Shown: piece by piece, positions 1 to 64,000 of the stretch
Numbering within the stretch: the first letter of the stretch is position 1
Layout: every line of letters begins with the position of its first letter
Origin: Burkholderiales bacterium
Lineage (GTDB): Bacteria > Pseudomonadota > Gammaproteobacteria > Burkholderiales > CAIKXV01
Assembly: GCA_038205245.1 (NCBI GenBank)
Contig: JBBRCD010000002.1
Span: 113 to 64,112 of the forward strand
Length of the DNA: 64,000 nucleotides
Direction: 5' to 3'
The notes under the pieces: generated by a model
What the model was told of the DNA's origin: nothing
The model's database searches: none
The model's input: only the letters and a program-made list of their open reading frames with translations
Made by a program: the position numbers and the translations under genes

Positions 1-1
1 C

Positions 2-694
2 GTTGCGGCAGAAGATCGCATCGAACGGCCCCCTGACCGGGTACTGCGCATCGAGCAGGTTCACCGGACTGAAGCGCACGAGTGCAGCAAGTTCCGGCCG
101 CACCCGCACCATCCCGTCGTTGGCACCCGATCCGCGCAGAAAGAACCGGCGTAGCCGCTCCGCGGACAGCTTCTCGATCCGCTCCAGGGTGTAGACGCCC
201 GCCTCAGCCTTCGCCAGTACCGAAGTATCGACATCGCTTGCGATGATCCGCACCTTCGGGGTGGTCGATCCGGACGCTTCGATCGCGGTCATCGCCATCG
301 AGTAAGGCTCTTCACCGGTCGACGCCGCAGAACACCAGAGCGAGACCTCTCGCTTGTGCTGCAGACTGCGGATCAGCTTCGCGAGCTCGACAAAGTGATG
401 GGCCTCACGGAAGAAAGACGTGAGGTTGGTGGTCAGCGCGTTGGTGAACGCCTCCCACTCATCGCCGCGATCACCCTCGAGCAGCTGCAGGTATTCGCTG
501 AAGCGGGTCAGACCGTTGGCGCGCAGGCGTCGCGCCAGCCGGCTGTACACCATCTCCATCTTGCCCGGATTGAGCTGAATGCCAGCCCTATCGTAGATCA
601 GCTTCCTGATCTTCTCGAAGTCGTCACGATGGAATTCGAACTCCTTGCCGCCAGTGCGGGCGCTGGGGACGGTCGTGCGCTTGGCGCTCAGCAT
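2..694 (-). CDS. cheR: Chemotaxis protein methyltransferase CheR (3' end runs off the window start)
   Basis: Absent from the ORF track because it has no in-window stop. Hand translation from ATG (cat at 692-694) gives MLSAKRTTVPSARTGGKEFEFHRDDFEKIRKLIYDRAGIQL...FFREAHHFVEL...VSLWCSAASTGEEPYSMAM...IIASDVDTSVLAKAEAGVY...FDAIFCRN, the CheR helical N-domain plus SAM-methyltransferase signature. Lies directly downstream of cheW. Confidence 0.85.
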   Translation of the reverse strand, partial: MLSAKRTTVPSARTGGKEFEFHRDDFEKIRKLIYDRAGIQLNPGKMEMVYSRLARRLRANGLTRFSEYLQLLEGDRGDEWEAFTNALTTNLTSFFREAHHFVELAKLIRSLQHKREVSLWCSAASTGEEPYSMAMTAIEASGSTTPKVRIIASDVDTSVLAKAEAGVYTLERIEKLSAERLRRFFLRGSGANDGMVRVRPELAALVRFSPVNLLDAQYPVRGPFDAIFCRN

Positions 695-741
695 GGCATC
701 GGCTCGGTCGGGCGGTCAGGGCGTTGGCAACGGTCGCCCAC

Positions 742-1275
742 TTAATGCACTGCTGCAGAGTCATCGACCAGCGCCATCTCGTTGCTGGTCATCAGCCGTT
801 CGATATCGACCAGGATCAGCATCCGCTCCCCGGCGGTGCCCAGGCCGATGATGTATTCGGTGTCGAGTGCGGCGCCAAACTCCGGTGCCGCGCGCACCTG
901 ACTTGCCTCCAGGTTGATCACGTCCGACACCCCGTCGACCACGACGCCGACCACCCGGTCGGCAACGTTGAGAATGATCACCACAGTGAACTGATCGTAG
1001 TTGACCGCGCCCAGATTGAACTTGATCCGCAGGTCGACGATCGGCACGATCACACCGCGCAGGTTGATCACGCCCTTGATGAACGGCGGCGCGTTGGCGA
1101 TCGCGGTGACTGCGTCGTAGCCACGGATCTCCTGCACCTTCAGGATGTCCACACCGTACTCTTCGGCGCCGAGCTTGAAGGTAAGGAACTCCTGCTGATC
1201 GCGAGCAAGGAGCGACTGGCCTGGGGACCCGGCTGCTGGCCTCGGGGTATTCATGTTCTCGATCGATTCACTCAT
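742..1275 (-). CDS. cheW: Chemotaxis coupling protein CheW
   Basis: ORF 742..1371 trimmed to ATG at 1275. GGGAGA lies upstream, and this start avoids overlap with the MCP stop at 1301. [24 protein letters not shown]...[17 protein letters not shown] is the CheW signature. Confidence 0.9.
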
Positions 1276-1300
1276 TGGCGTGTCTCCCTGGTCTGGACTT

Positions 1301-3349
1301 TCAGAATTCTTCCCACGCGTCGTTTGCGTTCGCCGCACGCGCTGGACGGGCTGCACCGCTCGATGGTGCATCCGAGAGTTTCGGCCGTGTCGCTGCCGGC
1401 AGGTTCGGCCGTGTCGCTTGTGTACCCTTCGGCACTGGCCGGGCCGGGGCCGCCGCTATGCGGGCCACATTGGTCGCCCGGTTGGGCCCCCGCCGCTCGG
1501 CGCCAGCGTGGCCGACGGTCGAGTCCAGCTTGAACACCGCCACCGTCTGGGTCAGCACCTCGGCCTGCTCCTGCAGCGACTCGGCGGCAGCCGCGGCCTG
1601 TTCGACCAGCGCTGCGTTCTGCTGGGTCACCTCGTCCATCTGGGTGATCGCTGTATTCACCTGTTCGATTCCCGAACTCTGTTCCATCGACGCGGCCGAG
1701 ATCTCCGACATGATGTCGGTCACCCGCTTGACCGAGACCACCACTTCCTGGATCGTCGCGCCCGCTTCGTTCACCAGATTCGAGCCGGCATCGACACGGT
1801 TGACCGAGTCGCCGATCAGCGTCTTGATCTCCTTCGCTGCAGCGGCCGAGCGCTGTGCCAGATTGCGCACTTCGGTGGCCACGACCGCGAAGCCGCGACC
1901 CTGTTCGCCCGCGCGGGCCGCTTCCACTGCCGCGTTCAGGGCAAGGATGTTGGTCTGGAACGCAATGCCGTCGATGACGCTGATGATGTCGGCAATCTTC
2001 TTCGACGCATCGCTGATCGACTCCATGGTGCGCACCACTTCCCCGACCACGGTGCCGCCGCGCACCGCCACCTCTGAAGCACCGATCGCCAACTGGTTCG
2101 CCTGCCGGGCGTTCTCGCTGTTCTGCTTCACTGTGGAGGTCAGTTCTTCCATGCTGGAGGCCGTTTCCTCCAGGCTGGACGCCTGCTCCTCGGTGCGCTG
2201 CGACAGGTCGGTGTTGCCCTGGGCAATTTCCCTGGCGGCCGTATTGATCGACTCGGTCGATTCCTTGATCTGGGTGACGATGCCGGTCAGGCTCGATTTC
2301 ACCGCATCCATCGCCTCGGTGATCTTCGCCTTCTTGCCCGGCAGGCGATCCATGTTCGCTGTGAGATCGCCTTTGGCATAGCTGGACACGATCTCGACGA
2401 TGCGCATCTTCACCGCAATATGGGTGGCGACCAGTACGTTGAGCGAGTTCGCCACCTCGGCGAAGGTCCCGGGGAACTGCTCCACCGCGATCTTCTCGTC
2501 GACCCAGCCCGCCTCATGCTGCTTCGCCATCTCGGCTTGCGCGCTGACCAGCGCGTCCAGGACCTGCGTCATCTTCTGCATGGCCGTCAGCAAGTCGGCG
2601 GCCTCGTCGCGCCCAGTCACCTCGATCCGGGTGGTCAGATCCCCGCGGGCAATCGCCTCGGCCGCAGCCGCCGCCTTGCGGATCGGGGTGATGATCGACC
2701 GGGTGATCAACCAGGCCGCTGCGATGCCGAGGAACAACGCCAGGGCAACCATCACGGCGAGATTGAAATTCGCACTGGACCGGCTTGCCGCCGACTCCGC
2801 CACTTCCTTGTCGGCCGACTCGATATTGAGCTTGATGACGTTGCCCAAGGCCTCGGTGGTCGCGGTGAACGCAGCCAGCACGTCGCCCTGCAGAACCTTC
2901 TCTGCGTCTACCCGGCTTTTCTCTCCCGCGGCAACCAGCGGCGCGAGCTGTTTGTCATGCACGGCGAGATACTGGGCGAGCGCGTTCTGATAGGTGGCAA
3001 ACAGCCCTTCCTCGGGCGTTCCCTTGAGCAGAATCGATTTCTCGTAGTCCGCGTTCTGTTTTACCAGCGCCTCCCTCGCGGCTGCCATCTGCCGGATTGC
3101 GGTCTGCCGGGTCGCATCCAGAGACGCATAGGCATAGTTCAGTTCCCCGCGGCGATGTTGATTCAACTGCAGCCGCAGATCTGCCATCGCCTTGACGGCA
3201 GGAACGATATGTCCCCCGATCGACTCGATGTGCGCCCCAAGCGTGGACACCTTCCAGAACGCGACCCCGGCCAGCAGCACAGTGAGGGCAAGCAGGAGTC
3301 CGAATCCGGCAGCCAGCCGAGGACCGATCTTGATCGATTGCAGGTTCAT
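1301..3349 (-). CDS. Methyl-accepting chemotaxis protein (periplasmic helical sensor, HAMP, signalling domain, C-terminal WEEF tether)
   Basis: ORF 1301..3439 trimmed to ATG 3349 (AGGAGG upstream), which is followed by a TM helix ([22 protein letters not shown]). A second TM helix and HAMP follow. Highly conserved hairpin tip [37 protein letters not shown]. Ends ...NDAWEEF. Confidence 0.9.
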
Positions 3350-3410
3350 GTCAGTTCCTCCTGGTGATGCCTGATGGAAGGCGTGCCGCAGGTGCGGCAG
3401 CCGAAAGGCT

Positions 3411-5429
3411 CTAGAACTCTTCCCATTCATCGCTGCCATTGGCTACGCGTGCGGGCTTGCGGTCGGATTTGGTCTCGGGATCCGAAGCCTTCGCCGCAGG
3501 GGCTGGCAGAGGCTTCCGACCGCCGGCAGCGGACTTGCCCGCAGGCGCGATGCGCGCCACATTGGTCGCCCGATTCGGGCCGCGACGCTCGCCTGCCGCC
3601 GCACCTGCCCCATCCAGCCTGAACACCGACACCGCCTGTGCCAGTGATTGCGCCTGCTCCTCCAGGGATTCGGCGGCCGCGGCAGCCTCCTCCACCAATG
3701 CGGCGTTCTGCTGGGTCACCTCGTCCATCTGGGTCACCGCAGTGTTCACCTGTTCGATACCGGAGCTTTGTTCCATCGAGGCCGCTGAGATCTCGGCCAT
3801 GATGTCGGTCACCCGCTTCACCGCCTGCACCACCTCCTGCATCGTCTGCCCCGCCTCGCCGACCAGCTTCGATCCAGCATCGACGCGTTCAACCGAGTCA
3901 CCGATCAGGGACTTGATCTCCTTGGCGGCTGCCGCGGAGCGCTGGGCCAGACTGCGCACCTCGGTCGCCACCACTGCGAAGCCACGACCCTGCTCGCCGG
4001 CGCGTGCCGCTTCCACCGCGGCGTTGAGCGCCAGGATGTTGGTCTGGAAGGCGATGCCATCGATCACGCTGATGATGTCGGCGATCTTCTTCGAGGCGTC
4101 ACTGATCGACTGCATGGTGCTCACCACCTCACCGACCACCTCGCCGCCGCGCACCGCGACCGTCGACGCCCCGATCGCGAGCTGGTTCGCCTGCCTGGCG
4201 TTCTCGCTGTTCTGCTTCACCGTCGAGGTCAGCTCCTCCATGCTGGACGCCGTCTCTTCCAGGCTGGAGGCCTGCTCTTCGGTACGCTGCGACAGGTCGG
4301 TGTTGCCCTGGGCGATCTCTCTCGCGGCGGTATTGATCGAGTCGGTGGAGTCCTTGATCTGGGTGACGATACTGGTCAACTGAACGACCGTCTGGTTCGA
4401 GTCCTCCTTGAGTTGGGCGAACACCCCCTGATACTCATCGGTGATTCGCTCGGTGAGATCGCCGCGCGAAAGCGCCCCCAGCACCCGGGTCACGTCGGTG
4501 ATGCCCTTGGAGGTCACTTCCATCAGTGCGTTGGCCGAGTGGCCCATCTCGCCGAACACGCCTTCCTTCCCCTTTAAATCCATGCGCTGGCTGAAGTCGC
4601 CGGCAGCGGCTGCCGCCGACAGAGAGCGCTGCGCCTCGGAGAACTCGCGCAGCACGCCGTTCATCCTGTCCATCGATGCGAGCAGTTGTGCCGCCTCATC
4701 GCGTCCTTCGACCTCGATACGTACCGAGGTGTCCCCACGCGAGACCGACTCGGCCACGGCGACCGCGCGTGCCATCGGACGCACGATCGAGCGGGTGATC
4801 AGCCAGCCGAGCAGGATCGCCAGCACCACCGATACACTGGCCAGCACGATCAGCATCGTCTGTGCGCGGCTGTAGGCCTCGCGTGCGAGCGCCTGGTCGC
4901 GAGTGTTGAACTCGCGCTGCTGGGTGACCAGCTTGTCCAGAACACCGCCAATCTCACGGCGAAGCGGCCGCATCTCGCCAAGCGCGATCTCGGTGGCATC
5001 GGGGATCCGGGACTGCTGAACCGCTGCCCAGAGCCGAGTCGCTGCCTCGGCATACCGTTTCCCAGCCTGTTCAATGGTCGCCACGTTGGCGCGCCCCTGC
5101 TCGCTCACCAGCAGCGGCTTGATTCCGGTCAATGACTCATCGAACAGCTTGGTGAAGCGCTCGTAACGCTCTGCGGCGTCCTTGTTGTCGGCCGGTGTAG
5201 CCTTGACCAGCGGCACCCGGGACTGGATCGTCTGCTCGTTCAGGGCCAACCTCAGGTCCGCCAACAGGTCGAGCTTGCGCACGTTCTTGTTGACGATCTC
5301 GTCGATGCTGGCCTGGATCACCGCCATCTTCTGCAGTGAGACCCCAGCCATCGTGATCAGCAGCGCCAGGACGATCGCGAAGGCTGCAGCAAGGCGTACG
5401 GAGATGCTGTATTGAGAGAGAATCTTCAT
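3411..5429 (-). CDS. Methyl-accepting chemotaxis protein, tandem paralog (extra HAMP-like segment, C-terminal WEEF tether)
   Basis: ORF 3411..6107 trimmed to ATG 5429 ([29 protein letters not shown] = TM1). The upstream 226 codons are Arg/Gly/His-rich and overlap cheA. The signalling domain is nearly identical to the neighbouring MCP. Ends ...GSDEWEEF. Confidence 0.9.
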
Positions 5430-5471
5430 GATGGGTATTGTTCCGGTAGTTGTCTTGATTGCGTTGCGGGG

Positions 5472-5506
5472 CAAGGGACAAGGGACAAGCGACGGGAGTC
5501 GGGTCA
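5472..5506. repeat. Heptamer tandem repeat, about 5 units (caaggga caaggga caagcga cgggagt cgggtca) at the cheA stop / MCP start junction
   Basis: Read directly from the sequence. 7-nt period, with two perfect copies followed by degenerate ones. Confidence 0.6.
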
Positions 5507-7795
5507 GGCTGCGACCGGCAGTTCGGCTCCGGCGCGCACCACGCCGGGCACATCGACGATCAGCGCGACATGACCATCGCCCATGATCGTGGCGCCGGAT
5601 ATGCCTCGCACCCGGCGGTAATTGGTCTCCAGGCTCTTGATCACCACCTGGTGCTGGCCGAGCAGTTCGTCCACACAGAGCGCGGCCTTCTGGCCGGCGC
5701 TCTCGACGATCACCATCACCGGCTCGCCCTCGCGCTCTGCGGCATCGACATTGAACACCCGCCGCAGTTCGATCACGTTGAGATACTCGCCGCGTACCGA
5801 CACCGTGCGCGCCCGCCCGCCGATGGTGCGCAGCTGGCCAGGCTTCGGTTGCAGCGATTCGATGATCGAGTTCAACGGCACGATCAGCGTGCTGTCGCCG
5901 ACCCGGACCGACAGCCCGTCCAGGATTGCCATGGTGAGCGGCAGCCGGATGGTCATCCGGGTGCCATGACCCGCGAGCGAATCGATCGACACCGAGCCGT
6001 TCATCTCGGCGATATTGCGCATCACCACATCCATGCCCACGCCGCGGCCGGATACGTCGGTGACCGCTGCCGCAGTGGAGAACCCGGGCTCGAAGATGAT
6101 CTGCCATACCTCGGCATCGGTCATCGTGTCCGACACCGCCAGACCGCGCTCGCGCGCCTTGGCAAGGATGCGTTCCCGATCCAGGCCCGCACCATCGTCG
6201 GCGACCTCGATCAGGATGCTTCCGCCCTGATGCATCGCACGCAGGGTGATGGTGCCGGTTTCCGGTTTGCCGGCAGCGCGCCGGACCGCCGGCGACTCGA
6301 TACCGTGATCGAGGCTGTTGCGCACCAGATGGGTCAGGGGATCGGCGATCTTCTCGATCAGACCCTTGTCAAGCTCCGCGCTCTCACCCTCGGTCTTGAG
6401 GTCGACCTGCTTGCCCAGCTTGGAGGCCAGGTCACGCACCACACGCGGGAACCGGCTGAACACGAAGCTGATCGGCAGCATGCGGATCGACATCACCGCC
6501 TCCTGCAGGTCGCGGGTGTTACGCTCGAGCAGACCGACGCCGGCGAGCAGCCGTTCATGCTGGACCGGATCCAGATGGGTGGCCGACTGCATCAGCATCG
6601 ACTGAGTGATCACCAGTTCGCTCACCAGGTTCATCAGGGTGTCGACCTTCTCGACACCGACCCGGATCGAGGCCGCATCGCCGCTGACGACCACCTGCTT
6701 GTCGGTGACCCGCCGGCCGGCGCGCACCGGCGCATCGCCAGCGTGATCCAGGGCGCGGCGCCCGGGCGACTGGGCGAAGGGCTCGCTGGCAGGCGCGGTC
6801 GGGTCGGTCGCAGTCGCGGTCGCCGCCGACGGCGCGCCAGGCGCATCATCGAAGAAGCCGAACCCCTGCTCCTGCGCAGCGGGCGCCGAATCCGTCGCCT
6901 CCGGCGACACCACATCGGTGAAGAAACCGTAGCCGACCTCGTCCTCGACCTCGACCTCGTCCTCGGCCACGGCCACGGTATCGGTTGCCACCGGTTTCGG
7001 TGTGTCCAGCAGTACCGAGGACATCTCCAGCTGGCTGGCCGGCACGACGAATTCGAACAGATCGCGCAGCGAACCTTCATCATTGCCGGTGACCAGCACC
7101 AGCCGCCAGGTCAGCGGCCCGGACCGCGACATGCGCGGCTTGCGCACCGGCGGACTGGCGACGATCTCCAGCGTGCCGATCTCGCGCAGCTCGTCGAACA
7201 ACCGCTCCAGCGCGGGCTGATCGACGCCCGAGGCATCGATCGACAGATCGAAGCGCCGCCGGGCAGCCGATGAATCGCCCGCACTTGCAGCCAAGACAGT
7301 GGCTGGCGTGGGCGGGGCGGCGCTCGAGGCTGCGCTCCGCTCGCCCGCCCGCATCGATGCCGGTGCGGCATCCGGCGACGTCACCGCGGACTCAATGTCC
7401 TCGTCCATGCCCAGCCGATCCAGCCACTGCATCACCTCGGATGCCGCTTGCGGATCGTCCAGGGTAGAAGCCTCGCCACGGCGCAGAGCCAGCAGGTCGG
7501 CGAGCACGTCCTTGGCGCGCAGAAAGGCGTCGATCATCTCCGGGCGCAACGCGAGTTCGCCCTTGCGCAGCCGGTCGAGAAGCGTTTCCAGCGAGTGGGT
7601 GGTTTCTGCGATCTCCGAGAAGCCGAAGGTGCCGGCGCCACCCTTGATCGAATGCGCTGCCCGGAAGATCGCGTTCAGTTCCTCCGGGTCCGGTGCCTGG
7701 GGATCGACCCCGAGCAGCAGGCTTTCCATGCTTGCCAGATGTTCCGCGCACTCGTCGAAGAACACCTGGAAGAACTGGCTCATGTCGATAGTCAT
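5504..7795 (-). CDS. cheA: Chemotaxis histidine kinase CheA
   Basis: 763 aa. Hpt domain with [16 protein letters not shown], a long Ala/Ser/Pro linker, an HATPase region ([14 protein letters not shown]...DDGAGLD...GRGVGMDVV) and a C-terminal CheW-like domain. Confidence 0.95.
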
Positions 7796-7836
7796 CTTGG
7801 CTCAACCTTTCGCATGGGGAACGGGTCCAGACCCGC

Positions 7837-8202
7837 TCACCCGATGACCTTCTTCACGACTTCCAGCAGCTTGGTCGGATCGAACGGCTTGACCAGCCAG
7901 CCGGTGGCCCCGGCCGCCTTGCCCTGCGCCTTCATCTGATCGCTGGACTCGGTGGTCAGCATCAGAATGGGCGTGCTCCGGTGCTGGGACAGCGAACGCA
8001 GCTCCTTGACCAGGGTGAGGCCATCCATCCTTGGCATGTTCTGGTCGGTCAGCACCAGATTCACCGGTCTGGACTTGGCCTTGTCCAGCCCGTCCTGCCC
8101 GTCCACGGCTTCGACCACGTCGTAGCCGGCGCTCTTCAGGGTGAAGGCGACCATCTGCCGTATCGACGCTGAATCGTCCACTGCCAGAATCGTCTTTGCC
8201 AT
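7837..8202 (-). CDS. cheY: Chemotaxis response regulator CheY (single receiver domain)
   Basis: ORF 7837..8256 trimmed to ATG 8202 (MAKTILAVDDSASIRQMV...LVLTDQNMPRMDGL...LTTES...GWLVKPF). Sits immediately upstream of cheA. Confidence 0.9.
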   Translation of the reverse strand: MAKTILAVDDSASIRQMVAFTLKSAGYDVVEAVDGQDGLDKAKSRPVNLVLTDQNMPRMDGLTLVKELRSLSQHRSTPILMLTTESSDQMKAQGKAAGATGWLVKPFDPTKLLEVVKKVIG

Positions 8203-8280
8203 AAGGGTTCCTGCTTTCTGTATCGCGTACCAAGGTCTGATGAAGCAGCAAGTCAATCAGAGGAGTTTCCCGCCGACCGC

Positions 8281-9480
8281 TCAGAACAGGTCGATATCGC
8301 CGCCAGCCAGCTGCTTCTGGGCCACTGGATTGCGGCGCTCGAGTGCCCCGGCCCGGGCGACCAGCTCGGCGATCACCCGATCGACTGGCGGGCGTCCCGC
8401 GTCCCCGGACAGTTCGCGTTCGATCGCGCCGAACACCTCCTCGATCGCCTGGATCCGGCCGCGACAGTTGGCCAGCAGCTGAGTGGTGATGTCCTGGAAC
8501 TGGAGCGCGGTGATCGCCTCGCTTACCTGCCCCTCCATGTCGCGACTCAAGATCGCGTTGCGCTCGACCGCCTGCGCCATCTCCGCGTTGATTTCGGTGA
8601 CCTGGGCCATCATCTGGTCGGCTTCATGCTTGGCATGCAAGGCAAAGGTCATGTCCTGCGAGGCCATCGAATGAATTGCCTGCTCGGCCTCATGGAGCGA
8701 AACGCAGACCTGGCCGATCTCACCGCGAATCTGCTCGCTGAAGTGGTGGGTGCGTCCGGACAGCTTGCGCACTTCGTCTGCCACCACCGCGAAGCCACGG
8801 CCAGCCTCGCCGGCGCGGGCCGCCTCGATCGCCGCGTTCAGTGCCAGCAGGTTGGTCTGCTTGGAAATGCCCTCCACCTCGGACAGGATGGCCAGGGCGC
8901 GCTTGATCTGTGTGTCGACGGTTTCCATCTGCCCCACCAGAGTCATGCCGATACGGCTGTTGTTGACGATGTTCTCGACCAGCGACTGCATTGCCTTCGA
9001 GGAATGCGCGATGAACTGTTCGAAGGTGACCCGCTTGTTCGCGCCGGCGCGATCGCCCGAGGTCAGCGCGCTGGTGAGGTTCTGCTGGCTCCGGGTGACC
9101 TCATGCATCTGGCGGAAGCTGTCGCCAAGGCGCATCACCGCCTCGTTGAGCAGCCCATCAGCGCGCCCGAGGTCATTGCCCACCGCCTGCATGCCGCCGA
9201 CGATGCCGGCGCGATTGGCCAGCAATGCTGTCGACAGGGCTGCAGTCGGCGTCTGCCCATCGTCTTCGTCCGGCTGCGGCTCGTCACTGTGGGCGGTCAG
9301 GGCCCGCACCATGAACGCCGCCAGCCCGATGCTGGCCAGCACCGCCACGGTCAGACCGAACTCGATCCACCGTGCGTGGGCGAAAGTCCATATCAAGGCA
9401 ACCAGGGAACAAGCGGCAGCCAGGGAAAGCGAAAGCAGCACGGCCGAGCGGGCTCGCGGGACAGGGGTGGGGTAGTGCAT
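8281..9480 (-). CDS. Methyl-accepting chemotaxis protein-like transducer with two adjacent TM helices and no periplasmic domain
   Basis: 399 aa. Two hydrophobic helices lie within residues 13-60, separated by only a few residues. Signalling core [35 protein letters not shown], followed by [10 protein letters not shown]. No recognisable HAMP and no C-terminal xWxxF. Confidence 0.8.
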
Positions 9481-9640
9481 CGAGCCTCCGTTTCTACTCG
9501 TGCATTAGCGGCGCGCCCGCGTCCCACTTGAGCAAGCTTCACGACAGGCAATGCCTGCAGGCCGGTGCATTGCTGATCCCGCACACCGCTACGCCGCCTA
9601 TCCACGGCCGGCGCCCCGGCTCGTACCCGTCAGGCTGGTG

Positions 9641-9979
9641 TCAGCGGGCGCTGCTGGGCGGCGTGATCACGCCCCGTCCAGGAGGGTGCTGGCGGGCAGG
9701 CGCCGGCACCGCCCCGAGCACCTGGATGAATACCTCATCCTGCCGGATCATCCCCAGCTCGGCGCGGGCCCGTTCCTCGATCGCGTCATAGCCGGTCTTC
9801 AGGTCACGCACTTCGGCCTCCAGCGCCTCGTTGCGAGCCGCCAGTCGGGTGTTCACTTCGCGCTGGGCGAGCACCTGGCGATCGACCTCCCACACCCGCA
9901 GCCAGCTGCCCTTGCCCACCCACAGGGGCACCTGCAGCAGCGCTATCAGCGCAGCCAGCGCGAGGCTGAGCAGCCTCAT
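9641..9979 (-). CDS. ftsB: Cell division protein FtsB
   Basis: 112 aa. N-terminal TM helix ([14 protein letters not shown]), a coiled coil ([38 protein letters not shown]), and the conserved position downstream of eno. Confidence 0.85.
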
Positions 9980-9980
9980 C

Positions 9981-10004
9981 CTGACTCTGACCCTGCCCCT
10001 GCGC
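9981..10004. repeat. Hexamer repeat x4 (ctgact ctgacc ctgccc ctgcgc) in the eno-ftsB spacer
   Basis: Read directly. Begins 2 nt upstream of the ftsB start codon. Confidence 0.55.
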
Positions 10005-10033
10005 TACCAGAAATGATCACCGCGGCGCCCGGC

Positions 10034-11338
<1,305 letters not shown>

Positions 11339-11468
11339 TCAGGATTCGGTTGTCCGGCGGCGCGCTCCGGGGCGGGACGGCTGTGCGCCGGGCGATCCAG
11401 CCGCACGCCCAACGAACGAACACACGCGCCGCCGACCCGGCCGGCGCACGAAGTCTACAACCCGCTCA

Positions 11469-12310
11469 TTACCGCGGCACACGGCTTTCGGCAAGGGGCC
11501 GGGACTTGACCAGACTGTCCAGCGCGACCAGGGTCTCGAGCAGTTCAGGCAGCAATTGGAGCGGCCAGGCGTTCGGGCCGTCCGACAGCGCCTGCTCCGG
11601 TCGCGGATGGGTCTCCATGAACAGCCCCGCCACGCCTGCGCCCACCGCGGCGCGTGCCAGCACCGGCACGAACTCGCGCTGGCCCCCGCTCGCATTGCCG
11701 CGGCCGCCGGGCAACTGCACAGAGTGGGTGGCATCGAACACCACCGGACAGCCGGTGTCGCGCATGATCGCCAGCGAACGCATGTCCGAGACCAGATTCT
11801 GGTAACCGAACGAAAAGCCCCGCTCGCAGACCAGGATGTTGTCCGCGCCGCTCGCCTTGCGTGCCTTGTCGACCACGTTGCCCATCTCCTGGGGCGACAG
11901 GAACTGCCCCTTCTTGATGTTCACTGGCCGGCCCGCACTGGCCACGGCCTCGATGAAGTCGGTCTGCCGGCACAGGAATGCCGGCGTCTGCAGGATGTCC
12001 ACTGCCGCGGCCGCCTCTGCCACGTCCTCGATGGCATGCACGTCGGTGAGTACCGACAGGCCGAACTTGCCGCGCACGCTGGACAGGATCTCCAGGCCCT
12101 TGTCCATGCCCAGCCCGCGAAAGGAAGCGCCGGAACTGCGATTGGCCTTGTCGTAGGAGGCCTTGAAGATCAGCCTGATCCCCACCGCTGAAGCGATCTC
12201 TTTAAGCCGGCCCGCAACCTCGTCGACCAGGTCGCGTGACTCGACCACACAGGGGCCGGCAATCAGGAACAGCGGCCGCTCCAGCCCGACCTCGAACCCG
12301 CAGAGGTTCA

Positions 12311-12311
<1 letters not shown>
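11469..12311 (-). CDS. kdsA: 3-deoxy-8-phosphooctulonate synthase (KDO8P synthase)
   Basis: 280 aa. [15 protein letters not shown]...[10 protein letters not shown]...[14 protein letters not shown]. Its start shares 1 nt with the pyrG stop (TGATG). Confidence 0.95.
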
Positions 12312-14197
<1,886 letters not shown>

Positions 14198-14349
14198 CTA
14201 CATATCGGCTTTTTTGGTCAACCGCCCGGGCTGACAGCGACCTCGCCTGGATGTGTCAAACTGCTGCGCCAGGAGGCATTCGAACAGGTAACGTGGCCAT
14301 TGTAAGCCTTGGGCTGGCTCGGTCGACTGTACGCGGCGCTGCGATGGGC

Positions 14350-14409
14350 ATTGCGCGCTGCAGTGCGCGCTGCACTGCGCGCCAGAATGCGCCGACCAGC
14401 GCCAGCGCC
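14350..14409. repeat. 12-nt periodic degenerate repeat x5 (attgcgcgctgc agtgcgcgctgc actgcgcgccag aatgcgccgacc agcgccagcgcc) in the pyrG/pckG divergent spacer
   Basis: Read directly. Lies 35-95 nt upstream of the pckG ATG. Confidence 0.65.
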
Positions 14410-14443
14410 ATGCAGGATGCGAAAAAACCGGAGGAGAGGGTTC

Positions 14444-16312
14444 ATGAACACACAGGACAAGGCAGCAAGCCTCGCAGCGGCAGCTCTGGTCGCCAGTTCA
14501 GGCGTGCCCGCCTGCATCAAGCACCCGGGTCTGCTCGACTGGGTGCGCGACATGGTCGCCTTGTGCGAACCGGAGCGCATCCATTGGTGCGATGGCTCGA
14601 AAGCGGAGTACGACGCCCTGTGCGAGGCGATGATCTCGGCCGGGTCGATGTTGCGCCTGAACGCGAAGAAGCGACCCAACAGTTTCCTCGTTCGCTCCGA
14701 TCCGGCCGACGTCGCCAGGATGGAAGACCGCACCTTTGTCTGCAGCGCCAGCGCAGAGGACGCCGGCCCGAACAACAACTGGGTCGCCCCGGCCGAGATG
14801 AAGGCCACGCTGGGCGGGCTGTTCAAGGGCTGCATGCGCGGTCGCACGATGTACGTGATTCCGTTCAGCATGGGCCCGCTGGGCTCGCATATCGCGCATA
14901 TCGGCGTCGAACTGTCGGACTCGCCCTATGTGGCGGTGTCGATGCGCATCATGACCCGCATGGGCGAGAAGGTCTATGACGTGCTGGGCACTGGCGGCGA
15001 ATTCGTGCCCTGCATGCACTCGGTGGGCATGCCGCTGTCCCCGGGCGAGAAAGACATCGCCTGGCCGAGCAACCCGGAGCACAAGTACATCGTGCACTAC
15101 CCGGAAGAAAAGGCGATCTGGTCGTTCGGCAGCGGCTACGGCGGCAACGCACTGCTCGGCAAGAAGTGCTTCGCGCTGCGTATCGCTTCGATCATGGCGA
15201 AAGAGCAGGGCTGGCTCGCCGAGCACATGCTGATTCTCGGCGTGACCGCGCCCACCGGCGAGAAAAGCTATGTCGCTGCCGCCTTCCCGAGCGCTTGCGG
15301 CAAGACCAATCTGGCGATGCTGATCCCGCCCAAAGGGATGAGCGACTGGAAGGTCTCCACCGTTGGCGAAGACATCGCCTGGATCAAGCCAGGCAAGGAC
15401 GGCCGGTTGTATGCGATCAACCCGGAAGCGGGTTACTTCGGCGTAGCGCCGGGCACCTCCGCCGAGTCCAACGGCAACGCGCTGACCATGCTCGATGCCG
15501 ACACCATCTTCACCAACGTGGCCCTGACTGCAGACGGAGATGTCTGGTGGGAAGGGTTGACCAAGCAGCCTCCAAAGGAACTGATCGACTGGCAGGGGCG
15601 TCAGTGGACACCCGACTGCGGCCGCCTCGCCGCACATCCGAACTCGCGCTTCACCGTTGCCGCCACCCGCTGCCCGTCACTGGATGCCGACTGGGACAAC
15701 CCGGACGGCGTGCCGATCGACGCCTTCGTTTTCGGCGGCCGGCGCAATGACACGGTGCCCCTGGTCGCCGAGGGCTTCAACTGGAACTACGGCGTCTACA
15801 TGGCCGCGACCATGGGCTCGGAAACCACAGCAGCAGCGACCGGCAAAGTCGGCCTGGTGCGCCGTGATCCGTTCGCCATGCTGCCATTCTGCGGCTATCA
15901 CTTCGGCGACTATTTCAACCACTGGCTGCAGATCGGCCACACGATCGGCCACGCGCCGAAGATCTACTGTGTGAACTGGTTCCTGCGCGACGAGAAGGGT
16001 GGCTTCATGTGGCCCGGCTTCGGCGAGAACATGCGGGTGCTCAAGTGGATCGTCGAGCGCACCCAGGGCAAGGTCGGTGCAGTCGAGACCAGCCTGGGCT
16101 GGATGCCGCGCTTCGAGGACATGGACTTCCGCGGCCTGCCCGAGATCACCCGCGAGACCTTCGAGCAGCTGACCCGGGTGGACGCCGAACTCTGGAAGAA
16201 GGAGCTCGAGTCACATGCCGAACTGTTCGACAGCCTGAAGGCACGGTTGCCCAGGGAGATGATCCTCAAGCGCGAACTGATGAAGCTCGACCTCTGGCGC
16301 AACGCAGCCTGA
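14444..16312 (+). CDS. pckG: Phosphoenolpyruvate carboxykinase (GTP)
   Basis: ORF 14309..16312 trimmed to ATG 14444 (GGAGGAGAGG RBS). ERIHWCDGS...[13 protein letters not shown]...WIGEDIAW-type GTP-PEPCK motifs ([27 protein letters not shown]). Confidence 0.95.
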
Positions 16313-16320
16313 GCCAGAAC

Positions 16321-16552
16321 GGGGACAGACCCAGTGTGAACGGGGACAGACCCTCAGGGTCTGTCCCCAAAACCCTGTCCGGCCCAGGCCCGAGCCCGCG
16401 GGGACGGACCCTGAGGGTCTGTCCCCAAACCCGGTCCGGCCCAGGCCCGAGCCCGCGGTGACGGACCTGAGGGTCTGTCCCCAAAACCCGGTCCGGCCCA
16501 GGCCCGAGCCCGCGGGGACGGACCCTCGGGGTCTGTCACCATTGGTCTGTCC
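16321..16552. repeat. Tandem array of four 57-58 bp units, each with a 13-bp inverted repeat GGGGACRGACCCT/AGGGTCTGTCCCC (REP/BIME-like)
   Basis: Hairpins at 16342-16368, 16400-16426, 16457-16482 and 16514-16540. The conserved spacer is AAAACCCGGTCCGGCCCAGGCCCGAGCCCGC. Orphan half-sites sit at both ends. The array fills the gap between convergent pckG and the RidA-family gene. Confidence 0.85.
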
Positions 16553-16567
16553 GCAACCCTCCGACGA

Positions 16568-17032
16568 TCAGCGGCGCGGGTAGGCGGCAATCATGTCCAG
16601 CTCGACCCGCGCCCCAGGCGTCGACAACTGGTTGACGCAGACGGTCGTGCTGGCCGGCGTCCAGTCGCCGAAGGTCTGTTTCAGCACCGCGACCATGCCG
16701 TCCATGTCGCGCATGTCGGTCACATACTTGGTCACCTTGACCACGTCGGTCCAGACCAGCCCTTCATGATCGAGGATCGACTTGATCGCTGCAATCGCAC
16801 GCCGGGTCTGCTCGCCGATATCGTTCGGGTGATCATGCTCGTGCAGTTCATGCGGGTGCTTGTGGTAGAGCGGTGACGGCGTCGCGCCGGAGATGAACAG
16901 CAGGTCAGCGCCGCCGGTCACCCGCATTGCCGGCGCATAGGGCATATCGACCCGGCGCTCGGGCACGGTCTGAATCTCCTGCACGTCCGGGTTGGACGGC
17001 GAGACCTGGTGGGGCGTCGTGCGGGTCGGCAT
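16568..17032 (-). CDS. RidA/YjgF/L-PSP family protein
   Basis: ORF 16568..17365 trimmed to ATG 17032 (GGGAGA upstream). LLFISGATP...DIGEQTRRAIAAIKSILDHEGLVWTDVVKVTKYVTDMRD...GARVELDMIA matches the family pattern. The longer ORF would overlap the divergent SBP gene. Confidence 0.8.
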   Translation of the reverse strand: MPTRTTPHQVSPSNPDVQEIQTVPERRVDMPYAPAMRVTGGADLLFISGATPSPLYHKHPHELHEHDHPNDIGEQTRRAIAAIKSILDHEGLVWTDVVKVTKYVTDMRDMDGMVAVLKQTFGDWTPASTTVCVNQLSTPGARVELDMIAAYPRR

Positions 17033-17147
17033 GGACGGAGTCTCCCTGGCTGAGGCGGTGCGAACAATCGCGATCGATCCGAAAGTATACTGAGGGAACG
17101 CTGGAACAGGACTCCAGACGCCCTTCCCCGCTGAAAGGCCCGCCCAG

Positions 17148-18239
17148 ATGCGCCAGCAAACGCGCCGCAACGCCTCCCCGACCCGCCGCGCCGTGATCAA
17201 GGCGGCGGTCGCCACTGCCGCGGTTCCGGTCCTGGCTGGCGCTCCGTTCATCAATCTGCGGGCCCAGGCACCCCGGGCGAAGATCCGCATCGGCGTGGTG
17301 CCGCTGATCTCGTCCGGTCCGCTGTTCATCGCCCAGTCGCGCAACTTCTGGGAGCGCATGAACATCGAAGCCGAGTACCGCTACTTCACCGACGGCGCAC
17401 TGGCGGTACCGGCGCTGGTCGCCGGCGAACTGGACTTCACCGTCGCCACCTGCAATGCAGGCATCTTCAACACCATTTCGCGCGGTGCGCCGTTCAAGAT
17501 GATGCTCGATCGCGGCTCCGAGCGACCCGGCTCGGGTTCGATGACCATCGTGGTCAGCAACAAGCTGCACGCGGCCGGGCTGACCTCGCCCGATCGTATG
17601 TCGATGTTGAAGGGGCAGCGCCTCGGCCTGCAGGCGCCGGGCGGCATCGACCAGTTCCTGCTTGGTCGCGGCGTGCAGAAGGCCGGCCTCAATCCACTCA
17701 CCGATGTGAACTGGGTGACCGGGCTCGCCTATCCCGATCTGGTGCGCGCACTGGGCGTCGGACAGGTCGATGCCGCCAACATTCCGGTGCCGCTTGCCTT
17801 CCTCGCTGAGAAGAACGACACCGGCAAGATCGCCTTTCCCGGCTCGGACATCGAACCCGCGGCGCAGCTTGCCTGCTTCGCGTCGCCGTCGAAGCTGCTC
17901 GGCAAGGATCGCTCGCTCGCGGTGCGCTTCGCCATGGTCCACCTTCACGCCGCCCGCCAGTTCAACGCGGCAGCGCAGGCGCGCGACCCGGAGGTGATCA
18001 AGATCATCTCCACCTTCACCAAGGTGCCGGAACCGCTGATCGCGGCGGCTGCCCCCCGCTGGACCTGGTTCACCGACAACGGCATGCCGAACATCGAATC
18101 AGCGATGTTCCAGGCATCCTTCTGGTCAGCCACCATGAAGCTGTTCAGTGGCAAGGTGACCCGGGAACAGGTGTTCGAGCTCGGTGCGGCCGAGGAAGCG
18201 GTCAACCGGCTGAAAGAGAAGAATCCGCTCACCGCGTGA
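17148..18239 (+). CDS. ABC transporter substrate-binding protein (NitT/TauT, NMT1-like) with twin-arginine signal
   Basis: 363 aa. The N-terminus MRQQTRRNASPTRRAVIKAAVATAAVPVLAG is Tat-like. Followed by cognate ATPase and permease genes. Confidence 0.8.
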   Translation: MRQQTRRNASPTRRAVIKAAVATAAVPVLAGAPFINLRAQAPRAKIRIGVVPLISSGPLFIAQSRNFWERMNIEAEYRYFTDGALAVPALVAGELDFTVATCNAGIFNTISRGAPFKMMLDRGSERPGSGSMTIVVSNKLHAAGLTSPDRMSMLKGQRLGLQAPGGIDQFLLGRGVQKAGLNPLTDVNWVTGLAYPDLVRALGVGQVDAANIPVPLAFLAEKNDTGKIAFPGSDIEPAAQLACFASPSKLLGKDRSLAVRFAMVHLHAARQFNAAAQARDPEVIKIISTFTKVPEPLIAAAAPRWTWFTDNGMPNIESAMFQASFWSATMKLFSGKVTREQVFELGAAEEAVNRLKEKNPLTA

Positions 18240-18249
18240 GGCGGGCGCC

Positions 18250-18357
18250 GAGGTCAACAATGATGTCGGCCATGAGGTCCGCGGTGAAGTCGGCACTGAG
18301 GTCCGCGGTGCGGTCCGCGCTGAAGTCGGCGCTGAGGTCGCCATTCATGTCGGCAAC
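18250..18357. repeat. 12-nt periodic repeat x9 (consensus GARGTCSGCNNT) filling the spacer between the SBP and ATPase genes
   Basis: Units: gaggtcaacaat gatgtcggccat gaggtccgcggt gaagtcggcact gaggtccgcggt gcggtccgcgct gaagtcggcgct gaggtcgccatt catgtcggcaac. Confidence 0.85.
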
Positions 18358-18369
18358 GCGGGCACCGCG

Positions 18370-19200
18370 ATGAGCCCGGAAATCCGGCTGGAAGGCGTGA
18401 GCCTGGTCTACGAGGCCGATGGTGCCACCGTTCTCGCGCTGGACGATCTGCATTGCCGGTTCGCTGCCGGCCGGGTCACCGCGATCATCGGGCCGAGCGG
18501 CTGCGGAAAGAGCACGATGCTGCAGATCACCCGCGGCTTCATGGCAGCCAGCCGCGGCCGGCTGTCGTTCCATGCGCCGGACGGCACGCTGCTCGCCGCC
18601 CCGCCCCGGATGGCCACCGTCTGGCAGTCGTTCAATCTGTTTCCCTGGCGGTCGGTGGAAGACAATGTCGCCTTCGGCCTGGAAATGGCCGGGGTGGCGC
18701 GGCCGGCGCGTCTGGCGCGCGCACGCGAGGCCCTTCGCCTGGTCGATCTCAGCGGATTCGAACAGAAGTACCCGCGCCAGCTCTCGGGGGGCATGCGACA
18801 GCGGGTAGGCATGGCCCGCGCGCTGGTAATGGACCCGGACGTGCTGCTGCTGGACGAGCCGTTCGGCGCGCTCGACGCGCAGACCCGGCTGGTACTGCAG
18901 GAGCAGCTCGCCACCATGGTCGAGCGCACCGGCAAGACCGTGCTGCTGATCACCCATTCGATCGAAGAGGCGGTGCTGCTGGCCGATACCGTCTATGTGC
19001 TCACTGCCCGGCCCGGGCGGGTCGCCGCCGAGGTCGCGATCGAACTCTCGAAGCCGCGTTCGGTGGCGAGTACGCATGACCCGCGCTATGCCGGTTACTT
19101 CGAGCAGATCTACGGGTTGCTGAAGGCGGAGGTGGTGCGCTCGATGTACAGCGAGTCCGGGGCAGATTCGGCGGGCACCCGCCCAGCGGCGGCCGTGTGA
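18370..19200 (+). CDS. ABC transporter ATP-binding protein (NitT/TauT family)
   Basis: Walker A GPSGCGKST, signature LSGGMRQRVGMARAL, Walker B LLLDEPFGALD. Confidence 0.9.
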   Translation: MSPEIRLEGVSLVYEADGATVLALDDLHCRFAAGRVTAIIGPSGCGKSTMLQITRGFMAASRGRLSFHAPDGTLLAAPPRMATVWQSFNLFPWRSVEDNVAFGLEMAGVARPARLARAREALRLVDLSGFEQKYPRQLSGGMRQRVGMARALVMDPDVLLLDEPFGALDAQTRLVLQEQLATMVERTGKTVLLITHSIEEAVLLADTVYVLTARPGRVAAEVAIELSKPRSVASTHDPRYAGYFEQIYGLLKAEVVRSMYSESGADSAGTRPAAAV

Positions 19201-20003
19201 GGCAGGGCCATGCCCCCGAGGGCGATGTCGCCCTGCGTCCGGTGCGCACCGGGGCCGGTCCGGAAGACCGGTTGACCGGCTGGGTCGCAGTCGCGGTCGT
19301 GCTCATCACCTGGGAGGTGCTCTGCCGCGCGTTCGAGGTGTCCTCGCTGTATCTGCCGCGGCCGACCCAGATCGCAGTGGCGCTGTACGACCTGTTCGTG
19401 CACAAGGAGGCGCTCAAGGACCTCGCGGTCACGCTCTACCGCATCTTCGGCGGTTTCGCACTCGGTCTGGTGTTCGGCATCGCGCTCGGCCTGGCGATGG
19501 CCGTGTCCCGGCGCTTCCGCTCGGTCGCGGACGTGTTCATCGCCGCACTCTATCCGCTACCGAAGATCACGCTGATCCCGCTGCTGATCATCTGGCTGGG
19601 CACTGGTGGCCCGTTCATGCTGACCATCAGCGCACTGGGTGCGCTGTTCCCGGTGATCATCAACACATTGCTGGGCGTGCGCCAGTGCGATCCCGGACTG
19701 GTGATGACCGCCCGCGACCTGGGCGCGAGCGAGCGCCAGATCGTCCGCCATGTGTTGCTGCCGGCCGCGGTGCCATCGGTGTTCGCCGGCGCACGCCTGG
19801 GCCTCGGCGTATCGATCATCCTGGTGGTCGCCGCAGAGATGGTGGTCGGCAAGCTCGGCCTGGGCGCCCGCCTCTATCTGGCGGGCCAGGTTCTCGAGAC
19901 CGAGACGGTGTTCGCAGTCCTGGTCGTGCTGGCAATACTCGGCATCGTGGTCACCAAGGCATTGGACAGCCTGGATGCCCTGACCAGCAAGTGGCGGCTC
20001 TGA
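19197..20003 (+). CDS. ABC transporter permease (NitT/TauT family)
   Basis: 268 aa polytopic membrane protein. Its GTG start overlaps the ATPase stop (GTGTGA). EAA-like loop ...ARDLGASERQIVRHVLLPAAVP. Confidence 0.85.
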   Translation: MRQGHAPEGDVALRPVRTGAGPEDRLTGWVAVAVVLITWEVLCRAFEVSSLYLPRPTQIAVALYDLFVHKEALKDLAVTLYRIFGGFALGLVFGIALGLAMAVSRRFRSVADVFIAALYPLPKITLIPLLIIWLGTGGPFMLTISALGALFPVIINTLLGVRQCDPGLVMTARDLGASERQIVRHVLLPAAVPSVFAGARLGLGVSIILVVAAEMVVGKLGLGARLYLAGQVLETETVFAVLVVLAILGIVVTKALDSLDALTSKWRL

Positions 20004-20037
20004 GGTCAATATCGAGATCGAGATCGAGGTCGCGCCC
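20002..20037. repeat. 6/12-nt periodic repeat (gaggtcaatatc gagatcgagatc gaggtcgcgccc) starting inside the permease stop codon
   Basis: Read directly. GAGRTC hexamer core, the same core as the 18250 array. Confidence 0.6.
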
Positions 20038-20096
20038 CGCGCGCCGCGCGCCTGATATACCCCAGGCCACGACTCGTAGCGCTGTCTGCCGAGCAG

Positions 20097-21191
20097 CTAC
20101 CGGCCAAGCGCGCGTAACTGCTCGGCATAGGCACGCAGAAAGTCCCGCTGGCAGACGCGATCGATGCTGTCTGCCGACTCGCGCTCGAGTCTGGTGTAGG
20201 TTTCGACCAGCGCCTCCCAGGCATTGGCCCGCCGGTTCAGCGCCAGGGGACCAGACGATCTCGCCGCGGTCTTCTCGAAAATGTCCGGGTCGAAACGCCT
20301 GAGCATGCCCAGCACTGCAGCGCGCATGCCGGCGACCAGGGCCGCCTCATGCGCCTGCAGTTCATGCGCCGCGTCCTGCACCGCTTCTACCGGCAGCATC
20401 AGGTCGGGTCGCCGCCGGGCGGGATCGATCAGGTAGCGCACTGCTTCTGCCGGGTTGGATATCATCCTGAGCGGGTTGCGCTCATGCCCAGAGACCTTCG
20501 TCGAGTCGTTGGCCTGCAGGTCGCGCCTGGCCTCGCTACGGGCCAGCATCAGTTGCATCTGCGCCTCGACCAGTGCCTGCAGCACTGCGCCAGCCTGCTC
20601 GAGAAACTCATCGGCCAGGTCATCCGGAATCTGCAGATAGCCAAGATTGCTGCCACGCAGAAACGCAGCCACACCCCGCCTGGACGCGTCTGCCTGGGCG
20701 CGCCGCTTCGCTGGCAGGCTGGTCTGTTCATCCAAGGTGGAGTCGCCGACCGCGTTGACGAAGCCGGCTGCCAGGGCAGGTCCCTCGGCCAGCGCAGGCC
20801 GAGATGCCGGGGCAGGCCCTTCTGCCGGGGCAGGCCCATCCGCCAGCGCCGGTTCGGCGTTGCCCTCTGGCAGCGGCGCCGCTGCCTGCCCCACCATGTC
20901 GATTACCAGTTCGAACGGCGACATGGTAATGCGCGACCCATCGGCCACCGGCCGCGTCTGCCCGGTACGCATCACCTGTCCATCGACCAGCACCGGGTTG
21001 ACCCGCGAATGCACGGTGAGCTGCCAGCTGCCATCGACCCGCTCGAGGGTCGCATGCAGCCTGGAAATATGCCGGGCCTGGTCGTTGAGAACCACGGCTG
21101 ACTTCTCGTCCCGGCCGATGGTCAGCAGCGACGCGTTCGAGCGGACCTCGTTTGCCAGCGTGCCGGCGTCGTACACCTGGATCAACAGCAT
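20097..21191 (-). CDS. FHA-domain protein with TagH (T6SS Fha1/VasC)-like C-terminal domain
   Basis: N-terminal FHA: LLTIGRDEKSAVVLNDQARHISRLHATLERVDGSWQLTVHS..NPVLVDG. Ala/Pro/Gly linker. The C-terminus AFLRGSNLGYL...FLEQAGAVLQALVEAQMQLMLARSE...ERNPLRMI...AVRYLI...HELQAHEAALVAGMRAAVLGMLRRFDP...FLRAYAEQL follows the remembered TagH C-domain pattern. This has not been confirmed with an HMM. Confidence 0.75.
   Translation of the reverse strand: MLLIQVYDAGTLANEVRSNASLLTIGRDEKSAVVLNDQARHISRLHATLERVDGSWQLTVHSRVNPVLVDGQVMRTGQTRPVADGSRITMSPFELVIDMVGQAAAPLPEGNAEPALADGPAPAEGPAPASRPALAEGPALAAGFVNAVGDSTLDEQTSLPAKRRAQADASRRGVAAFLRGSNLGYLQIPDDLADEFLEQAGAVLQALVEAQMQLMLARSEARRDLQANDSTKVSGHERNPLRMISNPAEAVRYLIDPARRRPDLMLPVEAVQDAAHELQAHEAALVAGMRAAVLGMLRRFDPDIFEKTAARSSGPLALNRRANAWEALVETYTRLERESADSIDRVCQRDFLRAYAEQLRALGR
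20769..20840. repeat. 18-nt tandem repeat x4 (two near-perfect copies tgccggggcaggccc[t/a]tc) inside the FHA-protein linker
   Basis: Encodes the (A/P)EGPA(P/L) hexapeptide repeats in ...ADGPAPAEGPAPASRPALAEGPALAAG... Confidence 0.7.
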
Positions 21192-21393
21192 CGGTCGGGA
21201 CAGAAGCTCAGCGCCAATAATTTCATTTCTGGCCTTCGATCATTACCGTAAACTACGGGTTTATCAAGCGCTCCGATGCCGTTGGCTGCGTCGTTGGCAA
21301 TACAGTTGTCTGCGAAGCTGTTTGCGCAGTTTTTGTTTACGCTGATGATGCGCGCCAGCGCGTGGTCCAATCGCCTCTCGAGCCTGCAGATCC

Positions 21394-23583
21394 ATGAGTG
21401 CCGTTCCGCGCAAGTCCCTTGGCAGATTCGAGATCGTCCGCACGCTGGGCCGGGGCGCGATGGGCATCGTCTACGAAGGTCGTGATCCCCGTCTGAACCG
21501 TCGGGTGGCGATCAAGACGATCCTGCGCAGTGCCATTCTGGACGACGAGGAGGCCAAGCAGTATGCGGCCAGATTCGTGCGCGAAGCGCAGGCGGTCGCG
21601 AGACTGACCCACCCGAACATCGTCGGCGTCTATGACTTCGGCGACCAGGACGACACCACCTTCATCGTGATGGAGTTCATCGACGGAAAGGAACTGAAGT
21701 CGCATCTGGACACCGGGAAGCCGTTCGACTTCCCGACCACAGTGCGGGTGATGAACGAGCTGCTCGGTGGCCTGGGTTATGCCCACAAGCAGGGTGTGGT
21801 CCATCGCGACATCAAGCCGGCCAACATCATGCTCGACAGCGCCGGCCGGGTGAAGCTCACCGACTTCGGCGTCGCCCGCATCACCGAGTCGGCCGAGCGT
21901 ACCCAGGCGGGCACGATGGTCGGCACGCCGAGCTACATGTCGCCGGAGCAGATCCAGGGCCTGCCGGTGGACAACCGCACCGATCTGTTTGCCTGCGGCG
22001 TCATCCTGTACCAGATGCTCACTGGAGAGAAGCCGTTCACTGGCGCCGGGACGTGGACGATCTACAACCAGATCCTGCAGCATGAGCCGCCGCCGGTCAG
22101 CACGATCAATGCCGGCCTGCCGCCGGCGGTAGACCGGGTGGTCAATCGCGCGCTGGCGAAGGACAAGAACGATCGTTATCGCAGTGCGAGCGAATTCTCA
22201 TCGGCGCTGACGGCGCTGCTGATGGGCACGCCGGAAGGTGTGAGTACAGGTGAAGCCGACGAGGAGGCCACGCAGTTCATCCTCGCCTCCGATGCGCAGC
22301 GCATGGCCGACTCGGCGGCACAACGCCTTGCCGACACGTCCGGCGCGCGCACCGCACCAGGTGCCCAGAGTTCGATTCCGCCGGGTGGCGCCAGCGCACA
22401 GGATGTCGAGCTGGAGTTCTGGCGTGCGATCAAGGACAGCAACGATCCGGCCGACTATGAGCTTCATCTGCAGAAGTTTCCGACCGGCGTGTATGGCGAA
22501 CTGGCACGCCGGAAGGCCGATCGTCTGCGCGCGTCGGGCACTCAGGCCGAGCCGACCTACGCCGCGACTTCGCGCGCGCCCGCTGCAGGAACCGAGCCGA
22601 CAATCAACGCCGGACGCGGCGCTGCGGCGCCAGACCTCGCAAGATCGGCGCAGCCCACTGCGCCGCCACCGGCCCGGGTTGAACAGAGCACACCGCAGCC
22701 CACCCGATCGGCGCCCGAACCGGGCAGCAATGACGGTGCAGCGGCGGGCCTCCCGTTACCGCTGGTCGCCGGTGGCATCGGCGGCCTGATCGCGCTGGCG
22801 GTGGGTGGCTGGATGATCTTCGGCGCCGGGTCGGCAACGGCGCCGGTGCCACCGCCGCAGCCTGCGCCGGTGGCGGCCCCGAAGAGCGCGCCGGTGCCGG
22901 CAAAGGCAACCCCGGTCCCGCCGCCGCCAGCGGTCGAGCAACCCGTGCGTCCGAAAGAGAACGAGGACGCGTTGCGCAAGATGGACTCGGCGATGGACCG
23001 GGCCAATGCCGATGTCGCCGCCGACAAGGCCGCGCTCGCCAAGGCTGCGGCAGAACGTGCAGCTGCGGAGAAAGCCGCTGCACGGGCGATCATGGATCGC
23101 GCTGCTGTCGACAAGGCTGCGGGCAAGGCTGCGGCCGATCGGGCTGCGGCCGACAAGGCGGCGGCGGACAAGAGCGCGGTCAAGGCAGCCAGCGATCGGG
23201 CTGCGGCAGAGAAGGCCGCCGCCGAGCGCAATGCTGCTGAACGGACAGCCGCCGAGCGTGCCGCGACTGATCGGGCCGCTGCCGAGCGCGCGGCCGCGGA
23301 GAAGGCAGCTGCTGAGCAACGTGCCGCAGCCGAGAGGGCGGCGGTCGAGAAACTGGCGGCAGAAAAAGCGGCCGTTGCGAAGGCTGCCGCGGAAAAGGCA
23401 GCTGCCGAGAAGGTCGCCGCCGACCGCGCAGCCGCTGCCGAGAAAGCTGCCGCTGCCGAGAAAGCTGCAGCAGCGGAGAAAGCCGCCGCCGCCGAGCGCG
23501 CGGCTGCGGCGCAGCGCCAGGACGCGGCAGCGTCGGCCAAGGCGAACGACGCCGCCAAACGAGCCGGTGGCCGTCAGAACTGA
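21394..23583 (+). CDS. Transmembrane Hanks-type Ser/Thr protein kinase with Pro-rich and Ala-rich (TolA-like) extracytoplasmic tail
   Basis: GRGAMGIVY...VAIK...HRDIKPANIML...DFGVA...GTPSYMSPEQ. One predicted TM helix (LPLPLVAGGIGGLIALAVGGWMIFGA, about residues 452-477). The C-terminal roughly 210 aa are AAEKAAAERAA-type low complexity. Confidence 0.9.
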   Translation: MSAVPRKSLGRFEIVRTLGRGAMGIVYEGRDPRLNRRVAIKTILRSAILDDEEAKQYAARFVREAQAVARLTHPNIVGVYDFGDQDDTTFIVMEFIDGKELKSHLDTGKPFDFPTTVRVMNELLGGLGYAHKQGVVHRDIKPANIMLDSAGRVKLTDFGVARITESAERTQAGTMVGTPSYMSPEQIQGLPVDNRTDLFACGVILYQMLTGEKPFTGAGTWTIYNQILQHEPPPVSTINAGLPPAVDRVVNRALAKDKNDRYRSASEFSSALTALLMGTPEGVSTGEADEEATQFILASDAQRMADSAAQRLADTSGARTAPGAQSSIPPGGASAQDVELEFWRAIKDSNDPADYELHLQKFPTGVYGELARRKADRLRASGTQAEPTYAATSRAPAAGTEPTINAGRGAAAPDLARSAQPTAPPPARVEQSTPQPTRSAPEPGSNDGAAAGLPLPLVAGGIGGLIALAVGGWMIFGAGSATAPVPPPQPAPVAAPKSAPVPAKATPVPPPPAVEQPVRPKENEDALRKMDSAMDRANADVAADKAALAKAAAERAAAEKAAARAIMDRAAVDKAAGKAAADRAAADKAAADKSAVKAASDRAAAEKAAAERNAAERTAAERAATDRAAAERAAAEKAAAEQRAAAERAAVEKLAAEKAAVAKAAAEKAAAEKVAADRAAAAEKAAAAEKAAAAEKAAAAERAAAAQRQDAAASAKANDAAKRAGGRQN

Positions 23584-26500
23584 TCAGGGCTTCGGTTTAC
23601 GCTTGAACTCGTCCGGCAGCAGCACGCCGAGATCGAAGATCGAGAACTCTCGCCCCAGCGGGCCGAGATCCTGCGAATCGCGTAGCAGTTGCCGGCGCAA
23701 CACGCCGGTACCCGAGGTCAGGTCGATCTGCTCGCGCTGGCTGTTGCCCAGAGCCACATAGACGATGGACGCGCCCAGTTGGGCCTGCGACTCGGCGAGC
23801 GAAACGCCAAGCGAGACGGTGTTGCCGACACAGTACTCGTTGAGGCAGTTCACCCGCGTCGTCGTCGACGGCTGGAAGAAGGCGGTGCCGGTGGGAGACA
23901 CGACGGCGCCAAAGCCCAGGGTCACCGTGCTCGCGGAGCCACCGATCGCCAGGCGCTGAGTGGAAGTTCCTATGCTGCCGCTAGCGAGGACGCTTTCGAT
24001 CGCCGGGCTGCGATTGGGCAATGCCGACAGGTCGACCGCGGAGCGCGCTGGCGAGATCAGAAGCAGGCGCAGATCCGGGACGGTCCAGACCGTGCCCGGC
24101 GCCTGCGAGATACCGACCCCACCTCCGGCGAAGGTCGCAGTGACCAACCCGAGCGGCGCGTTGAGCGTACCCATCGCGATGCCGCCAACGCTGTCATGGA
24201 TGTCGAACCGGGTGCCAATGAACGAGGCTGCGCCGGACGATCCGGGATTGGCGAAGTCGTTGCCGTCGTTACGCAGGGTGATGGTCGATGCCGAGCTGAT
24301 CGTGGTGTTGCCGCTGACCCGCACCGCGCTGCCCGCAGTCTGCGACACCGCCCCCGCCGACTGCAGGTTGAGCGAGGTCGCCTGCAGATTGCTTAGAGTA
24401 GTCGCCACACTGTTGGCAATGGTCACCGACCCGGCGCTGGGCAGACTGATCACCCCGGGCAGCACATTGCCCGGGTTGGTCAGGGCCACATCGCCGGTCG
24501 TGTTCAAGGTCACGCTGCCCGGTCCGGTCAACGCAGCGCTCACACTGACGATGTCGCTGCGGTCCAGAACCAGCGCCGAGTTGTTGATCACCGTACCCGT
24601 GCCCAGCGTGCCACTGGTGCCACCGCCACCCACACGCAAGGTCCCGGCGTTGATGCGGGTCGTTCCACTGTAGCTATTGTTGCCGGTGAGGAGTGTCGTG
24701 CCTGACCCGGACTGCACCAGCGCGCCGCTGCCGCTGATCGCATTGCCCACGGTGACGGTGTCACCCCGGTTGATCGCCAGAGTCGCGTTGTTGACTACTG
24801 CACCCGCGCCGAGTGTACCGGCGGCCCCGCCATCGCCGACCTGCAGCGTGCCCGCGCTGATCGTCGTCGTACCGGCATGGGTGTTGGTGCCGGTCAGCGT
24901 CGTCGTCCCGCTGCCGGCCTGCACCAGAGTGCCGGTCCCGCTTATCGAATTGGCCAGCGTTACCGCATCGCCGCGGTTGATCGTCAGCGACCCGTTATTG
25001 GTCACCGCACCGGAACCCAGGCTGCCGCTCGCGCCACCGTCCCCGGCCTGCAACCCGCCAGCCGCGATCACGGTGCCGCCTGTATAGCTGTTGTTGCCGG
25101 TCAGCGTGGTCGTGCCGGTACCCGACTGGGTCAGGCTGCCGCCGCCACTGATCGCGCCGGTCAAGGTCACCGCATCGCTTCGGTTCACCACCAGCGCTGC
25201 ATTGTTCAGCACCGTGCCGCTGCCCAGGCTTCCGGCAGTACCGCCGTTGCCGACCTGCAGCGTGCCCGAAGTGATCGTGGTTGGACCGGTATAAGCGTTG
25301 TTCCCGGTTAGCGTGGTCGTGCCGGCACCCGCCTGAATCAGCCCGCCACTGCCGCTGATCGGGTTGTTCAGCGTCAGCGCATCATTGCGATTGATCGCGA
25401 GGGTGCCACTGTTGGCGACCGTGCCGGTGCCGAGGGTTCCTGCAGCGCCACCATTACCGACCTGCAGCGTACCGGCACTGATCACCGTCGGCCCGCGGTA
25501 GGAATTGTTGCCGGTGAGTGCAGTCGTACCGGTGCCGGCCTGCGCCAACCCGCCGTCACCGCTGATCGCGTTGGCAACGACCACGGCGTCGCTGCGGTCG
25601 AAGGCGATCGTGGCACCACTGGCGACGCTCACGCCAGCAGCGCCGAGCGTGCCACTGGTGCCCCCGTCTCCGACGCGCAGCGTTCCGGCAGTCACCGTCG
25701 TCGCGCCTGCGTAATTGTTGGCACCGGTGAGTGTGGTGACACCACTGCCGGCCTGGGTGATACCCCCGGAACCGCCGAGCGCCGCCGACAGGGTGACCGC
25801 ATCGCTGCGGTTGATCGCGAGTGTCCCGTTGTTGGTCAGTGCACCCGTGCCAAGCGTTCCGCTGGTGCCGCCAGTGCCCACCTGCAGCGTGCCGGCGGCA
25901 ATGGTCGTGGTGCCGGAGTAGTTGTTGTTGCCCGCCAGCGATGTGGTCCCGGCCCCGGACTGGGTCAGCGAACCGGTGCCGGAGATGTCGCCAGCGAGGG
26001 TAACCGCATTGCTGCGATCGACGATCAGACTGCCGTTGTTGGTGATCGCGCCGCCACCGAGCGCTCCAGTCGTGCCGCCCGACCCGACCCGCAGCGTCCC
26101 TGCGCTGATCGTCGTCCCGCCTCCGTAGTCGTTGTTGGCAGTCAGGGTGGTGGTTCCACTGCCCGCCTGGGTCAGGCTGCCGCTGCCGGTTATGGTGTTG
26201 GTCAGGGTGACGGCATCGCTGCGATCGATCACCAGTTCGCCATTGTCGAGGACGGCCCCGGCACCAAGACTGCCGGTGGTACCGCCGCTGCCCACGCGCA
26301 AGACGCCGGCGCTGATCGTCGTGGTCCCGTAACTGTTGTTGACGGTGAGCGTCGTCGTCCCGCTGCCGGCCTGGGTCAGGGAACCGGTGCCGCTGATCGT
26401 GTTGGTGATGCTCAACGCATTGCTGCGGTTGACCACCAGCGCCGCGTTGTTCGTTACCGAGCCACTGCCGAGCGAACCGGTGGTGCCGCCAGCGCCGAGT

Positions 26501-29500
26501 TGAAGCGTGCCAGCGCTGATGGTGGTCGGGCCGGTGTAGTTGTTGCTGCCGGTCAGGATGGTCGTACCGCTGCCCGACTGGGTCAGGCTGCCAGTGCCAC
26601 CTATATCACCCGCCACGGTCACCGCGTCGCTGCGATTGACCACCAGCGCCGAATTGTTGGTCACCGCGCCGCCGCCGAGGCTGCCGCTGGTGCCACCGGC
26701 GCCGATCTGCAAGGTGCCCGCCGCGATGGTCGTGGTGCCGCTGAAGGTGCTGTTGCCAGTCAGCGTGGTCGTACCGGAGCCCACCTGATTCAGAACGCCG
26801 GTGCCGCTGATCGGGTTGTTCACGGTCAGCGCGTTGCTGCGATTGATCGCCAGCGTCGCATTGTTGATCACGCCCCCCCCGTTGCCCAAGGTGCCGATGG
26901 TGACGCCGTTGCCGACCTGCAGGGTGCCCGCGCTGATCGTGGTGGTGCCGGTGTAGCTGTTCGCCCCGGTCAGCGTGGTGATGCCGATACCGGCCTGGGT
27001 CAGACCGCCACTGCCGCCGATGCCCTGGGCAATGGTGACTGCATTGCTGCGATCGACGATCAGCGTACCGCTTACCGCAATCGCACCACTGCCCAGGCTG
27101 CCAGTGGCGCCGCCGGCACCGAGCGAAAGCGCGCTGCCTGTGGCCACTGTCGTCGACCCGGCATAGGTACTGTTGCCAGTCAGTGCCAGCGTGCCGGTGC
27201 CAGTGCGGTTGAACGTGGACGTTGTCGCGCCGACGATCTGGCCTGCGAAGGTGCCGCCGCTGCCGCCGACGTTCAGCGTCCCGGCGTTCAGCTGCACGGT
27301 CCCTGCGCCGCCCAGCCCCCCGATCGTCTGTGTGCCCGACCCGATGTCCAGCGTCGCACCGCTGGCGATCGAAGCCGCGCCAGTGCCATCGCCGAACCGG
27401 CCGGCGCCGGCGACCGTCAAGGTTCCACTGTTGACCGTGGTCGACCCCGAGTAGGTGTTCGCCGCAGTCAGCGTGAGGGCCGAGCCGCCCGACTGCGCGA
27501 TGCCGCCGCTGCCGGAGATCAGGTTGGCCACCGTGATCGCGTTGCTTCGATTGAAGGCAAGCGTACCGTTGGACACGACCGCGCCGGAACCGAGCGTGCC
27601 CGTGATACCGCCGTTTCCGACCTGCAGGGTCCCGGCATCGATGCTCGTCGTACCGCCATAGAAGTTTCCTCCAGTCAGTACGGTTGTTCCGCTGCCTGCC
27701 TGGGTCAGCGCCCCGCTGCCGAAGATCGCGTTGCCGATGGTCAGCGTGTTGCTCCGGTTGATCGCCAGCGTGGCGTTGTTGAAGACGGTACCACTGCCGA
27801 GTGTGCCGGTCGTGCCGCCATCGCCGAGTTGCAGTGTCCCAGCGCTGATCGTCGTCGTGCCAAGGTAGCCGTTGCTGCCGGTCAGTGTCGTCGTGCCGGT
27901 CCCGGCTTGGGTCAGCGAACCGAGCCCGTTGATCGCACCGCTGACAGTCACCGCATCGCTGCGATCGATCACCAGCGACGTGTTGTTGGTCACCGGCCCG
28001 GTACCCACGGAGCCGCTGGCACCACCACTGCCCACCCGCAGCGACCCGGCAAGGATCACCGTCGCGCCGGCATAGTCGTTGTTGCCGGTCAGCGTCGTCG
28101 TGCCGCTTCCCGTCTGGCGCACGCTGCCGCCGCCGGTGATCGTATTGCCGAGGGTCAACGCGTCGCTGCGGTTGACCACCAGCGCCGCATTGTTGGTCAC
28201 TGTGCCGGTGCCCAGGGTGCCGATCGTGCCCCCGTTGCCGACCTGCAGCGCACCCGCGTTGATCACGGTATCGCCATAGCTGTTGTTGCCGATAAGCGTG
28301 GTCGTGCCGGCACCGGCCTGGGTCAGACTCCCGCTGCCGCTCACCGCGTTGAACAACGTAACCGAGTCGCTGCGATTGATCGCGAGCGTGCCGTTGTTGG
28401 TCACCGGCCCGATGCCAAGGGTGCCGATCGTGCCACCGTTGCCGACCTGCAGCGTGCCGTCGTTTATCGTCGTGGGGCCGATGTAACTGTTTGTGGCCGT
28501 CAGCGTCGTAGTGCCGCTGCCCGCCTGGGTCAGCGCACCGGCTCCAGTGATGGGCTGGGCAATCGTGATCGCGTTGCTGCGATTCACGATCAGCGTGCCG
28601 GTGACCGAGATCGACCCGATGCCCCCCAGGCTGCCGGTGGTGCCGCCTGCACCGAGCGAAAGCGCGCTGCCGGCCGCCACCGTGGTCGATCCGAAGAACG
28701 CGCTGTTTGCAGTCAGCGCAAGGGTGCCACTGCCCGTTCGATTGAAGGTCGACAACGGAGAGCCGACGAGCTGCCCATCGAACGTCCCGCCAGTGCCGCC
28801 GACATTCAGCGTACCGTTGTTCAACTGTACCGCCCCGCCTCCGCTCAGGCCGCCGAACGTGTGAAAGCCTGAACCAATATCCAGCGTGGCGCCAGTGACG
28901 ACCGTGGCAGCGCCGGTGCCGATGCCGAACCGGCCTGCGCCGGATACGGTCAGCGTCCCGCTGTTGACTGTGGTGGGTCCGAAATAGATGTTCGCGGCAG
29001 TGAGCGTCACGGTCGAACTGCCGGACTGGGCGATACCGCCAGTGCCGGAGATCGCGTTGGCCACCGTGATTGCATTGCTGCGGTTGAACGCGAGTGTCCC
29101 CGGTGCGTCCACCGTCACCGACCCGCCGCCGAGCAAACCGCTGGTGCCGCCATTGCCGACCTGCAGCGTACCGGCGTCTATCGTCGTCGCCCCCAGGTGA
29201 AGATTGGCTCCGGTCAGCACAGTCGTGCCAGTACCGATCTGGTCGAGACCGCCGATGCCGATGATACGATTGCCGATGATCAGCGTATCGCTGCGGTTGA
29301 CGACCAGCGTTCCACTGTTCAAAACGTCGCCCGCCACCGCGCCCAGAGAACCGGCCGTTCCACCGCTGCCGATCTGCAGCGTTCTCCCCGGGTCGATCGT
29401 GGTGTCGCCGGAATAGCTGTTGCTACCGGTGAGCGTGGCCGTACCTGCGCCTGACTGCCTCAATGCGCCGGTACCACCGATAGCGTTGGCCACGGTCACT

Positions 29501-31842
29501 GCATTGCTGCGGTCGATCTGCAGCGTGCCGCTGTTGTTCACCACGCCGGCGCCCAGCGTGCCGGTGGCGCCGCCGCCGCCGATGTTGAGCGTGCCCGCGC
29601 TGATCGTCGTCGCGCCGAGATAGCTGTTGTTGCCAGTCAACGTGGTCGTGCCACCGCCAGACTGGATCAGGCTGCCGCTGCCGCTGATCGCGTTGCCCAC
29701 GGTCAGTGCATTGCTGCGGTCGATCTGCAGCGTCGCATTGTTGGTCACCGCGCCACTGCCCAGCGTACCGGCCGTGCTGCCGGCACCGACGCGCAGCGTC
29801 CCGCCGTTGATGGTCGTGGTGCCGATATAGCTATTGGCCTGATCGAGCGTCAACGTGCCAGTCCCGCCAGCAACCAGGTTGAGGTTTCCGGTCAGTGCCG
29901 CGGTCTGTGAGCCGGCGCCGGAATGCGCCAGGGTGATCGTCCCGCCTGCCCCGACATTGATCGCGCCCACGGCCAGCGTCGTGGCGCCGGTGACGGCAAC
30001 CGCTGCCGCGCCGGGGTTGGTGGTCGACAGCGTCCTGAGCACAACCGCGCCGCCCCCACCGTCGACCGCCAGCGTGCCACTGCCGGCGTCGATCGACTGG
30101 CCGACAGCCTGGCTGACCCCGGCAGTGCCGGCGGTGATCGACACCCCGGCGCCGATCACGTTCTGGTTGAGTTCGACCTTGCCGCCCGCGCCAGCAGTCA
30201 TCGCAATCGAACCGCCGAAACTCAGCGCGCCACCGACCGTGATGTCGTTGCCCGAATTCAGCACAAGCCCGCCGGTGCCGGTGTTGGTGATCGCGGCATT
30301 GATCGCGATGCTGCCACCGCCCGGTGCCGAATCCAGCGTCAGCGAGTTCGCGGTGTTGTAGGCAGACGCCGGCGTCGCCGCAACGGTGATGCTGCCCGTG
30401 CCCGGTCCGGTAGCGCTGGACGTCTGCACCACCACGTTGCTGCCCACCAGCGCCGCAAGGATCGTGGCCCATTGCAACGTGCCGCCGGTGCCCGCCGGAT
30501 CCGGCAGGAACGGATCCAACGCCGGCCCCGTACCCAGCACATCAGCGGTAGTCGCATTGCTGATGGTGATATCGAGTGGATCGAGCAGCAATCGACCGGT
30601 CAGGCCGAACGGCGCACTCAGATCGGCTGTGCCGCGGAAGTCGAGAAACCTGCGCCCGGAAACTTCGGCGAATCCGCCGCGCCCGCCTTGCGCGCCGCCG
30701 CGTGCGGTCACATGACCAAGGAATCGTGTCGACTGGTCCGACCAGACGATCACCGTACCGCCATCACCGTCGCGGCGGGCGCTGGCATCGATGATCACAT
30801 CGGGCGCGACATAGGTCGCCTGGGCATTCTGCTCCGGACCCAGGCCCTGAAAGTTGCCACCGACCAGGACCGTGCCGCCGCCGGCGCTGCCGCTGGCATC
30901 GATCCGCGCCGCACCGGTGAGTCCGACCCGCTCGCCCAGGATGCGGATCTCGCCACCGCGCAAGCCTGCAGTGGCGCCGAGGGCCTCGACCGTGCCGGAC
31001 ACATTCACCGTTCCCCGCTCGCCACCGGAGATGAACACCTCGCCGTTGCGCTCGACCACCGAGTTGGCCCGTACCACCCCGGACAGGTTGATCACGCTGG
31101 CGGTTGCCTCGCCCAGGGCCCGGGCGCTCAGCACCACCCGCCCACCCTCGGCGGTAATCGCGCCGGCGTTGTCGATCGAGGCGCGCAGCGCTGCGGCATC
31201 GACGTTCAGTCGCAACAGGCCGTCGCCGCGAAGATCGACGCTGACCCGATCGCCAGCGCCCAGCGCCACCGTACCGCCATTGGCCTGGATCGTTCCACGG
31301 TTGATTATCGAGGGTCCGATCAGCGCCACATAGCCGCCGTCGGCCGCGCGCAGACGGCCGTCGTTGATGATCGCGCCGCCAGCGCCTGCAACTGCAAACG
31401 TGTAGCGCCCGGCCATGAAGTCGGCATTGCCGAGCAACAGCGTCGAACCGACGAAGCCGCCGACATCGATCTGCGCATCGCGCCCGAACAGCACGCCGTT
31501 CGGATTGATCAGGAAGACCTGCCCGTTCGCCGACAGCCGGCCGAAGATCTCGGATGCACCGCTTCCGATCACCCGGTTCAGCACTACTGAACTCGCACTT
31601 GGCTGCACGAAGTTCACCGCATTGCCGGCCGCAATGCCGAAGCTCTGCCAGTCGATCGCAGCGCGCGGCGTCGACTGCTGGATGGTCAGCGTGTTGGGTG
31701 CAGAAGCGGAGATCGTGGCAGCGCCAGCGGTGACCTGCCCGCCGGTCGGCAAGCCGGCAGCCAGCACCGGCGTGCTGCCCAGCGCCGACAGGGCCAGCAA
31801 CACCGCTGCGTGCAGTGCAGACCTCCGTCTGAGTTGCCGCAT
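23584..31842 (-). CDS. Two-partner-secretion exoprotein (TpsA; filamentous-haemagglutinin-family N-terminal domain plus PATR-like beta-strand repeats)
   Basis: ORF 23584..31914 (TTG) trimmed to ATG 31842 (GGGGAAACGGGA upstream). Signal peptide MRQLRRRSALHAAVLLALSALGSTPVLAAG. TPS domain ...NFVQPSASSVVLNRVIGSGASEIFGRLSANGQVFLINPNGVLFG..., then GGFAEVSG. This is followed by about two dozen units of G.G.LTQAGSGTTTLTG.N.Y.G.TTI.AGTLQVG.GGT.G.LG.G.V.NN..L..NRSDA.T....I.G. Confidence 0.9.
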   Translation of the reverse strand: MRQLRRRSALHAAVLLALSALGSTPVLAAGLPTGGQVTAGAATISASAPNTLTIQQSTPRAAIDWQSFGIAAGNAVNFVQPSASSVVLNRVIGSGASEIFGRLSANGQVFLINPNGVLFGRDAQIDVGGFVGSTLLLGNADFMAGRYTFAVAGAGGAIINDGRLRAADGGYVALIGPSIINRGTIQANGGTVALGAGDRVSVDLRGDGLLRLNVDAAALRASIDNAGAITAEGGRVVLSARALGEATASVINLSGVVRANSVVERNGEVFISGGERGTVNVSGTVEALGATAGLRGGEIRILGERVGLTGAARIDASGSAGGGTVLVGGNFQGLGPEQNAQATYVAPDVIIDASARRDGDGGTVIVWSDQSTRFLGHVTARGGAQGGRGGFAEVSGRRFLDFRGTADLSAPFGLTGRLLLDPLDITISNATTADVLGTGPALDPFLPDPAGTGGTLQWATILAALVGSNVVVQTSSATGPGTGSITVAATPASAYNTANSLTLDSAPGGGSIAINAAITNTGTGGLVLNSGNDITVGGALSFGGSIAMTAGAGGKVELNQNVIGAGVSITAGTAGVSQAVGQSIDAGSGTLAVDGGGGAVVLRTLSTTNPGAAAVAVTGATTLAVGAINVGAGGTITLAHSGAGSQTAALTGNLNLVAGGTGTLTLDQANSYIGTTTINGGTLRVGAGSTAGTLGSGAVTNNATLQIDRSNALTVGNAISGSGSLIQSGGGTTTLTGNNSYLGATTISAGTLNIGGGGATGTLGAGVVNNSGTLQIDRSNAVTVANAIGGTGALRQSGAGTATLTGSNSYSGDTTIDPGRTLQIGSGGTAGSLGAVAGDVLNSGTLVVNRSDTLIIGNRIIGIGGLDQIGTGTTVLTGANLHLGATTIDAGTLQVGNGGTSGLLGGGSVTVDAPGTLAFNRSNAITVANAISGTGGIAQSGSSTVTLTAANIYFGPTTVNSGTLTVSGAGRFGIGTGAATVVTGATLDIGSGFHTFGGLSGGGAVQLNNGTLNVGGTGGTFDGQLVGSPLSTFNRTGSGTLALTANSAFFGSTTVAAGSALSLGAGGTTGSLGGIGSISVTGTLIVNRSNAITIAQPITGAGALTQAGSGTTTLTATNSYIGPTTINDGTLQVGNGGTIGTLGIGPVTNNGTLAINRSDSVTLFNAVSGSGSLTQAGAGTTTLIGNNSYGDTVINAGALQVGNGGTIGTLGTGTVTNNAALVVNRSDALTLGNTITGGGSVRQTGSGTTTLTGNNDYAGATVILAGSLRVGSGGASGSVGTGPVTNNTSLVIDRSDAVTVSGAINGLGSLTQAGTGTTTLTGSNGYLGTTTISAGTLQLGDGGTTGTLGSGTVFNNATLAINRSNTLTIGNAIFGSGALTQAGSGTTVLTGGNFYGGTTSIDAGTLQVGNGGITGTLGSGAVVSNGTLAFNRSNAITVANLISGSGGIAQSGGSALTLTAANTYSGSTTVNSGTLTVAGAGRFGDGTGAASIASGATLDIGSGTQTIGGLGGAGTVQLNAGTLNVGGSGGTFAGQIVGATTSTFNRTGTGTLALTGNSTYAGSTTVATGSALSLGAGGATGSLGSGAIAVSGTLIVDRSNAVTIAQGIGGSGGLTQAGIGITTLTGANSYTGTTTISAGTLQVGNGVTIGTLGNGGGVINNATLAINRSNALTVNNPISGTGVLNQVGSGTTTLTGNSTFSGTTTIAAGTLQIGAGGTSGSLGGGAVTNNSALVVNRSDAVTVAGDIGGTGSLTQSGSGTTILTGSNNYTGPTTISAGTLQLGAGGTTGSLGSGSVTNNAALVVNRSNALSITNTISGTGSLTQAGSGTTTLTVNNSYGTTTISAGVLRVGSGGTTGSLGAGAVLDNGELVIDRSDAVTLTNTITGSGSLTQAGSGTTTLTANNDYGGGTTISAGTLRVGSGGTTGALGGGAITNNGSLIVDRSNAVTLAGDISGTGSLTQSGAGTTSLAGNNNYSGTTTIAAGTLQVGTGGTSGTLGTGALTNNGTLAINRSDAVTLSAALGGSGGITQAGSGVTTLTGANNYAGATTVTAGTLRVGDGGTSGTLGAAGVSVASGATIAFDRSDAVVVANAISGDGGLAQAGTGTTALTGNNSYRGPTVISAGTLQVGNGGAAGTLGTGTVANSGTLAINRNDALTLNNPISGSGGLIQAGAGTTTLTGNNAYTGPTTITSGTLQVGNGGTAGSLGSGTVLNNAALVVNRSDAVTLTGAISGGGSLTQSGTGTTTLTGNNSYTGGTVIAAGGLQAGDGGASGSLGSGAVTNNGSLTINRGDAVTLANSISGTGTLVQAGSGTTTLTGTNTHAGTTTISAGTLQVGDGGAAGTLGAGAVVNNATLAINRGDTVTVGNAISGSGALVQSGSGTTLLTGNNSYSGTTRINAGTLRVGGGGTSGTLGTGTVINNSALVLDRSDIVSVSAALTGPGSVTLNTTGDVALTNPGNVLPGVISLPSAGSVTIANSVATTLSNLQATSLNLQSAGAVSQTAGSAVRVSGNTTISSASTITLRNDGNDFANPGSSGAASFIGTRFDIHDSVGGIAMGTLNAPLGLVTATFAGGGVGISQAPGTVWTVPDLRLLLISPARSAVDLSALPNRSPAIESVLASGSIGTSTQRLAIGGSASTVTLGFGAVVSPTGTAFFQPSTTTRVNCLNEYCVGNTVSLGVSLAESQAQLGASIVYVALGNSQREQIDLTSGTGVLRRQLLRDSQDLGPLGREFSIFDLGVLLPDEFKRKPKP

Positions 31843-31867
31843 TCCCGTTTCCCCTGGTGCCGATGAA

Positions 31868-31915
31868 CCCACAAACCAACGAACCAACAAGCCAACGAGC
31901 CAACAAACCAACAAC
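31868..31915. repeat. Octamer tandem repeat x6 (cccacaaa ccaacgaa ccaacaag ccaacgag ccaacaaa ccaacaac) in the tpsB-tpsA spacer
   Basis: CCAAC recurs at 31876, 31884, 31892, 31900 and 31908, an exact 8-nt period. Lies 26-73 nt upstream of the tpsA ATG. On the mRNA strand it reads (NNNGUUGG)n. Confidence 0.85.
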
Positions 31916-31972
31916 TGACTCGTCCCGGCTATCGGCGCGGGTTCAACGCGCCCGCACCCGTTGGAAACAACC

Positions 31973-33832
31973 CTACATCAAATCCTTGATCAGTTGCACC
32001 CAAACTCTTGGCGATCCGCGCGATTCTCCAGCCACCACGCTGTCACCGCCGGTACGCCAGGCCAGATCGACCCGCATCAGGTGCGAGCCCGGTCGGGACA
32101 CCCGCAATCCGAGACCCGCGCCCTGCAGTTTGTTGCTGGACGGCACCGGCACCGACTGGCCGCGCGAGCAGGACGCCGCATCATGACAGACGCTGCCTTC
32201 GGCATAGTCGTAGAACAGCGCAAGCGTCGACACCCCCAACCGGTCTGGCCGCAACTGGGCGACCTGCGGCGCGTAGCGCAATTCGCCCTGGAACAACGTG
32301 CCTTCGTCGACGATCAGCTGACCGGTGGGGAAAGCGCGCACGCCGGCCGGACCACCCAGACTGAGGCGCTCGGCCGAGGTGAGATTCTTGCTGGCGATCT
32401 GACCGAGCACCAGCATGGACAGCGACACCGGCCCGCCCCATTCGGCAATCGACTGGACGGTCTGCAGGTCATAGTTGACCTTGGTGAAGCTGCCGTTGGT
32501 GCCCGGTCCGAAGCGGTCGTTGGCCAGTTCAGCCGGGCTGCGGATGTCGACATCTCCCAGCGTCAGCAGCGCCGAACCGAGGGAGATCGACCCATTCTGC
32601 TGGCGGAAGTCGCCGAACACCCCGACCTTGCCCGACCTCACCCGCTTGTCGTTCAGCGTCGGCGGCTGCGTCGCGTCCACCGTGTCGGTAAGCAATTTGT
32701 AGTCGCCAACGATCTGGCCAAACAGATTGGCGTTGCGCGACCGGATGACCGGGTGGGTTGCGAACACCGAATAGCTGTCCGCCTGCCCCTTGGCCTGCAG
32801 ACTGGCGAACGAGCCGCCGAGTTCGTAGTTGACCCGGGTGTAGCCAGCGCCGATCCTGGTTCCGTACGGTCCGACCGGCAGAATGTAGCTCAACCGGCCG
32901 AGTTCGGTCAGCCGGTCTTCCTGCACCAGGAGGCGCAGGCCGAGCTGATCGCCCACGCCCAGCGGGTTGTTGAAGCGCAGGTTGACCCCGGCGCGCAGTC
33001 CGCCCGTGGCTTCACTGCCGCCGTTGTCCAGATCGACCGCAGCGCGCAGCCGCAGCGGCGCATCTTCGACCCGCACCACCAGATCACCCTCGCCAAGGTT
33101 ACGTCCCGGTCTGAGTTCCGAGTTGACTGCGGTCACACCGTTCAGGTCCTGAATCAACAGCAGGCGCCGCTCGAGGTCGTCTTCCCGGATCGGCACGCCC
33201 GCCTGCAGCGTGCCGAGAATGCGGTCGACGACCACCGGTTTCACCTGCGACAGCCCGGCCGTCTCGACTCTGACCCGGCCCAGCCGCCCCTCGACGATGG
33301 CGATCTCGACCACACCGTCGCGCACCTGCTGCTCCGGCAGATAGGCCACGACCGCCACATAGCCCGCCTTGCGATAGACCTCTTCGACCGCGCTCAACAG
33401 ATCGCGCAGGTTGGAGGCGTCCAGCGGCTTGCCAACGAAACCACGCACGGCTGCACCCAGCACATCGGCGCTCTGGCGCGAGTTTCCAGTAAAGCGGAAT
33501 CTGCCCGGCGCCACGCCGGAGACGCCTGACGACGGACGATCCGGCAGAGTCACCGTGGGTGCCGGCGGCGCCACACGCAGGGGTACGCCACGTGGCTCGC
33601 GGGTCTGCTCGAGCAGGGTTCCGGCGTCTGGTCTGGACGCTGGTAACTGCTGCGCATTAGCCGATGAAAACAAGGGCACAGGGAGCAACACTAATACTGC
33701 CATTGCTGCCAGACGAGCTGGCAGACTGGCCGGCAGATGAGCCCGGCAAATGGCCCGTCCGAGCAACCCCGGCACCCCCATGCCGATTGGCGCTCCGGCT
33801 ACCTCGATTTCGCTTTTCCCTATATTTTTCAT
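31973..33832 (-). CDS. Two-partner-secretion outer-membrane transporter (TpsB; ShlB/FhaC/HecB family)
   Basis: 619 aa. Signal-like MAVLVLLPVPLFSSANAQ. POTRA-type FRFTGNS...LSAVEEVYRKAGYVAVVAYLPEQQVRDGVVEIAIVEGRLGRVRVE. C-terminal beta-barrel rich in alternating aromatic residues. The start may instead be ATG 33781 (GGAG upstream). Confidence 0.9.
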   Translation of the reverse strand: MKNIGKSEIEVAGAPIGMGVPGLLGRAICRAHLPASLPARLAAMAVLVLLPVPLFSSANAQQLPASRPDAGTLLEQTREPRGVPLRVAPPAPTVTLPDRPSSGVSGVAPGRFRFTGNSRQSADVLGAAVRGFVGKPLDASNLRDLLSAVEEVYRKAGYVAVVAYLPEQQVRDGVVEIAIVEGRLGRVRVETAGLSQVKPVVVDRILGTLQAGVPIREDDLERRLLLIQDLNGVTAVNSELRPGRNLGEGDLVVRVEDAPLRLRAAVDLDNGGSEATGGLRAGVNLRFNNPLGVGDQLGLRLLVQEDRLTELGRLSYILPVGPYGTRIGAGYTRVNYELGGSFASLQAKGQADSYSVFATHPVIRSRNANLFGQIVGDYKLLTDTVDATQPPTLNDKRVRSGKVGVFGDFRQQNGSISLGSALLTLGDVDIRSPAELANDRFGPGTNGSFTKVNYDLQTVQSIAEWGGPVSLSMLVLGQIASKNLTSAERLSLGGPAGVRAFPTGQLIVDEGTLFQGELRYAPQVAQLRPDRLGVSTLALFYDYAEGSVCHDAASCSRGQSVPVPSSNKLQGAGLGLRVSRPGSHLMRVDLAWRTGGDSVVAGESRGSPRVWVQLIKDLM

Positions 33833-34008
33833 GCAGTCAGCGCCAACAGTTCACTCGGCTTCTAAAGCATAAGCCAAGTTTTACCTGAACGCTACTGGCA
33901 CCAGGCCGGGTCGAGGCGCCCGACGGTGCTGGAGCCGCGGTTTCCGTTGCGTTTACAACAAAAGTGACATCAACTCGAGCGGCAGCATCAAAACCGGACA
34001 GCATACCG

Positions 34009-36399
34009 TCAGGCAGGCGTCGGTTTCGCCGCCGCCTTCGCCAGATACAACCAGGTATCGACCACCGTGTCCGGGTTGAGCGACAGGCTGCCGATGCCCT
34101 GCTCCATCAGCCAGAGCGCAAGGTCCGGGTGGTCGGACGGCCCCTGTCCGCAGATGCCGACATACTTGCCTTGCCTGCGGCAAGCCTGGATCGCCATCGC
34201 CAACATCTTCTTCACCGCCGGATCGCGTTCATCGAAGGACGCGGCGATCGAGCCGCCGGAATCCCGATCGATCGCCAGCGTGAGTTGGGTCATGTCGTTG
34301 GAGCCGATCGAGAATCCGTCGAAATACTCCAGGAACTCGTCGGCCAGCAGCGCGTTGGAGGGCACCTCGCACATCATGATCAGGCGCAGGCCGTCCCGAC
34401 CACGCTCCAGGCCGTTCGCCGCCAGCAGTTCGATCACCTTGCGGCACTCGCCCAGCGTGCGGATGAACGGCACCATGATCTCGATGTTGGTCAGGCCCAT
34501 CTCGTTGCGCACCTTGCGCATCGCCTCGCACTCGAGCTCGAAGCAGTCGCTGAAGGCGGGTGCCACATAGCGCGAAGCGCCGCGGAAACCCAGCATCGGG
34601 TTTTCTTCATGCGGCTCGTAGTTCGGCCCGCCGATCAGTCCGGAATACTCGTTCGACTTGAAGTCGGACAGCCGGACGATCACCGGTTTCGGAAAGAACG
34701 CCGCGCCGAGCGTGGCCACACCCTCGACCATCTTCTCGACATAGAACTCGCGCGGACTCGGATAGCCGGCGCAACGCTCCTCGACCGCACGCTTCAAATC
34801 GTTCGGCAGGTTCGGGTAGTCCAGACAGGCCTTGGGATGAATGCCGATCATCCGGGCCACGATGAACTCCAGCCGCGCCAACCCCACCCCGTCGTTGGGC
34901 AGGCGCTGGAACTCGAAGGCGAGATCCGGGTTGCCGACGTTCATGGTGATCTTTACCGGGGCCACCGGCATCTCGTCCAGCGGCACGTCGTTGATCGAGG
35001 TCTCCAGGATGCCTTTGTACACGTTGCCGGTATCGCCCTCGGCACAGGACACCGTCACCAGGTCGCCCTCGTGCAGTATCGAGGTGGCATCGCCGCAGCC
35101 AACCACGGCGGGGATGCCCAGTTCGCGCGCAATGATCGCCGCATGGCAGGTGCGTCCGCCCCGGTTGGTGACAATCGCTGCGGCACGCTTCATCACCGGC
35201 TCCCAGTCCGGATCGGTCATGTCGGTCACCAGGACGTCGCCCGGCTTCACCTTGTCCATCTCTCTGGCTGAAGCGATCAGGCGCACCGGGCCGCTGCCCA
35301 CCTTCTGGCCGATCGCCCGCCCGGAAGTCAGCAACTCGGACTTCTGCTTGAGCCGGTAGCGCCGCAGGGTGCCGACCTCGGCATTGGCCTTCACCGTCTC
35401 GGGGCGCGCCTGCAGGATGTACAACAGGCCGTCCTCGCCATCGCGGGCCCATTCGATGTCCATCGCGCGCCCGTAGTGGGCTTCGATCTTCATCGCGTCG
35501 CGGGCCAGCTGCTCGACCTCGGCGTCGGTGATCGAGAAACGACGGCGGTCCGCATCCGGGACATCCACCGTCTGCACCGACTTGCCGGCAGCGCGGCTGT
35601 CGGTGAATACCATCTTGATCGCCTTGCCCCCGAGCGAGCGGCGCACGATCGATTTGCGTCCAGCCGCGAGCGCCGGCTTGTAGACATAGAACTCGTCCGG
35701 GTTGACCGCCCCCTGCACCACCGCCTCGCCCAGTCCGTATGACGACGTGATGAACACGACCTTGTCGAACCCGGACTCGGTGTCAAGGGTGAACATCACG
35801 CCGGCCGCACCAGTGCCGGAACGCACCATGCGCTGGATGCCGGCCGACAGCGCGACTTCGGCATGCTCATAGCCCTTGTGTACCCGATAGGCGATCGCCC
35901 GATCGTTGTACAGAGACGCGAACACATGGCGCATCGCGTCGATCACGTTGTCCGCGCCGTGGATGTTGAGGAACGTTTCCTGCTGGCCGGCGAACGACGC
36001 GTCCGGCAGGTCCTCGGCAGTCGCCGAGGATCGCACCGCCACCGACACCTGCGGCCCGGCCAGCGCAATCATCTTTTCGTAGGCCTCGACCACGGCGCAA
36101 TGCAGGGCCGCGGGCAACGGCGTCGCGGTGATCCAGCCCCGGATCTGGGCACCCGCGGCCGCGAGCGCATTGGTATCGTCGACGTCCAGCCCCTTCATCC
36201 GCTCGACGATCCGGCCGGCCAGCCCGTCATGGGCCAGAAACTCGCGGAAGGCATCGGCGGTGGTGGCGAAACCTTCCGGCACCCGCACCCCCAGGTGCGC
36301 AAGCCCGCTGATCATCTCGCCAAGCGAGGCGTTCTTTCCACCCACTTGCGCCACATCCGACATGCGAAGCTTTGCGAAATCCACCACATACCTGTCCAT
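34009..36399 (-). CDS. ppsA: Phosphoenolpyruvate synthase
   Basis: 796 aa. [11 protein letters not shown]...[21 protein letters not shown] (phospho-His domain)...FFSIGSNDLTQ-type [12 protein letters not shown]. Confidence 0.97.
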
Positions 36400-36482
36400 G
36401 CCTGCTCCTCGTCTGCCGACCGACGATTGTGCCGGCGCGCTCTACCAAGTATGGTAGCCGAACAGACACTTCCGCCCCTTCG

Positions 36483-37313
36483 ATGAATTCACACCGAACC
36501 GCGTTTTTCGTCTCTGACAGCACCGGCATCACCGTCGAGGCGCTCGGCCACAGCCTGCTCACCCAGTTCGAGAGCGTCCGCTTCTCCGAGGTGACCGTTC
36601 CGTTCATCGACACGCCGCAGAAGGCGCGCGAACTGGCCCGCCAGATCAACGAAACCGGCGCCCGGGACGGCACCCGGCCGATCGTGTTCAGCACCCTGGT
36701 GCAGGACGCGCTCGCGATCGCCCTGCGCGCGTCCACCGACGCCATGGTGATCAACTGCTTCGAAACCTTCATCCAGCCGCTGGAGGCCGAACTCGGAGTG
36801 AAGTCGACGCACCGCATCGGTGGTACCCACAGCGTCGAGGATTCGGTCAGCTACAGCCGGCGAATAGAGGCAGTCAACTACTCGCTGATGCATGACGACG
36901 GCAGCTCGACCCGCGACTTCAACGACGCCGACATCATCCTGATCGGCGTGTCCCGCTCGGGCAAGACGCCGACCTGCCTCTACCTCGCGCTGCAGTATGG
37001 CTTGCGCGCGGCGAACTACCCCCTGATACCGGAAGATTTCGAACGCGGCGGCGGCCTGCCGGCCAGCCTGCAGGGGTTTCGCAGCAAGCTCTATGGTTTG
37101 ACCATCACGCCGCAGCGGCTGCACCGCATCCGCACCGAACGCAAACCCGACAGCCAGTATGCGTCTCTGGCGAACTGCACCTATGAGGTGCACGAGGCTG
37201 AAGTTCTGATGCGCACGGCCGCTATCAGGTTCCTGGACGCCACCGCCAAGTCGATCGAGGAACTCGCCTCGACCATCCTGCATGATGCCGGCCTGACCCG
37301 GCATGTCTTCTGA
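36483..37313 (+). CDS. ppsR: PEP synthase regulatory protein (bifunctional kinase/pyrophosphorylase, DUF299)
   Basis: ORF trimmed to ATG 36483. RTAFFVSDSTGITVEALGHSLLTQF...ILIGVSRSGKTPTCLYLA. Divergent from ppsA, as in other proteobacteria. Confidence 0.9.
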   Translation: MNSHRTAFFVSDSTGITVEALGHSLLTQFESVRFSEVTVPFIDTPQKARELARQINETGARDGTRPIVFSTLVQDALAIALRASTDAMVINCFETFIQPLEAELGVKSTHRIGGTHSVEDSVSYSRRIEAVNYSLMHDDGSSTRDFNDADIILIGVSRSGKTPTCLYLALQYGLRAANYPLIPEDFERGGGLPASLQGFRSKLYGLTITPQRLHRIRTERKPDSQYASLANCTYEVHEAEVLMRTAAIRFLDATAKSIEELASTILHDAGLTRHVF

Positions 37314-37327
37314 ACGGTCTCCCCGCA

Positions 37328-37951
37328 ATGTCGCTTGAACTGCTGGAAACCATCTCACTCGCCGCCGGGCTGGCCTGGGCCAGCGGCATCCGGCTGTACG
37401 CCGTGCTTTTCTTCGCCGGCATGCTCGGGCGGTTCGGCTACATCGATCTGCCGATCGACCTCGAGCTCCTGTCCAACCCGCTGGTGATCGTGGTCAGCGC
37501 AACGTTGTTCATGCTCGAGTTCGCCGCCGACAAGTTGCCCGGCCTGGATTCGCTCTGGGACGCGGTGCACACCTTTATTCGCATCCCGGCCGGGGCGTTG
37601 CTGGCCGCTGCTGCGATCGGTCATCACGACCCGGCGATCGCGGTCACGGCCGCTCTGCTCGGCGGTACCCTGGCCTCGGGCGCACACCTGACCAAGGCGG
37701 CCAGCCGCGCACTGATCAACAGCTCGCCCGAGCCGTTCAGCAATGTTGCAGCGTCGTCCACCGAGGATGCGCTGGTGATCGGCGGCCTGTGGGCCGCCCT
37801 GTTCCACCCCCTGGTGTTCCTCTCGTTCCTCACGGTGTTCATCATCGCTGCGCTGTGGCTGCTGCCCAAGCTGTGGCGGGGACTGCGGCGGCTGGTTCTG
37901 CGGGTGTCCCCGCTGCTCGGTACCGCCCGCTCGTCGCCGCGCGCACCCTGA
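37328..37951 (+). CDS. DUF4126-family membrane protein
   Basis: 207 aa polytopic protein. LAAGLAWASGIRLYAVLF...MLEFAADKLPGLDSLWDAVHTFIRIPAGALLAA matches the remembered DUF4126 pattern. Confidence 0.7.
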   Translation: MSLELLETISLAAGLAWASGIRLYAVLFFAGMLGRFGYIDLPIDLELLSNPLVIVVSATLFMLEFAADKLPGLDSLWDAVHTFIRIPAGALLAAAAIGHHDPAIAVTAALLGGTLASGAHLTKAASRALINSSPEPFSNVAASSTEDALVIGGLWAALFHPLVFLSFLTVFIIAALWLLPKLWRGLRRLVLRVSPLLGTARSSPRAP

Positions 37952-38000
37952 GGCCAGCGCCCGGCCGCAGCGCCTGTGCCGTGACCTCACGTGAGTTGAC

Positions 38001-38936
38001 TCAGTCGCAGCGGCCGATCGAGGTCGAGGCGCAACGCCGGCCATCGGTCCAGATTGCGTTACCCAGCCGCGCCCGGGTGAGCTGAACCGCTTCCAGCTTC
38101 GCGTTGCGCAGGTCGGCGAAACTCAGGTCGGCGCTTTCCATACTGGCGCCCGACAGGTTGGCGCCGCTGAGGTTGGCACCGAACAGCCGCGCGCCGGACA
38201 GACGCGCGCCGGAGAGATCGGCGCCGGCAAGCTCGGCATAGGTCAGATCGGCGTTACGCAGGTCCGCCTCGGCAAACTTCACCCCGGACAACCGCGCCGC
38301 GCGCAGGTTGACCCCACCGAGCGCGGCGCCCTGCCGGTTACAGCCGGCCCAACTTACCCCGGGCGCCGGCGCTGCGGCGCAATTGGCCGCCAGCGAGCCA
38401 AGCGAGACCTCGATCGAGCTCGGCGCGCGCTGCCAGGTGGCAATGCCCACAGCCACCACCACGACCACCGCGGCTGCAATCGCTGGCAGCAGCCACCCCC
38501 GCGATGCCCCGCTGCGGTCGTAGGCCGCTGACAGTTCCCGGCGCAGCCGGCGCCAAAGCACGACCTGAAGCAGCTCACGCTGCTGCCTGCGCTCATCGAG
38601 CGAGCGGCGCTCCTCGGCAGACTCGACCTCGTCACCGGTGCGTCGATCCAGCCCGCTGCGCTCGTCCGCCCATCTTTTTGCCGCGGCCAGCCGCTCGTTG
38701 TGCCAGCTTATTGACGACGGTTCGTCGGACTCGGCCAGGGCGGCGCGTGCCGAAGGCTCGAGCGCCGCCAGGATTTCCGGGTACAGTTTGAGCGGTTGCC
38801 AGTTCCGGCCATCCATACTCGCCGGATCGTCCCAGGCGAAACGGCCGAGCAGCAGACAGTCGACGATCACCTTCCTCGGATGCGGCCCGATCAGCTTGCC
38901 TTCCCGGCGAACGTACCAGAGTGTCTGGGCCGTCAT
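38001..38936 (-). CDS. GYF_2 (DUF4339)-domain / single-TM / pentapeptide-repeat protein
   Basis: ATG 38936 overlaps the upstream gene's TGA (ATGA). N-terminus WYVRREGKLIGPHPRKVIVDCLLLGRFAWDDPASMDGRNWQPL. TM helix LLPAIAAAVVVVVAVGIATW. The C-terminus has more than 15 A(D/N)LxG pentapeptide units (ADLRNADLTYAELAGADLSGARLSGARLFGANLSGANLSGASM...). Confidence 0.75.
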   Translation of the reverse strand: MTAQTLWYVRREGKLIGPHPRKVIVDCLLLGRFAWDDPASMDGRNWQPLKLYPEILAALEPSARAALAESDEPSSISWHNERLAAAKRWADERSGLDRRTGDEVESAEERRSLDERRQQRELLQVVLWRRLRRELSAAYDRSGASRGWLLPAIAAAVVVVVAVGIATWQRAPSSIEVSLGSLAANCAAAPAPGVSWAGCNRQGAALGGVNLRAARLSGVKFAEADLRNADLTYAELAGADLSGARLSGARLFGANLSGANLSGASMESADLSFADLRNAKLEAVQLTRARLGNAIWTDGRRCASTSIGRCD

Positions 38937-40390
38937 CGGCGCTCGCCAGCGCAACTGCGGAAGCCTGCGAACACATCGCGCCGCTCCGGCGTGTAGAAGT
39001 TGCGCCAGGTGTTGCTGATCAGGTCAGCCGCCGTCGCGAAACAGCCCCCGCGAAGCACTTGATGGGTGCCGAACCACGGCTCGGAATACTCACGGTAGGG
39101 GTCGGTCACGAAGCCAGGGTAGGGCTGAAACTGCGAGGCAGTCCACTCCCAGACGTTGCCGATCATCTGCCGGCAGCCCCAGGCGCTGTCCCCGGCCGCC
39201 AGCGCGCCCGCCGCCAGCAAAGAAGACCCGCCCGCCCCGTCAGCAGACCATAGATTCGCCAATGCCGGGCCCGGGACCGTGGTGCCCCAGGGGTAGCGTC
39301 GACCGGGCGCATGATCCGGCCCGCCGCCAGGTACGGTCGCCGCTGCAAACTCCCACTCCGCTTCGGTCGGCAGGCGCCGACCGGCCCAGACGCACCAGGC
39401 TGCCGCCTCGTGCGCGTTGACATGGATCATCGGCTGATTCATCGGCAGCGCCTCCCATTGCTCGAACCGGCGCTGCTCCCACCCCTGCCGGCGCTCGAGT
39501 CGGCGCCAGTACGCCGGCGCGCTCGCCTCGGCCTGCCCGCGCCAGGCCCAGCCCGCTTCCGACCACCAGCGGCGCTCGGCATACCCGCCGTCTTCGACGA
39601 ACGCCAGGTACTCGGCCACCCGGGTCGTGCAACGGGCGATCGCGTAGGGCTCAAGACTGACCGGATGCGCCCATTTCTCGTTGTCGAAGGCGAACCCGGT
39701 ACCCGGTTCAGCGCCGAGCAGAAATCGTCCACCAGCGATTTCGACATCTCCGCCCGATACCGCGCCATTGGTGTACGCGCCCGAGCCCGGCCGGCTGCCG
39801 GCAAACTCGTCGCAGCGGGCGGTCACCGCCCAGGCCGGAGCAGTGTAGCCAAGCGACTGCGCACTGTAGACGAACGCTTCCGAGTGCATCTGTTCATGCC
39901 GTGCTGCGAGCTGCGCGAAGTAGGTTGTGGCGCCCGGGTGATCGCCCAGGCGCCGGCGCTCGCGCTCGAGTCCGTCAAGCGCGAGCGCCATCACCTTATC
40001 GAGCCAGACCCAGGTGGCGGCCAGCGAGGGCAACGGCAGGTCCCAGCGCAGTGAGTGCGCCACCTGTGCCGAGTCGTAAAGCGTATCTGCCCCGGGAAGC
40101 GACGATGGCGCGAGCGCGCCGTCGCCACGCGGGCGCAGCATCCAGCGTTCCTGGAACCAGCCCAGGTGGCCGAGTTCCCACAGCGGCGGATTGACGATCG
40201 GCAAGCGTGGACCGAGCAACGCCTCGCCGTCCAGGGACGCCATCACCGCCCGGGTACGCAACCGCGCCTCGACCAGCTGGCGCACACAGTCGTCGATCAG
40301 GCCCTCTGCCGGGCGCTCTGCCGTTGGCAGCGCCGCAGGCGCGGCATACGCATCAGGCACCGGTGCGATCCTGGTCTGCGGGCTGTACAT
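38933..40390 (-). CDS. EgtB/SenA-family C-S (or C-Se) bond-forming synthase (DinB-like N-domain plus FGE-sulfatase/SUMF1-like C-domain)
   Basis: 485 aa. LWELGHLGWFQE and ARHEQMHSEAF (DinB-type metal site). C-terminus GNVWEWTASQFQPYPGF...VLRGGCFAT...FRSC (FGE-like). The sequence alone cannot separate EgtB from SenA. Confidence 0.8.
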   Translation of the reverse strand: MYSPQTRIAPVPDAYAAPAALPTAERPAEGLIDDCVRQLVEARLRTRAVMASLDGEALLGPRLPIVNPPLWELGHLGWFQERWMLRPRGDGALAPSSLPGADTLYDSAQVAHSLRWDLPLPSLAATWVWLDKVMALALDGLERERRRLGDHPGATTYFAQLAARHEQMHSEAFVYSAQSLGYTAPAWAVTARCDEFAGSRPGSGAYTNGAVSGGDVEIAGGRFLLGAEPGTGFAFDNEKWAHPVSLEPYAIARCTTRVAEYLAFVEDGGYAERRWWSEAGWAWRGQAEASAPAYWRRLERRQGWEQRRFEQWEALPMNQPMIHVNAHEAAAWCVWAGRRLPTEAEWEFAAATVPGGGPDHAPGRRYPWGTTVPGPALANLWSADGAGGSSLLAAGALAAGDSAWGCRQMIGNVWEWTASQFQPYPGFVTDPYREYSEPWFGTHQVLRGGCFATAADLISNTWRNFYTPERRDVFAGFRSCAGERR

Positions 40391-40494
40391 CGTCGATCAA
40401 GCTCCCTAACATCGCCCGGCGCTACCGGTGGCCTCACCTGTCCGGAGGCACAGCGACACCCCCGAGTTTACGCGCGAACCTGCGCTACCCGCCG

Positions 40495-41508
40495 ATGCAG
40501 ATTTCGCTCGTTACACCGGCCCCACCCGCATCGCGCGCCGGCAACCGCAACACCGCGGTGCGCTGGGCACGCCTGCTGCGCCAGTCGGGTCATCGAGTGC
40601 GCATCTGTACCCAGTGGCGGCCCGCCGCCATGTGTGCGCTGGAGGCCGGTGCGCCGACCGAACTGCTGCTCGCGCTGCACGCCAGGCGTAGCCACGAGTC
40701 CATCGTGCGCTTCCGGGCCGCGCTGCCGCACCGACCGATCGTGCTGGTGCTCACCGGCACCGATGTGTACCGCGACATCATCGACGACCGCCAGGCCCAG
40801 CGCTCGCTGCAACTGGCAGACCGGCTGGTCGTACTGCAACCGCGTGCGCTGGACGAGCTGTCGACCGATCTGCGCGCGCGCGCCCATGTGGTGATCCAGT
40901 CGGCACCCGCAGCCCCCGCGGTCGAGCCGCTCAGGCGCAGCTTCGAGCTTTGCGTGGTCGGGCATCTGCGGGACGAGAAAGACCCGCTGTGCGCCGCACG
41001 TGCGCTGCCGGCGCTGGTGCCCCCGCTGCTTGCCGCCCCGCTTGCCGCCCGGCTTCGCATCACCCAGGTCGGGCGCGCCCTCGACCCGGACCTTGAACGC
41101 GAGGCGCGCGCTGCGATGCGCGCAGACCGGCGCTACCGCTGGCTGGGCGAAGTCGCACCGTGGCGCGCTCGTCGGCTGATTGCCCGCTCGCGCGCGATGA
41201 TCATCAGTTCGCGCATGGAGGGTGGCGCAAACGTCGTGTCAGAGGCGATCGCCGCCGGCACCCCGGTGCTCGCCTCGCGTATCCCTGGCAACCTCGGTCT
41301 GCTCGGTGAGGACTGGCCAGCCTGCTACCCGGTCGGAGACGCCGGCGCACTGGCCAGATTGATTGCGCGATTCGCAACCGACCCGGCGTTTCGAGCGATG
41401 CTGCAGCGGGCGATCGACCGGCTCGCCGGTACGGTCGACCCCGATCAGGAGCGCGCGGCGCTGGATTCGGTAATCGCGGCTGCGGCAGCTGGTCCGCCCA
41501 TGCGGTAG
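40495..41508 (+). CDS. Glycosyltransferase, SenB (selenosugar synthase)-like family
   Basis: ORF trimmed to ATG 40495. MQISLVTPAPPASRAGNRNTAVRWARLLRQSGHRV...LALHARRSHESI...LTGTDVYRDI...SSRMEGGANVVSEAIAAGTPVLAS. This resembles, from memory, the GT family that co-occurs with EgtB-like and SelD genes. Needs HMM confirmation. Confidence 0.6.
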   Translation: MQISLVTPAPPASRAGNRNTAVRWARLLRQSGHRVRICTQWRPAAMCALEAGAPTELLLALHARRSHESIVRFRAALPHRPIVLVLTGTDVYRDIIDDRQAQRSLQLADRLVVLQPRALDELSTDLRARAHVVIQSAPAAPAVEPLRRSFELCVVGHLRDEKDPLCAARALPALVPPLLAAPLAARLRITQVGRALDPDLEREARAAMRADRRYRWLGEVAPWRARRLIARSRAMIISSRMEGGANVVSEAIAAGTPVLASRIPGNLGLLGEDWPACYPVGDAGALARLIARFATDPAFRAMLQRAIDRLAGTVDPDQERAALDSVIAAAAAGPPMR

Positions 41509-42368
41509 ACATGGAGCGCCGACCCGGTCGCATCGTCGACCGGCAGCGTGCGCTCAGGCGCCACGCCCGGCACCGGAAAGCTGTTGCTGATGAACAGCGA
41601 CCCGGCCTGCATCTCGCCGGTCGCCTTCGCCCATAGCCGGGCCATGGGCACCGGCGACAGATAGGCGTACACCACGTCGGCGCCCGACAGGTCCTGCTTC
41701 CACAGGTCCTGCCGCCTCACCGTCACCCGGTTCGGCGACGCCAGGCTGCGCAGGCGGCTCACTGCAAAGGGCAGCCAGGCCGTCTCCAGCCCGAGGCATT
41801 CATCGGTAGGCCGTTCCCGCCCGACGCTGCACACCACACCTCCTAACCCGCAGCCCAGGTCGACGAAGCGGATCGGAGTACCGGTCGGCAACAGTTCCAG
41901 CAGGCGATCGCAGGCAGCGCTGCTGGTGAGAAACAACGGTACCCGCTCGCGCAAGGCATTGCCGTTGGTGACCGCCAGGGCGCCGGCGAAACCCAGGTAG
42001 ATCCAAGGCGGCGGATCGATCCGCCCGAGCAGCAATGCTGCCGGGGCGAACGCGCTGTGCATCACGATCCACCATTGCGCCTGGCCAGTAGCGGTGGCCA
42101 GCAGCACGGCGATGCCGGCCTGCAGGAGCGCCCAGAGCGTCCACGGCGTATCGATTGAAGCAACTTCGGCAACGCAGTAAAGGGCCAGTGCAGCGGCGGT
42201 TGCCACCACCTGAATCAGCAGGCCGGCGAGCGCAGGGGGCATCCGCTCCAGGCTGTGCGCGAGCAACTGGCCACGGGCAAAGCCCCTTGCCCTGCCCGCT
42301 TGCCGGCCCTCGGCCAGAGCCAGGGTTACCGGCTCGGGCACCGGTGCAGCTGGCCGGGATTCGCTCAT
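41445..42368 (-). CDS. Membrane-anchored class I SAM-dependent methyltransferase
   Basis: ORF trimmed to ATG 42368, just after the motB stop at 42376. About 4 N-terminal TM helices, then VDLGCGLGGVV (motif I) ...ADVVYAYLSP...LFISNSF. The 3' end overlaps the convergent GT gene by 64 nt. Confidence 0.6.
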   Translation of the reverse strand: MSESRPAAPVPEPVTLALAEGRQAGRARGFARGQLLAHSLERMPPALAGLLIQVVATAAALALYCVAEVASIDTPWTLWALLQAGIAVLLATATGQAQWWIVMHSAFAPAALLLGRIDPPPWIYLGFAGALAVTNGNALRERVPLFLTSSAACDRLLELLPTGTPIRFVDLGCGLGGVVCSVGRERPTDECLGLETAWLPFAVSRLRSLASPNRVTVRRQDLWKQDLSGADVVYAYLSPVPMARLWAKATGEMQAGSLFISNSFPVPGVAPERTLPVDDATGSALHVYRMGGPAAAAAITESSAARS

Positions 42369-42375
42369 CGACACC

Positions 42376-43380
42376 TCAGCGTCCCGCCGGTGCTGCCGGC
42401 GCGGCCTGGACGGCCGTGATCGCTGCGACCGGCGCCGATGCGCTCGCCCCGACCGCGGGTGCGACGACTTGACCCGCAGGACGCGGAGCCTCGGCACCGG
42501 CCCGGGGCGCCGCTGCAGACTCCGAAGTGATCGCCTGTTCGGTCTTGCGATTGAGCACGATGATGCTGATGCGCCGGTTCACCGCGTCCAACGGCGGCGC
42601 ACCCGGGAACCCCACGGCCGAAGCCAGGCCGACCACGCGCAGCACCTTGGTGTCGGCCATGCCGCCGGCGACCATCTCGCGGCGCGCGGTGTTGGCGCGC
42701 TCGGCGGAAAGCTCCCAGTTGCTGAAGCCACGATCGCCAGTGCCGAAGGCGGCCGCATCCGTATGTCCTGACAGGCTGACCCGGTTCGGCACATCGTTGA
42801 GGATGGTACCGATCTCGCGCAGCAGGTCCCGGGTGTAGTTCGCCAGCGCGCTGCTGCCGGTCGCGAACATCGGACGGTTCTGCTGGTCGACGATCTGGAT
42901 GCGTAACCCCTCCGGGGTCAGGTCTACCATCAGCTGCTTGCGAAACGGCATCAGCTGCGGATTGGCCTCGATCGCCCTCTCCACCTTCTCCTTGAGTTCG
43001 GCCAGCTTGGCTTTTTCGCGCGCCTCCAGTTCGGCTTCGAGCTCCTTCTCGTCGAGCTTGCGCTCGACCGGCTCGACATCGCCGTTGCGCACCTGGCCAG
43101 CGCGCGAGGTCATGTCAGTACCGCCCCCCTGGATCACGCTCGTAGCCTCGCCGGTGGAAGAACCACCCATCAGCGCAGTGCGCAGCGGTGTGTTGAAGTA
43201 GTCCGAGATGCCCTTCAGATCGCCCTTGCTGACCGAACCGAGCAGCCACATCAGCAGGAAGAAGGCCATCATCGCAGTAACGAAGTCGGCGTATGCGATC
43301 TTCCAGGCGCCCCCGTGCTTGCCGTGGCCACCCTTCTTGATACGCTTTACGATGATCGGTTGCTGGGTGTCTTCAGCCAT
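42376..43380 (-). CDS. motB: Flagellar stator protein MotB
   Basis: HGGAWKIAYADFVTAMMAFFLLMWLL (plug plus TM with conserved Asp). C-terminal OmpA-like domain LSGHTDAAAF...NWELSAERANTARREM...NRRISIIV. Confidence 0.9.
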   Translation of the reverse strand: MAEDTQQPIIVKRIKKGGHGKHGGAWKIAYADFVTAMMAFFLLMWLLGSVSKGDLKGISDYFNTPLRTALMGGSSTGEATSVIQGGGTDMTSRAGQVRNGDVEPVERKLDEKELEAELEAREKAKLAELKEKVERAIEANPQLMPFRKQLMVDLTPEGLRIQIVDQQNRPMFATGSSALANYTRDLLREIGTILNDVPNRVSLSGHTDAAAFGTGDRGFSNWELSAERANTARREMVAGGMADTKVLRVVGLASAVGFPGAPPLDAVNRRISIIVLNRKTEQAITSESAAAPRAGAEAPRPAGQVVAPAVGASASAPVAAITAVQAAPAAPAGR

Positions 43381-43386
43381 GGGGCG

Positions 43387-43458
43387 GCCAGTCGGTAGCC
43401 GAGTCGGTAGGCGAGTCGGTAGGCGAGTCGGTAGTCAAATCGGTAGACAGATCGAGAG
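43387..43458. repeat. 12-nt tandem repeat x6 (gccagtcggtag ccgagtcggtag gcgagtcggtag gcgagtcggtag tcaaatcggtag acagatcgagag) between motA and motB
   Basis: Read directly. Two perfect central copies, degenerating outward. Confidence 0.85.
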
Positions 43459-43492
43459 GTACTTCGCGTTTAAGTCGCGCGGCGCGAGCGGA

Positions 43493-44353
43493 CTACTTGC
43501 CCTTGCGCTGCTTCACTTCTTCTTCCAGCTCGGAGAAGCTGGGGCGCTCGGTCGAGTACAGCACCTTGCGCCCGAACTCGACTGCGACCTGCGGCGGATA
43601 GCCGTTGAGGCTCGCCAGCAGCGTCACCTTGATGCACTGGAGCATCTTGGTCTGCTCGGACAGCTTCTGTTCGAGCAGACTCGCCAACGGACCGACGAAA
43701 CCGTAGGCGAGCAGAATGCCGAGGAAGGTGCCGACCAGGGCGGCACCGATCTTCTTGCCCAGAATCTCCGGAGGTTCACCGACCGAGGCCATCGTCTTCA
43801 CCACGCCCATCACCGCCGCGATGATGCCGAACGCTGGCAGACCGTCGCCCATGCGCGCTATCGCACCGATCGGTGCCTCGCCCTCGTGGTGGTGCGTTTC
43901 GATCTCGTTGTCCATCAGATTCTCGATTTCGAAGGCGTTCAGATTGCCGCCGACCATCAGGCGCAGGTAGTCGACCAGGAAGTCCATCGCATGATGGTCT
44001 TCGAGGATCATCGGGTACTTGGTGAAGATCGGCGACTGATCGGGTGTCTCGACATCGGACTCGATCGACATCAGGCCTTCCTTGCGCACCTTGGCCAGCA
44101 GGTCGTACAGCAGCGACAGCAACTCGAGGTACATCTCCTTGGTGTACTTCGAGCCCTTGAAGCAGGTGGGCAGGGTCGCGAACGTCGCCTTGATCACCTT
44201 GGACGAGTTGCCGACCAGGAAGGCCGCGAACGCCGCCCCGCCGATGATCACCAGCTCCTGCGGCTGCCAGAGCGCGGCGAACTTGCCTCCAGCCATGGCA
44301 TAGCCCCCTAGCACCGCTACCAGCACTCCGACCCAGCCGACGATGACCAGCAT
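43493..44353 (-). CDS. motA: Flagellar stator protein MotA
   Basis: 286 aa. MLVIVGWVGVLVAVLGGYAMAGG...PAFGIIAAVMGVV...LVGTFLGILLAYGFVGPLA. Confidence 0.92.
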   Translation of the reverse strand: MLVIVGWVGVLVAVLGGYAMAGGKFAALWQPQELVIIGGAAFAAFLVGNSSKVIKATFATLPTCFKGSKYTKEMYLELLSLLYDLLAKVRKEGLMSIESDVETPDQSPIFTKYPMILEDHHAMDFLVDYLRLMVGGNLNAFEIENLMDNEIETHHHEGEAPIGAIARMGDGLPAFGIIAAVMGVVKTMASVGEPPEILGKKIGAALVGTFLGILLAYGFVGPLASLLEQKLSEQTKMLQCIKVTLLASLNGYPPQVAVEFGRKVLYSTERPSFSELEEEVKQRKGK

Positions 44354-44517
44354 GCGAGCTCCGCCCTTTTATATTCGCCAAAACGCGCGCCCGTCGGATG
44401 GATCGACGTAGCCCACCGTTAACGGACCGATTCCGGGCGACTTGAGTCGGGTTCCTGCCTGCCGGTCTGGACCGCAGCCGCCCCCCCGGACTGGCCAGGC
44501 CGGGCACCACAGCCGCT

Positions 44518-45141
44518 TCAGGCCGCGCCGTGCAACCGGGCGGCAGCCGCCACCGGCCGGAACGACCGGCGATGCGCCGTGCACGGCCCCAGCCTGGCCA
44601 ATGCCTCGAAATGCGCAGTGGTGGGGTAGCCCATATGCCGGTCGAAGCCGTAGCCCGGATGGTCGAGCGCCAGCGCGCGCATGCAGTCGTCGCGCGCGGT
44701 CTTGGCCAGGATCGACGCCGCAGAGATCGCCGCGACCCGGGCGTCGCCCTTGATCACGGCAAGCATCTGCCCGGACACCTCCGGCAGCCGGGGCAACTGG
44801 TTGCCGTCCACCCAGACCGCAGCTGGCAGACGATTCAGCGCGAGCACTGCCCGGCGCATCGCCAGCAGGCTGGCCTGCAGGATGTTGATCGCGTCGATCT
44901 CGGCCGGTTCGGCCAGCGCGATCGCCCAGCCAGCGGCACGCTCCTTTATCAGGACGGCCAGCGCCTCGCGCTGACGCGCACTCAGCCGCTTGGAATCGGC
45001 CAGGCCGGGAATCGACCGGGTCGAATCGAGCACGACTGCCGCCGCATACACCGGTCCGGCCAGGGGCCCCCGGCCGGCTTCATCGACGCCGCACAGGCCA
45101 GCCGGCATCGGCGCCAGGTCCGGCAGACCGCGCCAGTGCAC
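44518..45141 (-). CDS. rnhB: Ribonuclease HII
   Basis: [21 protein letters not shown]...DSKRLS...ASILAK...GYP motifs. Confidence 0.93.
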
Positions 45142-45172
45142 GTCGGCCCGCGATACTGGCGACGATGCCCCC

Positions 45173-46405
45173 TTAAGAGTGGCCAGCCGGCCCCCCGAGC
45201 ACTTCGAGCACAGCGCTGGAGATCCGCTCGGCGCTGCCCTGGCGCAGTTCCTGGTGCATCCGGCCGAATACCTCGGCGAGCTGACGCCGCACCGGCGGAT
45301 CCCCGATCAGGTTGGCCAGCGCCTGAGCCAGATTCTCGGCTGTCGCATGCTCCTGGATCAGTTCCGGCACGATGAACCGGCCCGCCAGAATATTCGGCAA
45401 TCCACCATAGGGCAGGTAGCCCTTGCCCCGCATGAGGCGCCAGGACCAGTCCGCCATACGGTAGGTGATCACCATCGGGCAGCGCAACAGCGCGGCCTCG
45501 AGCGTGGCGGTACCGGAGGCCACCAGCGCTGCGTCGGCGGCGGTCAATGCGCTATGGGCATGGCCGAACAGGATCTGCAGCGGAAGGTCATGGGCCTCGC
45601 GTTCGTAGATTGCCTGTTCGAACCGGGCACGGGTCTCACGGCTGACCAGCGGCACCAGGAACTGAACGCCGGGCAGCCGGGCGTGAAGTTTCTGCGCGGT
45701 CTCGACGAACAGGTCAGCCATGTAGTCGAGTTCCCCGTCCCGGCTGCCTGGCAGCAGCGCGATCACTGGCGCGGCAGCGGGCAGCCGCAGTTGCTCCCGG
45801 GTACCGGTCCGATCCGGATGCTCGGGCAGCAGATCAGCCAGCGGATGGCCGACATAGGTGACCGGCACGCCGCCGCGTTCGAGCAGCGGTTTCTCGAACG
45901 GGAACAGCGCCAGCACCCGGTCGGCGGCGTCGCGCAAGAGTCCGATGCGCTCACCGCGCCACGCCCAGATCGACGGACAGACATAGTGGATCGTGCGCAC
46001 CCGCCGCGCACGCAGACGCCGCTCCACCTCGAGATTGAAATCCGGCGCGTCGATGCCGATGAACAGGTCCGGCGGCTCGCGGGTCAATCGGTCGACCAGC
46101 TTGCGCCGAACCGCCGCGATCTCGCGATAGCGGCGCAGGACCTCGATGTAGCCGCGTACCGCCAGGGTCTCCATCGGGTGCCAGCAGTCCAGACCGGCCG
46201 CGCGCATCTTCGGTCCGCCGATGCCGCAGAACACGATATCCGGGCGGCGCGCGCGTACCGCGGCCATCAATTCCGCGCCAAGCAGGTCCCCAGAGGGTTC
46301 ACCGGCGACCAGCGCGATCCGGGTCACGCCAGCGGTCGGCACCTGGATCTGGCCTGAGGACAGCGCCAACGGGTGATTCGGGTTCCGGTTCGACCGGGCG
46401 ATCAA
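45173..46405 (-). CDS. lpxB: Lipid-A-disaccharide synthase
   Basis: [19 protein letters not shown].... Conserved position after lpxA. The listed start is TTG, overlapping the lpxA stop. In-frame GTG codons at 46342 and 46327 are alternative starts. Confidence 0.92.
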
Positions 46406-47181
46406 CGCGCCAGCCCGCGCCGCTGGGTGGCCAGGAAATCGGTGAGCACGGCGAGCAGCGGCACCTGGTGAGCCTGCAGCGCGAGCTCGGCGCGCGCCTC
46501 GTCCAGACTCAGCCCGGAACGATACAGCGTGCGAAACGCGCGCTTGACTGCCGCGACCGTATCCGGGTCGAACCCGCGCCTGCGCAAGCCCTCGCTGTTG
46601 ATGCCCCTGGGTTCGGCCGGGTTGCCTGCAGCCATCACGAACGGCGCAATGTCCTGGAGCACGACACTGCCGACCGAGGTGATGCAGTGCGCGCCGACAC
46701 TGCAGAACTGGTGCACTCCAGTGAACCCCCCCAGGATCGCGTGATCGCCGATGACCACATGCCCAGCGAGCTGAGTGCTGTTGGCCAGGATCGTATGATC
46801 GCCCAGCACGCAGTCATGGGCAACATGAACATAGGCCATGATCCAGTTGTCGTTGCCGATCCGGGTCACGCCGGCATCCTGCACGGTACCGCAGTTGAGC
46901 GTGCAGAACTCGCGCACCGTGTTGCGATCGCCGATCACCAGGCGGGTCGGCTCGCCTCGGTACTTCTTGTCCTGCGGTGCCTCGCCGACTGAACAGAACT
47001 GGAAAATCCGGTTGTCGCGGCCGATCTCGGTATGGCCACGGAGCACGCAATGCGGACCGATCCAGGTACCTGCCGCGATGCGTACATCCGGACCGATCAG
47101 GGTGAACGCACCGACCTCGACATCGTCGGCCAGATCGGCCGAAGAGTCGATGATAGCCGTCGAATGGATGCGTTCGGTCAT
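46402..47181 (-). CDS. lpxA: Acyl-ACP--UDP-N-acetylglucosamine O-acyltransferase
   Basis: 259 aa left-handed beta-helix hexapeptide repeats. IHSTAIIDSSADLADDVEVGAFTLIGPDVRI... Confidence 0.95.
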   Translation of the reverse strand: MTERIHSTAIIDSSADLADDVEVGAFTLIGPDVRIAAGTWIGPHCVLRGHTEIGRDNRIFQFCSVGEAPQDKKYRGEPTRLVIGDRNTVREFCTLNCGTVQDAGVTRIGNDNWIMAYVHVAHDCVLGDHTILANSTQLAGHVVIGDHAILGGFTGVHQFCSVGAHCITSVGSVVLQDIAPFVMAAGNPAEPRGINSEGLRRRGFDPDTVAAVKRAFRTLYRSGLSLDEARAELALQAHQVPLLAVLTDFLATQRRGLAR

Positions 47182-47199
47182 ATCGCCTCCGCGCTTCGA

Positions 47200-47637
47200 T
47201 CAGGCGATCGCGCGCCGCACGCACGTTATCAGGCATTCGGCGGCCAGCTGTCCGTCCACTCGCGCAGCTGCCTTGAACTTGTAGACATCGCGCATGTAGC
47301 GGGTCAGTTCGACTTCGAGCACCAGCTGGTCCCCTGGCATCACAGGGCGCTTGAAGCGAGCGTCATCGACCCCGGCCAGATAGTAGACCGACCCGTCGTC
47401 CGGCCGCGACTTCACCGTACGGAAGGCCAGGATGGCGGCAGCCTGCGCGAGCGCCTCGATGATCAGAACGCCTGGCATCACCGGATGATGCGGAAAGTGC
47501 CCGGGAAAGAACGGTTCGTTGATCGACACGTTCTTCAGCGCACGGATACGCACCCCGGGTTCGAGTTCGAGCACTCGGTCGACCAGCAGGAATGGGAAGC
47601 GATGCGGCAGGTTCTGCAGGATCGCGTGGATGTCCAT
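47200..47637 (-). CDS. fabZ: 3-hydroxyacyl-ACP dehydratase FabZ
   Basis: Trimmed to ATG 47637. [21 protein letters not shown]...[23 protein letters not shown]. Confidence 0.93.
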
Positions 47638-47650
47638 CGTCTCGGTCACT

Positions 47651-48766
47651 TCATTCCCCCTGGTTTGGCGGCGGCGCAACGCCTGCGCCGATACACTCCA
47701 CTGCGGAATCCACTACGCACTCCACTGCGGACTGGCCCGGCCGCGCACCGATGGCGGCAAGCTGCGCTTCAAGAACTCCGACGCGTTCTGCCAGGCGGGC
47801 AAGATGCCGCACCTGAGCTGCATTCCGGAGCCACTGCGGGTGTGCCTGGGCAGGCATGTAGCCGGTGACCTTCCCCGGCTTGCTGATCGACCGGGTGACC
47901 AGGGTGAACGGCGACACCTCGACCCCGTCTGCAATCTCCAGATGCCCGAGGATGCCGGCCGCGCCGCCAATCCGGCAGCCAGCGCCGATCCTTGCGCTGC
48001 CGGCAATGCCAACGCAGCCGGCGATCACGGTATGTGCGCCGATGTGCACGTTGTGTCCGATCTGGATCAGGTTGTCGAGCTTGACGCCGTCGCCGATCAC
48101 CGTGTCGTCGAGTGCGCCGCGATCGATGGTCGTATTGGCCCCGATCTCCACATCGTCGCCGATCACCACCGAGCCCAGTTGTGGAATCTTCAACCAGTGC
48201 CCCGCCTCGGGCGCAAAGCCAAAACCGTCAGCGCCGATCACCGCCCCGGCATGCACCAGTGCCCGCGCCCCGAGGCGACAACCGGGATAGACAGTGACGT
48301 TGGCCACCAATCTGCAGTCACAGCCGATGCGCGCGCCTTCCAGCAGGACACAACCCGGACCCACCAGCGTACCCGCGCCAATGGTGACCCCGGGTCCGAC
48401 ACTCGCGCCGGCGCAGACCCGGGCGGTCGGATCGATCGAGGCGGTCGGGTCGACGCTGGCCGCCGGATCGATGCCACCGCGCAACTCGGGCAACGGATTG
48501 AGCAGCGCAGCGACCCGGGCGTAGTAGGCGTACGGGTTGTCGGTGACGATCCGTGGCAGCGCGGTCGCCGCCCGCGCGGCCGGTGCCAGAATCACCGCAC
48601 TGGCATGTGTGCCGGCGAGCTGCGCGAGATGACGGTCGCTGGACAGGAAGGACACCGATCCCGTCCCCGCTTCGGCAAGCGATGAAATCCGATCGATCAC
48701 CGGATCGTCATCGCCGGCGAGTTCTCCACCTAGACGGGCCACCAGATCGGACAGTCTCATTGCCAT
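47651..48766 (-). CDS. lpxD: UDP-3-O-acylglucosamine N-acyltransferase
   Basis: 371 aa. N-terminus [16 protein letters not shown], followed by hexapeptide repeats. The C-terminal tail is lengthened by a 24-nt duplication. Confidence 0.93.
47694..47735. repeat. 24-nt tandem duplication (cactccactgcggaatccactacg / cactccactgcggactgg...) in the lpxD 3' end
   Basis: Gives [15 protein letters not shown] in the LpxD C-terminal tail. Confidence 0.7.
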
Positions 48767-48816
48767 CGAAGGCGACGCGATGACAGCTCTGGAATTGCGC
48801 CGGGAACCAGCGGGGA

Positions 48817-49332
48817 CTATTTTTCGGACGCGGCCAAGGCCTTGAGGACCTTTTCCGTGATGTCGATGCGCGGGCTGCGGTAAACCGCCTCCTGGAACAC
48901 CAGATCAAGCTTGTCGCTCTCTGCGATACGCTTGATCACCACGTTGACCCGTTCCAGCACGGTCGCCATTTCCTCATTGCGGCGGATGTTCAGGTCCTCC
49001 CGGAACTCGCGCTGCAGGCGCTGGAACTGCTGCGTCAAGCGCGCCAGTTCCTGTTCCCGCTTCGCCCGCTCGGCCTCGGCCAGCGTCAGCCCGTCTTTCT
49101 CGAGTGAAGTCTGCAGATCCTTAGCACGCGCGGCGAGTCGCTGCAACTCCTGGTCGCGTGGGGCGAAGTCCTTCTCCAGCCGCTTCTGCGCACGCACCGC
49201 CGGGACGGCCTCGCGCAGAATCCGCTCGGTGTCGACAAACCCGATGCGCAGGTCGGGCACCTGTGCCCACACTACCGGTGTCGCGCCCAGCGCGACTGCC
49301 AGGGCCAGCACCTGCCAGATTCTTCGACCCAT
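48817..49332 (-). CDS. skp: Periplasmic chaperone Skp (OmpH family)
   Basis: 171 aa. Signal peptide [15 protein letters not shown], a Lys/Glu/Arg/Gln-rich coiled coil, and the conserved position between bamA and lpxD. Confidence 0.85.
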
Positions 49333-49464
49333 CCCCGCCCCCGATATGGCTGCCGGTACACACCGGACACCCGGTTGTCCGCCAAGTTGAGAATTCAGCT
49401 GTTGACGATCCGGCCAGGGCGGTCGATGACTGACTTGCGCACAAGTTCACCGGGCTCGCGGCCC

Positions 49465-49494
49465 GGACCTGGACCCTCGACCCTGATCCCCGCT
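49465..49494. repeat. Weak hexamer periodicity (ggacct ggaccc tcgacc ctgatc cccgct) in the unusually long bamA-skp spacer
   Basis: Read directly. Degenerate. Confidence 0.4.
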
Positions 49495-49554
49495 CCGGTT
49501 ACCCGCCTCCCCCGAATCTCCGAAACATGATATCACCCGCCTGCATCGCCGACG

Positions 49555-51825
49555 TCAGAAGGTGGACCCGAATGTGAACTGGAACCGCTGCAACCGATCG
49601 GTCGACTGACTGTTGAGCGGCTGAGCCGCGCTCATCTTCAGCGGGCCGAACGGCGACACCCACAGCACCGCGATGCCCGCCGAGTAGCGCGCGTTCGTCC
49701 CGCTGAACGATTCGTCGGCGAAACCGCCATCGACGAAACCGCTCATCCGCACCGAGCGATCATTGCGCAGACCCGGGAACGGCACCATTGCCTCCAGGCT
49801 ACCGACCAGCTTGTGCGATCCGCCAAGTGCCAGACCCTGGGGATCGCGCGGCCCGACCGAACCGGTCGCGTAGCCGCGCACTGAATTCACGCCGCCGACA
49901 TAGTAGTTGCGATAAAAGGGCAACGGCTTACCGCCAAAACCCTGCCCAAGACCGACATCGCCAGTGAACTGCAGGGTCAGGTCGCGCGACACAGAATAGA
50001 AGTACTGCCCCAGGTAGTTGACCCGGAAGTACTCGAGGTCACTGCCAGGCAGGGTGACCTCGGTAAACGCGCGCTGGAACGAACCGCTGGTCGTGTAGAT
50101 GCGGCTGTCCCGGCGATCGATTGCGAAGCCGACCGTGCCGAACAGGGCCATGTTCTCCTTGCCGAAGGTCTTGACGAAGTCGACAAAGCGGGTCGGGCTG
50201 TCCGCGAAGGTCTCGATCGACGTGTTCTCGGCGGTCAGACCCAGATTGACGATGACGTTCTCGGTCACCGGGACGCCGGCACGCACACCGAAGCCGGTGG
50301 TTCGGGTGGTGTAGCTGCCGATGTTGAGCCGGCCGGCATCGAACGAACGGCGGTAGATGTCGAACCCCCCGCTGACCCCGTCCGAGGTGAAGTACGGATT
50401 GGTGAACGACAGGGCGGCCACCTTGTTGATCTGGCCGGTGCTCAATTGGAAGGTCACCGCATTACCGCTGCCGAATACGTTGTTCTGGGACACCGAGCCC
50501 TGCAGAATGATTCCATCTCCGCTGGCAAAGCCGGCGCCGAACAGCAGATTGCCGGTGGAGCGCTCGGTCACCGATACATTCACATCGACCTGGTCGCTGG
50601 CACCTGCGACCGCAGGCGTCTCCACGTTGACCACGGAGAAGAACCCCAGGCGGTCGATACGCCGTCGCGACCGGGTGATCGCCTCGGCGTTGTACCAGCC
50701 GCCCTCGAACTGGCGCATCTCGCGCCGGATCACCTCATCGCGGGTCCGCGTGTTGCCGCTCACGTTGACCCTGCGCACATAAACCCGTCGGCCAGGATCG
50801 ACAAAGAAGGTGAACGACGCGGTGCGCTTGTCCTTGTCCAGCTCCGGCACAGCGTTGACGTTGGCAAACGCATAACCCTCGTCGCCCAGGCGATCGGTCA
50901 TCGCCTTGGTCGATTCGGTTAGCCGCTCACGGGAAAACGTATCGCCGGCCTTCACCTTGAGCAGCTTGCGCAGTTCGGCCTCAGGCAACAACAGTTCGCC
51001 CGCGAAGCGCACATCCGAAACGGAGTAGCGCGGACCTTCGGTGACATTTATGGTCAAGAAGATGTCGCGCCGGTCCGGGGTGATCTGAACCTGTGTCGAC
51101 TCGATATTGAACTCGAGGTAGCCGCGGTTCTGGTAGAACGACCGGACAGTGTCGAGGTCAGCCGACAGACGTTCCCGGGAGTACTGATCCTGCTTGCTGT
51201 ACCAGGTGAGCAGGCCCGGCGTTCGCTGCACCATGAGCCTGAGCAGCTCGCGTTCCGAGAACACCTTGTTGCCGACGAAGTTGATCTGCCGGATACGGGC
51301 GACATCGCCCTCGGTGATCTGGAAAGAAATGCCCACCCGGTTGCGCTCGAGCGGCGTGACCGTGGTCTGCACCTGCGCCGCATAGCGGCCGCGATTGATG
51401 TACTGGCGCTTGATCTCCTGCTCGGCGCGTTCCAGCTGGGCCTTGTCGAAGATGCGGCCATCGGCGAGTCCGATGCCGCGCAGGGCTGCCTTGAGCTGAT
51501 CGCCGCTGAACTCCTTGGCACCGGTGATGTCGATCTGGGCAATCGCCGGGCGCTCCTGCACGGTGACGATCAGGACGTTGCCGTCGACCTCGAGCCGCAC
51601 ATCCGAAAAGAAGCCGGTCGCATACAGCGTGCGGATCGCCTGCGCCGCACGCTCGTCGGTCATCGTCTCACCGACCTTGATCGGAAGGTAGCCGAAGATG
51701 GTTCCGGGTTCGGTGCGCTGCAGCCCTTCGACACGGATGTCGCGGACAGTAAACGGATCAAATGCGGAACTCGCCTGCGCCCAGCAAAGCGCCAGGCCAA
51801 CCACCAGATGTCTTGCGCGCAGCAT
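49555..51825 (-). CDS. bamA: Outer membrane protein assembly factor BamA
   Basis: 756 aa. Signal peptide, POTRA repeats (FTVRDIRVEGLQRTEPGTIFGYLPIKVGE...), and a C-terminal barrel ending ...RFQFTFGSTF. Confidence 0.95.
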   Translation of the reverse strand: MLRARHLVVGLALCWAQASSAFDPFTVRDIRVEGLQRTEPGTIFGYLPIKVGETMTDERAAQAIRTLYATGFFSDVRLEVDGNVLIVTVQERPAIAQIDITGAKEFSGDQLKAALRGIGLADGRIFDKAQLERAEQEIKRQYINRGRYAAQVQTTVTPLERNRVGISFQITEGDVARIRQINFVGNKVFSERELLRLMVQRTPGLLTWYSKQDQYSRERLSADLDTVRSFYQNRGYLEFNIESTQVQITPDRRDIFLTINVTEGPRYSVSDVRFAGELLLPEAELRKLLKVKAGDTFSRERLTESTKAMTDRLGDEGYAFANVNAVPELDKDKRTASFTFFVDPGRRVYVRRVNVSGNTRTRDEVIRREMRQFEGGWYNAEAITRSRRRIDRLGFFSVVNVETPAVAGASDQVDVNVSVTERSTGNLLFGAGFASGDGIILQGSVSQNNVFGSGNAVTFQLSTGQINKVAALSFTNPYFTSDGVSGGFDIYRRSFDAGRLNIGSYTTRTTGFGVRAGVPVTENVIVNLGLTAENTSIETFADSPTRFVDFVKTFGKENMALFGTVGFAIDRRDSRIYTTSGSFQRAFTEVTLPGSDLEYFRVNYLGQYFYSVSRDLTLQFTGDVGLGQGFGGKPLPFYRNYYVGGVNSVRGYATGSVGPRDPQGLALGGSHKLVGSLEAMVPFPGLRNDRSVRMSGFVDGGFADESFSGTNARYSAGIAVLWVSPFGPLKMSAAQPLNSQSTDRLQRFQFTFGSTF

Positions 51826-51897
51826 TGAGCTATAGGTCTTTGAATCAGTTGCCGTCGGTGCGCTGCCGGGAATCAGGCCAGCGGTACACCACCCGGT

Positions 51898-53259
51898 TCA
51901 ACCGCCGAACAGGCGGTGGATGTCGTTGAAGATCGCGAAAGCCATGAGTACGAACAGCAGGCCCATGCCGACCTGTTGTCCCACCGCCATCACCTGATCG
52001 GAGACCGGACGGCGGCGCACGACTTCTATCGCATAGTACATCAGGTGCCCACCGTCCAGCATCGGAATGGGCAGCAGGTTGAGCACACCCAGACTGATGC
52101 TGATCAGGGCGATGAAAGTGAGGTAGGCGACCCAGCTCACCTGCACCGACTGACCCGCGTAGTCGGCGATGGTGATCGGTCCTGAAAGATTCTTCAGCGA
52201 CACCTGCCCGATCAGCATCTTGCCCAGCATCTGCAGGCTGAGCACTGATGTATTCCAGGTCTTTGCGATCGCCTCGCCGAGGCTCTCGACCGGGCCGTAG
52301 CTGATGTCGACCATCATTCCCTGGATCACTGTTTGGTCGACCTTCGGCCCGATGCCGACCTTGCCCACCTTGGCCCCGGCCTCCTGCGCGCTGTCCGGCA
52401 CAAGGCGCACAGACGGCACCGCCCTGCCCTCGCGGTCGATTTCGAGAGTCAACTCGCGGCCCGGGGAGGCGCGTATCTTGCGCACCAGCGACTCCCAGTC
52501 CGATAGTCTTGCGCCATCGATCGAGAGCACCCGGTCGCCAGCAACCAGACCGGCGCGCTCGGCCACGCTGCCGCTGACCACGCGGCCGATCACCGGGTCG
52601 AACTTCGGCTGCGCCAGGGCAAGCCCGAGATGGACGAGAAAGTTCTCCTCGAGCTGGCTGGACTCGATGCCCGACAGGTCAAGTGTGCGCACTGCCTCGC
52701 GGCCGGCGGAATCGACCACGTCGATGCGCACCTGCTCGCGATCCACCGCATGCGTGAGCAACCGCCACCGGGCATCCTGCCACTGCACGATCGCCTTGCC
52801 GTCGACCGCACGGATCAGGTCACCCTGCTCGAAACCGGCGCGTGCGGCGATCGACTCGGGGGGCGGCGCGGCGACTACCGGCTTCATGCCGGGGATGCCA
52901 TGAATGAACAACGCCCAGTACAGGACAATCGCCAGCAGGAAATTCGCCACCGGCCCAGCGGCGACGATGGCGATCCGCTTCCACACCGACTGCCGGTTGA
53001 ACGCGCGCGGCAGGTCGCCCGGAGCGACAGCGTCCTCGCGCTCGTCCAGCATCTTTACATAGCCGCCCAGGGGGATCGCGCCGATCACCCACTCGGTGCG
53101 ATCAACGCCGTACACCCGCTTGAACAGCGGACGGCCGAAGCCAACCGAGAAGCGCAGCACTTTGACCCCGCACCAACGCGCCACCTGGTAGTGACCGAAT
53201 TCGTGAACGACGATCAGCACGGCCAGGGCGGCGATGAATGCAATGACGGTGGTCAACAT
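51898..53259 (-). CDS. rseP: RIP metalloprotease RseP
   Basis: Trimmed to ATG 53259. LAVLIVVHEFGHYQVARWCGVKV (HExxH), two PDZ-like segments, and NLLPIPMLDGGH. Confidence 0.92.
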   Translation of the reverse strand: MLTTVIAFIAALAVLIVVHEFGHYQVARWCGVKVLRFSVGFGRPLFKRVYGVDRTEWVIGAIPLGGYVKMLDEREDAVAPGDLPRAFNRQSVWKRIAIVAAGPVANFLLAIVLYWALFIHGIPGMKPVVAAPPPESIAARAGFEQGDLIRAVDGKAIVQWQDARWRLLTHAVDREQVRIDVVDSAGREAVRTLDLSGIESSQLEENFLVHLGLALAQPKFDPVIGRVVSGSVAERAGLVAGDRVLSIDGARLSDWESLVRKIRASPGRELTLEIDREGRAVPSVRLVPDSAQEAGAKVGKVGIGPKVDQTVIQGMMVDISYGPVESLGEAIAKTWNTSVLSLQMLGKMLIGQVSLKNLSGPITIADYAGQSVQVSWVAYLTFIALISISLGVLNLLPIPMLDGGHLMYYAIEVVRRRPVSDQVMAVGQQVGMGLLFVLMAFAIFNDIHRLFGG

Positions 53260-53283
53260 GGCTAAGACGGGCGCCTGTCCTGC

Positions 53284-53355
53284 GGGGTCGGGGTCGGGGT
53301 CGGGGTCGGAGTCGGAGTCGGGGTCAATTTCAGGTTCGTGCTCAGGTTCGCTTCG
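53284..53355. repeat. Hexamer tandem repeat (GGGGTC x4, GGAGTC x2, GGGGTC, then degenerate NNGTTC units) in the dxr-rseP spacer
   Basis: Read directly. If the longer ORF (start 53403) were used, it would encode EPEIDPDSDSDPDPDPDP. Confidence 0.85.
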
Positions 53356-53408
53356 CAGTCGGGACGGCGAACCAGCCAACGGTGCGAACCACCATCGGCC
53401 CATGCATC

Positions 53409-54674
53409 TTAGCAGGCGCGCCTGGCGATGGCGGAGTGCGCGCGATGTCTGGCGATCGTATCGGCCTCGAGAACGCCCTCGACCGAGCGCGCATCGCCCG
53501 GGACGGGCTGCTCGAGCACGTCGCCGATCACCCCGGCGATATCGCCGAAGCGCAGACGGCGGTCCAGGAACGCGGCCACAGCGACCTCGTTGGCTGCGTT
53601 GAGTACCGCACTCGCGGTACCCCCGGCTGCCAGCGCTGCCCAGGCCAGCGGCAGGCAGGGAAAGCGCTCAGGGTCGGGCGCCTCGAACTCGAGCCGGCCT
53701 GTACGCAGCAGGTCCAGAAACTCGACCCCGGCGTCGATCCGGCCTGGGAACCCGAGCCCGTAGGCAATCGGCGTACGCATGTCGGGCTGGCCGAGCTGGG
53801 CCAGCACAGAGCCGTCCCGATACTCGACCATCGAGTGCACCACGCTCTGCGGATGAATGAGGACTTCGATCTGCCTGGGTGTGGCGCCGAACAGCCAGTG
53901 CGCCTCGATCACCTCCAGCGCCTTGTTCATCATGGTCGCCGAATCCACCGAAATCTTGCGCCCCATCACCCAGTTCGGATGCCGGCAGGCCTCGTCTGGG
54001 GTCGCGTCGGCCACCGATTCGGCGGAACGGCTGCGAAACGGCCCGCCGGAGGCGGTCAGCAACAGCCGCCGCACGCCTGACCGCTCCATATCGCCGGCAA
54101 AATCGCGCGGCAGGCACTGGAAGATCGCGTTGTGCTCGCTGTCGATCGGCACCAGCGAGGCGCCGTGCCTGCGCACCTCACTGATGAACAACCCGCCGGT
54201 CATCACCAGCGCCTCCTTGTTGGCGAGCAGTATCCGCTTGCCGCAGCGCGCCGCCGCAAGCGTGGGCTGCAGACCGGCAGCACCGACGATGGCTGCCATC
54301 ACCAGCGAGGCCGATGAATCCTCCGCTGCAGCCACGCAGGCGGCCGGCCCCGCCGCCACTTCGGTTTCGATACCGACCGCGCGCAGACGGCGCTCGAGTG
54401 CCGCCGCCTCGGCCGGATCGGCAAGCACCGCCAGTTTCGGGCGAAACTCGACGCACTGCTCATACAGCCGCTCGACCTGGCGCGCAGCCGTCAAGGCAAT
54501 CACTTCGAACCGGTCCGGGTGACGGCGCACGATATCCAGCGTGTTTACGCCGATCGTACCGGTGGCGCCGAGCACCGTCAGGCCGACCCGTGCGCCGGCA
54601 CCCTGCGACGCTGAAGCCCCATGCAGTGCGCTGGCCGCTGCGGCCGCCTGATCTTCGTTCTGTTGTCTGTTCAT
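53409..54674 (-). CDS. dxr: 1-deoxy-D-xylulose 5-phosphate reductoisomerase
   Basis: [18 protein letters not shown]...[10 protein letters not shown]...[13 protein letters not shown]...[20 protein letters not shown]. Confidence 0.95.
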
Positions 54675-54678
54675 CTGT

Positions 54679-55485
54679 TCACCACCACCAATACGAAAGG
54701 TACACGTACAGCGCTAACGCGGCGACCGGCAAGGTCGAGGTCAGGCCATCGATCCGGTCCAGAACGCCACCATGGCCCGGCAGCAGCGTACCGCTGTCCT
54801 TGGCGCCAGCGCGGCGCTTGATCAGCGACTCGAACAGGTCGCCGACCACGCTGAGCGCAGCGATCAGCACCGCGAGCGGCCAGCCGGCCCAGCCCGCAAG
54901 CGGCCCGACGGCAGCGATGCCGGTGAATTGAAGCACGGTGACATAGACGACAACCGCGAGCAGGCCGCCGGCCACACCTTCCCAGGTCTTGCCCGGACTG
55001 ATCGTGGGCGCGAGCTTGTGCCGACCGAACCGGCGGCCGAAGAAGAAAGCGGCGGTGTCCGCGATCCAGACGATCGCAAGTAAAGAGAGCAACAGGCCGG
55101 GCGCAGCGCCAAGCCAAGCCAGCGCAGCCCCGGCCGGCGCCAGCACGATCCAGCCTACCAGCATCGAACCGGCAAGGCCGGGCGCCTGACCAGCGAGGAA
55201 CAGGGGGACCAATCCGATCCAGACGATCCCCGCCAGCATCCACGCCGGGACCAGCCAGCCCGGGCCCAGACCGGCGAGCCCCTGCACTGCCACCGACACC
55301 CCGACCACTGCGCAGAACACGACAGTCGGTACCCGGGCAAGTGCAGTGAGTCGCGCCCATTCGACTGCCCCGACGACAAACACCGCAGCTACCGCGAGCG
55401 TCCACAGCCAGCGCGGCGCGAACCACAAGCCGCCGACACAGGCGGCCAGCAGGACGATGGCGGTGACAATTCGCTTGGCCAGCAT
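54679..55485 (-). CDS. cdsA: Phosphatidate cytidylyltransferase
   Basis: [19 protein letters not shown]...SPGKTWEG...[28 protein letters not shown]. In-frame upstream starts at 55491 and 55536 are possible. Confidence 0.88.
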
Positions 55486-55578
55486 GGTCATGGGCGCAGT
55501 CCAGCCGGACAACAGTGGCAGCATGCCGGGCAACATCGGGCAGACCGCGCAGCGGACCCGACGGCCGCAACTGCCGAC

Positions 55579-56505
55579 TCAACTCGCGCCGACAACCTTC
55601 GGTACCGGGTCGTTTGCGTGCCTGGGCAGAGTGACCTCGACCTCGCGCACCACTGCCATGAGACGATCAGGTGGACGGTCCGACGGTCGGTCCGACAGGC
55701 GGTCCGATGGGCGCTCCGACGGGCGGTCCGCAGGGTTCGCGGGCGCCCGCCTGATCTGATCACTGGTTCGACCGAAGCGCCGCTCGCGGCTGCGAAATGC
55801 GTCCACCGCCTCCTGTATGTCCTGCGTGCCGAAGTCCGGCCAGAGGCGTTCGGTGAACCAGAATTCAGTATACGCACGCTGCCAGAGCAGGAAGTTGCTG
55901 ATCCGGGTCTCGCCGCCAGTGCGAATGAACAGATCCGGCTCAGGCGCATCGGCGAGCGAAAGATGGGCGGCGAGGTCGCCCTCGCTGATCGGGCCGGCCG
56001 GCTCTGCATGCTGCGCGCGCTCGGCCAGCAGACGATTGACCGCCTGGGTGATGTCCCAGCGCCCGCCATAGTTGGCGGCAATGGTCAGGGTCATCCGGCG
56101 ATTGCCTGCCGTGGTCGATTCAGCATCGGCAATCAACTGCTGCAGCCGCGGCTCGAACCGGGCACGGTCGCCGATCACCCGGAAACACACCCCATGTTCA
56201 TGCAGGCGGGATACTTCCTGCTCGATCGCGGTGGCAAACAGCTCCATCAACGCCGACACCTCGTCTGCCGGGCGCCGCCAGTTCTCGCTGCTGAACGCGA
56301 ACAGGGTCAGGTGCTCGATGCCCAGTTCCCCGCAAGCCTGCACGGTTGCCCGTACCGCCGCCGCGCCCTTGCGGTGACCGGCGATACGCGGCAGGTGGCG
56401 CTGGCGCGCCCAGCGACCGTTGCCATCCATGATGATGGCGACATGGCGCGGCACCCCGTCCGCAGGGTGTGCGCTTGCCGCTGACTCCCGACCCCGGAAC
56501 ATCAC
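55579..56505 (-). CDS. uppS: Undecaprenyl-diphosphate synthase with a roughly 63-aa repeat-containing C-terminal extension
   Basis: [15 protein letters not shown]...[13 protein letters not shown]...[15 protein letters not shown]...RERRFG. The ORF then continues [37 protein letters not shown]... to the stop at 55579. Confidence 0.9.
55670..55741. repeat. 12-nt tandem repeat x6 (ggtggacggtcc gacggtcggtcc gacaggcggtcc gatgggcgctcc gacgggcggtcc gcagggttcgcg) at the uppS-cdsA junction
   Basis: Read directly. Encodes the (D/E)R(P/L)S tetrapeptide repeats of the UppS tail. Confidence 0.85.
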
Positions 56506-56506
56506 C

Positions 56507-57064
56507 CTAGACCGCCAGCAGTTCTGCTTCCTTGACCTGGAGCACCTTGTCGATTTCCGCGATGAACCGGTCGGTCAGCTTCTGCACATCGTCCTGCCCC
56601 CGGCGCTCGTCATCTTCGGCAACCTTCTTGTCCTTGAGCAGCGCCTTCAATTCGGCGTTCGCGTCGCGACGCACATTGCGCACTGCGATTTTCGCGTCTT
56701 CCGCCTCGCCACGTACCACCTTGATCAGGTCGCGCCGACGTTCCTCGGTCAGCGAGGGCATCGGCACCCGCACCAGATCACCGGTCGTGGACGGATTCAG
56801 GCCGAGATCGGAGTCGCGGATCGCTTTCTCTATCACCCCGGCCATCTTCTTCTCCCAGGGTGTCACGCCGATGGTCCGGGCGTCGATCAGGGTAACGCTC
56901 GCAACCTGGGTCATCGGGGTAGGCGACCCGTAATAGTCGACCTGAATGTGATCGAGGATGCCCGGGTGGGCGCGGCCGGTACGTACCTTGCCCAGGTTCG
57001 CCTTGAGCGCATCCACGCTCTTCACCATTTTCTGTTCCGCCGTTTTCTTGACCTCTGCAATCAT
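56507..57064 (-). CDS. frr: Ribosome recycling factor
   Basis: Trimmed to ATG 57064. [47 protein letters not shown]... Confidence 0.95.
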
Positions 57065-57081
57065 CGATCGCTCCCGGCTGA

Positions 57082-58750
<1,669 letters not shown>

Positions 58751-58880
58751 GGAAAAACCTTCCCTTTCAGCGGCGTCCCATCAGCGGGCCGCCGACATCA
58801 TCGATACAAGTAACGGAATACCGGACAACGACAGTTGCGATGTGAGCGCCGGCCAAAAACGGCTTCTGGCCGCCCACTGC

Positions 58881-59630
58881 TCAGGCCGGAGCAACCTCGC
58901 TCGCGGCAGCCTCCACCTCGACGAACTCATCGCCAACGATCTCCTGGATCACCTGGCTGCGGCCTTCGAGGATCGCATCGGCCACGCCGCGTGCATAAAG
59001 GCGCACCGCCCGGCTCGAATCATCGTTGCCCGGAATGACATAGTGCACGCCGTCGGGCGAGTTATTGGTGTCCACGATCGCAATCACCGGAATGCCCAGC
59101 ACCTTGGCCTCCTGCACCGCGATCTTGTGATAACCGACGTCGATGATGAAGATCGCATCCGGCAGACCGTTCATGTCCTTGATACCGCCAAGGCTGCGCT
59201 CGAGCTTTTCGAGGTCGCGCTGAAAGGTCAGCGCTTCTTTCTTCGACAGCTTCTCGGCATTGCCTTCGGCGACCATCGCGTCCAGGTCATGCAGGCGCTT
59301 GATCGAGCCCTTGACCGTCTTGAAGTTGGTCAGCATGCCGCCGAGCCAGCGATGATCGACGAACGGCGCGCCTGCGCGCGATGCTTCCTCGCGCACGATC
59401 TCGCGCGCCTGGCGCTTGGTGCCGACAAACATGATGTTGCCCTTGTTCGCCGCAAGCTTGCGCACGAACTTCATCGCCTCGTCGTACATGACGATCGACT
59501 TTTCGAGGTTGATGATGTGAATCTTGTTCCGGTGCCCGAAGATGTACGGTGCCATCTTGGGGTTCCAGTAACGGGTCTGGTGGCCGAAGTGGACACCGGC
59601 TTCGAGCATGCCGCGCATGGTCACTGACAT
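58881..59630 (-). CDS. rpsB: 30S ribosomal protein S2
   Basis: Trimmed to ATG 59630. [43 protein letters not shown]... Confidence 0.97.
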
Positions 59631-59746
59631 TGGATCGACTCCTGAGGGTTGGTCCGCCACGCTCCGCTACTGCCTTCGACCATCGGACCCGGAGGATTCC
59701 GGACCACGACACTCGAACACCCTTTGGTCGGTGCGTGTGTGAATTG

Positions 59747-59801
59747 TTGTACTGAGGTTGTACTGAGGTGGTCTTGAAGTGGTCTTGGGTTGAAACTGAC
59801 G
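59747..59801. repeat. 11-nt periodic repeat x5 (ttgtactgagg x2, tggtcttgaag, tggtcttgggt, tgaaactgacg) upstream of rpsB
   Basis: Read directly. A relatively AT-rich stretch 117-171 nt upstream of the rpsB ATG. Confidence 0.75.
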
Positions 59802-59888
59802 ATTGTATGTGCCCGCGATCGCCCCACGCCTAACCCGAAAGGTTAACATATAGGCCGACAGCGATCCACCCCGATATATGATGCCCAC

Positions 59889-59955
59889 GATCCCGACCCG
59901 GATCAGCCCGCGATCGGGACGTGATCAGGCCTCGATCGGGCCGCGATCGGGGCGC
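59889..59955. repeat. Six GATC-initiated units with 11-12 nt spacing (gatcccgacccg gatcagcccgc gatcgggacgt gatcaggcctc gatcgggccgc gatcggggcgc)
   Basis: GATC occurs at 59889, 59901, 59912, 59923, 59934 and 59945. Lies in the rpsB/map divergent spacer. Confidence 0.75.
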
Positions 59956-60079
59956 GTCACCGGAGACCGCCGTCCGCATCGACGGCCACGTATGACAACG
60001 CAGCCAGACCCGCAAGCGCGATCGCTGCCCGGGCGAGTCGCCCCCGGCTAATTCCCGACTGGATTCTGACCCGACCACG

Positions 60080-60892
60080 ATGTTGCAACCGCCCGCGCGC
60101 AAACCGACTGTCCAACTCAAGACCGCCGAGGAGATCGAGGCGATGCGCGTTGCCGGGCGGCTGGCCTCCGAGGTGCTCGACTTCATCGGCGCGCATGTGC
60201 AGGCCGGGGTCACGACCGAGGAGATCGACCGGCTCTGCCATGACTACATCACCGCAGAGCAGCAGGCGGTCCCGGCGCCGCTCAATTACGCTCCGGCAGG
60301 CTATACACCCTATCCAAAATCGATCTGCACGTCGGTGAATCATGTGGTCTGCCATGGCATCCCGGGCGACAAGAAGCTCCGGCCTGGCGACATCGTCAAT
60401 ATCGACGTCACCGTGATCAAGGACGGCTTCCATGGCGACACCAGCCGCATGTTCTATGTCGGTGAGCCGTCGATCCAGGCGCGCCGGCTGTGCGAACTCA
60501 CTTACTCCAGCATGTGGGCCGGTATCCGCCAGGTGCGCGCCGGCGCGACGCTGGGCGATATCGGACATGCGATCCAGTCGCTCGCCGAGGGCCATGGCTT
60601 CAGCGTAGTACGCGAGTTCTGCGGTCACGGTATCGGCCGCCGTTTTCACGAAGAGCCGCAGGTGCTGCATTATGGCCGCTCTGGCGCCGGCATGCGGCTG
60701 GAGGCCGGCATGACCTTCACGATAGAACCGATGATCAACGCCGGCCGGTCGCCAATCCGGCAGCTCGCCGATGGCTGGACCATCGTCACCAAAGACCATA
60801 GCCTGTCGGCCCAATGGGAGCACACAGTGCTGGTGACAGCGACCGGTTTCGAGGTGCTTACCGCGTCGGCCGGCACGCCCGCGCCGGCCTGA
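60080..60892 (+). CDS. map: Type I methionine aminopeptidase
   Basis: LKTAEEIEAMRVAGRLASEVL...SVNHVVCHGIP...DIVNIDVTVIKDGFHGDTS...GHGIGRRFHEEP...TIEPM...EHTVLVT. Confidence 0.95.
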   Translation: MLQPPARKPTVQLKTAEEIEAMRVAGRLASEVLDFIGAHVQAGVTTEEIDRLCHDYITAEQQAVPAPLNYAPAGYTPYPKSICTSVNHVVCHGIPGDKKLRPGDIVNIDVTVIKDGFHGDTSRMFYVGEPSIQARRLCELTYSSMWAGIRQVRAGATLGDIGHAIQSLAEGHGFSVVREFCGHGIGRRFHEEPQVLHYGRSGAGMRLEAGMTFTIEPMINAGRSPIRQLADGWTIVTKDHSLSAQWEHTVLVTATGFEVLTASAGTPAPA

Positions 60893-60974
60893 CCACGAGC
60901 GCGCGGCGTCGCTCCGTGGCGCCTCAGGCGTCTCCCGCCTGCCGCCCATCCCGCAGCCCACGCCCACCGACGCC

Positions 60975-63590
60975 GTGCTTGACCCGAAACAGGCCGCACC
61001 CGATCACGACCAGTGCCCGATGGATGGCCGTGCGGAACTGACCGCACGGCTGCGCCAGCGACTCGCCGAGGGTCGCGCCGAATTGCGTAGCCGCTACATC
61101 GCCGGCCTCGCAGGCAAGCGCATGCTGCGCGGTCAGGCCAGGCTCACCGACGGATTGCTGCGCGACGTCTGGCGCCACCTGCGGATGCCGCCGACTGCAG
61201 CCCTGCTCGCGGTGGGCGGTTATGGCCGGGGCGAGCTGTTCCCCTGGTCCGATGTGGACGTGCTGGTGCTGCTGGCAGCCAGCCCGAGCCTGAGCCTGGA
61301 GTCCAAGGTCGAGCAACTGATCGGCATCCTGTGGGATATCGGGCTCGAAGTCGGCCACAGCGTGCGTACCGTCGAGCAGTGCCTGGATATCTCTGCGCGC
61401 GACGTCACGGTGCAGACCAACCTGCTCGAGGCGCGCCTGATTTGCGGTGCTCGCCAGCGCGCCGCGGTGTTTCGGGAACTGCTCGCCAGCCGCCTGGACC
61501 CGGTGCTGTTCTGCCAGGCAAAGCAGCTGGAACAGCAGCAGCGCCATACCCGCTACGCCGAGACCGCGCACAACCTGGAGCCAAGCATCAAGGAAAGCCC
61601 GGGCGGGCTGCGCGACCTGCAGACCATCCTCTGGATCGCCCGCGCCAGCCGGGCCGGGTCAGACTGGCGTTCGCTCGCCAGCAACGGTCTGATCAATGCG
61701 GACGAGGCAAGATCGATCGCCCACCATGAGCGCTTCCTGAGCGACCTGCGCATCCGCACCCACCTGATCGCCGGAAGACGCGAAGACCGCCTGCTGTTCG
61801 ACCTGCAGACCCGGCTTGCCGGGCAGTACGGCTTCGTCGATACGCCATCCAGACGCGCCAGCGAACAGCTGATGCAGCGCTACTACCGGACAGCAAAGTC
61901 GGTCACGCTGACCAACACGATCCTGCTGCAGAATCTGGTGGCGCGCCTGCGCCCAGGCCCTCCCTCGCCACCGGTGCAGCTTGACGACCGGTTCCAGGCA
62001 CGCAACGGTCTGCTCGAAGCGCGCGCACGCGACTTGTTCGACACCGACCGGCACGCGATTCTCGCCACCTTCATCACGATGCAGCGCCATCCGGAGCTCA
62101 CCGGTATCGAAGCCGAAACGATGCGCGCGCTCTGGCGCGGCCGCACCGGCGTTGACCGCGCGTTTCGCGCCGACCCGGAGAACCGGCGGCAATTCATGCA
62201 GATCCTGCGTGAACCCCTGGGCGTGATTCGCGAGATCCGAAGGATGCACCTGTACGGGGTACTGCGCCGGTACATTCCGGCGTTCGGCAGGATCTTCGGC
62301 CAGATGCAGCACGACCTGTTCCATGTGTACACGGTCGACGAGCACATCCTGCGCGTGGTGCGCAACGTGCGCCGCTTCACCGTGCCGCAGTTCGCCCACG
62401 AGTTTCCGCTGTGCAGCCGTCTGATCTCGGACTTCGACAGCCCGGAACTGCTCTACATCGCGGCGATCTTCCATGACATCGCCAAGGGACGGGGCGGCGA
62501 TCACTCCGAACTCGGCCAGGTCGATGCCCGGCGTTTCTGCCGGCTGCACGGCCTGTCGCGCGAAGCCACCGAGCTGGTCGCCTGGCTGGTGCAGGTGCAT
62601 CTGGTCATGTCCTCGACCGCGCAGAAACAGGACATCACCGATCCGGACGTGATCGCCGGCTTTGCGCGCCGGATCGGCAGCGAGCGGCGCCTGACCGCGC
62701 TCTACATCCTCACTGTCGCCGATATCCGGGGCACCAGTCCGAAGGTCTGGAACGGCTGGAAGGCGAAGCTGCTGGAAGATCTCTACCTGGCGACACGGCG
62801 CTACCTGGATGCCGGCGCAATCGACATCGATCACAGCCTGCAATTGCGCCAGCGAGAGGCGCTGGCAAAGCTTGCGCTGTACGGATTGCCCCCGGATGCT
62901 CAGCAGCCGCTCTGGAACAAGCTCGAGACGCCCTATTTCCTGCGCCATGACCCGCAGGAGATCGCCTGGCATGCCCGGGCTCTGCTGAACCGGGTGGACA
63001 CCCCGGAACCGATCGTGCGCGCCCGGCCGGCGCCAAGCGGTGGCGGCCTCCAGGTGCTGGTCTATCTGCCCGAGGAGAAGGAGCTGTTCGCCCGCCTGTG
63101 CGGCTTCTTCGATCGCATCGGGTTCTCGATCGTCGATGCCAAGGTCAACACCACCCGCCACCAGTACGCGCTCGATTCGTTCACCGTGCTCGATGCGGAG
63201 AACGCCACTCGCGACTATCGGGACGTGATGAGTTTCATCGAGCACGAGCTAGCGCGTTCGATCACCTCACGTTCCGCGTTGCCGGTACCGACCCGTGGCA
63301 GAGTGAGCCGGCAGCTGAGAAATTTCCCGATCGAGCCCGAGGTCAGCATCCGTCCCGACGAGCGCGGTACCCAGCAGGTGCTGTCGATCGTCGCTGGCGA
63401 CCGGCCCGGCCTGCTCTACAACCTCGCCCGGGTGCTGGTCGACTACGAGGTCAGCGTGCACACCGCATTGATCAACACCCTTGGCGAACGCGCCGAGGAT
63501 ACTTTCCTGGTCAGCGGACCGATGCTTTCGAACGAACGGACGGTGCTGCGCCTGGAGGCGGACCTCCTGGCAGCCCTGGCAGTGCGTTGA
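60975..63590 (+). CDS. glnD: [Protein-PII] uridylyltransferase / uridylyl-removing enzyme
   Basis: 871 aa. Nucleotidyltransferase motif LLAVGGYGRGELFPWSDVDVLVL, HD domain (HDIAKGRGGDHSELG), and two C-terminal ACT-like segments. The listed start is GTG; ATG 61020 is an alternative. Confidence 0.95.
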   Translation: MLDPKQAAPDHDQCPMDGRAELTARLRQRLAEGRAELRSRYIAGLAGKRMLRGQARLTDGLLRDVWRHLRMPPTAALLAVGGYGRGELFPWSDVDVLVLLAASPSLSLESKVEQLIGILWDIGLEVGHSVRTVEQCLDISARDVTVQTNLLEARLICGARQRAAVFRELLASRLDPVLFCQAKQLEQQQRHTRYAETAHNLEPSIKESPGGLRDLQTILWIARASRAGSDWRSLASNGLINADEARSIAHHERFLSDLRIRTHLIAGRREDRLLFDLQTRLAGQYGFVDTPSRRASEQLMQRYYRTAKSVTLTNTILLQNLVARLRPGPPSPPVQLDDRFQARNGLLEARARDLFDTDRHAILATFITMQRHPELTGIEAETMRALWRGRTGVDRAFRADPENRRQFMQILREPLGVIREIRRMHLYGVLRRYIPAFGRIFGQMQHDLFHVYTVDEHILRVVRNVRRFTVPQFAHEFPLCSRLISDFDSPELLYIAAIFHDIAKGRGGDHSELGQVDARRFCRLHGLSREATELVAWLVQVHLVMSSTAQKQDITDPDVIAGFARRIGSERRLTALYILTVADIRGTSPKVWNGWKAKLLEDLYLATRRYLDAGAIDIDHSLQLRQREALAKLALYGLPPDAQQPLWNKLETPYFLRHDPQEIAWHARALLNRVDTPEPIVRARPAPSGGGLQVLVYLPEEKELFARLCGFFDRIGFSIVDAKVNTTRHQYALDSFTVLDAENATRDYRDVMSFIEHELARSITSRSALPVPTRGRVSRQLRNFPIEPEVSIRPDERGTQQVLSIVAGDRPGLLYNLARVLVDYEVSVHTALINTLGERAEDTFLVSGPMLSNERTVLRLEADLLAALAVR

Positions 63591-63960
63591 TCATCGCAGC
63601 CGCGCTGGCGGGCACTGGCGGATGCGTGCCCGGCACGCCAGTACTGTCGCCGCGCTCCAGCCGGTACAGCCAGGCGAGCAGTTCCGCCACGGCAATATAG
63701 AGCTGCGGCGGAATGCGTTGATCCAGATCGACCTGCATCAGCAGCGACACCAGCTCCTTCGATTCATGCACATAGACGCCGGCTGCGCGTGCCCTCTCGA
63801 TGATCGTCTGGGCGATCGCGCCGCGCCCCTTGGCCACCACCTTTGGCGCACTGTCTCCGTCGCGGTAGGCCAGCGCCACCGCGAGCGGCAACCGTACAGG
63901 CCCGGACGACGCCGGCCCGGGGGGCATCTCAGGCGTTGACGACGGGTCAGCCTCGCTCAT
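63511..63960 (-). CDS. Small FlhB C-terminal-domain-like protein (EscU/YscU/HrcU family fragment type)
   Basis: PKVVAKGRGAIAQTIIERARAAGVYVHESKELVSLLMQVDLDQRIPPQLYIAVAELLAWLYRLE matches the FlhB/YscU C-terminal (post-NPTH) domain pattern. The 3' end overlaps glnD by 80 nt. Confidence 0.75.
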   Translation of the reverse strand: MSEADPSSTPEMPPGPASSGPVRLPLAVALAYRDGDSAPKVVAKGRGAIAQTIIERARAAGVYVHESKELVSLLMQVDLDQRIPPQLYIAVAELLAWLYRLERGDSTGVPGTHPPVPASAAAMINALPGLPGGPPPGAAPSVRSKASVR

Positions 63961-64000
63961 CGCTGATTCACCTGAAACCCGTCGACCTGCAGTCCGGCGT

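What the first reader, a model, noticed from the sequence alone, without database searches (positions are those of the whole stretch)
20097..33832. Candidate new coupling: FHA/Ser-Thr-kinase switch joined to a two-partner secretion (TpsB-TpsA) locus
The accessory block reads FHA(-) | kinase(+) | tpsA(-) tpsB(-). It is flanked by housekeeping-type genes (an ABC importer on the left, ppsA on the right). The kinase gene runs directly into the 3' end of tpsA with no intergenic base. Its extracytoplasmic part is a long helical low-complexity tail rather than a ligand-binding fold, so it could span the periplasm towards an outer-membrane partner such as TpsB. I know of no described TPS system gated by a Hanks kinase and a TagH-like FHA protein. 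The functional link is inference from adjacency only.
Basis: inference. Interest (0 to 1): 0.7.

Follow-up and report, generated by a model that had tools for sequence, protein, structure and literature searches.

The report
Orphan T6SS switch beside adhesin exporter
The four genes are real, but the kinase and FHA protein are the on/off switch of a type VI secretion system whose structural genes are missing at this site; a large adhesin-like two-partner secretion pair sits next to such switches in several unrelated Burkholderiales loci, a link no paper found here describes.

Summary
The locus holds a TagH-type FHA protein (20097-21191, -), a Hanks kinase (21394-23583, +), TpsA (23584-31914, -) and TpsB (31973-33832, -). 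It lies between an ABC importer and ppsA. The kinase and tpsA stop codons abut.

The FHA/kinase pair is not a generic switch. It is the TagH/PpkA-type threonine-phosphorylation module of type VI secretion. In a syntenic relative (L083/L170) the same ppsA-tpsB-tpsA-kinase-FHA block runs straight into tssK-tssL-tssM-tagF-tssA-tssB-tssC. In the window and in L081 those core genes are absent, and no T6SS gene occurs anywhere in the 64 kb.

FHA, kinase and TPS genes are still intact and under purifying selection (dN/dS 0.2-0.35 at dS about 0.6-1). TPS pairs also sit beside T6SS kinase/FHA/PP2C genes in two further, rearranged lineages: L174, and Caballeronia grimmiae with Paraburkholderia sp. PGU19. 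Seven other TPS relatives lack the link, as do 77 loci with the same kinase motif.

Best reading: a reduced T6SS island in which the TPS pair acts on the envelope side of the kinase-FHA switch. Whether the genome has a T6SS elsewhere is unknown. I found no published description of this link. Interest is moderate.

The parts
20097..21191 (-). TagH-type FHA protein, 364 aa: FHA domain, a short Pro/Ala linker, then the T6SS_FHA_C domain
   Evidence: Pfam and NCBIfam hits. The pThr-binding residues G26, R27, S43, H46 and N65 are invariant across 5 homologues. dN/dS against L081 is 0.43 for the FHA domain and 0.31 for the C-terminal domain. The linker is much shorter than in the T6SS-adjacent homologues of L083, L174 and L085.
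21192..21393 (.). 202-bp divergent intergenic region between the FHA and kinase genes (presumed promoters)
   Evidence: Read from the sequence. The same divergent arrangement occurs in L081 (231 bp) and L083 (98 bp). Promoters were not tested.
21394..23583 (+). PpkA-like Hanks Ser/Thr kinase, 729 aa. In order: kinase domain 12-263; cytoplasmic 'ELEFWRAIKDS...' motif at about 337-377; TM 457-475; Pro-rich 481-520; single helix 521-728; conserved C-terminus AKRAGGRQN
   Evidence: Domain calls and sequence. The orthologues in L081, L083 and L169 share the whole architecture and an identical C-terminal nonapeptide. The ELEFW motif marks T6SS-linked kinases: 47 of 77 loci against 1 of 80. dN/dS is 0.20 for the kinase domain and 0.09 for the helix tail.
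23584..31914 (-). TpsA exoprotein (probable start ATG 31842, about 2752 aa): signal peptide, TPS domain with NPNG, 25 PATR repeats, DUF5649 and a conserved C-terminal region
   Evidence: The C-terminal 500 aa are 72% (L081), 64% (L169) and 56% (L083) identical. No variable toxin tip and no room for an immunity gene.
31866..31914 (.). Octanucleotide repeat tract (about 6 units) in the tpsB-tpsA spacer, 24-72 nt upstream of the likely tpsA ATG
   Evidence: Found by Tandem Repeats Finder. The 98%-identical strain L090 has 24 bp (3 units) fewer.
31973..33832 (-). TpsB outer-membrane transporter (POTRA_2 + ShlB/FhaC barrel). The database copy starts 17 codons downstream and is 602 aa
   Evidence: Orthologues are 70-75% identical in L081's contig, L169 and L170.

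Best explanation
This locus is a reduced type VI secretion island. The FHA protein and the kinase are the TagH/PpkA-type threonine-phosphorylation switch of a T6SS. The PATR-type tpsBA pair belongs to the same island.

In the closest T6SS-bearing relative, the identical block ppsA-tpsB-tpsA-kinase-FHA continues into tssK-tssL-tssM-tagF-tssA-tssB-tssC. In the window's lineage and in L081 those core genes are gone from the site, either deleted or moved. The remaining unit tpsBA + kinase + tagH is still maintained by selection.

Proposed mechanism:
1. The kinase sits in the inner membrane with its catalytic domain in the cytoplasm. This follows from the domain order and from the PhoA-tested topology of A. 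citrulli PpkA.
2. Its roughly 31-nm single helix, ending in the invariant AKRAGGRQN, crosses the periplasm towards the outer membrane (helix modelled; reach inferred).
3. There it reads the state of the TpsB/TpsA exporter or of the envelope. This would parallel the way TagQRST or TssW act on PpkA (inferred).
4. The activated kinase creates a phosphothreonine that the intact FHA domain of TagH binds (established for the family; the binding residues are conserved here).
5. In T6SS-bearing relatives the output is T6SS assembly. In this genome the output is either a T6SS encoded elsewhere or something unknown.

I put the T6SS origin of the pair and the 'reduced island' reading at about 0.85. I put a real functional tie between the TPS pair and the switch at about 0.45.
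For: **Family identity.**
- TagH call above the curated cut-off, plus T6SS_FHA_C.
- The closest FHA homologues sit in T6SS clusters: L083, L087, L085.
- The kinase's 45-aa ELEFW motif is found next to TssM/TagF/TagH in 47 of 77 metagenome loci, against 1 of 80 loci with generic Hanks kinases.

**Same chromosomal site with and without the core genes.**
- L170 has motA-motB-x-GT1-FGE-pentapeptide-DUF4126-ppsR-ppsA-tpsB-tpsA-kinase-FHA. L083 is the same contig and continues with tssKLM-tagF-tssABC. PpsA is 90.5% identical to the window's.
- The window and L081 have the ABC importer 93 and 79 bp after FHA.
- There is no T6SS core gene or PP2C anywhere in the 64 kb.

**Maintenance.** All ORFs are intact and the catalytic and pThr-binding residues are conserved. 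dN/dS against L081 is 0.35 for FHA, 0.23 for the kinase and 0.34 for TpsA, at dS about 0.6-1.0; housekeeping genes give about 0.10.

**Recurrence in other gene orders.**
- L174: DUF4123-PAAR ... tagH - 2 lipoproteins - tpsB - tpsA (PATR + DUF5649) - Sel1 - kinase.
- Paraburkholderia sp. PGU19: kinase | CHAT-tpsB-tpsA | PP2C | tssABC ... clpV-PAAR-vgrG.
- Caballeronia grimmiae: STK-tagF-tssMLKJ | CHAT-tpsB-tpsA-tssA ... tssBC ... PP2C-tagH-tssH.

**Precedent.** In A. citrulli the outer-membrane protein TssW binds the periplasmic part of PpkA (PMC12607579).

**Helix.** 208 residues, mostly pLDDT >90. The tail is conserved: dN/dS 0.09 and an identical last 9 residues in 4 lineages.
Against: - The four loci of the window's clade are orthologous by descent. 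Their neighbours are equally conserved, so they count as one observation.
- The link is sporadic. None of 77 ELEFW-kinase loci has a TPS pair. Seven TPS relatives have no kinase or T6SS genes nearby: Comamonas, Ralstonia, B. stagnalis, P. caledonica, Azospirillum, Roseateles and Shinella.
- The TPS-linked kinases do not share a periplasmic module: a helix tail here, DUF4384 in PGU19. The TpsA types also differ (PATR/DUF5649 against MBG plus a CHAT partner). This argues against one common physical interface.
- In C. grimmiae the TPS pair is about 8-10 kb from the kinase and from tagH, so the association may be with the T6SS cluster in general rather than with the switch.
- TagH domains evolve about twice as fast in the T6SS-less pair as in the T6SS-adjacent pair (dN/dS 0.43/0.31 against 0.16/0.17). 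This fits partial loss of function.
- No phosphatase (PppA) or TagF is present in the window.
- Whether the source genome has a T6SS elsewhere could not be determined.
Confidence: 0.5

Rival explanations
1. Neighbours without a functional tie. The kinase and FHA protein serve a T6SS encoded elsewhere in the genome. The TPS pair is an independent adhesin system that happens to lie next to the place where a T6SS island inserted or decayed.
For: - Synteny of the whole region is conserved by descent, so adjacency within the clade carries no extra weight.
- None of 77 T6SS-type ELEFW kinase loci has a TPS pair.
- Seven of 9 sampled TPS relatives outside the clade have no kinase or T6SS genes.
- The tpsA and kinase genes are convergent, so they are not co-transcribed.
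- The periplasmic parts of the kinases differ between the TPS-linked lineages.
Against: - Three independent gene orders place a TPS pair inside or at the edge of T6SS clusters, directly next to kinase, FHA or PP2C genes. By my rough estimate (not computed with a tool), chance adjacency to a T6SS is a few percent per gene.
- In the window and L081 exactly these genes survived loss of the core genes.
- No close TssK was found on the 866-kb L081 contig or on the 98-kb source contig. This is weak evidence: only the top 120 hits and single contigs were covered.
Confidence: 0.3
2. A T6SS-independent device in which the Hanks kinase and the TagH-like FHA protein gate secretion of TpsA through TpsB.
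For: - The trio persists, intact and under purifying selection, without T6SS core genes at the locus in at least two lineages.
- The kinase tail is long enough to reach the outer membrane and its C-terminus is invariant.
- The FHA linker is shortened in the T6SS-less loci. This could reflect loss of a T6SS scaffold role while another role is kept.
Against: - TagH is cytoplasmic, with no hydrophobic segment, and it keeps the T6SS-specific C-terminal domain.
- As far as I know, TpsA export needs only Sec and TpsB, and no cytoplasmic gate is known.
- In L083 the same proteins head a T6SS operon.
- No evidence points to this direction of control.
- Absence of a T6SS from the genome is not shown.
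Confidence: 0.12
3. A decaying remnant. After the T6SS core was deleted, the FHA and kinase genes became functionless leftovers on their way to pseudogenes.
For: - TagH dN/dS is about twice that of the T6SS-adjacent pair.
- The linker is shortened.
- GC3 is lower than in the flanking genes (0.77 against 0.83-0.85).
- There is no PppA or TagF partner in the window.
Against: - At dS about 0.6-1.0 between the window and L081, both genes are still full-length, with no stops or frameshifts. dN/dS is 0.2-0.35, and 0.09-0.20 in the kinase domain and tail.
- Catalytic and pThr-binding residues are invariant.
Confidence: 0.05

Closest known systems
TssW-PpkA-Fha axis of the Acidovorax citrulli T6SS (Pei et al., mBio 2025, PMC12607579)
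   Same: Also Burkholderiales. It has an inner-membrane Hanks kinase with a periplasmic C-terminus, a TagH/Fha partner, and an outer-membrane protein encoded beside them that binds the periplasmic part of the kinase and controls where and whether the T6SS assembles. In L174 the tpsBA pair occupies the slot between fha and the kinase where tssW sits.
   Different: TssW is a single outer-membrane protein, not a TpsB/TpsA pair. Here there are no T6SS core genes at the locus, and the kinase's periplasmic part is one long Ala-rich helix. No interaction has been tested.
TagQRST-PpkA-PppA-Fha1 threonine phosphorylation pathway of the Pseudomonas aeruginosa H1-T6SS
   Same: The logic is the same: envelope-side sensors feed a transmembrane Hanks kinase, which produces a phosphothreonine read by an FHA protein (as summarised in PMC12607579, and from my own knowledge).
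   Different: P. aeruginosa PpkA has a periplasmic vWA-type domain (own knowledge). No TagQRST, PppA or TagF is present in the window. The pair is orphaned from the T6SS.
Agrobacterium tumefaciens PpkA-TssL-Fha and TagF control (PMC3953482, PMC5995506)
   Same: A kinase plus an FHA protein act as a post-translational T6SS switch. The L083-type relative also has tagF in the operon.
   Different: There the target is TssL, and everything is encoded in the T6SS cluster. No TPS component is involved.
Classical two-partner secretion systems (Bordetella FhaB/FhaC, ShlA/ShlB, CdiA/CdiB)
   Same: A TpsB with POTRA_2 and a ShlB barrel, and a TpsA with a Sec signal and a TPS domain carrying NPNG.
   Different: The passenger is built of PATR (autotransporter-type) repeats plus DUF5649. 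There is no variable toxin tip and no immunity gene. None of the classical systems is linked to a Hanks kinase or FHA pair (own knowledge; no paper found).
TolA domain II (a periplasm-spanning Ala/Lys/Glu-rich helix)
   Same: A long, single, Ala/Lys/Glu/Arg-rich helix following an N-terminal membrane anchor, long enough to bridge the two membranes.
   Different: There was no TolA Pfam hit and there is no globular C-terminal domain, only a conserved nonapeptide. This is a resemblance in composition and geometry, not homology.

Membership tests
TagH / Fha (T6SS-associated FHA protein) | N-terminal FHA domain with phosphothreonine-binding residues | tested here: met
   PF00498 at residues 24-90. 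G26, R27, S43, H46 and N65 are invariant in alignment A2.
TagH / Fha (T6SS-associated FHA protein) | C-terminal T6SS_FHA_C domain and a family HMM score above the curated cut-off | tested here: met
   PF20232 with E 5e-35. TIGR03354 scores 170.7 bits against a cut-off of 120.25.
TagH / Fha (T6SS-associated FHA protein) | Encoded in a T6SS gene cluster | tested here: not met
   The 64-kb window has no T6SS core gene. The feature is met by the homologues in L083, L087, L085 and L174.
TagH / Fha (T6SS-associated FHA protein) | Phosphorylated by PpkA and required for T6SS assembly | not testable with these tools
   Needs phosphoproteomics and genetics.
PpkA-type T6SS kinase | Hanks-type kinase domain with intact catalytic motifs | tested here: met
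   PF00069 with E 2e-57. VAIK, HRD, DFG and SPE motifs are present.
PpkA-type T6SS kinase | Single-pass membrane protein with a periplasmic C-terminal part | tested here: met
   One hydrophobic segment at 457-475, followed by 250 aa. The topology is inferred by analogy with the PhoA-tested A. citrulli PpkA.
PpkA-type T6SS kinase | Genetic linkage to T6SS genes | tested here: inconclusive
   Not linked in the window. The orthologue in L083 is divergent from the tagH-tssK... operon. Kinases with the same motif are T6SS-linked in 47 of 77 loci.
PpkA-type T6SS kinase | Periplasmic vWA-like sensor domain, as in P. aeruginosa PpkA | tested here: not met
   No domain hit. AF2 gives a single 208-residue helix.
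Two-partner secretion (T5bSS) | TpsB with POTRA domains and a ShlB/FhaC-type barrel | tested here: met
   PF08479 at 111-182 and PF03865 at 247-543.
Two-partner secretion (T5bSS) | TpsA with a signal peptide and a TPS domain carrying NPNG, encoded next to TpsB | tested here: met
   PF05860 at 55-309, TIGR01901, and NPNG at 137. Signal peptide after M25. There is a 58-130 bp gap to tpsB.
Contact-dependent inhibition (CdiBAI) | Variable C-terminal toxin after a pretoxin motif, plus a downstream immunity gene | tested here: not met
   The C-terminal 300-500 aa are conserved at 56-72% across lineages. There is no toxin domain or PDB hit. The kinase gene abuts the tpsA stop codon, so there is no room for an immunity ORF.
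Complete T6SS locus | Core genes tssA-M, hcp, vgrG and clpV present | tested here: not met
   tblastn with TssA/B/C/K/L/M, TagF, ClpV, VgrG, PAAR, DUF4123 and PP2C found no hit at E<=0.01 in the window. Pfam map of the window.

The most novel reading that the evidence does not exclude
A two-partner secretion pair (outer-membrane TpsB plus a surface PATR filament, TpsA) acts as the trans-envelope input of a PpkA-TagH phosphorylation switch. For example, it could report surface contact or exporter occupancy to the kinase's periplasm-spanning helix. This three-part contact-sensing unit would be modular enough to persist and work on its own after the T6SS it once controlled has been lost.
Probability: 0.2. 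Interest if true: 0.8.

Novelty: new variant of a known kind. Interest (0 to 1): 0.55.

Why it matters
How T6SS kinases of the PpkA type receive their signal is known in only a few species: TagQRST in P. aeruginosa, RtkS in Serratia (own knowledge) and TssW in Acidovorax.

A TPS exporter and filament recurring next to the switch in several Burkholderiales would add a new kind of envelope partner. It would also suggest a route by which surface contact could be coupled to firing.

The orphan case seen here has the switch and TPS retained and the machine gone. It offers a natural experiment on whether the switch has a life outside T6SS. Culturable strains with the embedded arrangement, Caballeronia grimmiae Lep1A1 and Paraburkholderia sp. 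PGU19, make the question directly testable.

If the tie is not functional, the locus is simply a T6SS remnant beside an adhesin and is of local interest only.

Tried and rejected
- **Exact-sequence look-ups** of the window's kinase, PpsA and the 100%-identical FHA protein P0001 failed, so the source contig could not be extended and the organism not named. Cluster look-ups gave no names.
- **Metagenome scan with the kinase's non-catalytic part.** It found only near-identical strains plus the short ELEFW motif. That turned out to be useful as a T6SS marker, but it gave no further orthologues.
- **L035 and L071,** two loci with a kinase near a TPS pair among 80 generic kinase loci. Two of 80 is what I would roughly expect by chance (my estimate, not computed). 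L035 is a FecR/response-regulator/PP2C context. L071 has a frameshifted clpV, a kinase without a TM segment and a non-PATR TpsA. I did not count either as support.
- **CDI-toxin reading of TpsA:** rejected because the C-terminus is conserved and there is no immunity gene.
- **TolA homology of the tail:** no Pfam hit, so it is a resemblance only.
- **PDB sequence searches** with the TpsA C-terminus and the FHA protein gave nothing meaningful.
- **TssK search,** meant to detect a T6SS elsewhere on the 866-kb L081 contig or the 98-kb source contig by matching contig length. None appeared among the top 120 hits. This cannot exclude a T6SS on other contigs or one of a distant type.
- **Alignment of the FHA/ABC-importer junction** between the window and L081. 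It is too diverged to show whether the deletion was a single event.
- **The zero-base kinase/tpsA junction** is not conserved (173 and 51 bp in relatives), so I give it no functional weight.

Full report
**1. The observation.**
ORF listing and profile searches confirm every element at the stated coordinates.

- The gene at 20097-21191 (-) encodes a 364-aa protein with an FHA domain (24-90) and the T6SS_FHA_C domain (186-358). It passes NCBI's TagH model TIGR03354 (170.7 bits, cut-off 120.25).
- The gene at 21394-23583 (+) encodes a 729-aa Hanks kinase (Pkinase 12-263, E 2e-57) with all catalytic motifs.
- It has one hydrophobic segment at 457-475, then a Pro-rich stretch and a 194-aa tail that is 52% Ala.
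- AlphaFold2 on residues 440-729 gives a single uninterrupted helix for residues 521-728, mostly pLDDT >90. At 1.5 Å per residue that is about 31 nm.
- The gene at 23584-31914 (-) is a TpsA with a TPS domain, NPNG at 137, 25 PATR repeats and DUF5649. Its likely start is the ATG at 31842, which gives a signal peptide.
- The gene at 31973-33832 (-) is a TpsB with POTRA_2 and ShlB domains.
- The kinase stop codon and the tpsA stop codon abut (TGA|TCA).
- The flanks are an NMT1_2/ABC importer and ppsA.

**2. The rest of the window.**
I mapped the whole 64 kb (synteny with L081).

- Left of the locus: a chemotaxis cluster, then a block syntenic with L081's ftsB-eno-kdsA-pyrG (not scanned directly), PEPCK and the ABC importer.
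- Right of the locus: ppsA, ppsR, DUF4126, a pentapeptide protein, FGE-sulfatase, GT1, motB, motA, lpxA, fabZ, skp, bamA, rseP, dxr, cdsA, uppS, pyrH, rpsB, map and glnD.
- There is no T6SS core gene, no PP2C phosphatase and no TagF. tblastn with 12 T6SS proteins from relatives gave no hit at E<=0.01.
- The four genes have slightly lower GC3 (0.77-0.81) than their neighbours (0.83-0.85).

**3. What the FHA/kinase pair is.**
The nearest FHA homologues were placed in their contigs.

- P0004 (49% identical) lies in L081, a JGI contig of 866 kb. The layout is TpsA (2870 aa), then the kinase (770 aa, -), then FHA, then the same ABC importer, PEPCK, pyrG, kdsA and eno as in the window. Housekeeping DNA is 79-85% identical.
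- P0003 (52%) lies in L083/L084. The layout is TpsB - TpsA (2289 aa) - kinase (-) - FHA (+) - TssK - TssL - TssM - TagF - TssA - TssB - TssC.
- L087 has FHA-tssKLM-tagF-tssAB, with the contig ending just upstream of FHA.
- L085 has clpV-vgrG ... PP2C-DUF4123-PAAR-FHA-kinase.

The kinases of the window, L081 and L083 are clear orthologues. They share the kinase domain, a cytoplasmic 'ELEFWRSIKDS..D....L...FP.G.Y.ELARRK' motif, one TM segment, a Pro-rich stretch, a 'VRPKE..ALRK.D' motif, AAEKAAA-type repeats and an identical C-terminus AKRAGGRQN.

A metagenome scan seeded on the non-catalytic part found three near-identical strains (L089-L091, 98% nt identity) and 77 loci that share only the ELEFW motif.

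- 47 of those 77 loci carry TssM, TagF and/or TagH next to the kinase.
- Only 1 of 80 loci found with generic kinase patterns does so.

The pair is therefore the TagH/PpkA-type threonine-phosphorylation module of type VI secretion.

**4. Same site, with and without the machine.**
TpsB homologues gave two more orthologous loci.

- L170 is the same contig as L083. It shows motA-motB-x-GT1-FGE-pentapeptide-DUF4126-ppsR-ppsA-tpsB-tpsA-kinase-FHA, which is the window's right flank gene for gene. PpsA is 90.5% identical.
- L169 (TpsB 72% identical) has the same flank, a 3145-aa TpsA, and then a convergent gene ending ...AEPAKRAGGRQN*, which is the kinase.

So four lineages share one chromosomal site. 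In one of them FHA heads a T6SS operon. In two (the window and L081) the ABC importer follows FHA after 93 and 79 bp.

FHA and kinase are T6SS components by family, and FHA is operonic with tssK in L083. The economical reading is therefore loss or relocation of the core genes in the window/L081 lineage. The junction is too diverged to show a single event.

**5. Are the leftovers alive?**
Between the window and L081 (dS about 0.6-1.0) all four genes are full-length.

| Gene or domain | dN/dS, window vs L081 |
|---|---|
| FHA protein (whole) | 0.35 |
| Kinase (whole) | 0.23 |
| Kinase domain | 0.20 |
| Kinase helix tail | 0.09 |
| TpsA | 0.34 |
| Housekeeping neighbours | about 0.10 |

- The pThr-binding residues of the FHA domain are invariant.
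- The TagH domains do evolve about twice as fast as in the T6SS-adjacent pair L083/L087 (0.43/0.31 against 0.16/0.17).
- The linker is much shorter than in the T6SS-adjacent homologues of L083, L174 and L085.

The module is therefore maintained, perhaps with part of its former role relaxed. A search with L083's TssK found no close homologue on a contig of 866,489 or 98,144 bp among the top 120 hits. That is weak evidence and leaves open a T6SS elsewhere in the genome.

**6. Is the TPS pair tied to the switch?**
Within the clade the adjacency is no better conserved than the housekeeping synteny, so it counts as one observation. Outside the clade I examined every TPS relative I could get context for.

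Linked:
- L174 (TpsB 38%, TPS domain 50% identical, also PATR + DUF5649). The order is DUF4123-PAAR ... tagH (550 aa) - two small lipoproteins - tpsB - tpsA - a periplasmic Sel1 protein - a kinase whose N-terminus is 56-64% identical to the window's. All genes from tagH to the kinase are on one strand.
- Paraburkholderia sp. PGU19 chromid (L176). The order is kinase (DUF4384) | CHAT-tpsB-tpsA | PP2C | tssA-tssB-tssC ... clpV-PAAR-vgrG.
- Caballeronia grimmiae p1 (L178). The order is STK-tagF-tssM-tssL-tssK-tssJ | CHAT-tpsB-tpsA-tssA ... tssB-tssC ... PP2C-tagH-tssH, with tpsA ending 11 bp before tssA.

Not linked:
- Comamonas antarctica
- Ralstonia solanacearum
- B. stagnalis and P. caledonica
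- Azospirillum oryzae, Roseateles sp. and Shinella sp.

Counting lineages, 2 of 9 outside the clade place a TPS pair in or at a T6SS cluster beside its phosphorylation genes, and the clade itself adds a third. By my rough estimate (not computed with a tool) a random gene would be so placed a few percent of the time, so this is more than chance would give. It is still a minority arrangement, and none of the 77 ELEFW-kinase loci has a TPS pair.

The kinases' periplasmic parts and the TpsA passengers also differ between the linked lineages. This weakens the case for one shared physical interface and leaves open that the association is with T6SS clusters in general.

**7. Mechanism.**
Some steps rest on evidence gathered here.
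- Family identities and intact catalytic and binding residues.
- A kinase with one TM segment and a long helical extracytoplasmic tail with an invariant tip.
- T6SS linkage of the orthologue.

Other steps are inferred.
- The tail spans the periplasm.
- Its tip contacts TpsB, TpsA or another outer-membrane element.
- This contact controls kinase activity.
- TagH reads the resulting phosphothreonine.
- In relatives the output is T6SS assembly.

The closest precedent is TssW of Acidovorax citrulli. It is an outer-membrane protein encoded between ppkA and fha that binds PpkA's periplasmic domain and positions the T6SS (PMC12607579). TagQRST of P. aeruginosa follows the same logic.

TagH is cytoplasmic and keeps its T6SS-specific domain. 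To my knowledge TPS export needs no cytoplasmic gate.

TpsA is not a CDI toxin. Its C-terminus is conserved (56-72%), it has no toxin domain, and there is no room for an immunity gene.

**8. Literature and novelty.**
Full-text searches found no paper linking two-partner secretion with a Hanks kinase/FHA pair or placing TPS genes in T6SS clusters. The library does not cover subscription-only papers.

I class the finding as a new variant of a known kind. The known kind is the T6SS threonine-phosphorylation switch with an envelope-side accessory. The variant has a TPS pair as the associated component and, here, a switch orphaned from the machine.

**9. Verdict.**
- Observation: confirmed.
- Interpretation: partly supported.
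- Organism: probably an uncultured betaproteobacterium of the Burkholderiales type, inferred from the best-hit names.
- Interest: 0.55.

Noticed in passing
window 31866-31914: An octanucleotide tract (AACCAACA-like, about 6 units) lies 24-72 nt upstream of the probable tpsA start codon. The 98%-identical strain L090 has exactly 3 units (24 bp) fewer. It may be a slipped-strand repeat that varies TpsA expression.
   Followed up: partly
window 22402-22524 (kinase residues about 337-377); L092-L168: A 45-aa cytoplasmic motif, 'ELEFWRSIKDSxDPxDxxxYLxxFPxGxYxxLARxK', lies between the kinase domain and the TM segment. It has no Pfam hit. It occurs in 189 metagenome stretches. In the 77 loci fetched, it sits next to TssM/TagF/TagH in 47, against 1 of 80 loci with generic Hanks kinases. 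It looks like an undescribed signature of T6SS-linked kinases.
   Followed up: partly
L178 17491-27713 (Caballeronia grimmiae p1, NZ_CP084273.1); L176 17674-25960 (Paraburkholderia sp. PGU19): A CHAT/TPR protein, TpsB and TpsA are embedded in the middle of a complete T6SS cluster in cultured strains. In Caballeronia they lie between tssJ and tssA. In PGU19 they lie between the kinase and PP2C genes. No paper was found.
   Followed up: partly
L174 8978-9304 and 9438-9770: Two paralogous lipoproteins of about 108 aa, each with a lipobox and a 'GHEALHC' motif, lie between tagH and tpsB. Their function is unknown.
   Followed up: no
L088 6058-16744: Another orphan arrangement: a TagH-like FHA protein plus PP2C, a separate ORF with only T6SS_FHA_C, and a kinase with sCache/HAMP domains. 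There are no T6SS core genes within 20 kb. Orphan TagH modules may be more common than assumed.
   Followed up: no
window 20097-21191 compared with L081, L083, L087: The TagH linker between the FHA and C-terminal domains is cut down to about 50-80 aa in the two T6SS-less loci, against about 260 aa in the T6SS-adjacent homologues of L083, L174 and L085. Domain dN/dS is about twice as high in the T6SS-less pair. Short-linker TagH proteins also occur next to TssM/TagF in other loci, so the meaning is unclear.
   Followed up: partly
L071 74-2183: In an alphaproteobacterial MAG, a clpV (tssH) gene split over two frames lies upstream of a caspase/PG-binding protein, a Tll0287-HAMP protein, a TM-less Hanks kinase and a tpsB-tpsA pair. 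The split is probably an assembly error or a pseudogene. This may be a further T6SS-kinase-TPS neighbourhood, but it was not counted as evidence.
   Followed up: partly

Follow-up and report, generated by a model that had tools for sequence, protein, structure and literature searches.

The adjacent tpsB and tpsA genes form a type Vb two-partner secretion (TPS) operon, and TpsA is probably a beta-helical fibre with a shaft of PATR units, likely a non-toxin adhesin or matrix fibre; we put the probability of this reading at roughly 0.85. The operon consists of these two genes only and lies on the minus strand of the window, the whole 64-kb stretch of DNA that was analysed (Table 1). The TPS domain, the 25 PATR stretches and the DUF5649 repeat of the tpsA product all score over their curated cutoffs. 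In general appearance tpsA is an ordinary-looking surface fibre gene of an environmental bacterium, and it leaves current models unchallenged.

Table 1. Features of the tpsB-tpsA operon, in window coordinates
Feature	Coordinates	Strand	Basis or remark
tpsB, Omp85/TpsB-type outer-membrane transporter	31973..33832	-	ShlB PF03865 5.3e-21; POTRA_2 PF08479 3.4e-15
tpsB-tpsA intergenic leader	31843..31972	-	GC-rich hairpin and octanucleotide tract
tpsA, exoprotein of 2752 aa	23584..31842	-	ORF and translation, domain scans; coordinates include the stop codon
Sec-type signal peptide, about aa 1-30	31753..31842	-	RRR n-region, hydrophobic core, VLA-AG; read from the translation
TPS secretion domain, aa 31-285	30988..31752	-	PF05860, TIGR01901; NPNGVLFG inside
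EtpA-like N-terminal secretion module, aa 12-657	29872..31809	-	TPS domain and extended beta-helix with GGFAEVSG
PATR shaft, aa 662-2449 (1788 aa)	24496..29859	-	23 full 69-aa (207 nt) units and two variant inserts
Variant insert 1, aa 943-1038	28729..29016	-	PATR half-unit, then about 50 divergent residues
Variant insert 2, aa 1454-1549	27196..27483	-	paralogue of insert 1, in a segmental duplication
DUF5649 repeat, aa 2470-2533	24244..24435	-	PF18886 6.3e-10
C-terminal region, aa 2534-2752 (219 aa), without family assignment	23587..24243	-	conserved in P0254

Operon structure and secretion module

The minus-strand open reading frame that contains tpsA spans 23584..31914. With the ATG at 31842 chosen as the start it yields the 2752-aa product, which opens with MRQLRRRSALHAAVLLALSALGSTPVLAAG, and the start itself is preceded by AGGGGAAACGGGA. 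Judged by eye from the translation, this opening is the N-terminal Sec signal peptide expected of a TpsA protein; the ESPR extension was absent from the Pfam scan of the product. The GC3 value of tpsA (0.81) is similar to those of the adjacent genes.

A preliminary description of this DNA had proposed a canonical TPS N-terminus. The VLNRV, NPNGVLFG and GGFAEVSG motifs that it named are all present, and both family models are over their cutoffs: PF05860 (Pfam) reaches 126.8 bits (1.8e-36; cutoff 33.5) and TIGR01901 reaches 78.8 bits (2.1e-22; cutoff 29.1). The conserved NPNG motif of TpsA proteins appears as INPNGVLFG. In phmmer searches of the PDB, residues 12-657 of the product align with residues 49-689 of the EtpA chain 8vba (6.1e-87 over 646 residues), and the same N-terminal module matches HMW1 (2odl, 4.8e-41) and HxuA (4rm6, 3.1e-35).

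The neighbouring TpsB that had been proposed was identified as well. The gene directly upstream on the same strand carries the POTRA and Omp85-type barrel domains of a cognate TpsB (POTRA_2 and ShlB), and its product is homologous to CdiB (6wim, 9.8e-15) and also to FhaC (4qky) in the PDB. The tpsB coordinates take the earliest start that the ORF allows, and translation may in fact begin further downstream. In the leader between the two genes, an octanucleotide tract, GTTGGYTY, lies immediately upstream of the ribosome-binding site of tpsA (31866-31914; TRF period 8, 6.1 copies). The fold z-score of the leader RNA is only -2.0, and a search for a sigma-70-like promoter found none.

By analogy with established TPS systems and beta-helical passengers, the TpsA precursor would pass the inner membrane via Sec, and the adjacent TpsB's POTRA domains would recognise its N-terminal TPS domain. 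The chain would then thread through the TpsB barrel and, on the cell's exterior, fold into a single long three-sided beta-helix.

The repeat array and its reproducibility

The self-identity of the tpsA product peaks at a lag of 69 aa (28.6%), with harmonics at 138 and 207, and TRF returns periods of 207 nt in the array, in agreement with the 204-210 nt periodicity reported earlier. Anchoring on NRSD, together with an HMM made from the units, resolves 23 full and 2 partial units; the preliminary estimate had been roughly two dozen units between about 24540 and 29830. The partial units (aa 944-989 and 1456-1500) each lie within a 96-aa variant insert. The unit consensus derived here, gtTtLTgnN.Y.G.TtI.aGtLqvG.GGt.GtLG.G.V.nn.gtL..nRSdavT..n.IsG.G.ltQ.G, agrees with the earlier one. 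The assignment of the units to PATR also held, with 531.9 bits for PF12951 (Pfam; cutoff 27) and 494.7 bits for TIGR02601 (cutoff 19.85), each in 25 stretches.

In insert 1 the unit HMM covers the first 46 positions only. The two inserts mark a segmental duplication, in which unit 4, its insert and unit 5 correspond to unit 10, its insert and unit 11. Identity is 73% between units 4 and 10, 75% between units 5 and 11, and 74% between the inserts, against a background of about 58% in the unit identity matrix.

The plus strand across the array carries a ladder of 66-70-aa open reading frames with TTG starts, which begin with MLPVSVVVP or near variants, as had been noticed before.

Assemblers are known to stumble over long periodic arrays, and repeat collapse or mis-joining in a short-read assembly might have set the array length or created the TPS-PATR fusion itself. 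Indeed, one metagenome contig (L050) stops inside the last unit, and many database relatives are cut off at contig ends. Nevertheless, we consider such an artefact very improbable. First, the units are diverged, with a mean DNA identity of 57% and a maximum of 78%, and exact repeats within tpsA reach 27 nt at most. Second, a metagenome contig assembled independently from a different sample (L049) is colinear with the window over 12 kb at 98.4% nucleotide identity. Its TpsA is also exactly 2752 aa, without indels, and the ORF is intact in both alleles, so that the unit count raised as a concern in the preliminary description is the same in an independent assembly. Third, the TPS-PATR junction recurs in two other proteins, P0058 and P0254, and in 27 representative clusters. 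With DNA identity between units no higher than 78% and an L049 allele of equal length, the concern over repeat mis-assembly is largely answered. The two alleles differ by 38 substitutions along the protein, and the octanucleotide tract of the leader is 24 nt shorter in L049.

An AF2 model of aa 872-1315, built on a 50-sequence alignment, takes up the beta-helix prediction that had been suggested as a check. It is all-beta and periodic, with about nine short strands per unit and a pLDDT of 91. The best PDB fold matches of this model are the beta-helical autotransporters Ag43, EspC and Hbp, all weak; against solved beta-helices the best Foldseek E value is 0.018, which is statistically not significant. 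By sequence, the shaft matches nothing in the PDB but the PATR-bearing parts of two autotransporters, Ssp and IcsA. The model thus supports a beta-helical stalk as the fold class of the shaft, but because the top fold matches have only E >= 0.018, it points to no specific structural neighbour. From the DSSP strand pattern, rather than from coordinates, each 69-aa unit probably makes three rungs. The usual rise of a beta-helix is 0.48 nm per rung, at which the predicted length is about 37 nm for the shaft and about 50 nm for the entire fibre.

Comparison with autotransporters and other TpsA fibres

The shaft had been described as built of autotransporter-type repeats. Database searches bear this out: the proteins closest to the shaft are passengers of autotransporters, with PF03797 present in about 50 of the 120 best matches and TPS in none, and the consensus of the passenger relatives has the identical 69-aa unit and period. 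However, PATR is not exclusive to autotransporters, since some PATR-only relatives of the shaft have other anchor domains. The PATR-rich autotransporters (ShdA/MisL, Brucella BmaA-C and IcsA; P0121 and P0126) share the same 69-aa unit, a PATR followed by an FNRSD segment, and their units are up to 57-61% identical to the shaft of the window TpsA across many units. The number of PATR differs between autotransporter orthologues (PMC8111173; PMC9704523). In contrast to the window TpsA, these proteins are exported by their own C-terminal 12-strand barrel (PF03797). No such barrel was reported at E <= 0.01 in the whole protein or at E <= 1 in the C-terminus, as the preliminary description had stated.

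Given such relatives, and a match of 497 bits to the ShdA equivalog (NF011847, NCBIfam), tpsA might be a degenerate or misannotated type Va autotransporter that has lost its barrel, its TPS-like N-terminus being coincidental. We give this view almost no credence: the ShdA score is far under the cutoff of 2249 and reflects the shared repeats only, no remnant of a PF03797 barrel was found, and both the TPS domain and the 650-aa EtpA-like module score with high significance. Moreover, tpsB is adjacent and neither allele has a disrupted ORF. The domain scans, in which TPS is present and PF03797 absent, already refute this view.

Among TPS proteins, EtpA of enterotoxigenic E. coli (PDB 8vba/8cpk) offers a useful comparison. 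EtpA is a secreted adhesin that forms a continuous three-sided beta-helix, in which the secretion domain is followed by tandem repeat modules (PMC11463764). The same arrangement is predicted for the window TpsA; an upstream TpsB exports EtpA and would likewise export the window TpsA, and their N-terminal secretion modules are homologous over about 650 residues (6e-87). The shafts differ, being four 228-aa C-terminal repeats in EtpA and 69-aa PATR units in the window TpsA, where the EtpA match stops at residue 657 and the shaft matches PATR-bearing chains only. EtpA also lacks DUF5649 and any counterpart of the window TpsA C-terminus. Furthermore, EtpA requires an operon-encoded glycosyltransferase, EtpC, and no HMW1C/EtpC-type glycosyltransferase was found among the Pfam-scanned ORFs of the window, although one may be encoded elsewhere in the genome; the analogy is therefore partial. 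The array of the window TpsA contains 40 N-X-S/T sequons, among them the NRS found in most units. HMW1 and HxuA of Haemophilus are more distant members of the TPS clade of EtpA.

With FHA/FhaB of Bordetella and with CdiA, the window TpsA has in common a TPS domain with NPNG and, by prediction, the two-partner secretion route and a very long beta-helical fibre. It differs from them in having no FHA-type repeat families (Pfam, E <= 0.01), again in keeping with the preliminary description, and no recognisable prodomain, toxin or immunity module.

The C-terminal part consists of the DUF5649 repeat (3.5e-11 for PF18886 on the isolated C-terminus) and the last 219 aa. The latter contain the sole two cysteines of the tpsA product (2666 and 2671) and a conserved stretch, SQREQI.LTSGTGVL..QLLRDSQ.LGP. 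They match no Pfam family at E <= 1, nothing meaningful in the PDB and no protein in a search of 5.8 billion proteins, and a single-sequence structure model has a pLDDT of 39.

A tip with no recognisable family could be enzymatic or toxic. If toxic, it would be presented by the PATR shaft to neighbouring cells, as in contact-dependent inhibition by CdiA/BcpA-like proteins or another form of toxin delivery. Toxic tips are frequent in TpsA proteins (PMC5422565), and the closest solved structure to TpsB is CdiB. Still, this appears unlikely to us, as the product has no FHA-1/FHA-2 repeats, no PT-VENN motif delimiting a toxin and no toxin family in the Pfam scan, and the first gene downstream, convergent with tpsA, encodes a Ser/Thr protein kinase, not a small immunity protein. 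The toxin tips of CDI proteins are hypervariable, whereas the C-terminus here is conserved like the rest of the protein: along its entire length it shows 45% identity to P0254, compared with 47% for the N-terminus. Because just one of the substitutions in L049 falls in the last 300 aa, the pattern of change is also unlike that of a polymorphic toxin tip. By analogy with the systems above, the fibre, about 50 nm long by prediction, most likely serves an environmental and probably betaproteobacterial organism as a non-toxin adhesin or as part of the biofilm matrix.

On the prevailing view, passengers of autotransporters fold in the C- to N-terminal direction, and the folding of TpsA proteins is templated from the N-terminal TPS domain. 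Folding of the window TpsA would accordingly run from the TPS template to the C-terminus, without a C-terminal autochaperone, and folding of the shaft probably drives secretion, as has been proposed for PATR in autotransporters. In the passage of PMC9977779 that quotes Doyle et al. 2015, PATR is said to contribute to the efficiency of passenger secretion. In IcsA, PATR promotes export.

Relatives with the same architecture

The preliminary description implied that the union of TPS and PATR is rare. This was overstated, since the EtpA-like TPS module and the 69-aa PATR unit occur together in at least 27 representative protein clusters in public databases, with RefSeq entries from Dyella, Burkholderia and Paraburkholderia among them. 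Judging from these entries, the combination is uncommon but not new, and is present, uncharacterised, in public databases; a literature search for TPS and PATR proteins as a class found no paper describing them. The sister of the window TpsA in the TPS-domain tree, P0254 (JGI, 1928 aa), has TPS, 9 PATR, DUF5649 and the entire C-terminal region in common with it. P0266 (ENA, 2935 aa) has TPS, 17 PATR spaced 100-136 aa apart and DUF5649, with TpsB directly upstream. The arrangement of a tpsB-tpsA pair with TPS, PATR and DUF5649 is seen both in P0254 and in L043, an unrelated contig. Dyella japonica WP_354012169.1 (4469 aa) combines TPS and 18-20 PATR with YDG domains. In Paraburkholderia lacunae WP_165847964.1 and Burkholderia diffusa WP_174421797.1, an EtpA-like TPS module is followed by PATR units. 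The units of these relatives differ in number and regularity from those of the window TpsA, which has the highest number among the proteins examined (23 full and 2 partial, 25 PATR). The array would serve as a rigid spacer that differs in length between relatives (9 repeats in the closest, 25 here).

Tentatively, these proteins may represent a recurrent fibre subclass, in which a 69-aa PATR/FNRSD cassette of autotransporter origin was inserted between a module of the EtpA type and a C-terminus of the DUF5649 type. Passenger modules would then be swapped between type Va and type Vb systems, and the number of units would tune the length of the fibre (9 to 25 among close relatives). The length-polymorphic octanucleotide tract might, in addition, modulate the expression of tpsA. 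PATR units would also aid secretion and folding from the N- to the C-terminus via TpsB, and the 'transport repeat' would then not be bound to autotransporter mechanics. To our knowledge, studies of PATR repeats are confined to autotransporters, in which the repeats are linked to efficient passenger export. The window TpsA, which has 25 PATR, is intact in two alleles and would leave the cell by a separate TpsB channel, is a clean case. Along with the similar database proteins, it is a natural test case for whether the secretion benefit of PATR is general to the folding of beta-helices or hinges on the transporter and on the direction of folding. It would also illustrate the modular exchange of shaft cassettes among the branches of type V secretion. 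Automatic annotation of such proteins is inconsistent, with names such as 'autotransporter-associated beta strand repeat-containing protein', 'filamentous hemagglutinin family protein' and 'MBG domain-containing protein'.

Domain architecture and repeat array of TpsA

Pfam places in TpsA a TPS domain (PF05860, 126.8 bits), DUF5649 and 25 stretches of PATR (PF12951, 531.9 bits), and the NCBIfam models TIGR01901 and TIGR02601 (25 stretches) are also found; neither library reports an autotransporter barrel, an FHA-type repeat or a toxin family. Immediately upstream of tpsA, in the same orientation, lies the gene for TpsB, which has POTRA_2 and ShlB domains and is homologous to CdiB and FhaC. These scans agree with the preliminary description, which had proposed PATR-like repeats behind a TPS domain, no C-terminal autotransporter barrel and an adjacent TpsB. 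A further NCBIfam match, to ShdA, was rejected as an identity: it is sub-threshold (497 bits against a cutoff of 2249) and reflects shared repeats only.

Among solved structures, the E. coli adhesin EtpA is the best match to residues 12-657 (6e-87), with HMW1 and HxuA less significant. Because of this match, the N-terminal quarter of TpsA is an EtpA-type secretion module, more than a bare TPS domain. For the shaft, the only matches are the PATR regions of the autotransporters Ssp and IcsA; the last 219 residues have no meaningful match among solved structures, and none in Pfam (E <= 1) or in a search of 5.8 billion proteins. This uncharacterised C-terminal region holds the only cysteines of the protein, at aa 2666 and 2671; neither is conserved in P0254, the closest relative.

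Self-comparison of the protein peaks at a lag of 69 aa and again at the harmonics, 138 and 207, and TRF reports 207-nt periods in tpsA. Anchoring on the NRSD motif together with a unit-derived HMM yields 23 full units, with the same consensus as previously described, and two half-units, one inside each of two 96-aa variant inserts. Unit 4, insert 1 and unit 5 are 73-75% identical to unit 10, insert 2 and unit 11, against a background of ~58%, which suggests a single segmental duplication whose copies lie ~510 aa apart. The array is most regular in the 13 units that follow insert 2. The 1788 residues of the array include no lysine and one glutamate, and contain 40 N-X-S/T sequons.

A model of aa 872-1315, built on aligned paralogous segments from the window plus 37 homologues, is all beta (pLDDT 91, pTM 0.85), with about nine short strands recurring every 69 residues. 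Each unit would thus form three rungs of a three-sided beta-helix. The best PDB matches of the model in Foldseek are all beta-helices (Ag43, EspC, Hbp, tailspikes), with E-values of 0.018 or above only. Taking 0.48 nm per rung, the shaft would measure ~37 nm and the whole fibre ~50 nm.

Coordinates of features in the window
Feature	Position	Strand	Remark
FHA-domain/T6SS_FHA_C gene	20097-21191	-	TagH-like
Extra in-frame nt in the FHA-domain gene	20768-20844		~54 nt
FHA-domain and kinase gene pair	20097-23583		divergently transcribed
Ala-rich tandem repeats in the kinase gene	23101-23496		
tpsA	23584-31842	-	2752 aa
ORF covering tpsA	23584-31914	-	single ORF
Repeat array	24496-29859		aa 662-2449
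Antisense ladder	25091-29830	+	~12 ORFs of 66-70 aa
Larger antisense ORF	26500-28872	+	790 aa
Octanucleotide tract	31866-31914		GTTGGYTY, ~6 copies
tpsB	31973-33832	-	TpsB
Region colinear with L049	32758-20768		98.4% nt identity

Gene start and soundness of the assembly

The plausible start of tpsA is ATG 31842, which is preceded by AGGGGAAACGGGA and gives a product with a typical N-terminal signal peptide; the 24 ORF codons 5′ of it are mere read-through of an octanucleotide tract in the tpsB-tpsA intergenic region, 20-70 nt upstream of the start. A GC-rich hairpin lies ahead of this tract. In L049, a metagenome contig carrying a 98.4% identical allele, the tract (~835-860) is shorter by 24 nt, or three octamers. 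As a simple repeat of polymorphic length, the tract could adjust the expression of tpsA. On the opposite strand the expected ladder of short ORFs is present, with TTG starts and MLPVSVVVP or near variants, and a longer ORF also overlaps tpsA. All of them are shadows of the GC-rich periodic coding strand, and none merits annotation as a gene.

Arrays of this kind may collapse in short-read assemblies. Here this is unlikely because the units are old and diverged: their DNA identity averages 57% and reaches 78% at most, and the longest exact repeat in tpsA is only 27 nt. Moreover, a metagenome scan with the unique C-terminus returned two contigs from other JGI samples, L049 and L050. L049 (13 kb) encodes a TpsA of exactly 2752 aa, with 38 substitutions and zero indels, so that the unit count is independently reproduced in a distinct allele, short of long-read proof. 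L050 (Ga0105045_10017294; locus positions 1-364) stops inside the last unit, 364 nt upstream of the C-terminal region; short-read assemblers thus sometimes break at the array without collapsing it.

Relatives of the shaft and of the TPS-PATR combination

A search with twelve units finds PATR proteins as their best relatives; of the 120 top matches, about 50 have an autotransporter barrel and none has a TPS domain, the latter count being length-biased since nothing above ~1450 aa was listed. Their consensus is exactly the same 69-aa unit, and P0121, a database protein, carries eleven units, spaced 69 aa apart, ahead of PF03797. The shared unit and the barrel cases justify the earlier label of autotransporter-type units. 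PATR is not exclusive to autotransporters: it also occurs in giant Omnitrophota proteins and in matches with PEP-CTERM, dockerin or cadherin-like domains. The representative library gave proteins of up to 6914 aa; it seems that the word-indexed search lists too few long repeat proteins or truncates them, so that inferences on domain architecture can be skewed.

The TPS-PATR combination is not unique to TpsA. Ten of the best 120 relatives of the TPS module have PF12951. An unindexed HMMER search with residues 1-1200 against 1.84 billion representatives returned long proteins, and at least 27 of 133 new representatives among the matches listed join an EtpA-like N-terminus to the 69-aa unit. In a Pfam check of six such proteins, five had TPS and PATR; the sixth, P0247, has PATR and an ESPR extended signal peptide, no Pfam TPS at E <= 1e-5, and an N-terminus matched by phmmer.

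Proteins combining a TPS module with PATR units
Protein	Source	Length (aa)	Content
WP_354012169.1	Dyella japonica (RefSeq)	4469	20 units
WP_165847964.1	Paraburkholderia lacunae (RefSeq)	2604	TPS module, 8 unit-HMM matches
WP_174421797.1	Burkholderia diffusa (RefSeq)	2329	TPS, PATR
P0266	ENA metagenome	2935	TPS, 17 PATR, DUF5649; own TpsB directly upstream (L043)
P0254	JGI metagenome	1928	9 PATR, DUF5649; C-terminus 45% identical full-length

The RefSeq members bear inconsistent automatic names, and our literature search found no paper describing such proteins. The 42 GTDB-representative loci that a search with the N-terminus brought up all lack the unit. Among the proteins examined, P0254 is the closest relative with the full architecture and the sister of TpsA in a rough TPS-domain tree, in which the proteins with PATR shafts split into several groups, with MBG/YDG or other shafts in between. 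The pattern suggests that modules have been exchanged, as far as a quick neighbour-joining tree, not to be over-read, can indicate. TpsA relatives at three other loci (L003, L009 and L011) have the same EtpA-like module and entirely different shafts, for example MBG/YDG-like repeats, GLUG-like motifs with a Pro/Gly/Ser-rich tail, or ~330-aa Ala/Gly-rich repeats; the clade is highly modular.

The preliminary observation is confirmed and its interpretation supported: tpsA is well preserved and belongs, with an unusually large number of repeats, to an existing, unstudied class, TpsA proteins with PATR shafts. The class stands near known kinds, since databases already contain the two modules as well as their combination. 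Its value is modest and lies mainly in a chance to study what PATR does when no autotransporter is involved, and in evidence that type V secretion systems exchange cassettes.

Export, function and neighbourhood

Domain content and operon structure are observed directly; for export and folding we draw on knowledge of TPS systems (review PMC5422565). TpsA would cross the inner membrane by Sec, its TPS domain would be recognised by the POTRA domains of TpsB, and it would pass through the TpsB barrel and fold extracellularly on the template of its N-terminal module. PATR is cited as promoting secretion of autotransporter passengers (Doyle et al. 2015, as cited in PMC9977779). In TpsA the PATR units would fold from N- to C-terminus, which is the one mechanistically interesting point.

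The default reading, drawn from the parallel with EtpA (PMC11463764), is that TpsA serves as an adhesin or matrix component. Toxin delivery is unlikely because CDI hallmarks are absent, no immunity gene is present and the C-terminus evolves no faster than the remainder of TpsA. Unlike etpBAC, the tpsB-tpsA operon has no glycosyltransferase gene, and none appears among the other ORFs of the 64-kb window that were scanned with Pfam.

Otherwise the window consists of core chromosomal genes: rpsB-tsf-pyrH through bamA to lpxB, motAB, ppsA/ppsR, eno-kdsA-pyrG, pckG and chemotaxis genes. Next to tpsA lies an isolated pair encoding a T6SS-type FHA protein and a 729-aa Ser/Thr protein kinase; among the scanned ORFs of the window, no further type VI secretion gene was recognised. 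The kinase gene contains Ala-rich tandem repeats, and the extra nucleotides of the FHA-domain gene, relative to L049 and L050, have an 18-nt period (2.5 copies, TRF).

Follow-up and report, generated by a model that had tools for sequence, protein, structure and literature searches.

Divergent senA and senB genes as a probable two-gene selenoneine cassette of an uncultured betaproteobacterium

Enzymes of the SenA and SenB families put selenium on a histidine derivative, and this leads to the antioxidant selenoneine. The DNA presented here carries a divergent pair of genes that resembles these two families, and no selenophosphate synthetase gene is next to them. The question is whether the pair is a selenoneine locus and where its missing partners may be. 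We analysed the whole stretch of 64,000 nucleotides, which is called the window below. An earlier note had described a synthase of 485 aa and a glycosyltransferase of 337 aa with a shared 104-bp spacer. Both open reading frames lie where it had placed them, and the motifs that it had quoted (HEQMHSE, GNVWEWT, RGGCF and MQISLVTPAPPASRAGNRNTAVRWARLL) are all found in the translations. The features needed for the argument are as follows:

38001..38936, minus strand: membrane pentapeptide-repeat protein, 311 aa (Pfam Pentapeptide, E 1.3e-23)
38933..40390, minus strand: senA, predicted selenoneine synthase, 485 aa (NF041186, Pfam, PDB matches, composite motif)
40391..40494, no strand: divergent senA-senB spacer, 104 bp (sequence read directly)
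40495..41508, plus strand: senB, predicted selenosugar synthase, 337 aa (TIGR04348, PDB matches, conserved residues)

Our analysis makes it very probable that senB and senA together form a minimal selenoneine cassette of two genes, fixed in the core chromosome of the uncultured betaproteobacterial host.

Family membership and active sites of the two enzymes

The 485-aa protein scores 481.8 bits with the NCBIfam SenA model NF041186, above the curated equivalog cut-off of 420, and fails the EgtB model TIGR03440 (305.8 bits, cut-off 360). Pfam assigns DinB_2 to residues 38-169 and FGE-sulfatase to residues 216-478. This order, a DinB-like N-terminal domain and an FGE-sulfatase/C-lectin C-terminal domain, is the EgtB architecture that had been recognised earlier. 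The top PDB matches are the V. paradoxus SenA structures 8k5i/8ryz (292 bits), and the nearest SenA in the species-representative collection is 60% identical. Pairwise identity is 41% with V. paradoxus SenA, 39% with MthEgtB and 35% with OvsA, and by itself it does not discriminate between the families. The active site was read by residue-by-residue alignments to the EgtB-I, wild-type OvsA, OvsA-YNF and SenA structures. It turned out to consist of N67 E72 H75 / H112 R115 / H165 M168 H169 / Y432 Y435 / N464 F465 Y466 R470. At the 14 positions mapped, which are all those of the 17-position motif except its initial x and its two gaps, this pattern (NEH/HR/HxxMH/YY/NFY/R) is that of the SenA class as defined by Kayrouz et al. 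(2024), xNEH--HRHxHYYN(F/Y)(F/Y)R, and neither the EgtB-I nor the OvsA motif. In a rough neighbour-joining tree, the protein joins its relative L001 and V. paradoxus SenA, apart from M. thermoresistibile EgtB. Thus, the earlier suggestion of a SenA-like rather than an EgtB enzyme holds by model, motif and tree, and the protein is predicted to be a non-heme Fe(II) selenoxide synthase. A loop of 55 aa (residues 356-410) is absent from V. paradoxus SenA and is also found in EgtB-I and in 78 of 80 SenA-motif relatives. Both the SenA motif and the loop are the majority state among these 80 relatives, with V. paradoxus SenA as the shortened outlier, and we rejected the label "divergent SenA" for this reason.

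The neighbouring 337-aa protein, which the earlier note had likened to SenB, passes the SenB equivalog model TIGR04348 (377.1 bits, curated cut-off 300), and the runner-up family reaches only 116 bits. Pfam finds a GT4-type Glycos_transf_1 domain, and the top PDB matches are V. paradoxus 8jjn/8fbx (188 bits). From its family, the protein appears to be a Se-glycosyltransferase with a GT-B fold. The catalytic residues that the structures of V. paradoxus SenB have revealed are all kept: N20, T23, H58, T83, T85 and D86 correspond to N17, T20, H62, T87, T89 and D90, and R155, K158, E231 and E239 correspond to R159, K162, E242 and E250. Mutagenesis had shown K158, E231, E239, N20/T23 and T83/T85 to be essential in the V. 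paradoxus enzyme. Two sugar-contacting, non-essential positions are swapped (V157 to E161 and H235 to N246), and therefore the preferred UDP-sugar may differ from that of the V. paradoxus enzyme. Glu and Asn are the majority state at these positions among the SenB relatives.

By analogy with the characterised V. paradoxus enzymes, from which we infer the substrates and the product, the pathway would run as follows. SenB would act as a metal-independent inverting GT-B glycosyltransferase that converts selenophosphate and UDP-GlcNAc or UDP-Glc to a 1-seleno-beta-sugar, with Lys162 (the equivalent of K158) aiding the cleavage of the Se-P bond. SenA would be a non-heme Fe(II)/O2 enzyme in which H75/H165/H169 form the three-His triad and Tyr432 is catalytic, and it would couple hercynine, at C2, with the selenosugar. 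Spontaneous loss of the sugar from the selenoxide so formed, followed by reduction, would yield selenoneine. For its two inputs, selenophosphate made by SelD/SenC and hercynine made by EgtD, the pathway would depend on genes outside the 64-kb window.

Gene neighbourhood, partner genes and related loci

The senA-senB pair is located in the core chromosome between rnhB-motAB and ppsR-ppsA. The 104-bp spacer presumably holds the promoters of both genes. The metagenome contig L083, which is nearly identical to the locus, has exactly the same spacer, and the locus and its 79%-identical relative L001 have in common a GAGTTTAC box that lies about 28 nt before the senB ATG. Searches of the spacer and its surroundings found no sigma-70 consensus site, no terminator and no Rfam element/riboswitch. 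Downstream of senA, the pentapeptide-repeat gene starts inside the end of senA, with an overlap of 4 nt (ATGA), and the gene calls of L082, L083 and L084 show the same. The gene is probably co-transcribed with senA, and a role in the pathway is only a candidate. It occupies this place in the closest lineage only. As a general sen accessory it was rejected, as its 37-40%-identical homologues sit in unrelated contexts and other Burkholderiales carry an RNA methyltransferase gene in that slot. On the other side, a class I methyltransferase-like gene is convergent to senB. Its product is membrane-anchored and shows weak similarity to small protein-lysine/RNA methyltransferases (E about 1e-6). Judging from the translation and the ORF coordinates, the gene begins right after the motB stop codon; in L084, it and motB are called with a 4-nt overlap. 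This gene, also restricted to the closest lineage, appears from its position to be part of the motAB transcription unit. We considered it as EgtD or OvsM and rejected both, since it has no Pfam or NCBIfam match to EgtD and belongs with motAB.

We then looked for the partner genes within the window. In tblastn searches, the best match of E. coli SelD had an E-value of 1.2, none of 21 SelD/SenC sequences from related sen loci matched at E<1e-3, and the best match of two EgtD queries had an E-value of 0.52. When the remaining gene calls of the window were scanned with NCBIfam, no egt or sel family appeared. No egtA, egtC, egtD or egtE was found near senA, in agreement with what had been noted from the sequence, and the window contains no selenate transporter. 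The tRNA gene search there found no tRNA genes at all and hence no tRNA-Sec. Thus, no selD or senC lies within about 5 kb of senA or senB, as it does in the original three-gene senABC, and none was detected in the 64 kb; therefore, the locus represents the two-gene senAB form. In a complete pathway, selD and egtD would lie elsewhere in the genome.

The earlier note had regarded this as a departure from the described three-gene layout. It is correct that selD is not adjacent, and the survey of related loci indicates that this is no oddity. In 67 of the 80 loci senB adjoins senA, and in 31 of those 67, including the six closest relatives, the two genes are divergent. Where a senAB pair had at least 5 kb of sequence on both sides (32 pairs, with about 5-10 kb considered on each side), selD was absent in 19. 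So a senAB pair among the relatives more often lacks selD at its side than has it, as is also implied by the counts of the original paper, in which 827 of 2,353 SenB (TIGR04348) homologues formed three-gene clusters with both partners within 5 kb. In Marinobacter vinifirmus, the ovs genes are likewise chromosomally separated. The exact SenA sequence had no match in public assemblies. The lineage that bears this senA recurs at 99% identity in two environmental metagenomes, in each case on a short contig.

Alternative explanations of the locus

The synthase could be a genuine EgtB, that is, an ergothioneine sulfoxide synthase, with an unrelated GT4 enzyme as its neighbour. The EgtB model still gives more than 300 bits, MthEgtB is nearly as similar as V. 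paradoxus SenA in pairwise identity, and the 55-aa loop of EgtB-I is kept. However, nearly all SenA-motif relatives have the loop as well, the protein misses the EgtB cut-off and clears that of SenA, and the residues that bind the thiol in EgtB are replaced: Arg87 and Asp416 by His112 and Tyr466, and Ser/Asp by Asn67/Glu72. The glycosyltransferase passes the SenB equivalog model and its family is paired with the synthase in most relatives; egt partner genes are missing nearby. We consider this explanation highly improbable. Still less credible is an OvsA-type synthase, which would selenylate C5 of free histidine in the ovoselenol pathway with the methyltransferase-like gene as OvsM. SenA and OvsA are sister clades and both pair with senB, OvsA aligns with our protein over the full length including the loop (234-245 bits), and a class I methyltransferase-like gene does stand convergent to senB. 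Nevertheless, the positions that switch OvsA to SenA (M401/Q430/A431) are Y435/N464/F465 here, which is the SenA state and the same as in the engineered OvsA-YNF. The methyltransferase-like protein is membrane-anchored, weakly matched, tied to motB and confined to the closest lineage, and members of the OvsA clade come almost exclusively from aquatic gammaproteobacteria.

The absence of selD from the window, together with its absence beside many well-flanked relatives, would also fit an orphan pair in a genome without selD. The genes would then be idle or would work with another donor, such as a sulfur analogue, in which case a thiosugar could open a slow route to ergothioneine-type products. 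According to the original paper, SenA does accept thioglucose, though very poorly; with the thiosugar the sulfoxide forms, but the elimination is much slower. In addition, neither ORF is disrupted, all catalytic residues are kept, and the pair is syntenic across lineages at 60-70% identity, which points to purifying selection for function. An orphan pair is therefore unlikely. SelD also serves selenocysteine and selenouridine synthesis, and because of this selD commonly lies elsewhere in the genome. It is very unlikely that the lineage has no selD at all and that senAB, perhaps together with the pentapeptide-repeat protein whose translation would be coupled to that of SenA, uses a SelD-independent selenium donor or a sulfur analogue. 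If this were true, selenium or sulfur would enter histidine-betaine antioxidants by a route that bypasses SelD. The selenoneine cassette with partners encoded elsewhere remains our preferred explanation.

Implications and comparison with known systems

With this locus, the list of likely selenoneine producers gains a further lineage of uncultured betaproteobacteria. The two genes are ordinary members of the SenA and SenB families, and the current understanding of the pathway is unchanged. The 80 related loci suggest that the textbook three-gene sen cluster is a minority arrangement and that in most relatives senA and senB stand alone, with selD and often egtD elsewhere. As selD is mostly not adjacent, genome mining that requires its adjacency misses most producers. 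Two traits set the structurally characterised V. paradoxus enzymes apart from most relatives: SenA is without the 55-aa loop, and SenB has His instead of Asn in EGGA(H/N)V. This matters when structural conclusions are carried over to other members.

The same two enzyme families, at the equivalog level, make up senABC of V. paradoxus DSM 30034 (Kayrouz et al. 2022), and both hosts are betaproteobacteria. The iron triad, the catalytic Tyr, the hercynine-binding Asn/Phe and the selenosugar-binding Asn/Glu/Arg of SenA are the same, as are the equivalents of K158, E231, E239, N20/T23 and T83/T85/D86 of SenB. In V. paradoxus, however, the genes form one operon with senC, whereas here they are divergent and the 64 kb contain no senC or selD. 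The V. paradoxus SenA, about 41% identical, lacks the EgtB-like loop that is kept here, and its SenB has EGGAHV where ours has EGGANV and V157 where ours has Glu. EgtB type I of Mycobacterium thermoresistibile (4x8b) has the same fold, domain order, three-His triad and catalytic Tyr, as well as the hercynine-binding Tyr/Asn and the loop at 356-410. It differs in the thiol-binding Arg87, Asp416, Ser and Asp, which are His, Tyr, Asn and Glu here, and our SenA falls below the EgtB cut-off and has no egtACDE neighbours. The ovoselenol selenoxide synthase OvsA of Halomonas utahensis (8u41), from the sister clade, also uses the SenB selenosugar and aligns over its full length. Its substrate-selecting Met/Gln/Ala (motif ...HYMQAYR) stand against Tyr435/Asn464/Phe465 here, the hercynine-accepting state.

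Also close are the uncharacterised pairs in Burkholderiales/Betaproteobacteria metagenome-assembled genomes (L001-L006 and L084, annotated by NCBI as SenA/SenB). They have the same divergent two-gene layout without selD, the same chromosomal slot lpxB-rnhB / ppsR-ppsA and the same composite motifs. In the nearest of them, SenA is 60-62%, SenB 70-71% and ppsA 90% identical to the genes described here. L002-L006 lack motAB and the methyltransferase-like and pentapeptide genes and carry the RNA methyltransferase gene downstream of senA instead, whereas L001 and L084 share the whole synteny with our locus, including motAB, the methyltransferase-like gene, the pentapeptide gene and DUF4126.

The divergent gene pair and its enzyme families

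The earlier note described two divergent ORFs as a SenA-like synthase and a SenB-like glycosyltransferase. Using the ORF list and the translations, we confirmed both ORFs, their 104-bp spacer and all quoted peptide motifs. The spacer was searched for sigma-70 promoters and Rfam elements, and none was recognised. G+C content is 62–70% across the whole window.

The gene pair and adjoining genes
38001-38936, minus strand: pentapeptide-repeat protein, 311 aa (short N-terminal domain, one hydrophobic segment, C-terminal pentapeptide repeats)
38933-40390, minus strand: synthase (senA), 485 aa
40391-40494: senA-senB spacer, 104 bp, genes divergent
40495-41508, plus strand: glycosyltransferase (senB), 337 aa, counted from the first ATG (40495) within a longer ORF
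41445-42374, minus strand: methyltransferase-like protein, about 309 aa

The synthase carries the Pfam domains DinB_2 (residues 38-169) and FGE-sulfatase (216-478). The HMM comparison proposed in the earlier note placed it above the cut-off of the NCBIfam SenA equivalog NF041186 (481.8 bits, cut-off 420) and below that of the EgtB model TIGR03440 (305.8 bits, cut-off 360). Its top PDB match is Variovorax paradoxus SenA (8k5i/8ryz, 292 bits), followed by 245 bits for Mycobacterium thermoresistibile EgtB (4x8b) and 245/234 bits for the ovoselenol enzyme OvsA (8ux5/8u41). In pairwise alignment the synthase shares 41% identity with V. paradoxus SenA, against 39% for EgtB and 35% for OvsA. These families cannot be separated by identity alone; therefore, we applied the published active-site classification, in which Kayrouz et al. 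(PMC11030361) reduce enzymes of the SenA/OvsA/EgtB-I type to 17 positions. The class motifs are xNEH--HRHxHYYN(F/Y)(F/Y)R for SenA, xNEH--HRHxHYMQAYR for OvsA and xSDH--RRHQHYYNWDR for EgtB-I.

When the window synthase was aligned residue by residue with EgtB-I, wild-type OvsA and engineered OvsA-YNF, its positions read N67, E72, H75, H112, R115, H165, M168, H169, Y432, Y435, N464, F465, Y466 and R470. By this composite motif it belongs to the SenA class. The thiol-binding Arg87 of EgtB is replaced by His112 and Asp416 by Tyr466, both replacements being reported for all SenA proteins. In contrast to OvsA, Tyr435, Asn464 and Phe465 represent the hercynine-accepting state; the same three residues, when put into OvsA, produced a SenA-like enzyme (PMC11030361). 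In a rough neighbour-joining tree the synthase groups with its closest relative, from a Betaproteobacteria MAG (L001), and with V. paradoxus SenA, apart from EgtB.

The glycosyltransferase contains GT4-type Glycos_transf_1 domains. Against the model TIGR04348, named "selenoneine biosynthesis selenosugar synthase SenB", it reaches 377.1 bits (cut-off 300), the next family scoring 116 bits, which bears out the family proposed in the earlier note. The top PDB match is V. paradoxus SenB (8jjn/8fbx, 188 bits). Mutagenesis of SenB has shown that K158, E231, E239, N20/T23 and T83/T85 are essential (PMC10891094). The equivalents K162, E242, E250, N17/T20 and T87/T89 are intact in the window protein, and H62 and D90 are kept too. 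Thus, HMM, motif and structure matches all support the earlier reading of a selenoneine locus.

Chromosomal position and adjacent genes

Scans of the remaining called genes against NCBIfam and Pfam place the pair in core chromosome.

Gene order in the window
Chemotaxis genes: cheR, cheW, two MCP genes, cheA, a cheY-like gene, another MCP gene
ftsB, eno, kdsA, pyrG, pckG
Sulfonate-type ABC transporter
20097-23583: TagH-like FHA protein and 744-aa Ser/Thr protein kinase, mutually divergent
23584-33832, minus strand: two-partner-secretion pair, 2,776-aa TpsA and adjoining TpsB
ppsA, ppsR, DUF4126 gene, pentapeptide-repeat gene
senA and senB, divergent
Membrane methyltransferase-like gene, motB, motA, rnhB
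lpxB-lpxA-fabZ-lpxD-skp-bamA-rseP-dxr-cdsA-uppS-pyrH-tsf-rpsB, then map, glnD

In the TpsA-type exoprotein, a haemagglutinin N-terminal domain is accompanied by at least 18 autotransporter-type beta-strand repeats, and TpsB is of the ShlB/FhaC type; the same pair occurs in the syntenic 866-kb metagenome contig L084. Apart from the TagH-like protein, nothing belonging to a type VI secretion system was noted in the window, and a search for tRNA genes there found none.

The exact SenA protein matched no record. A 99%-identical SenA is present on two short metagenome contigs (98.7–99.3% DNA identity to the window), and the remaining homologues, which NCBI names SenA or, in older records, EgtB where it names them, share at most 61% identity. 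Scanning species-representative genomes gave a survey set of 80 related loci. The nearest, L001, is fully syntenic (motA-motB-methyltransferase-senB<->senA-pentapeptide-DUF4126-ppsR-ppsA), and L084 keeps the gene order from lpxA through the TpsA gene. In other Burkholderiales MAGs (L002-L006), the same divergent pair occupies the same slot, flanked by lpxB-rnhB and, at the opposite end, by ppsR. Therefore, judging from synteny, the sen pair has long held this position and has been passed on vertically. Identity between the window and L001 is 90% for ppsA, 92% for motA, 86% for motB, 70% for SenB and 60% for SenA; in conservation the sen genes fall far behind the housekeeping genes around them. 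The near-identical metagenome contig L082 (JGI 3300009032) matches the window at 98.7% from position 661; its bases 1-660 are unmatched and senB is cut after residue 51, which means either a chimeric assembly or a strain in which senB is disrupted.

There is a 4-nt overlap between the pentapeptide gene start and the senA stop, and the gene calls on L082-L084 agree, so the two genes are likely co-transcribed. The arrangement is also present in L001. The gene stands beside senA only in the closest lineage, and full-length homologues (37–40% identity) adjoin PBP1b, Memo and nusA genes and no sen genes; a functional link to sen is unproven. On the other side, the methyltransferase-like protein probably spans the membrane through hydrophobic segments at its N-terminus, and the class I SAM-methyltransferase domain that follows them is recognisable only weakly. 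Its best PDB matches are small protein-lysine/RNA methyltransferases (E about 1e-6), and no EgtD or OvoA-type match was found for it. The gene begins directly behind the motB stop codon and converges on senB, the two 3' ends overlapping by 64 bp (identical in the L083 and L084 gene calls). We assigned it to the motAB unit and not to sen.

Proposed pathway and the place of selD

On the model of the homologous V. paradoxus pathway, which has been reconstituted, a SelD encoded elsewhere in the genome would supply selenophosphate, which in SenB would attack C1 of UDP-GlcNAc or UDP-Glc with inversion of configuration. Lys162 would promote Se–P cleavage to a 1-seleno-beta-sugar. SenA, using Fe(II) on H75/H165/H169, O2 and Tyr432, would couple this sugar to C2 of hercynine, itself obtained from elsewhere through EgtD or an importer. 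The selenoxide would then undergo spontaneous internal elimination of the sugar and reduction to selenoneine. These substrates and this product are presumed, as are selD and egtD genes in the genome.

In the window, an E. coli SelD query gave a best E of 1.2, 21 SelD/SenC queries from related sen loci gave nothing at E<1e-3, and no TIGR04553-type selenate-binding protein was found. The absence of ergothioneine partner genes nearby also held (best E for EgtD 0.52), and the remaining called genes, scanned against NCBIfam and Pfam, included nothing selenium- or ergothioneine-related.

The gene pairing is conserved: senB adjoins senA in 67 of the 80 related loci, divergently as here in 31 and co-directionally in 35. 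ORF clustering detected SelD in 21/80 loci, several of them as fusions to a pyridine-nucleotide-disulfide oxidoreductase (TIGR03169). Nearby egtD occurs in 16/80 and a putative selenate ABC transporter in 8/80. Thirty-two pairs have 5 kb or more of sequence to either side; 13 of them have selD in the locus and 19 do not. In the original senABC paper, 2,353 TIGR04348 genes were counted, but three-gene clusters within 5 kb numbered just 827. Therefore, a missing selD is the commoner situation; the earlier note was right that selD is absent from the window, but this layout does not depart from the norm.

Six loci (L007, L010, L012, L018, L023, L047) have egtD near the SenA-motif gene, together with a betaine-type ABC transporter in which binding protein and permease form one fused subunit; senB is adjacent in L023 and L047 and was not detected within the locus sequence of the other four. 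The transporter resembles ergothioneine/betaine importers, which suggests that the routes supplying hercynine or the selenium donor vary. Several senA-senB loci of deltaproteobacterial/Binatia origin have a beta-N-acetylglucosaminidase-like gene just upstream, either with an AmpG-type transporter just downstream (L022, L030, L040, L043) or alone (L024, L037). These neighbours may be tied to turnover of a GlcNAc-based selenosugar.

Comparison with the characterised V. paradoxus enzymes

Seven homologues (L010, L025, L054, L058, L064, L065, L077) carry Thr-Tyr instead of the hercynine-contacting Asn-Phe, a motif (...YYTYYR) outside the published SenA one. The only one of them scored, L058, is above the SenA HMM cut-off (495 bits). 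L054, L058 and L077 are self-sufficient four-gene clusters, senB<->senA-egtD-(oxidoreductase-SelD fusion).

V. paradoxus SenA lacks about 55 residues (356-410 of the window SenA) that both EgtB-I and OvsA carry. It turned out that this segment is kept in 78/80 related SenA genes, and that the window SenA has precisely the commonest composite motif (40/80). Thus, the window SenA is not divergent in sequence. In SenB, two sugar-contacting positions differ from V. paradoxus: V157 is Glu161 and H235 is Asn246 (EGGAHV to EGGANV). Among the 67 relatives with SenB, Asn is near-universal at the latter, and Glu and Val are about equally common at the former. The structurally characterised V. paradoxus proteins are atypical of the family in the absent 55-aa loop of SenA and the His in EGGA(H/N)V of SenB. 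By these alignments, the window SenA is the mainstream form and the characterised V. paradoxus SenA a shortened one. The sen pair is an ordinary member of a described, curated system, and NCBI's pipeline would name both genes automatically.
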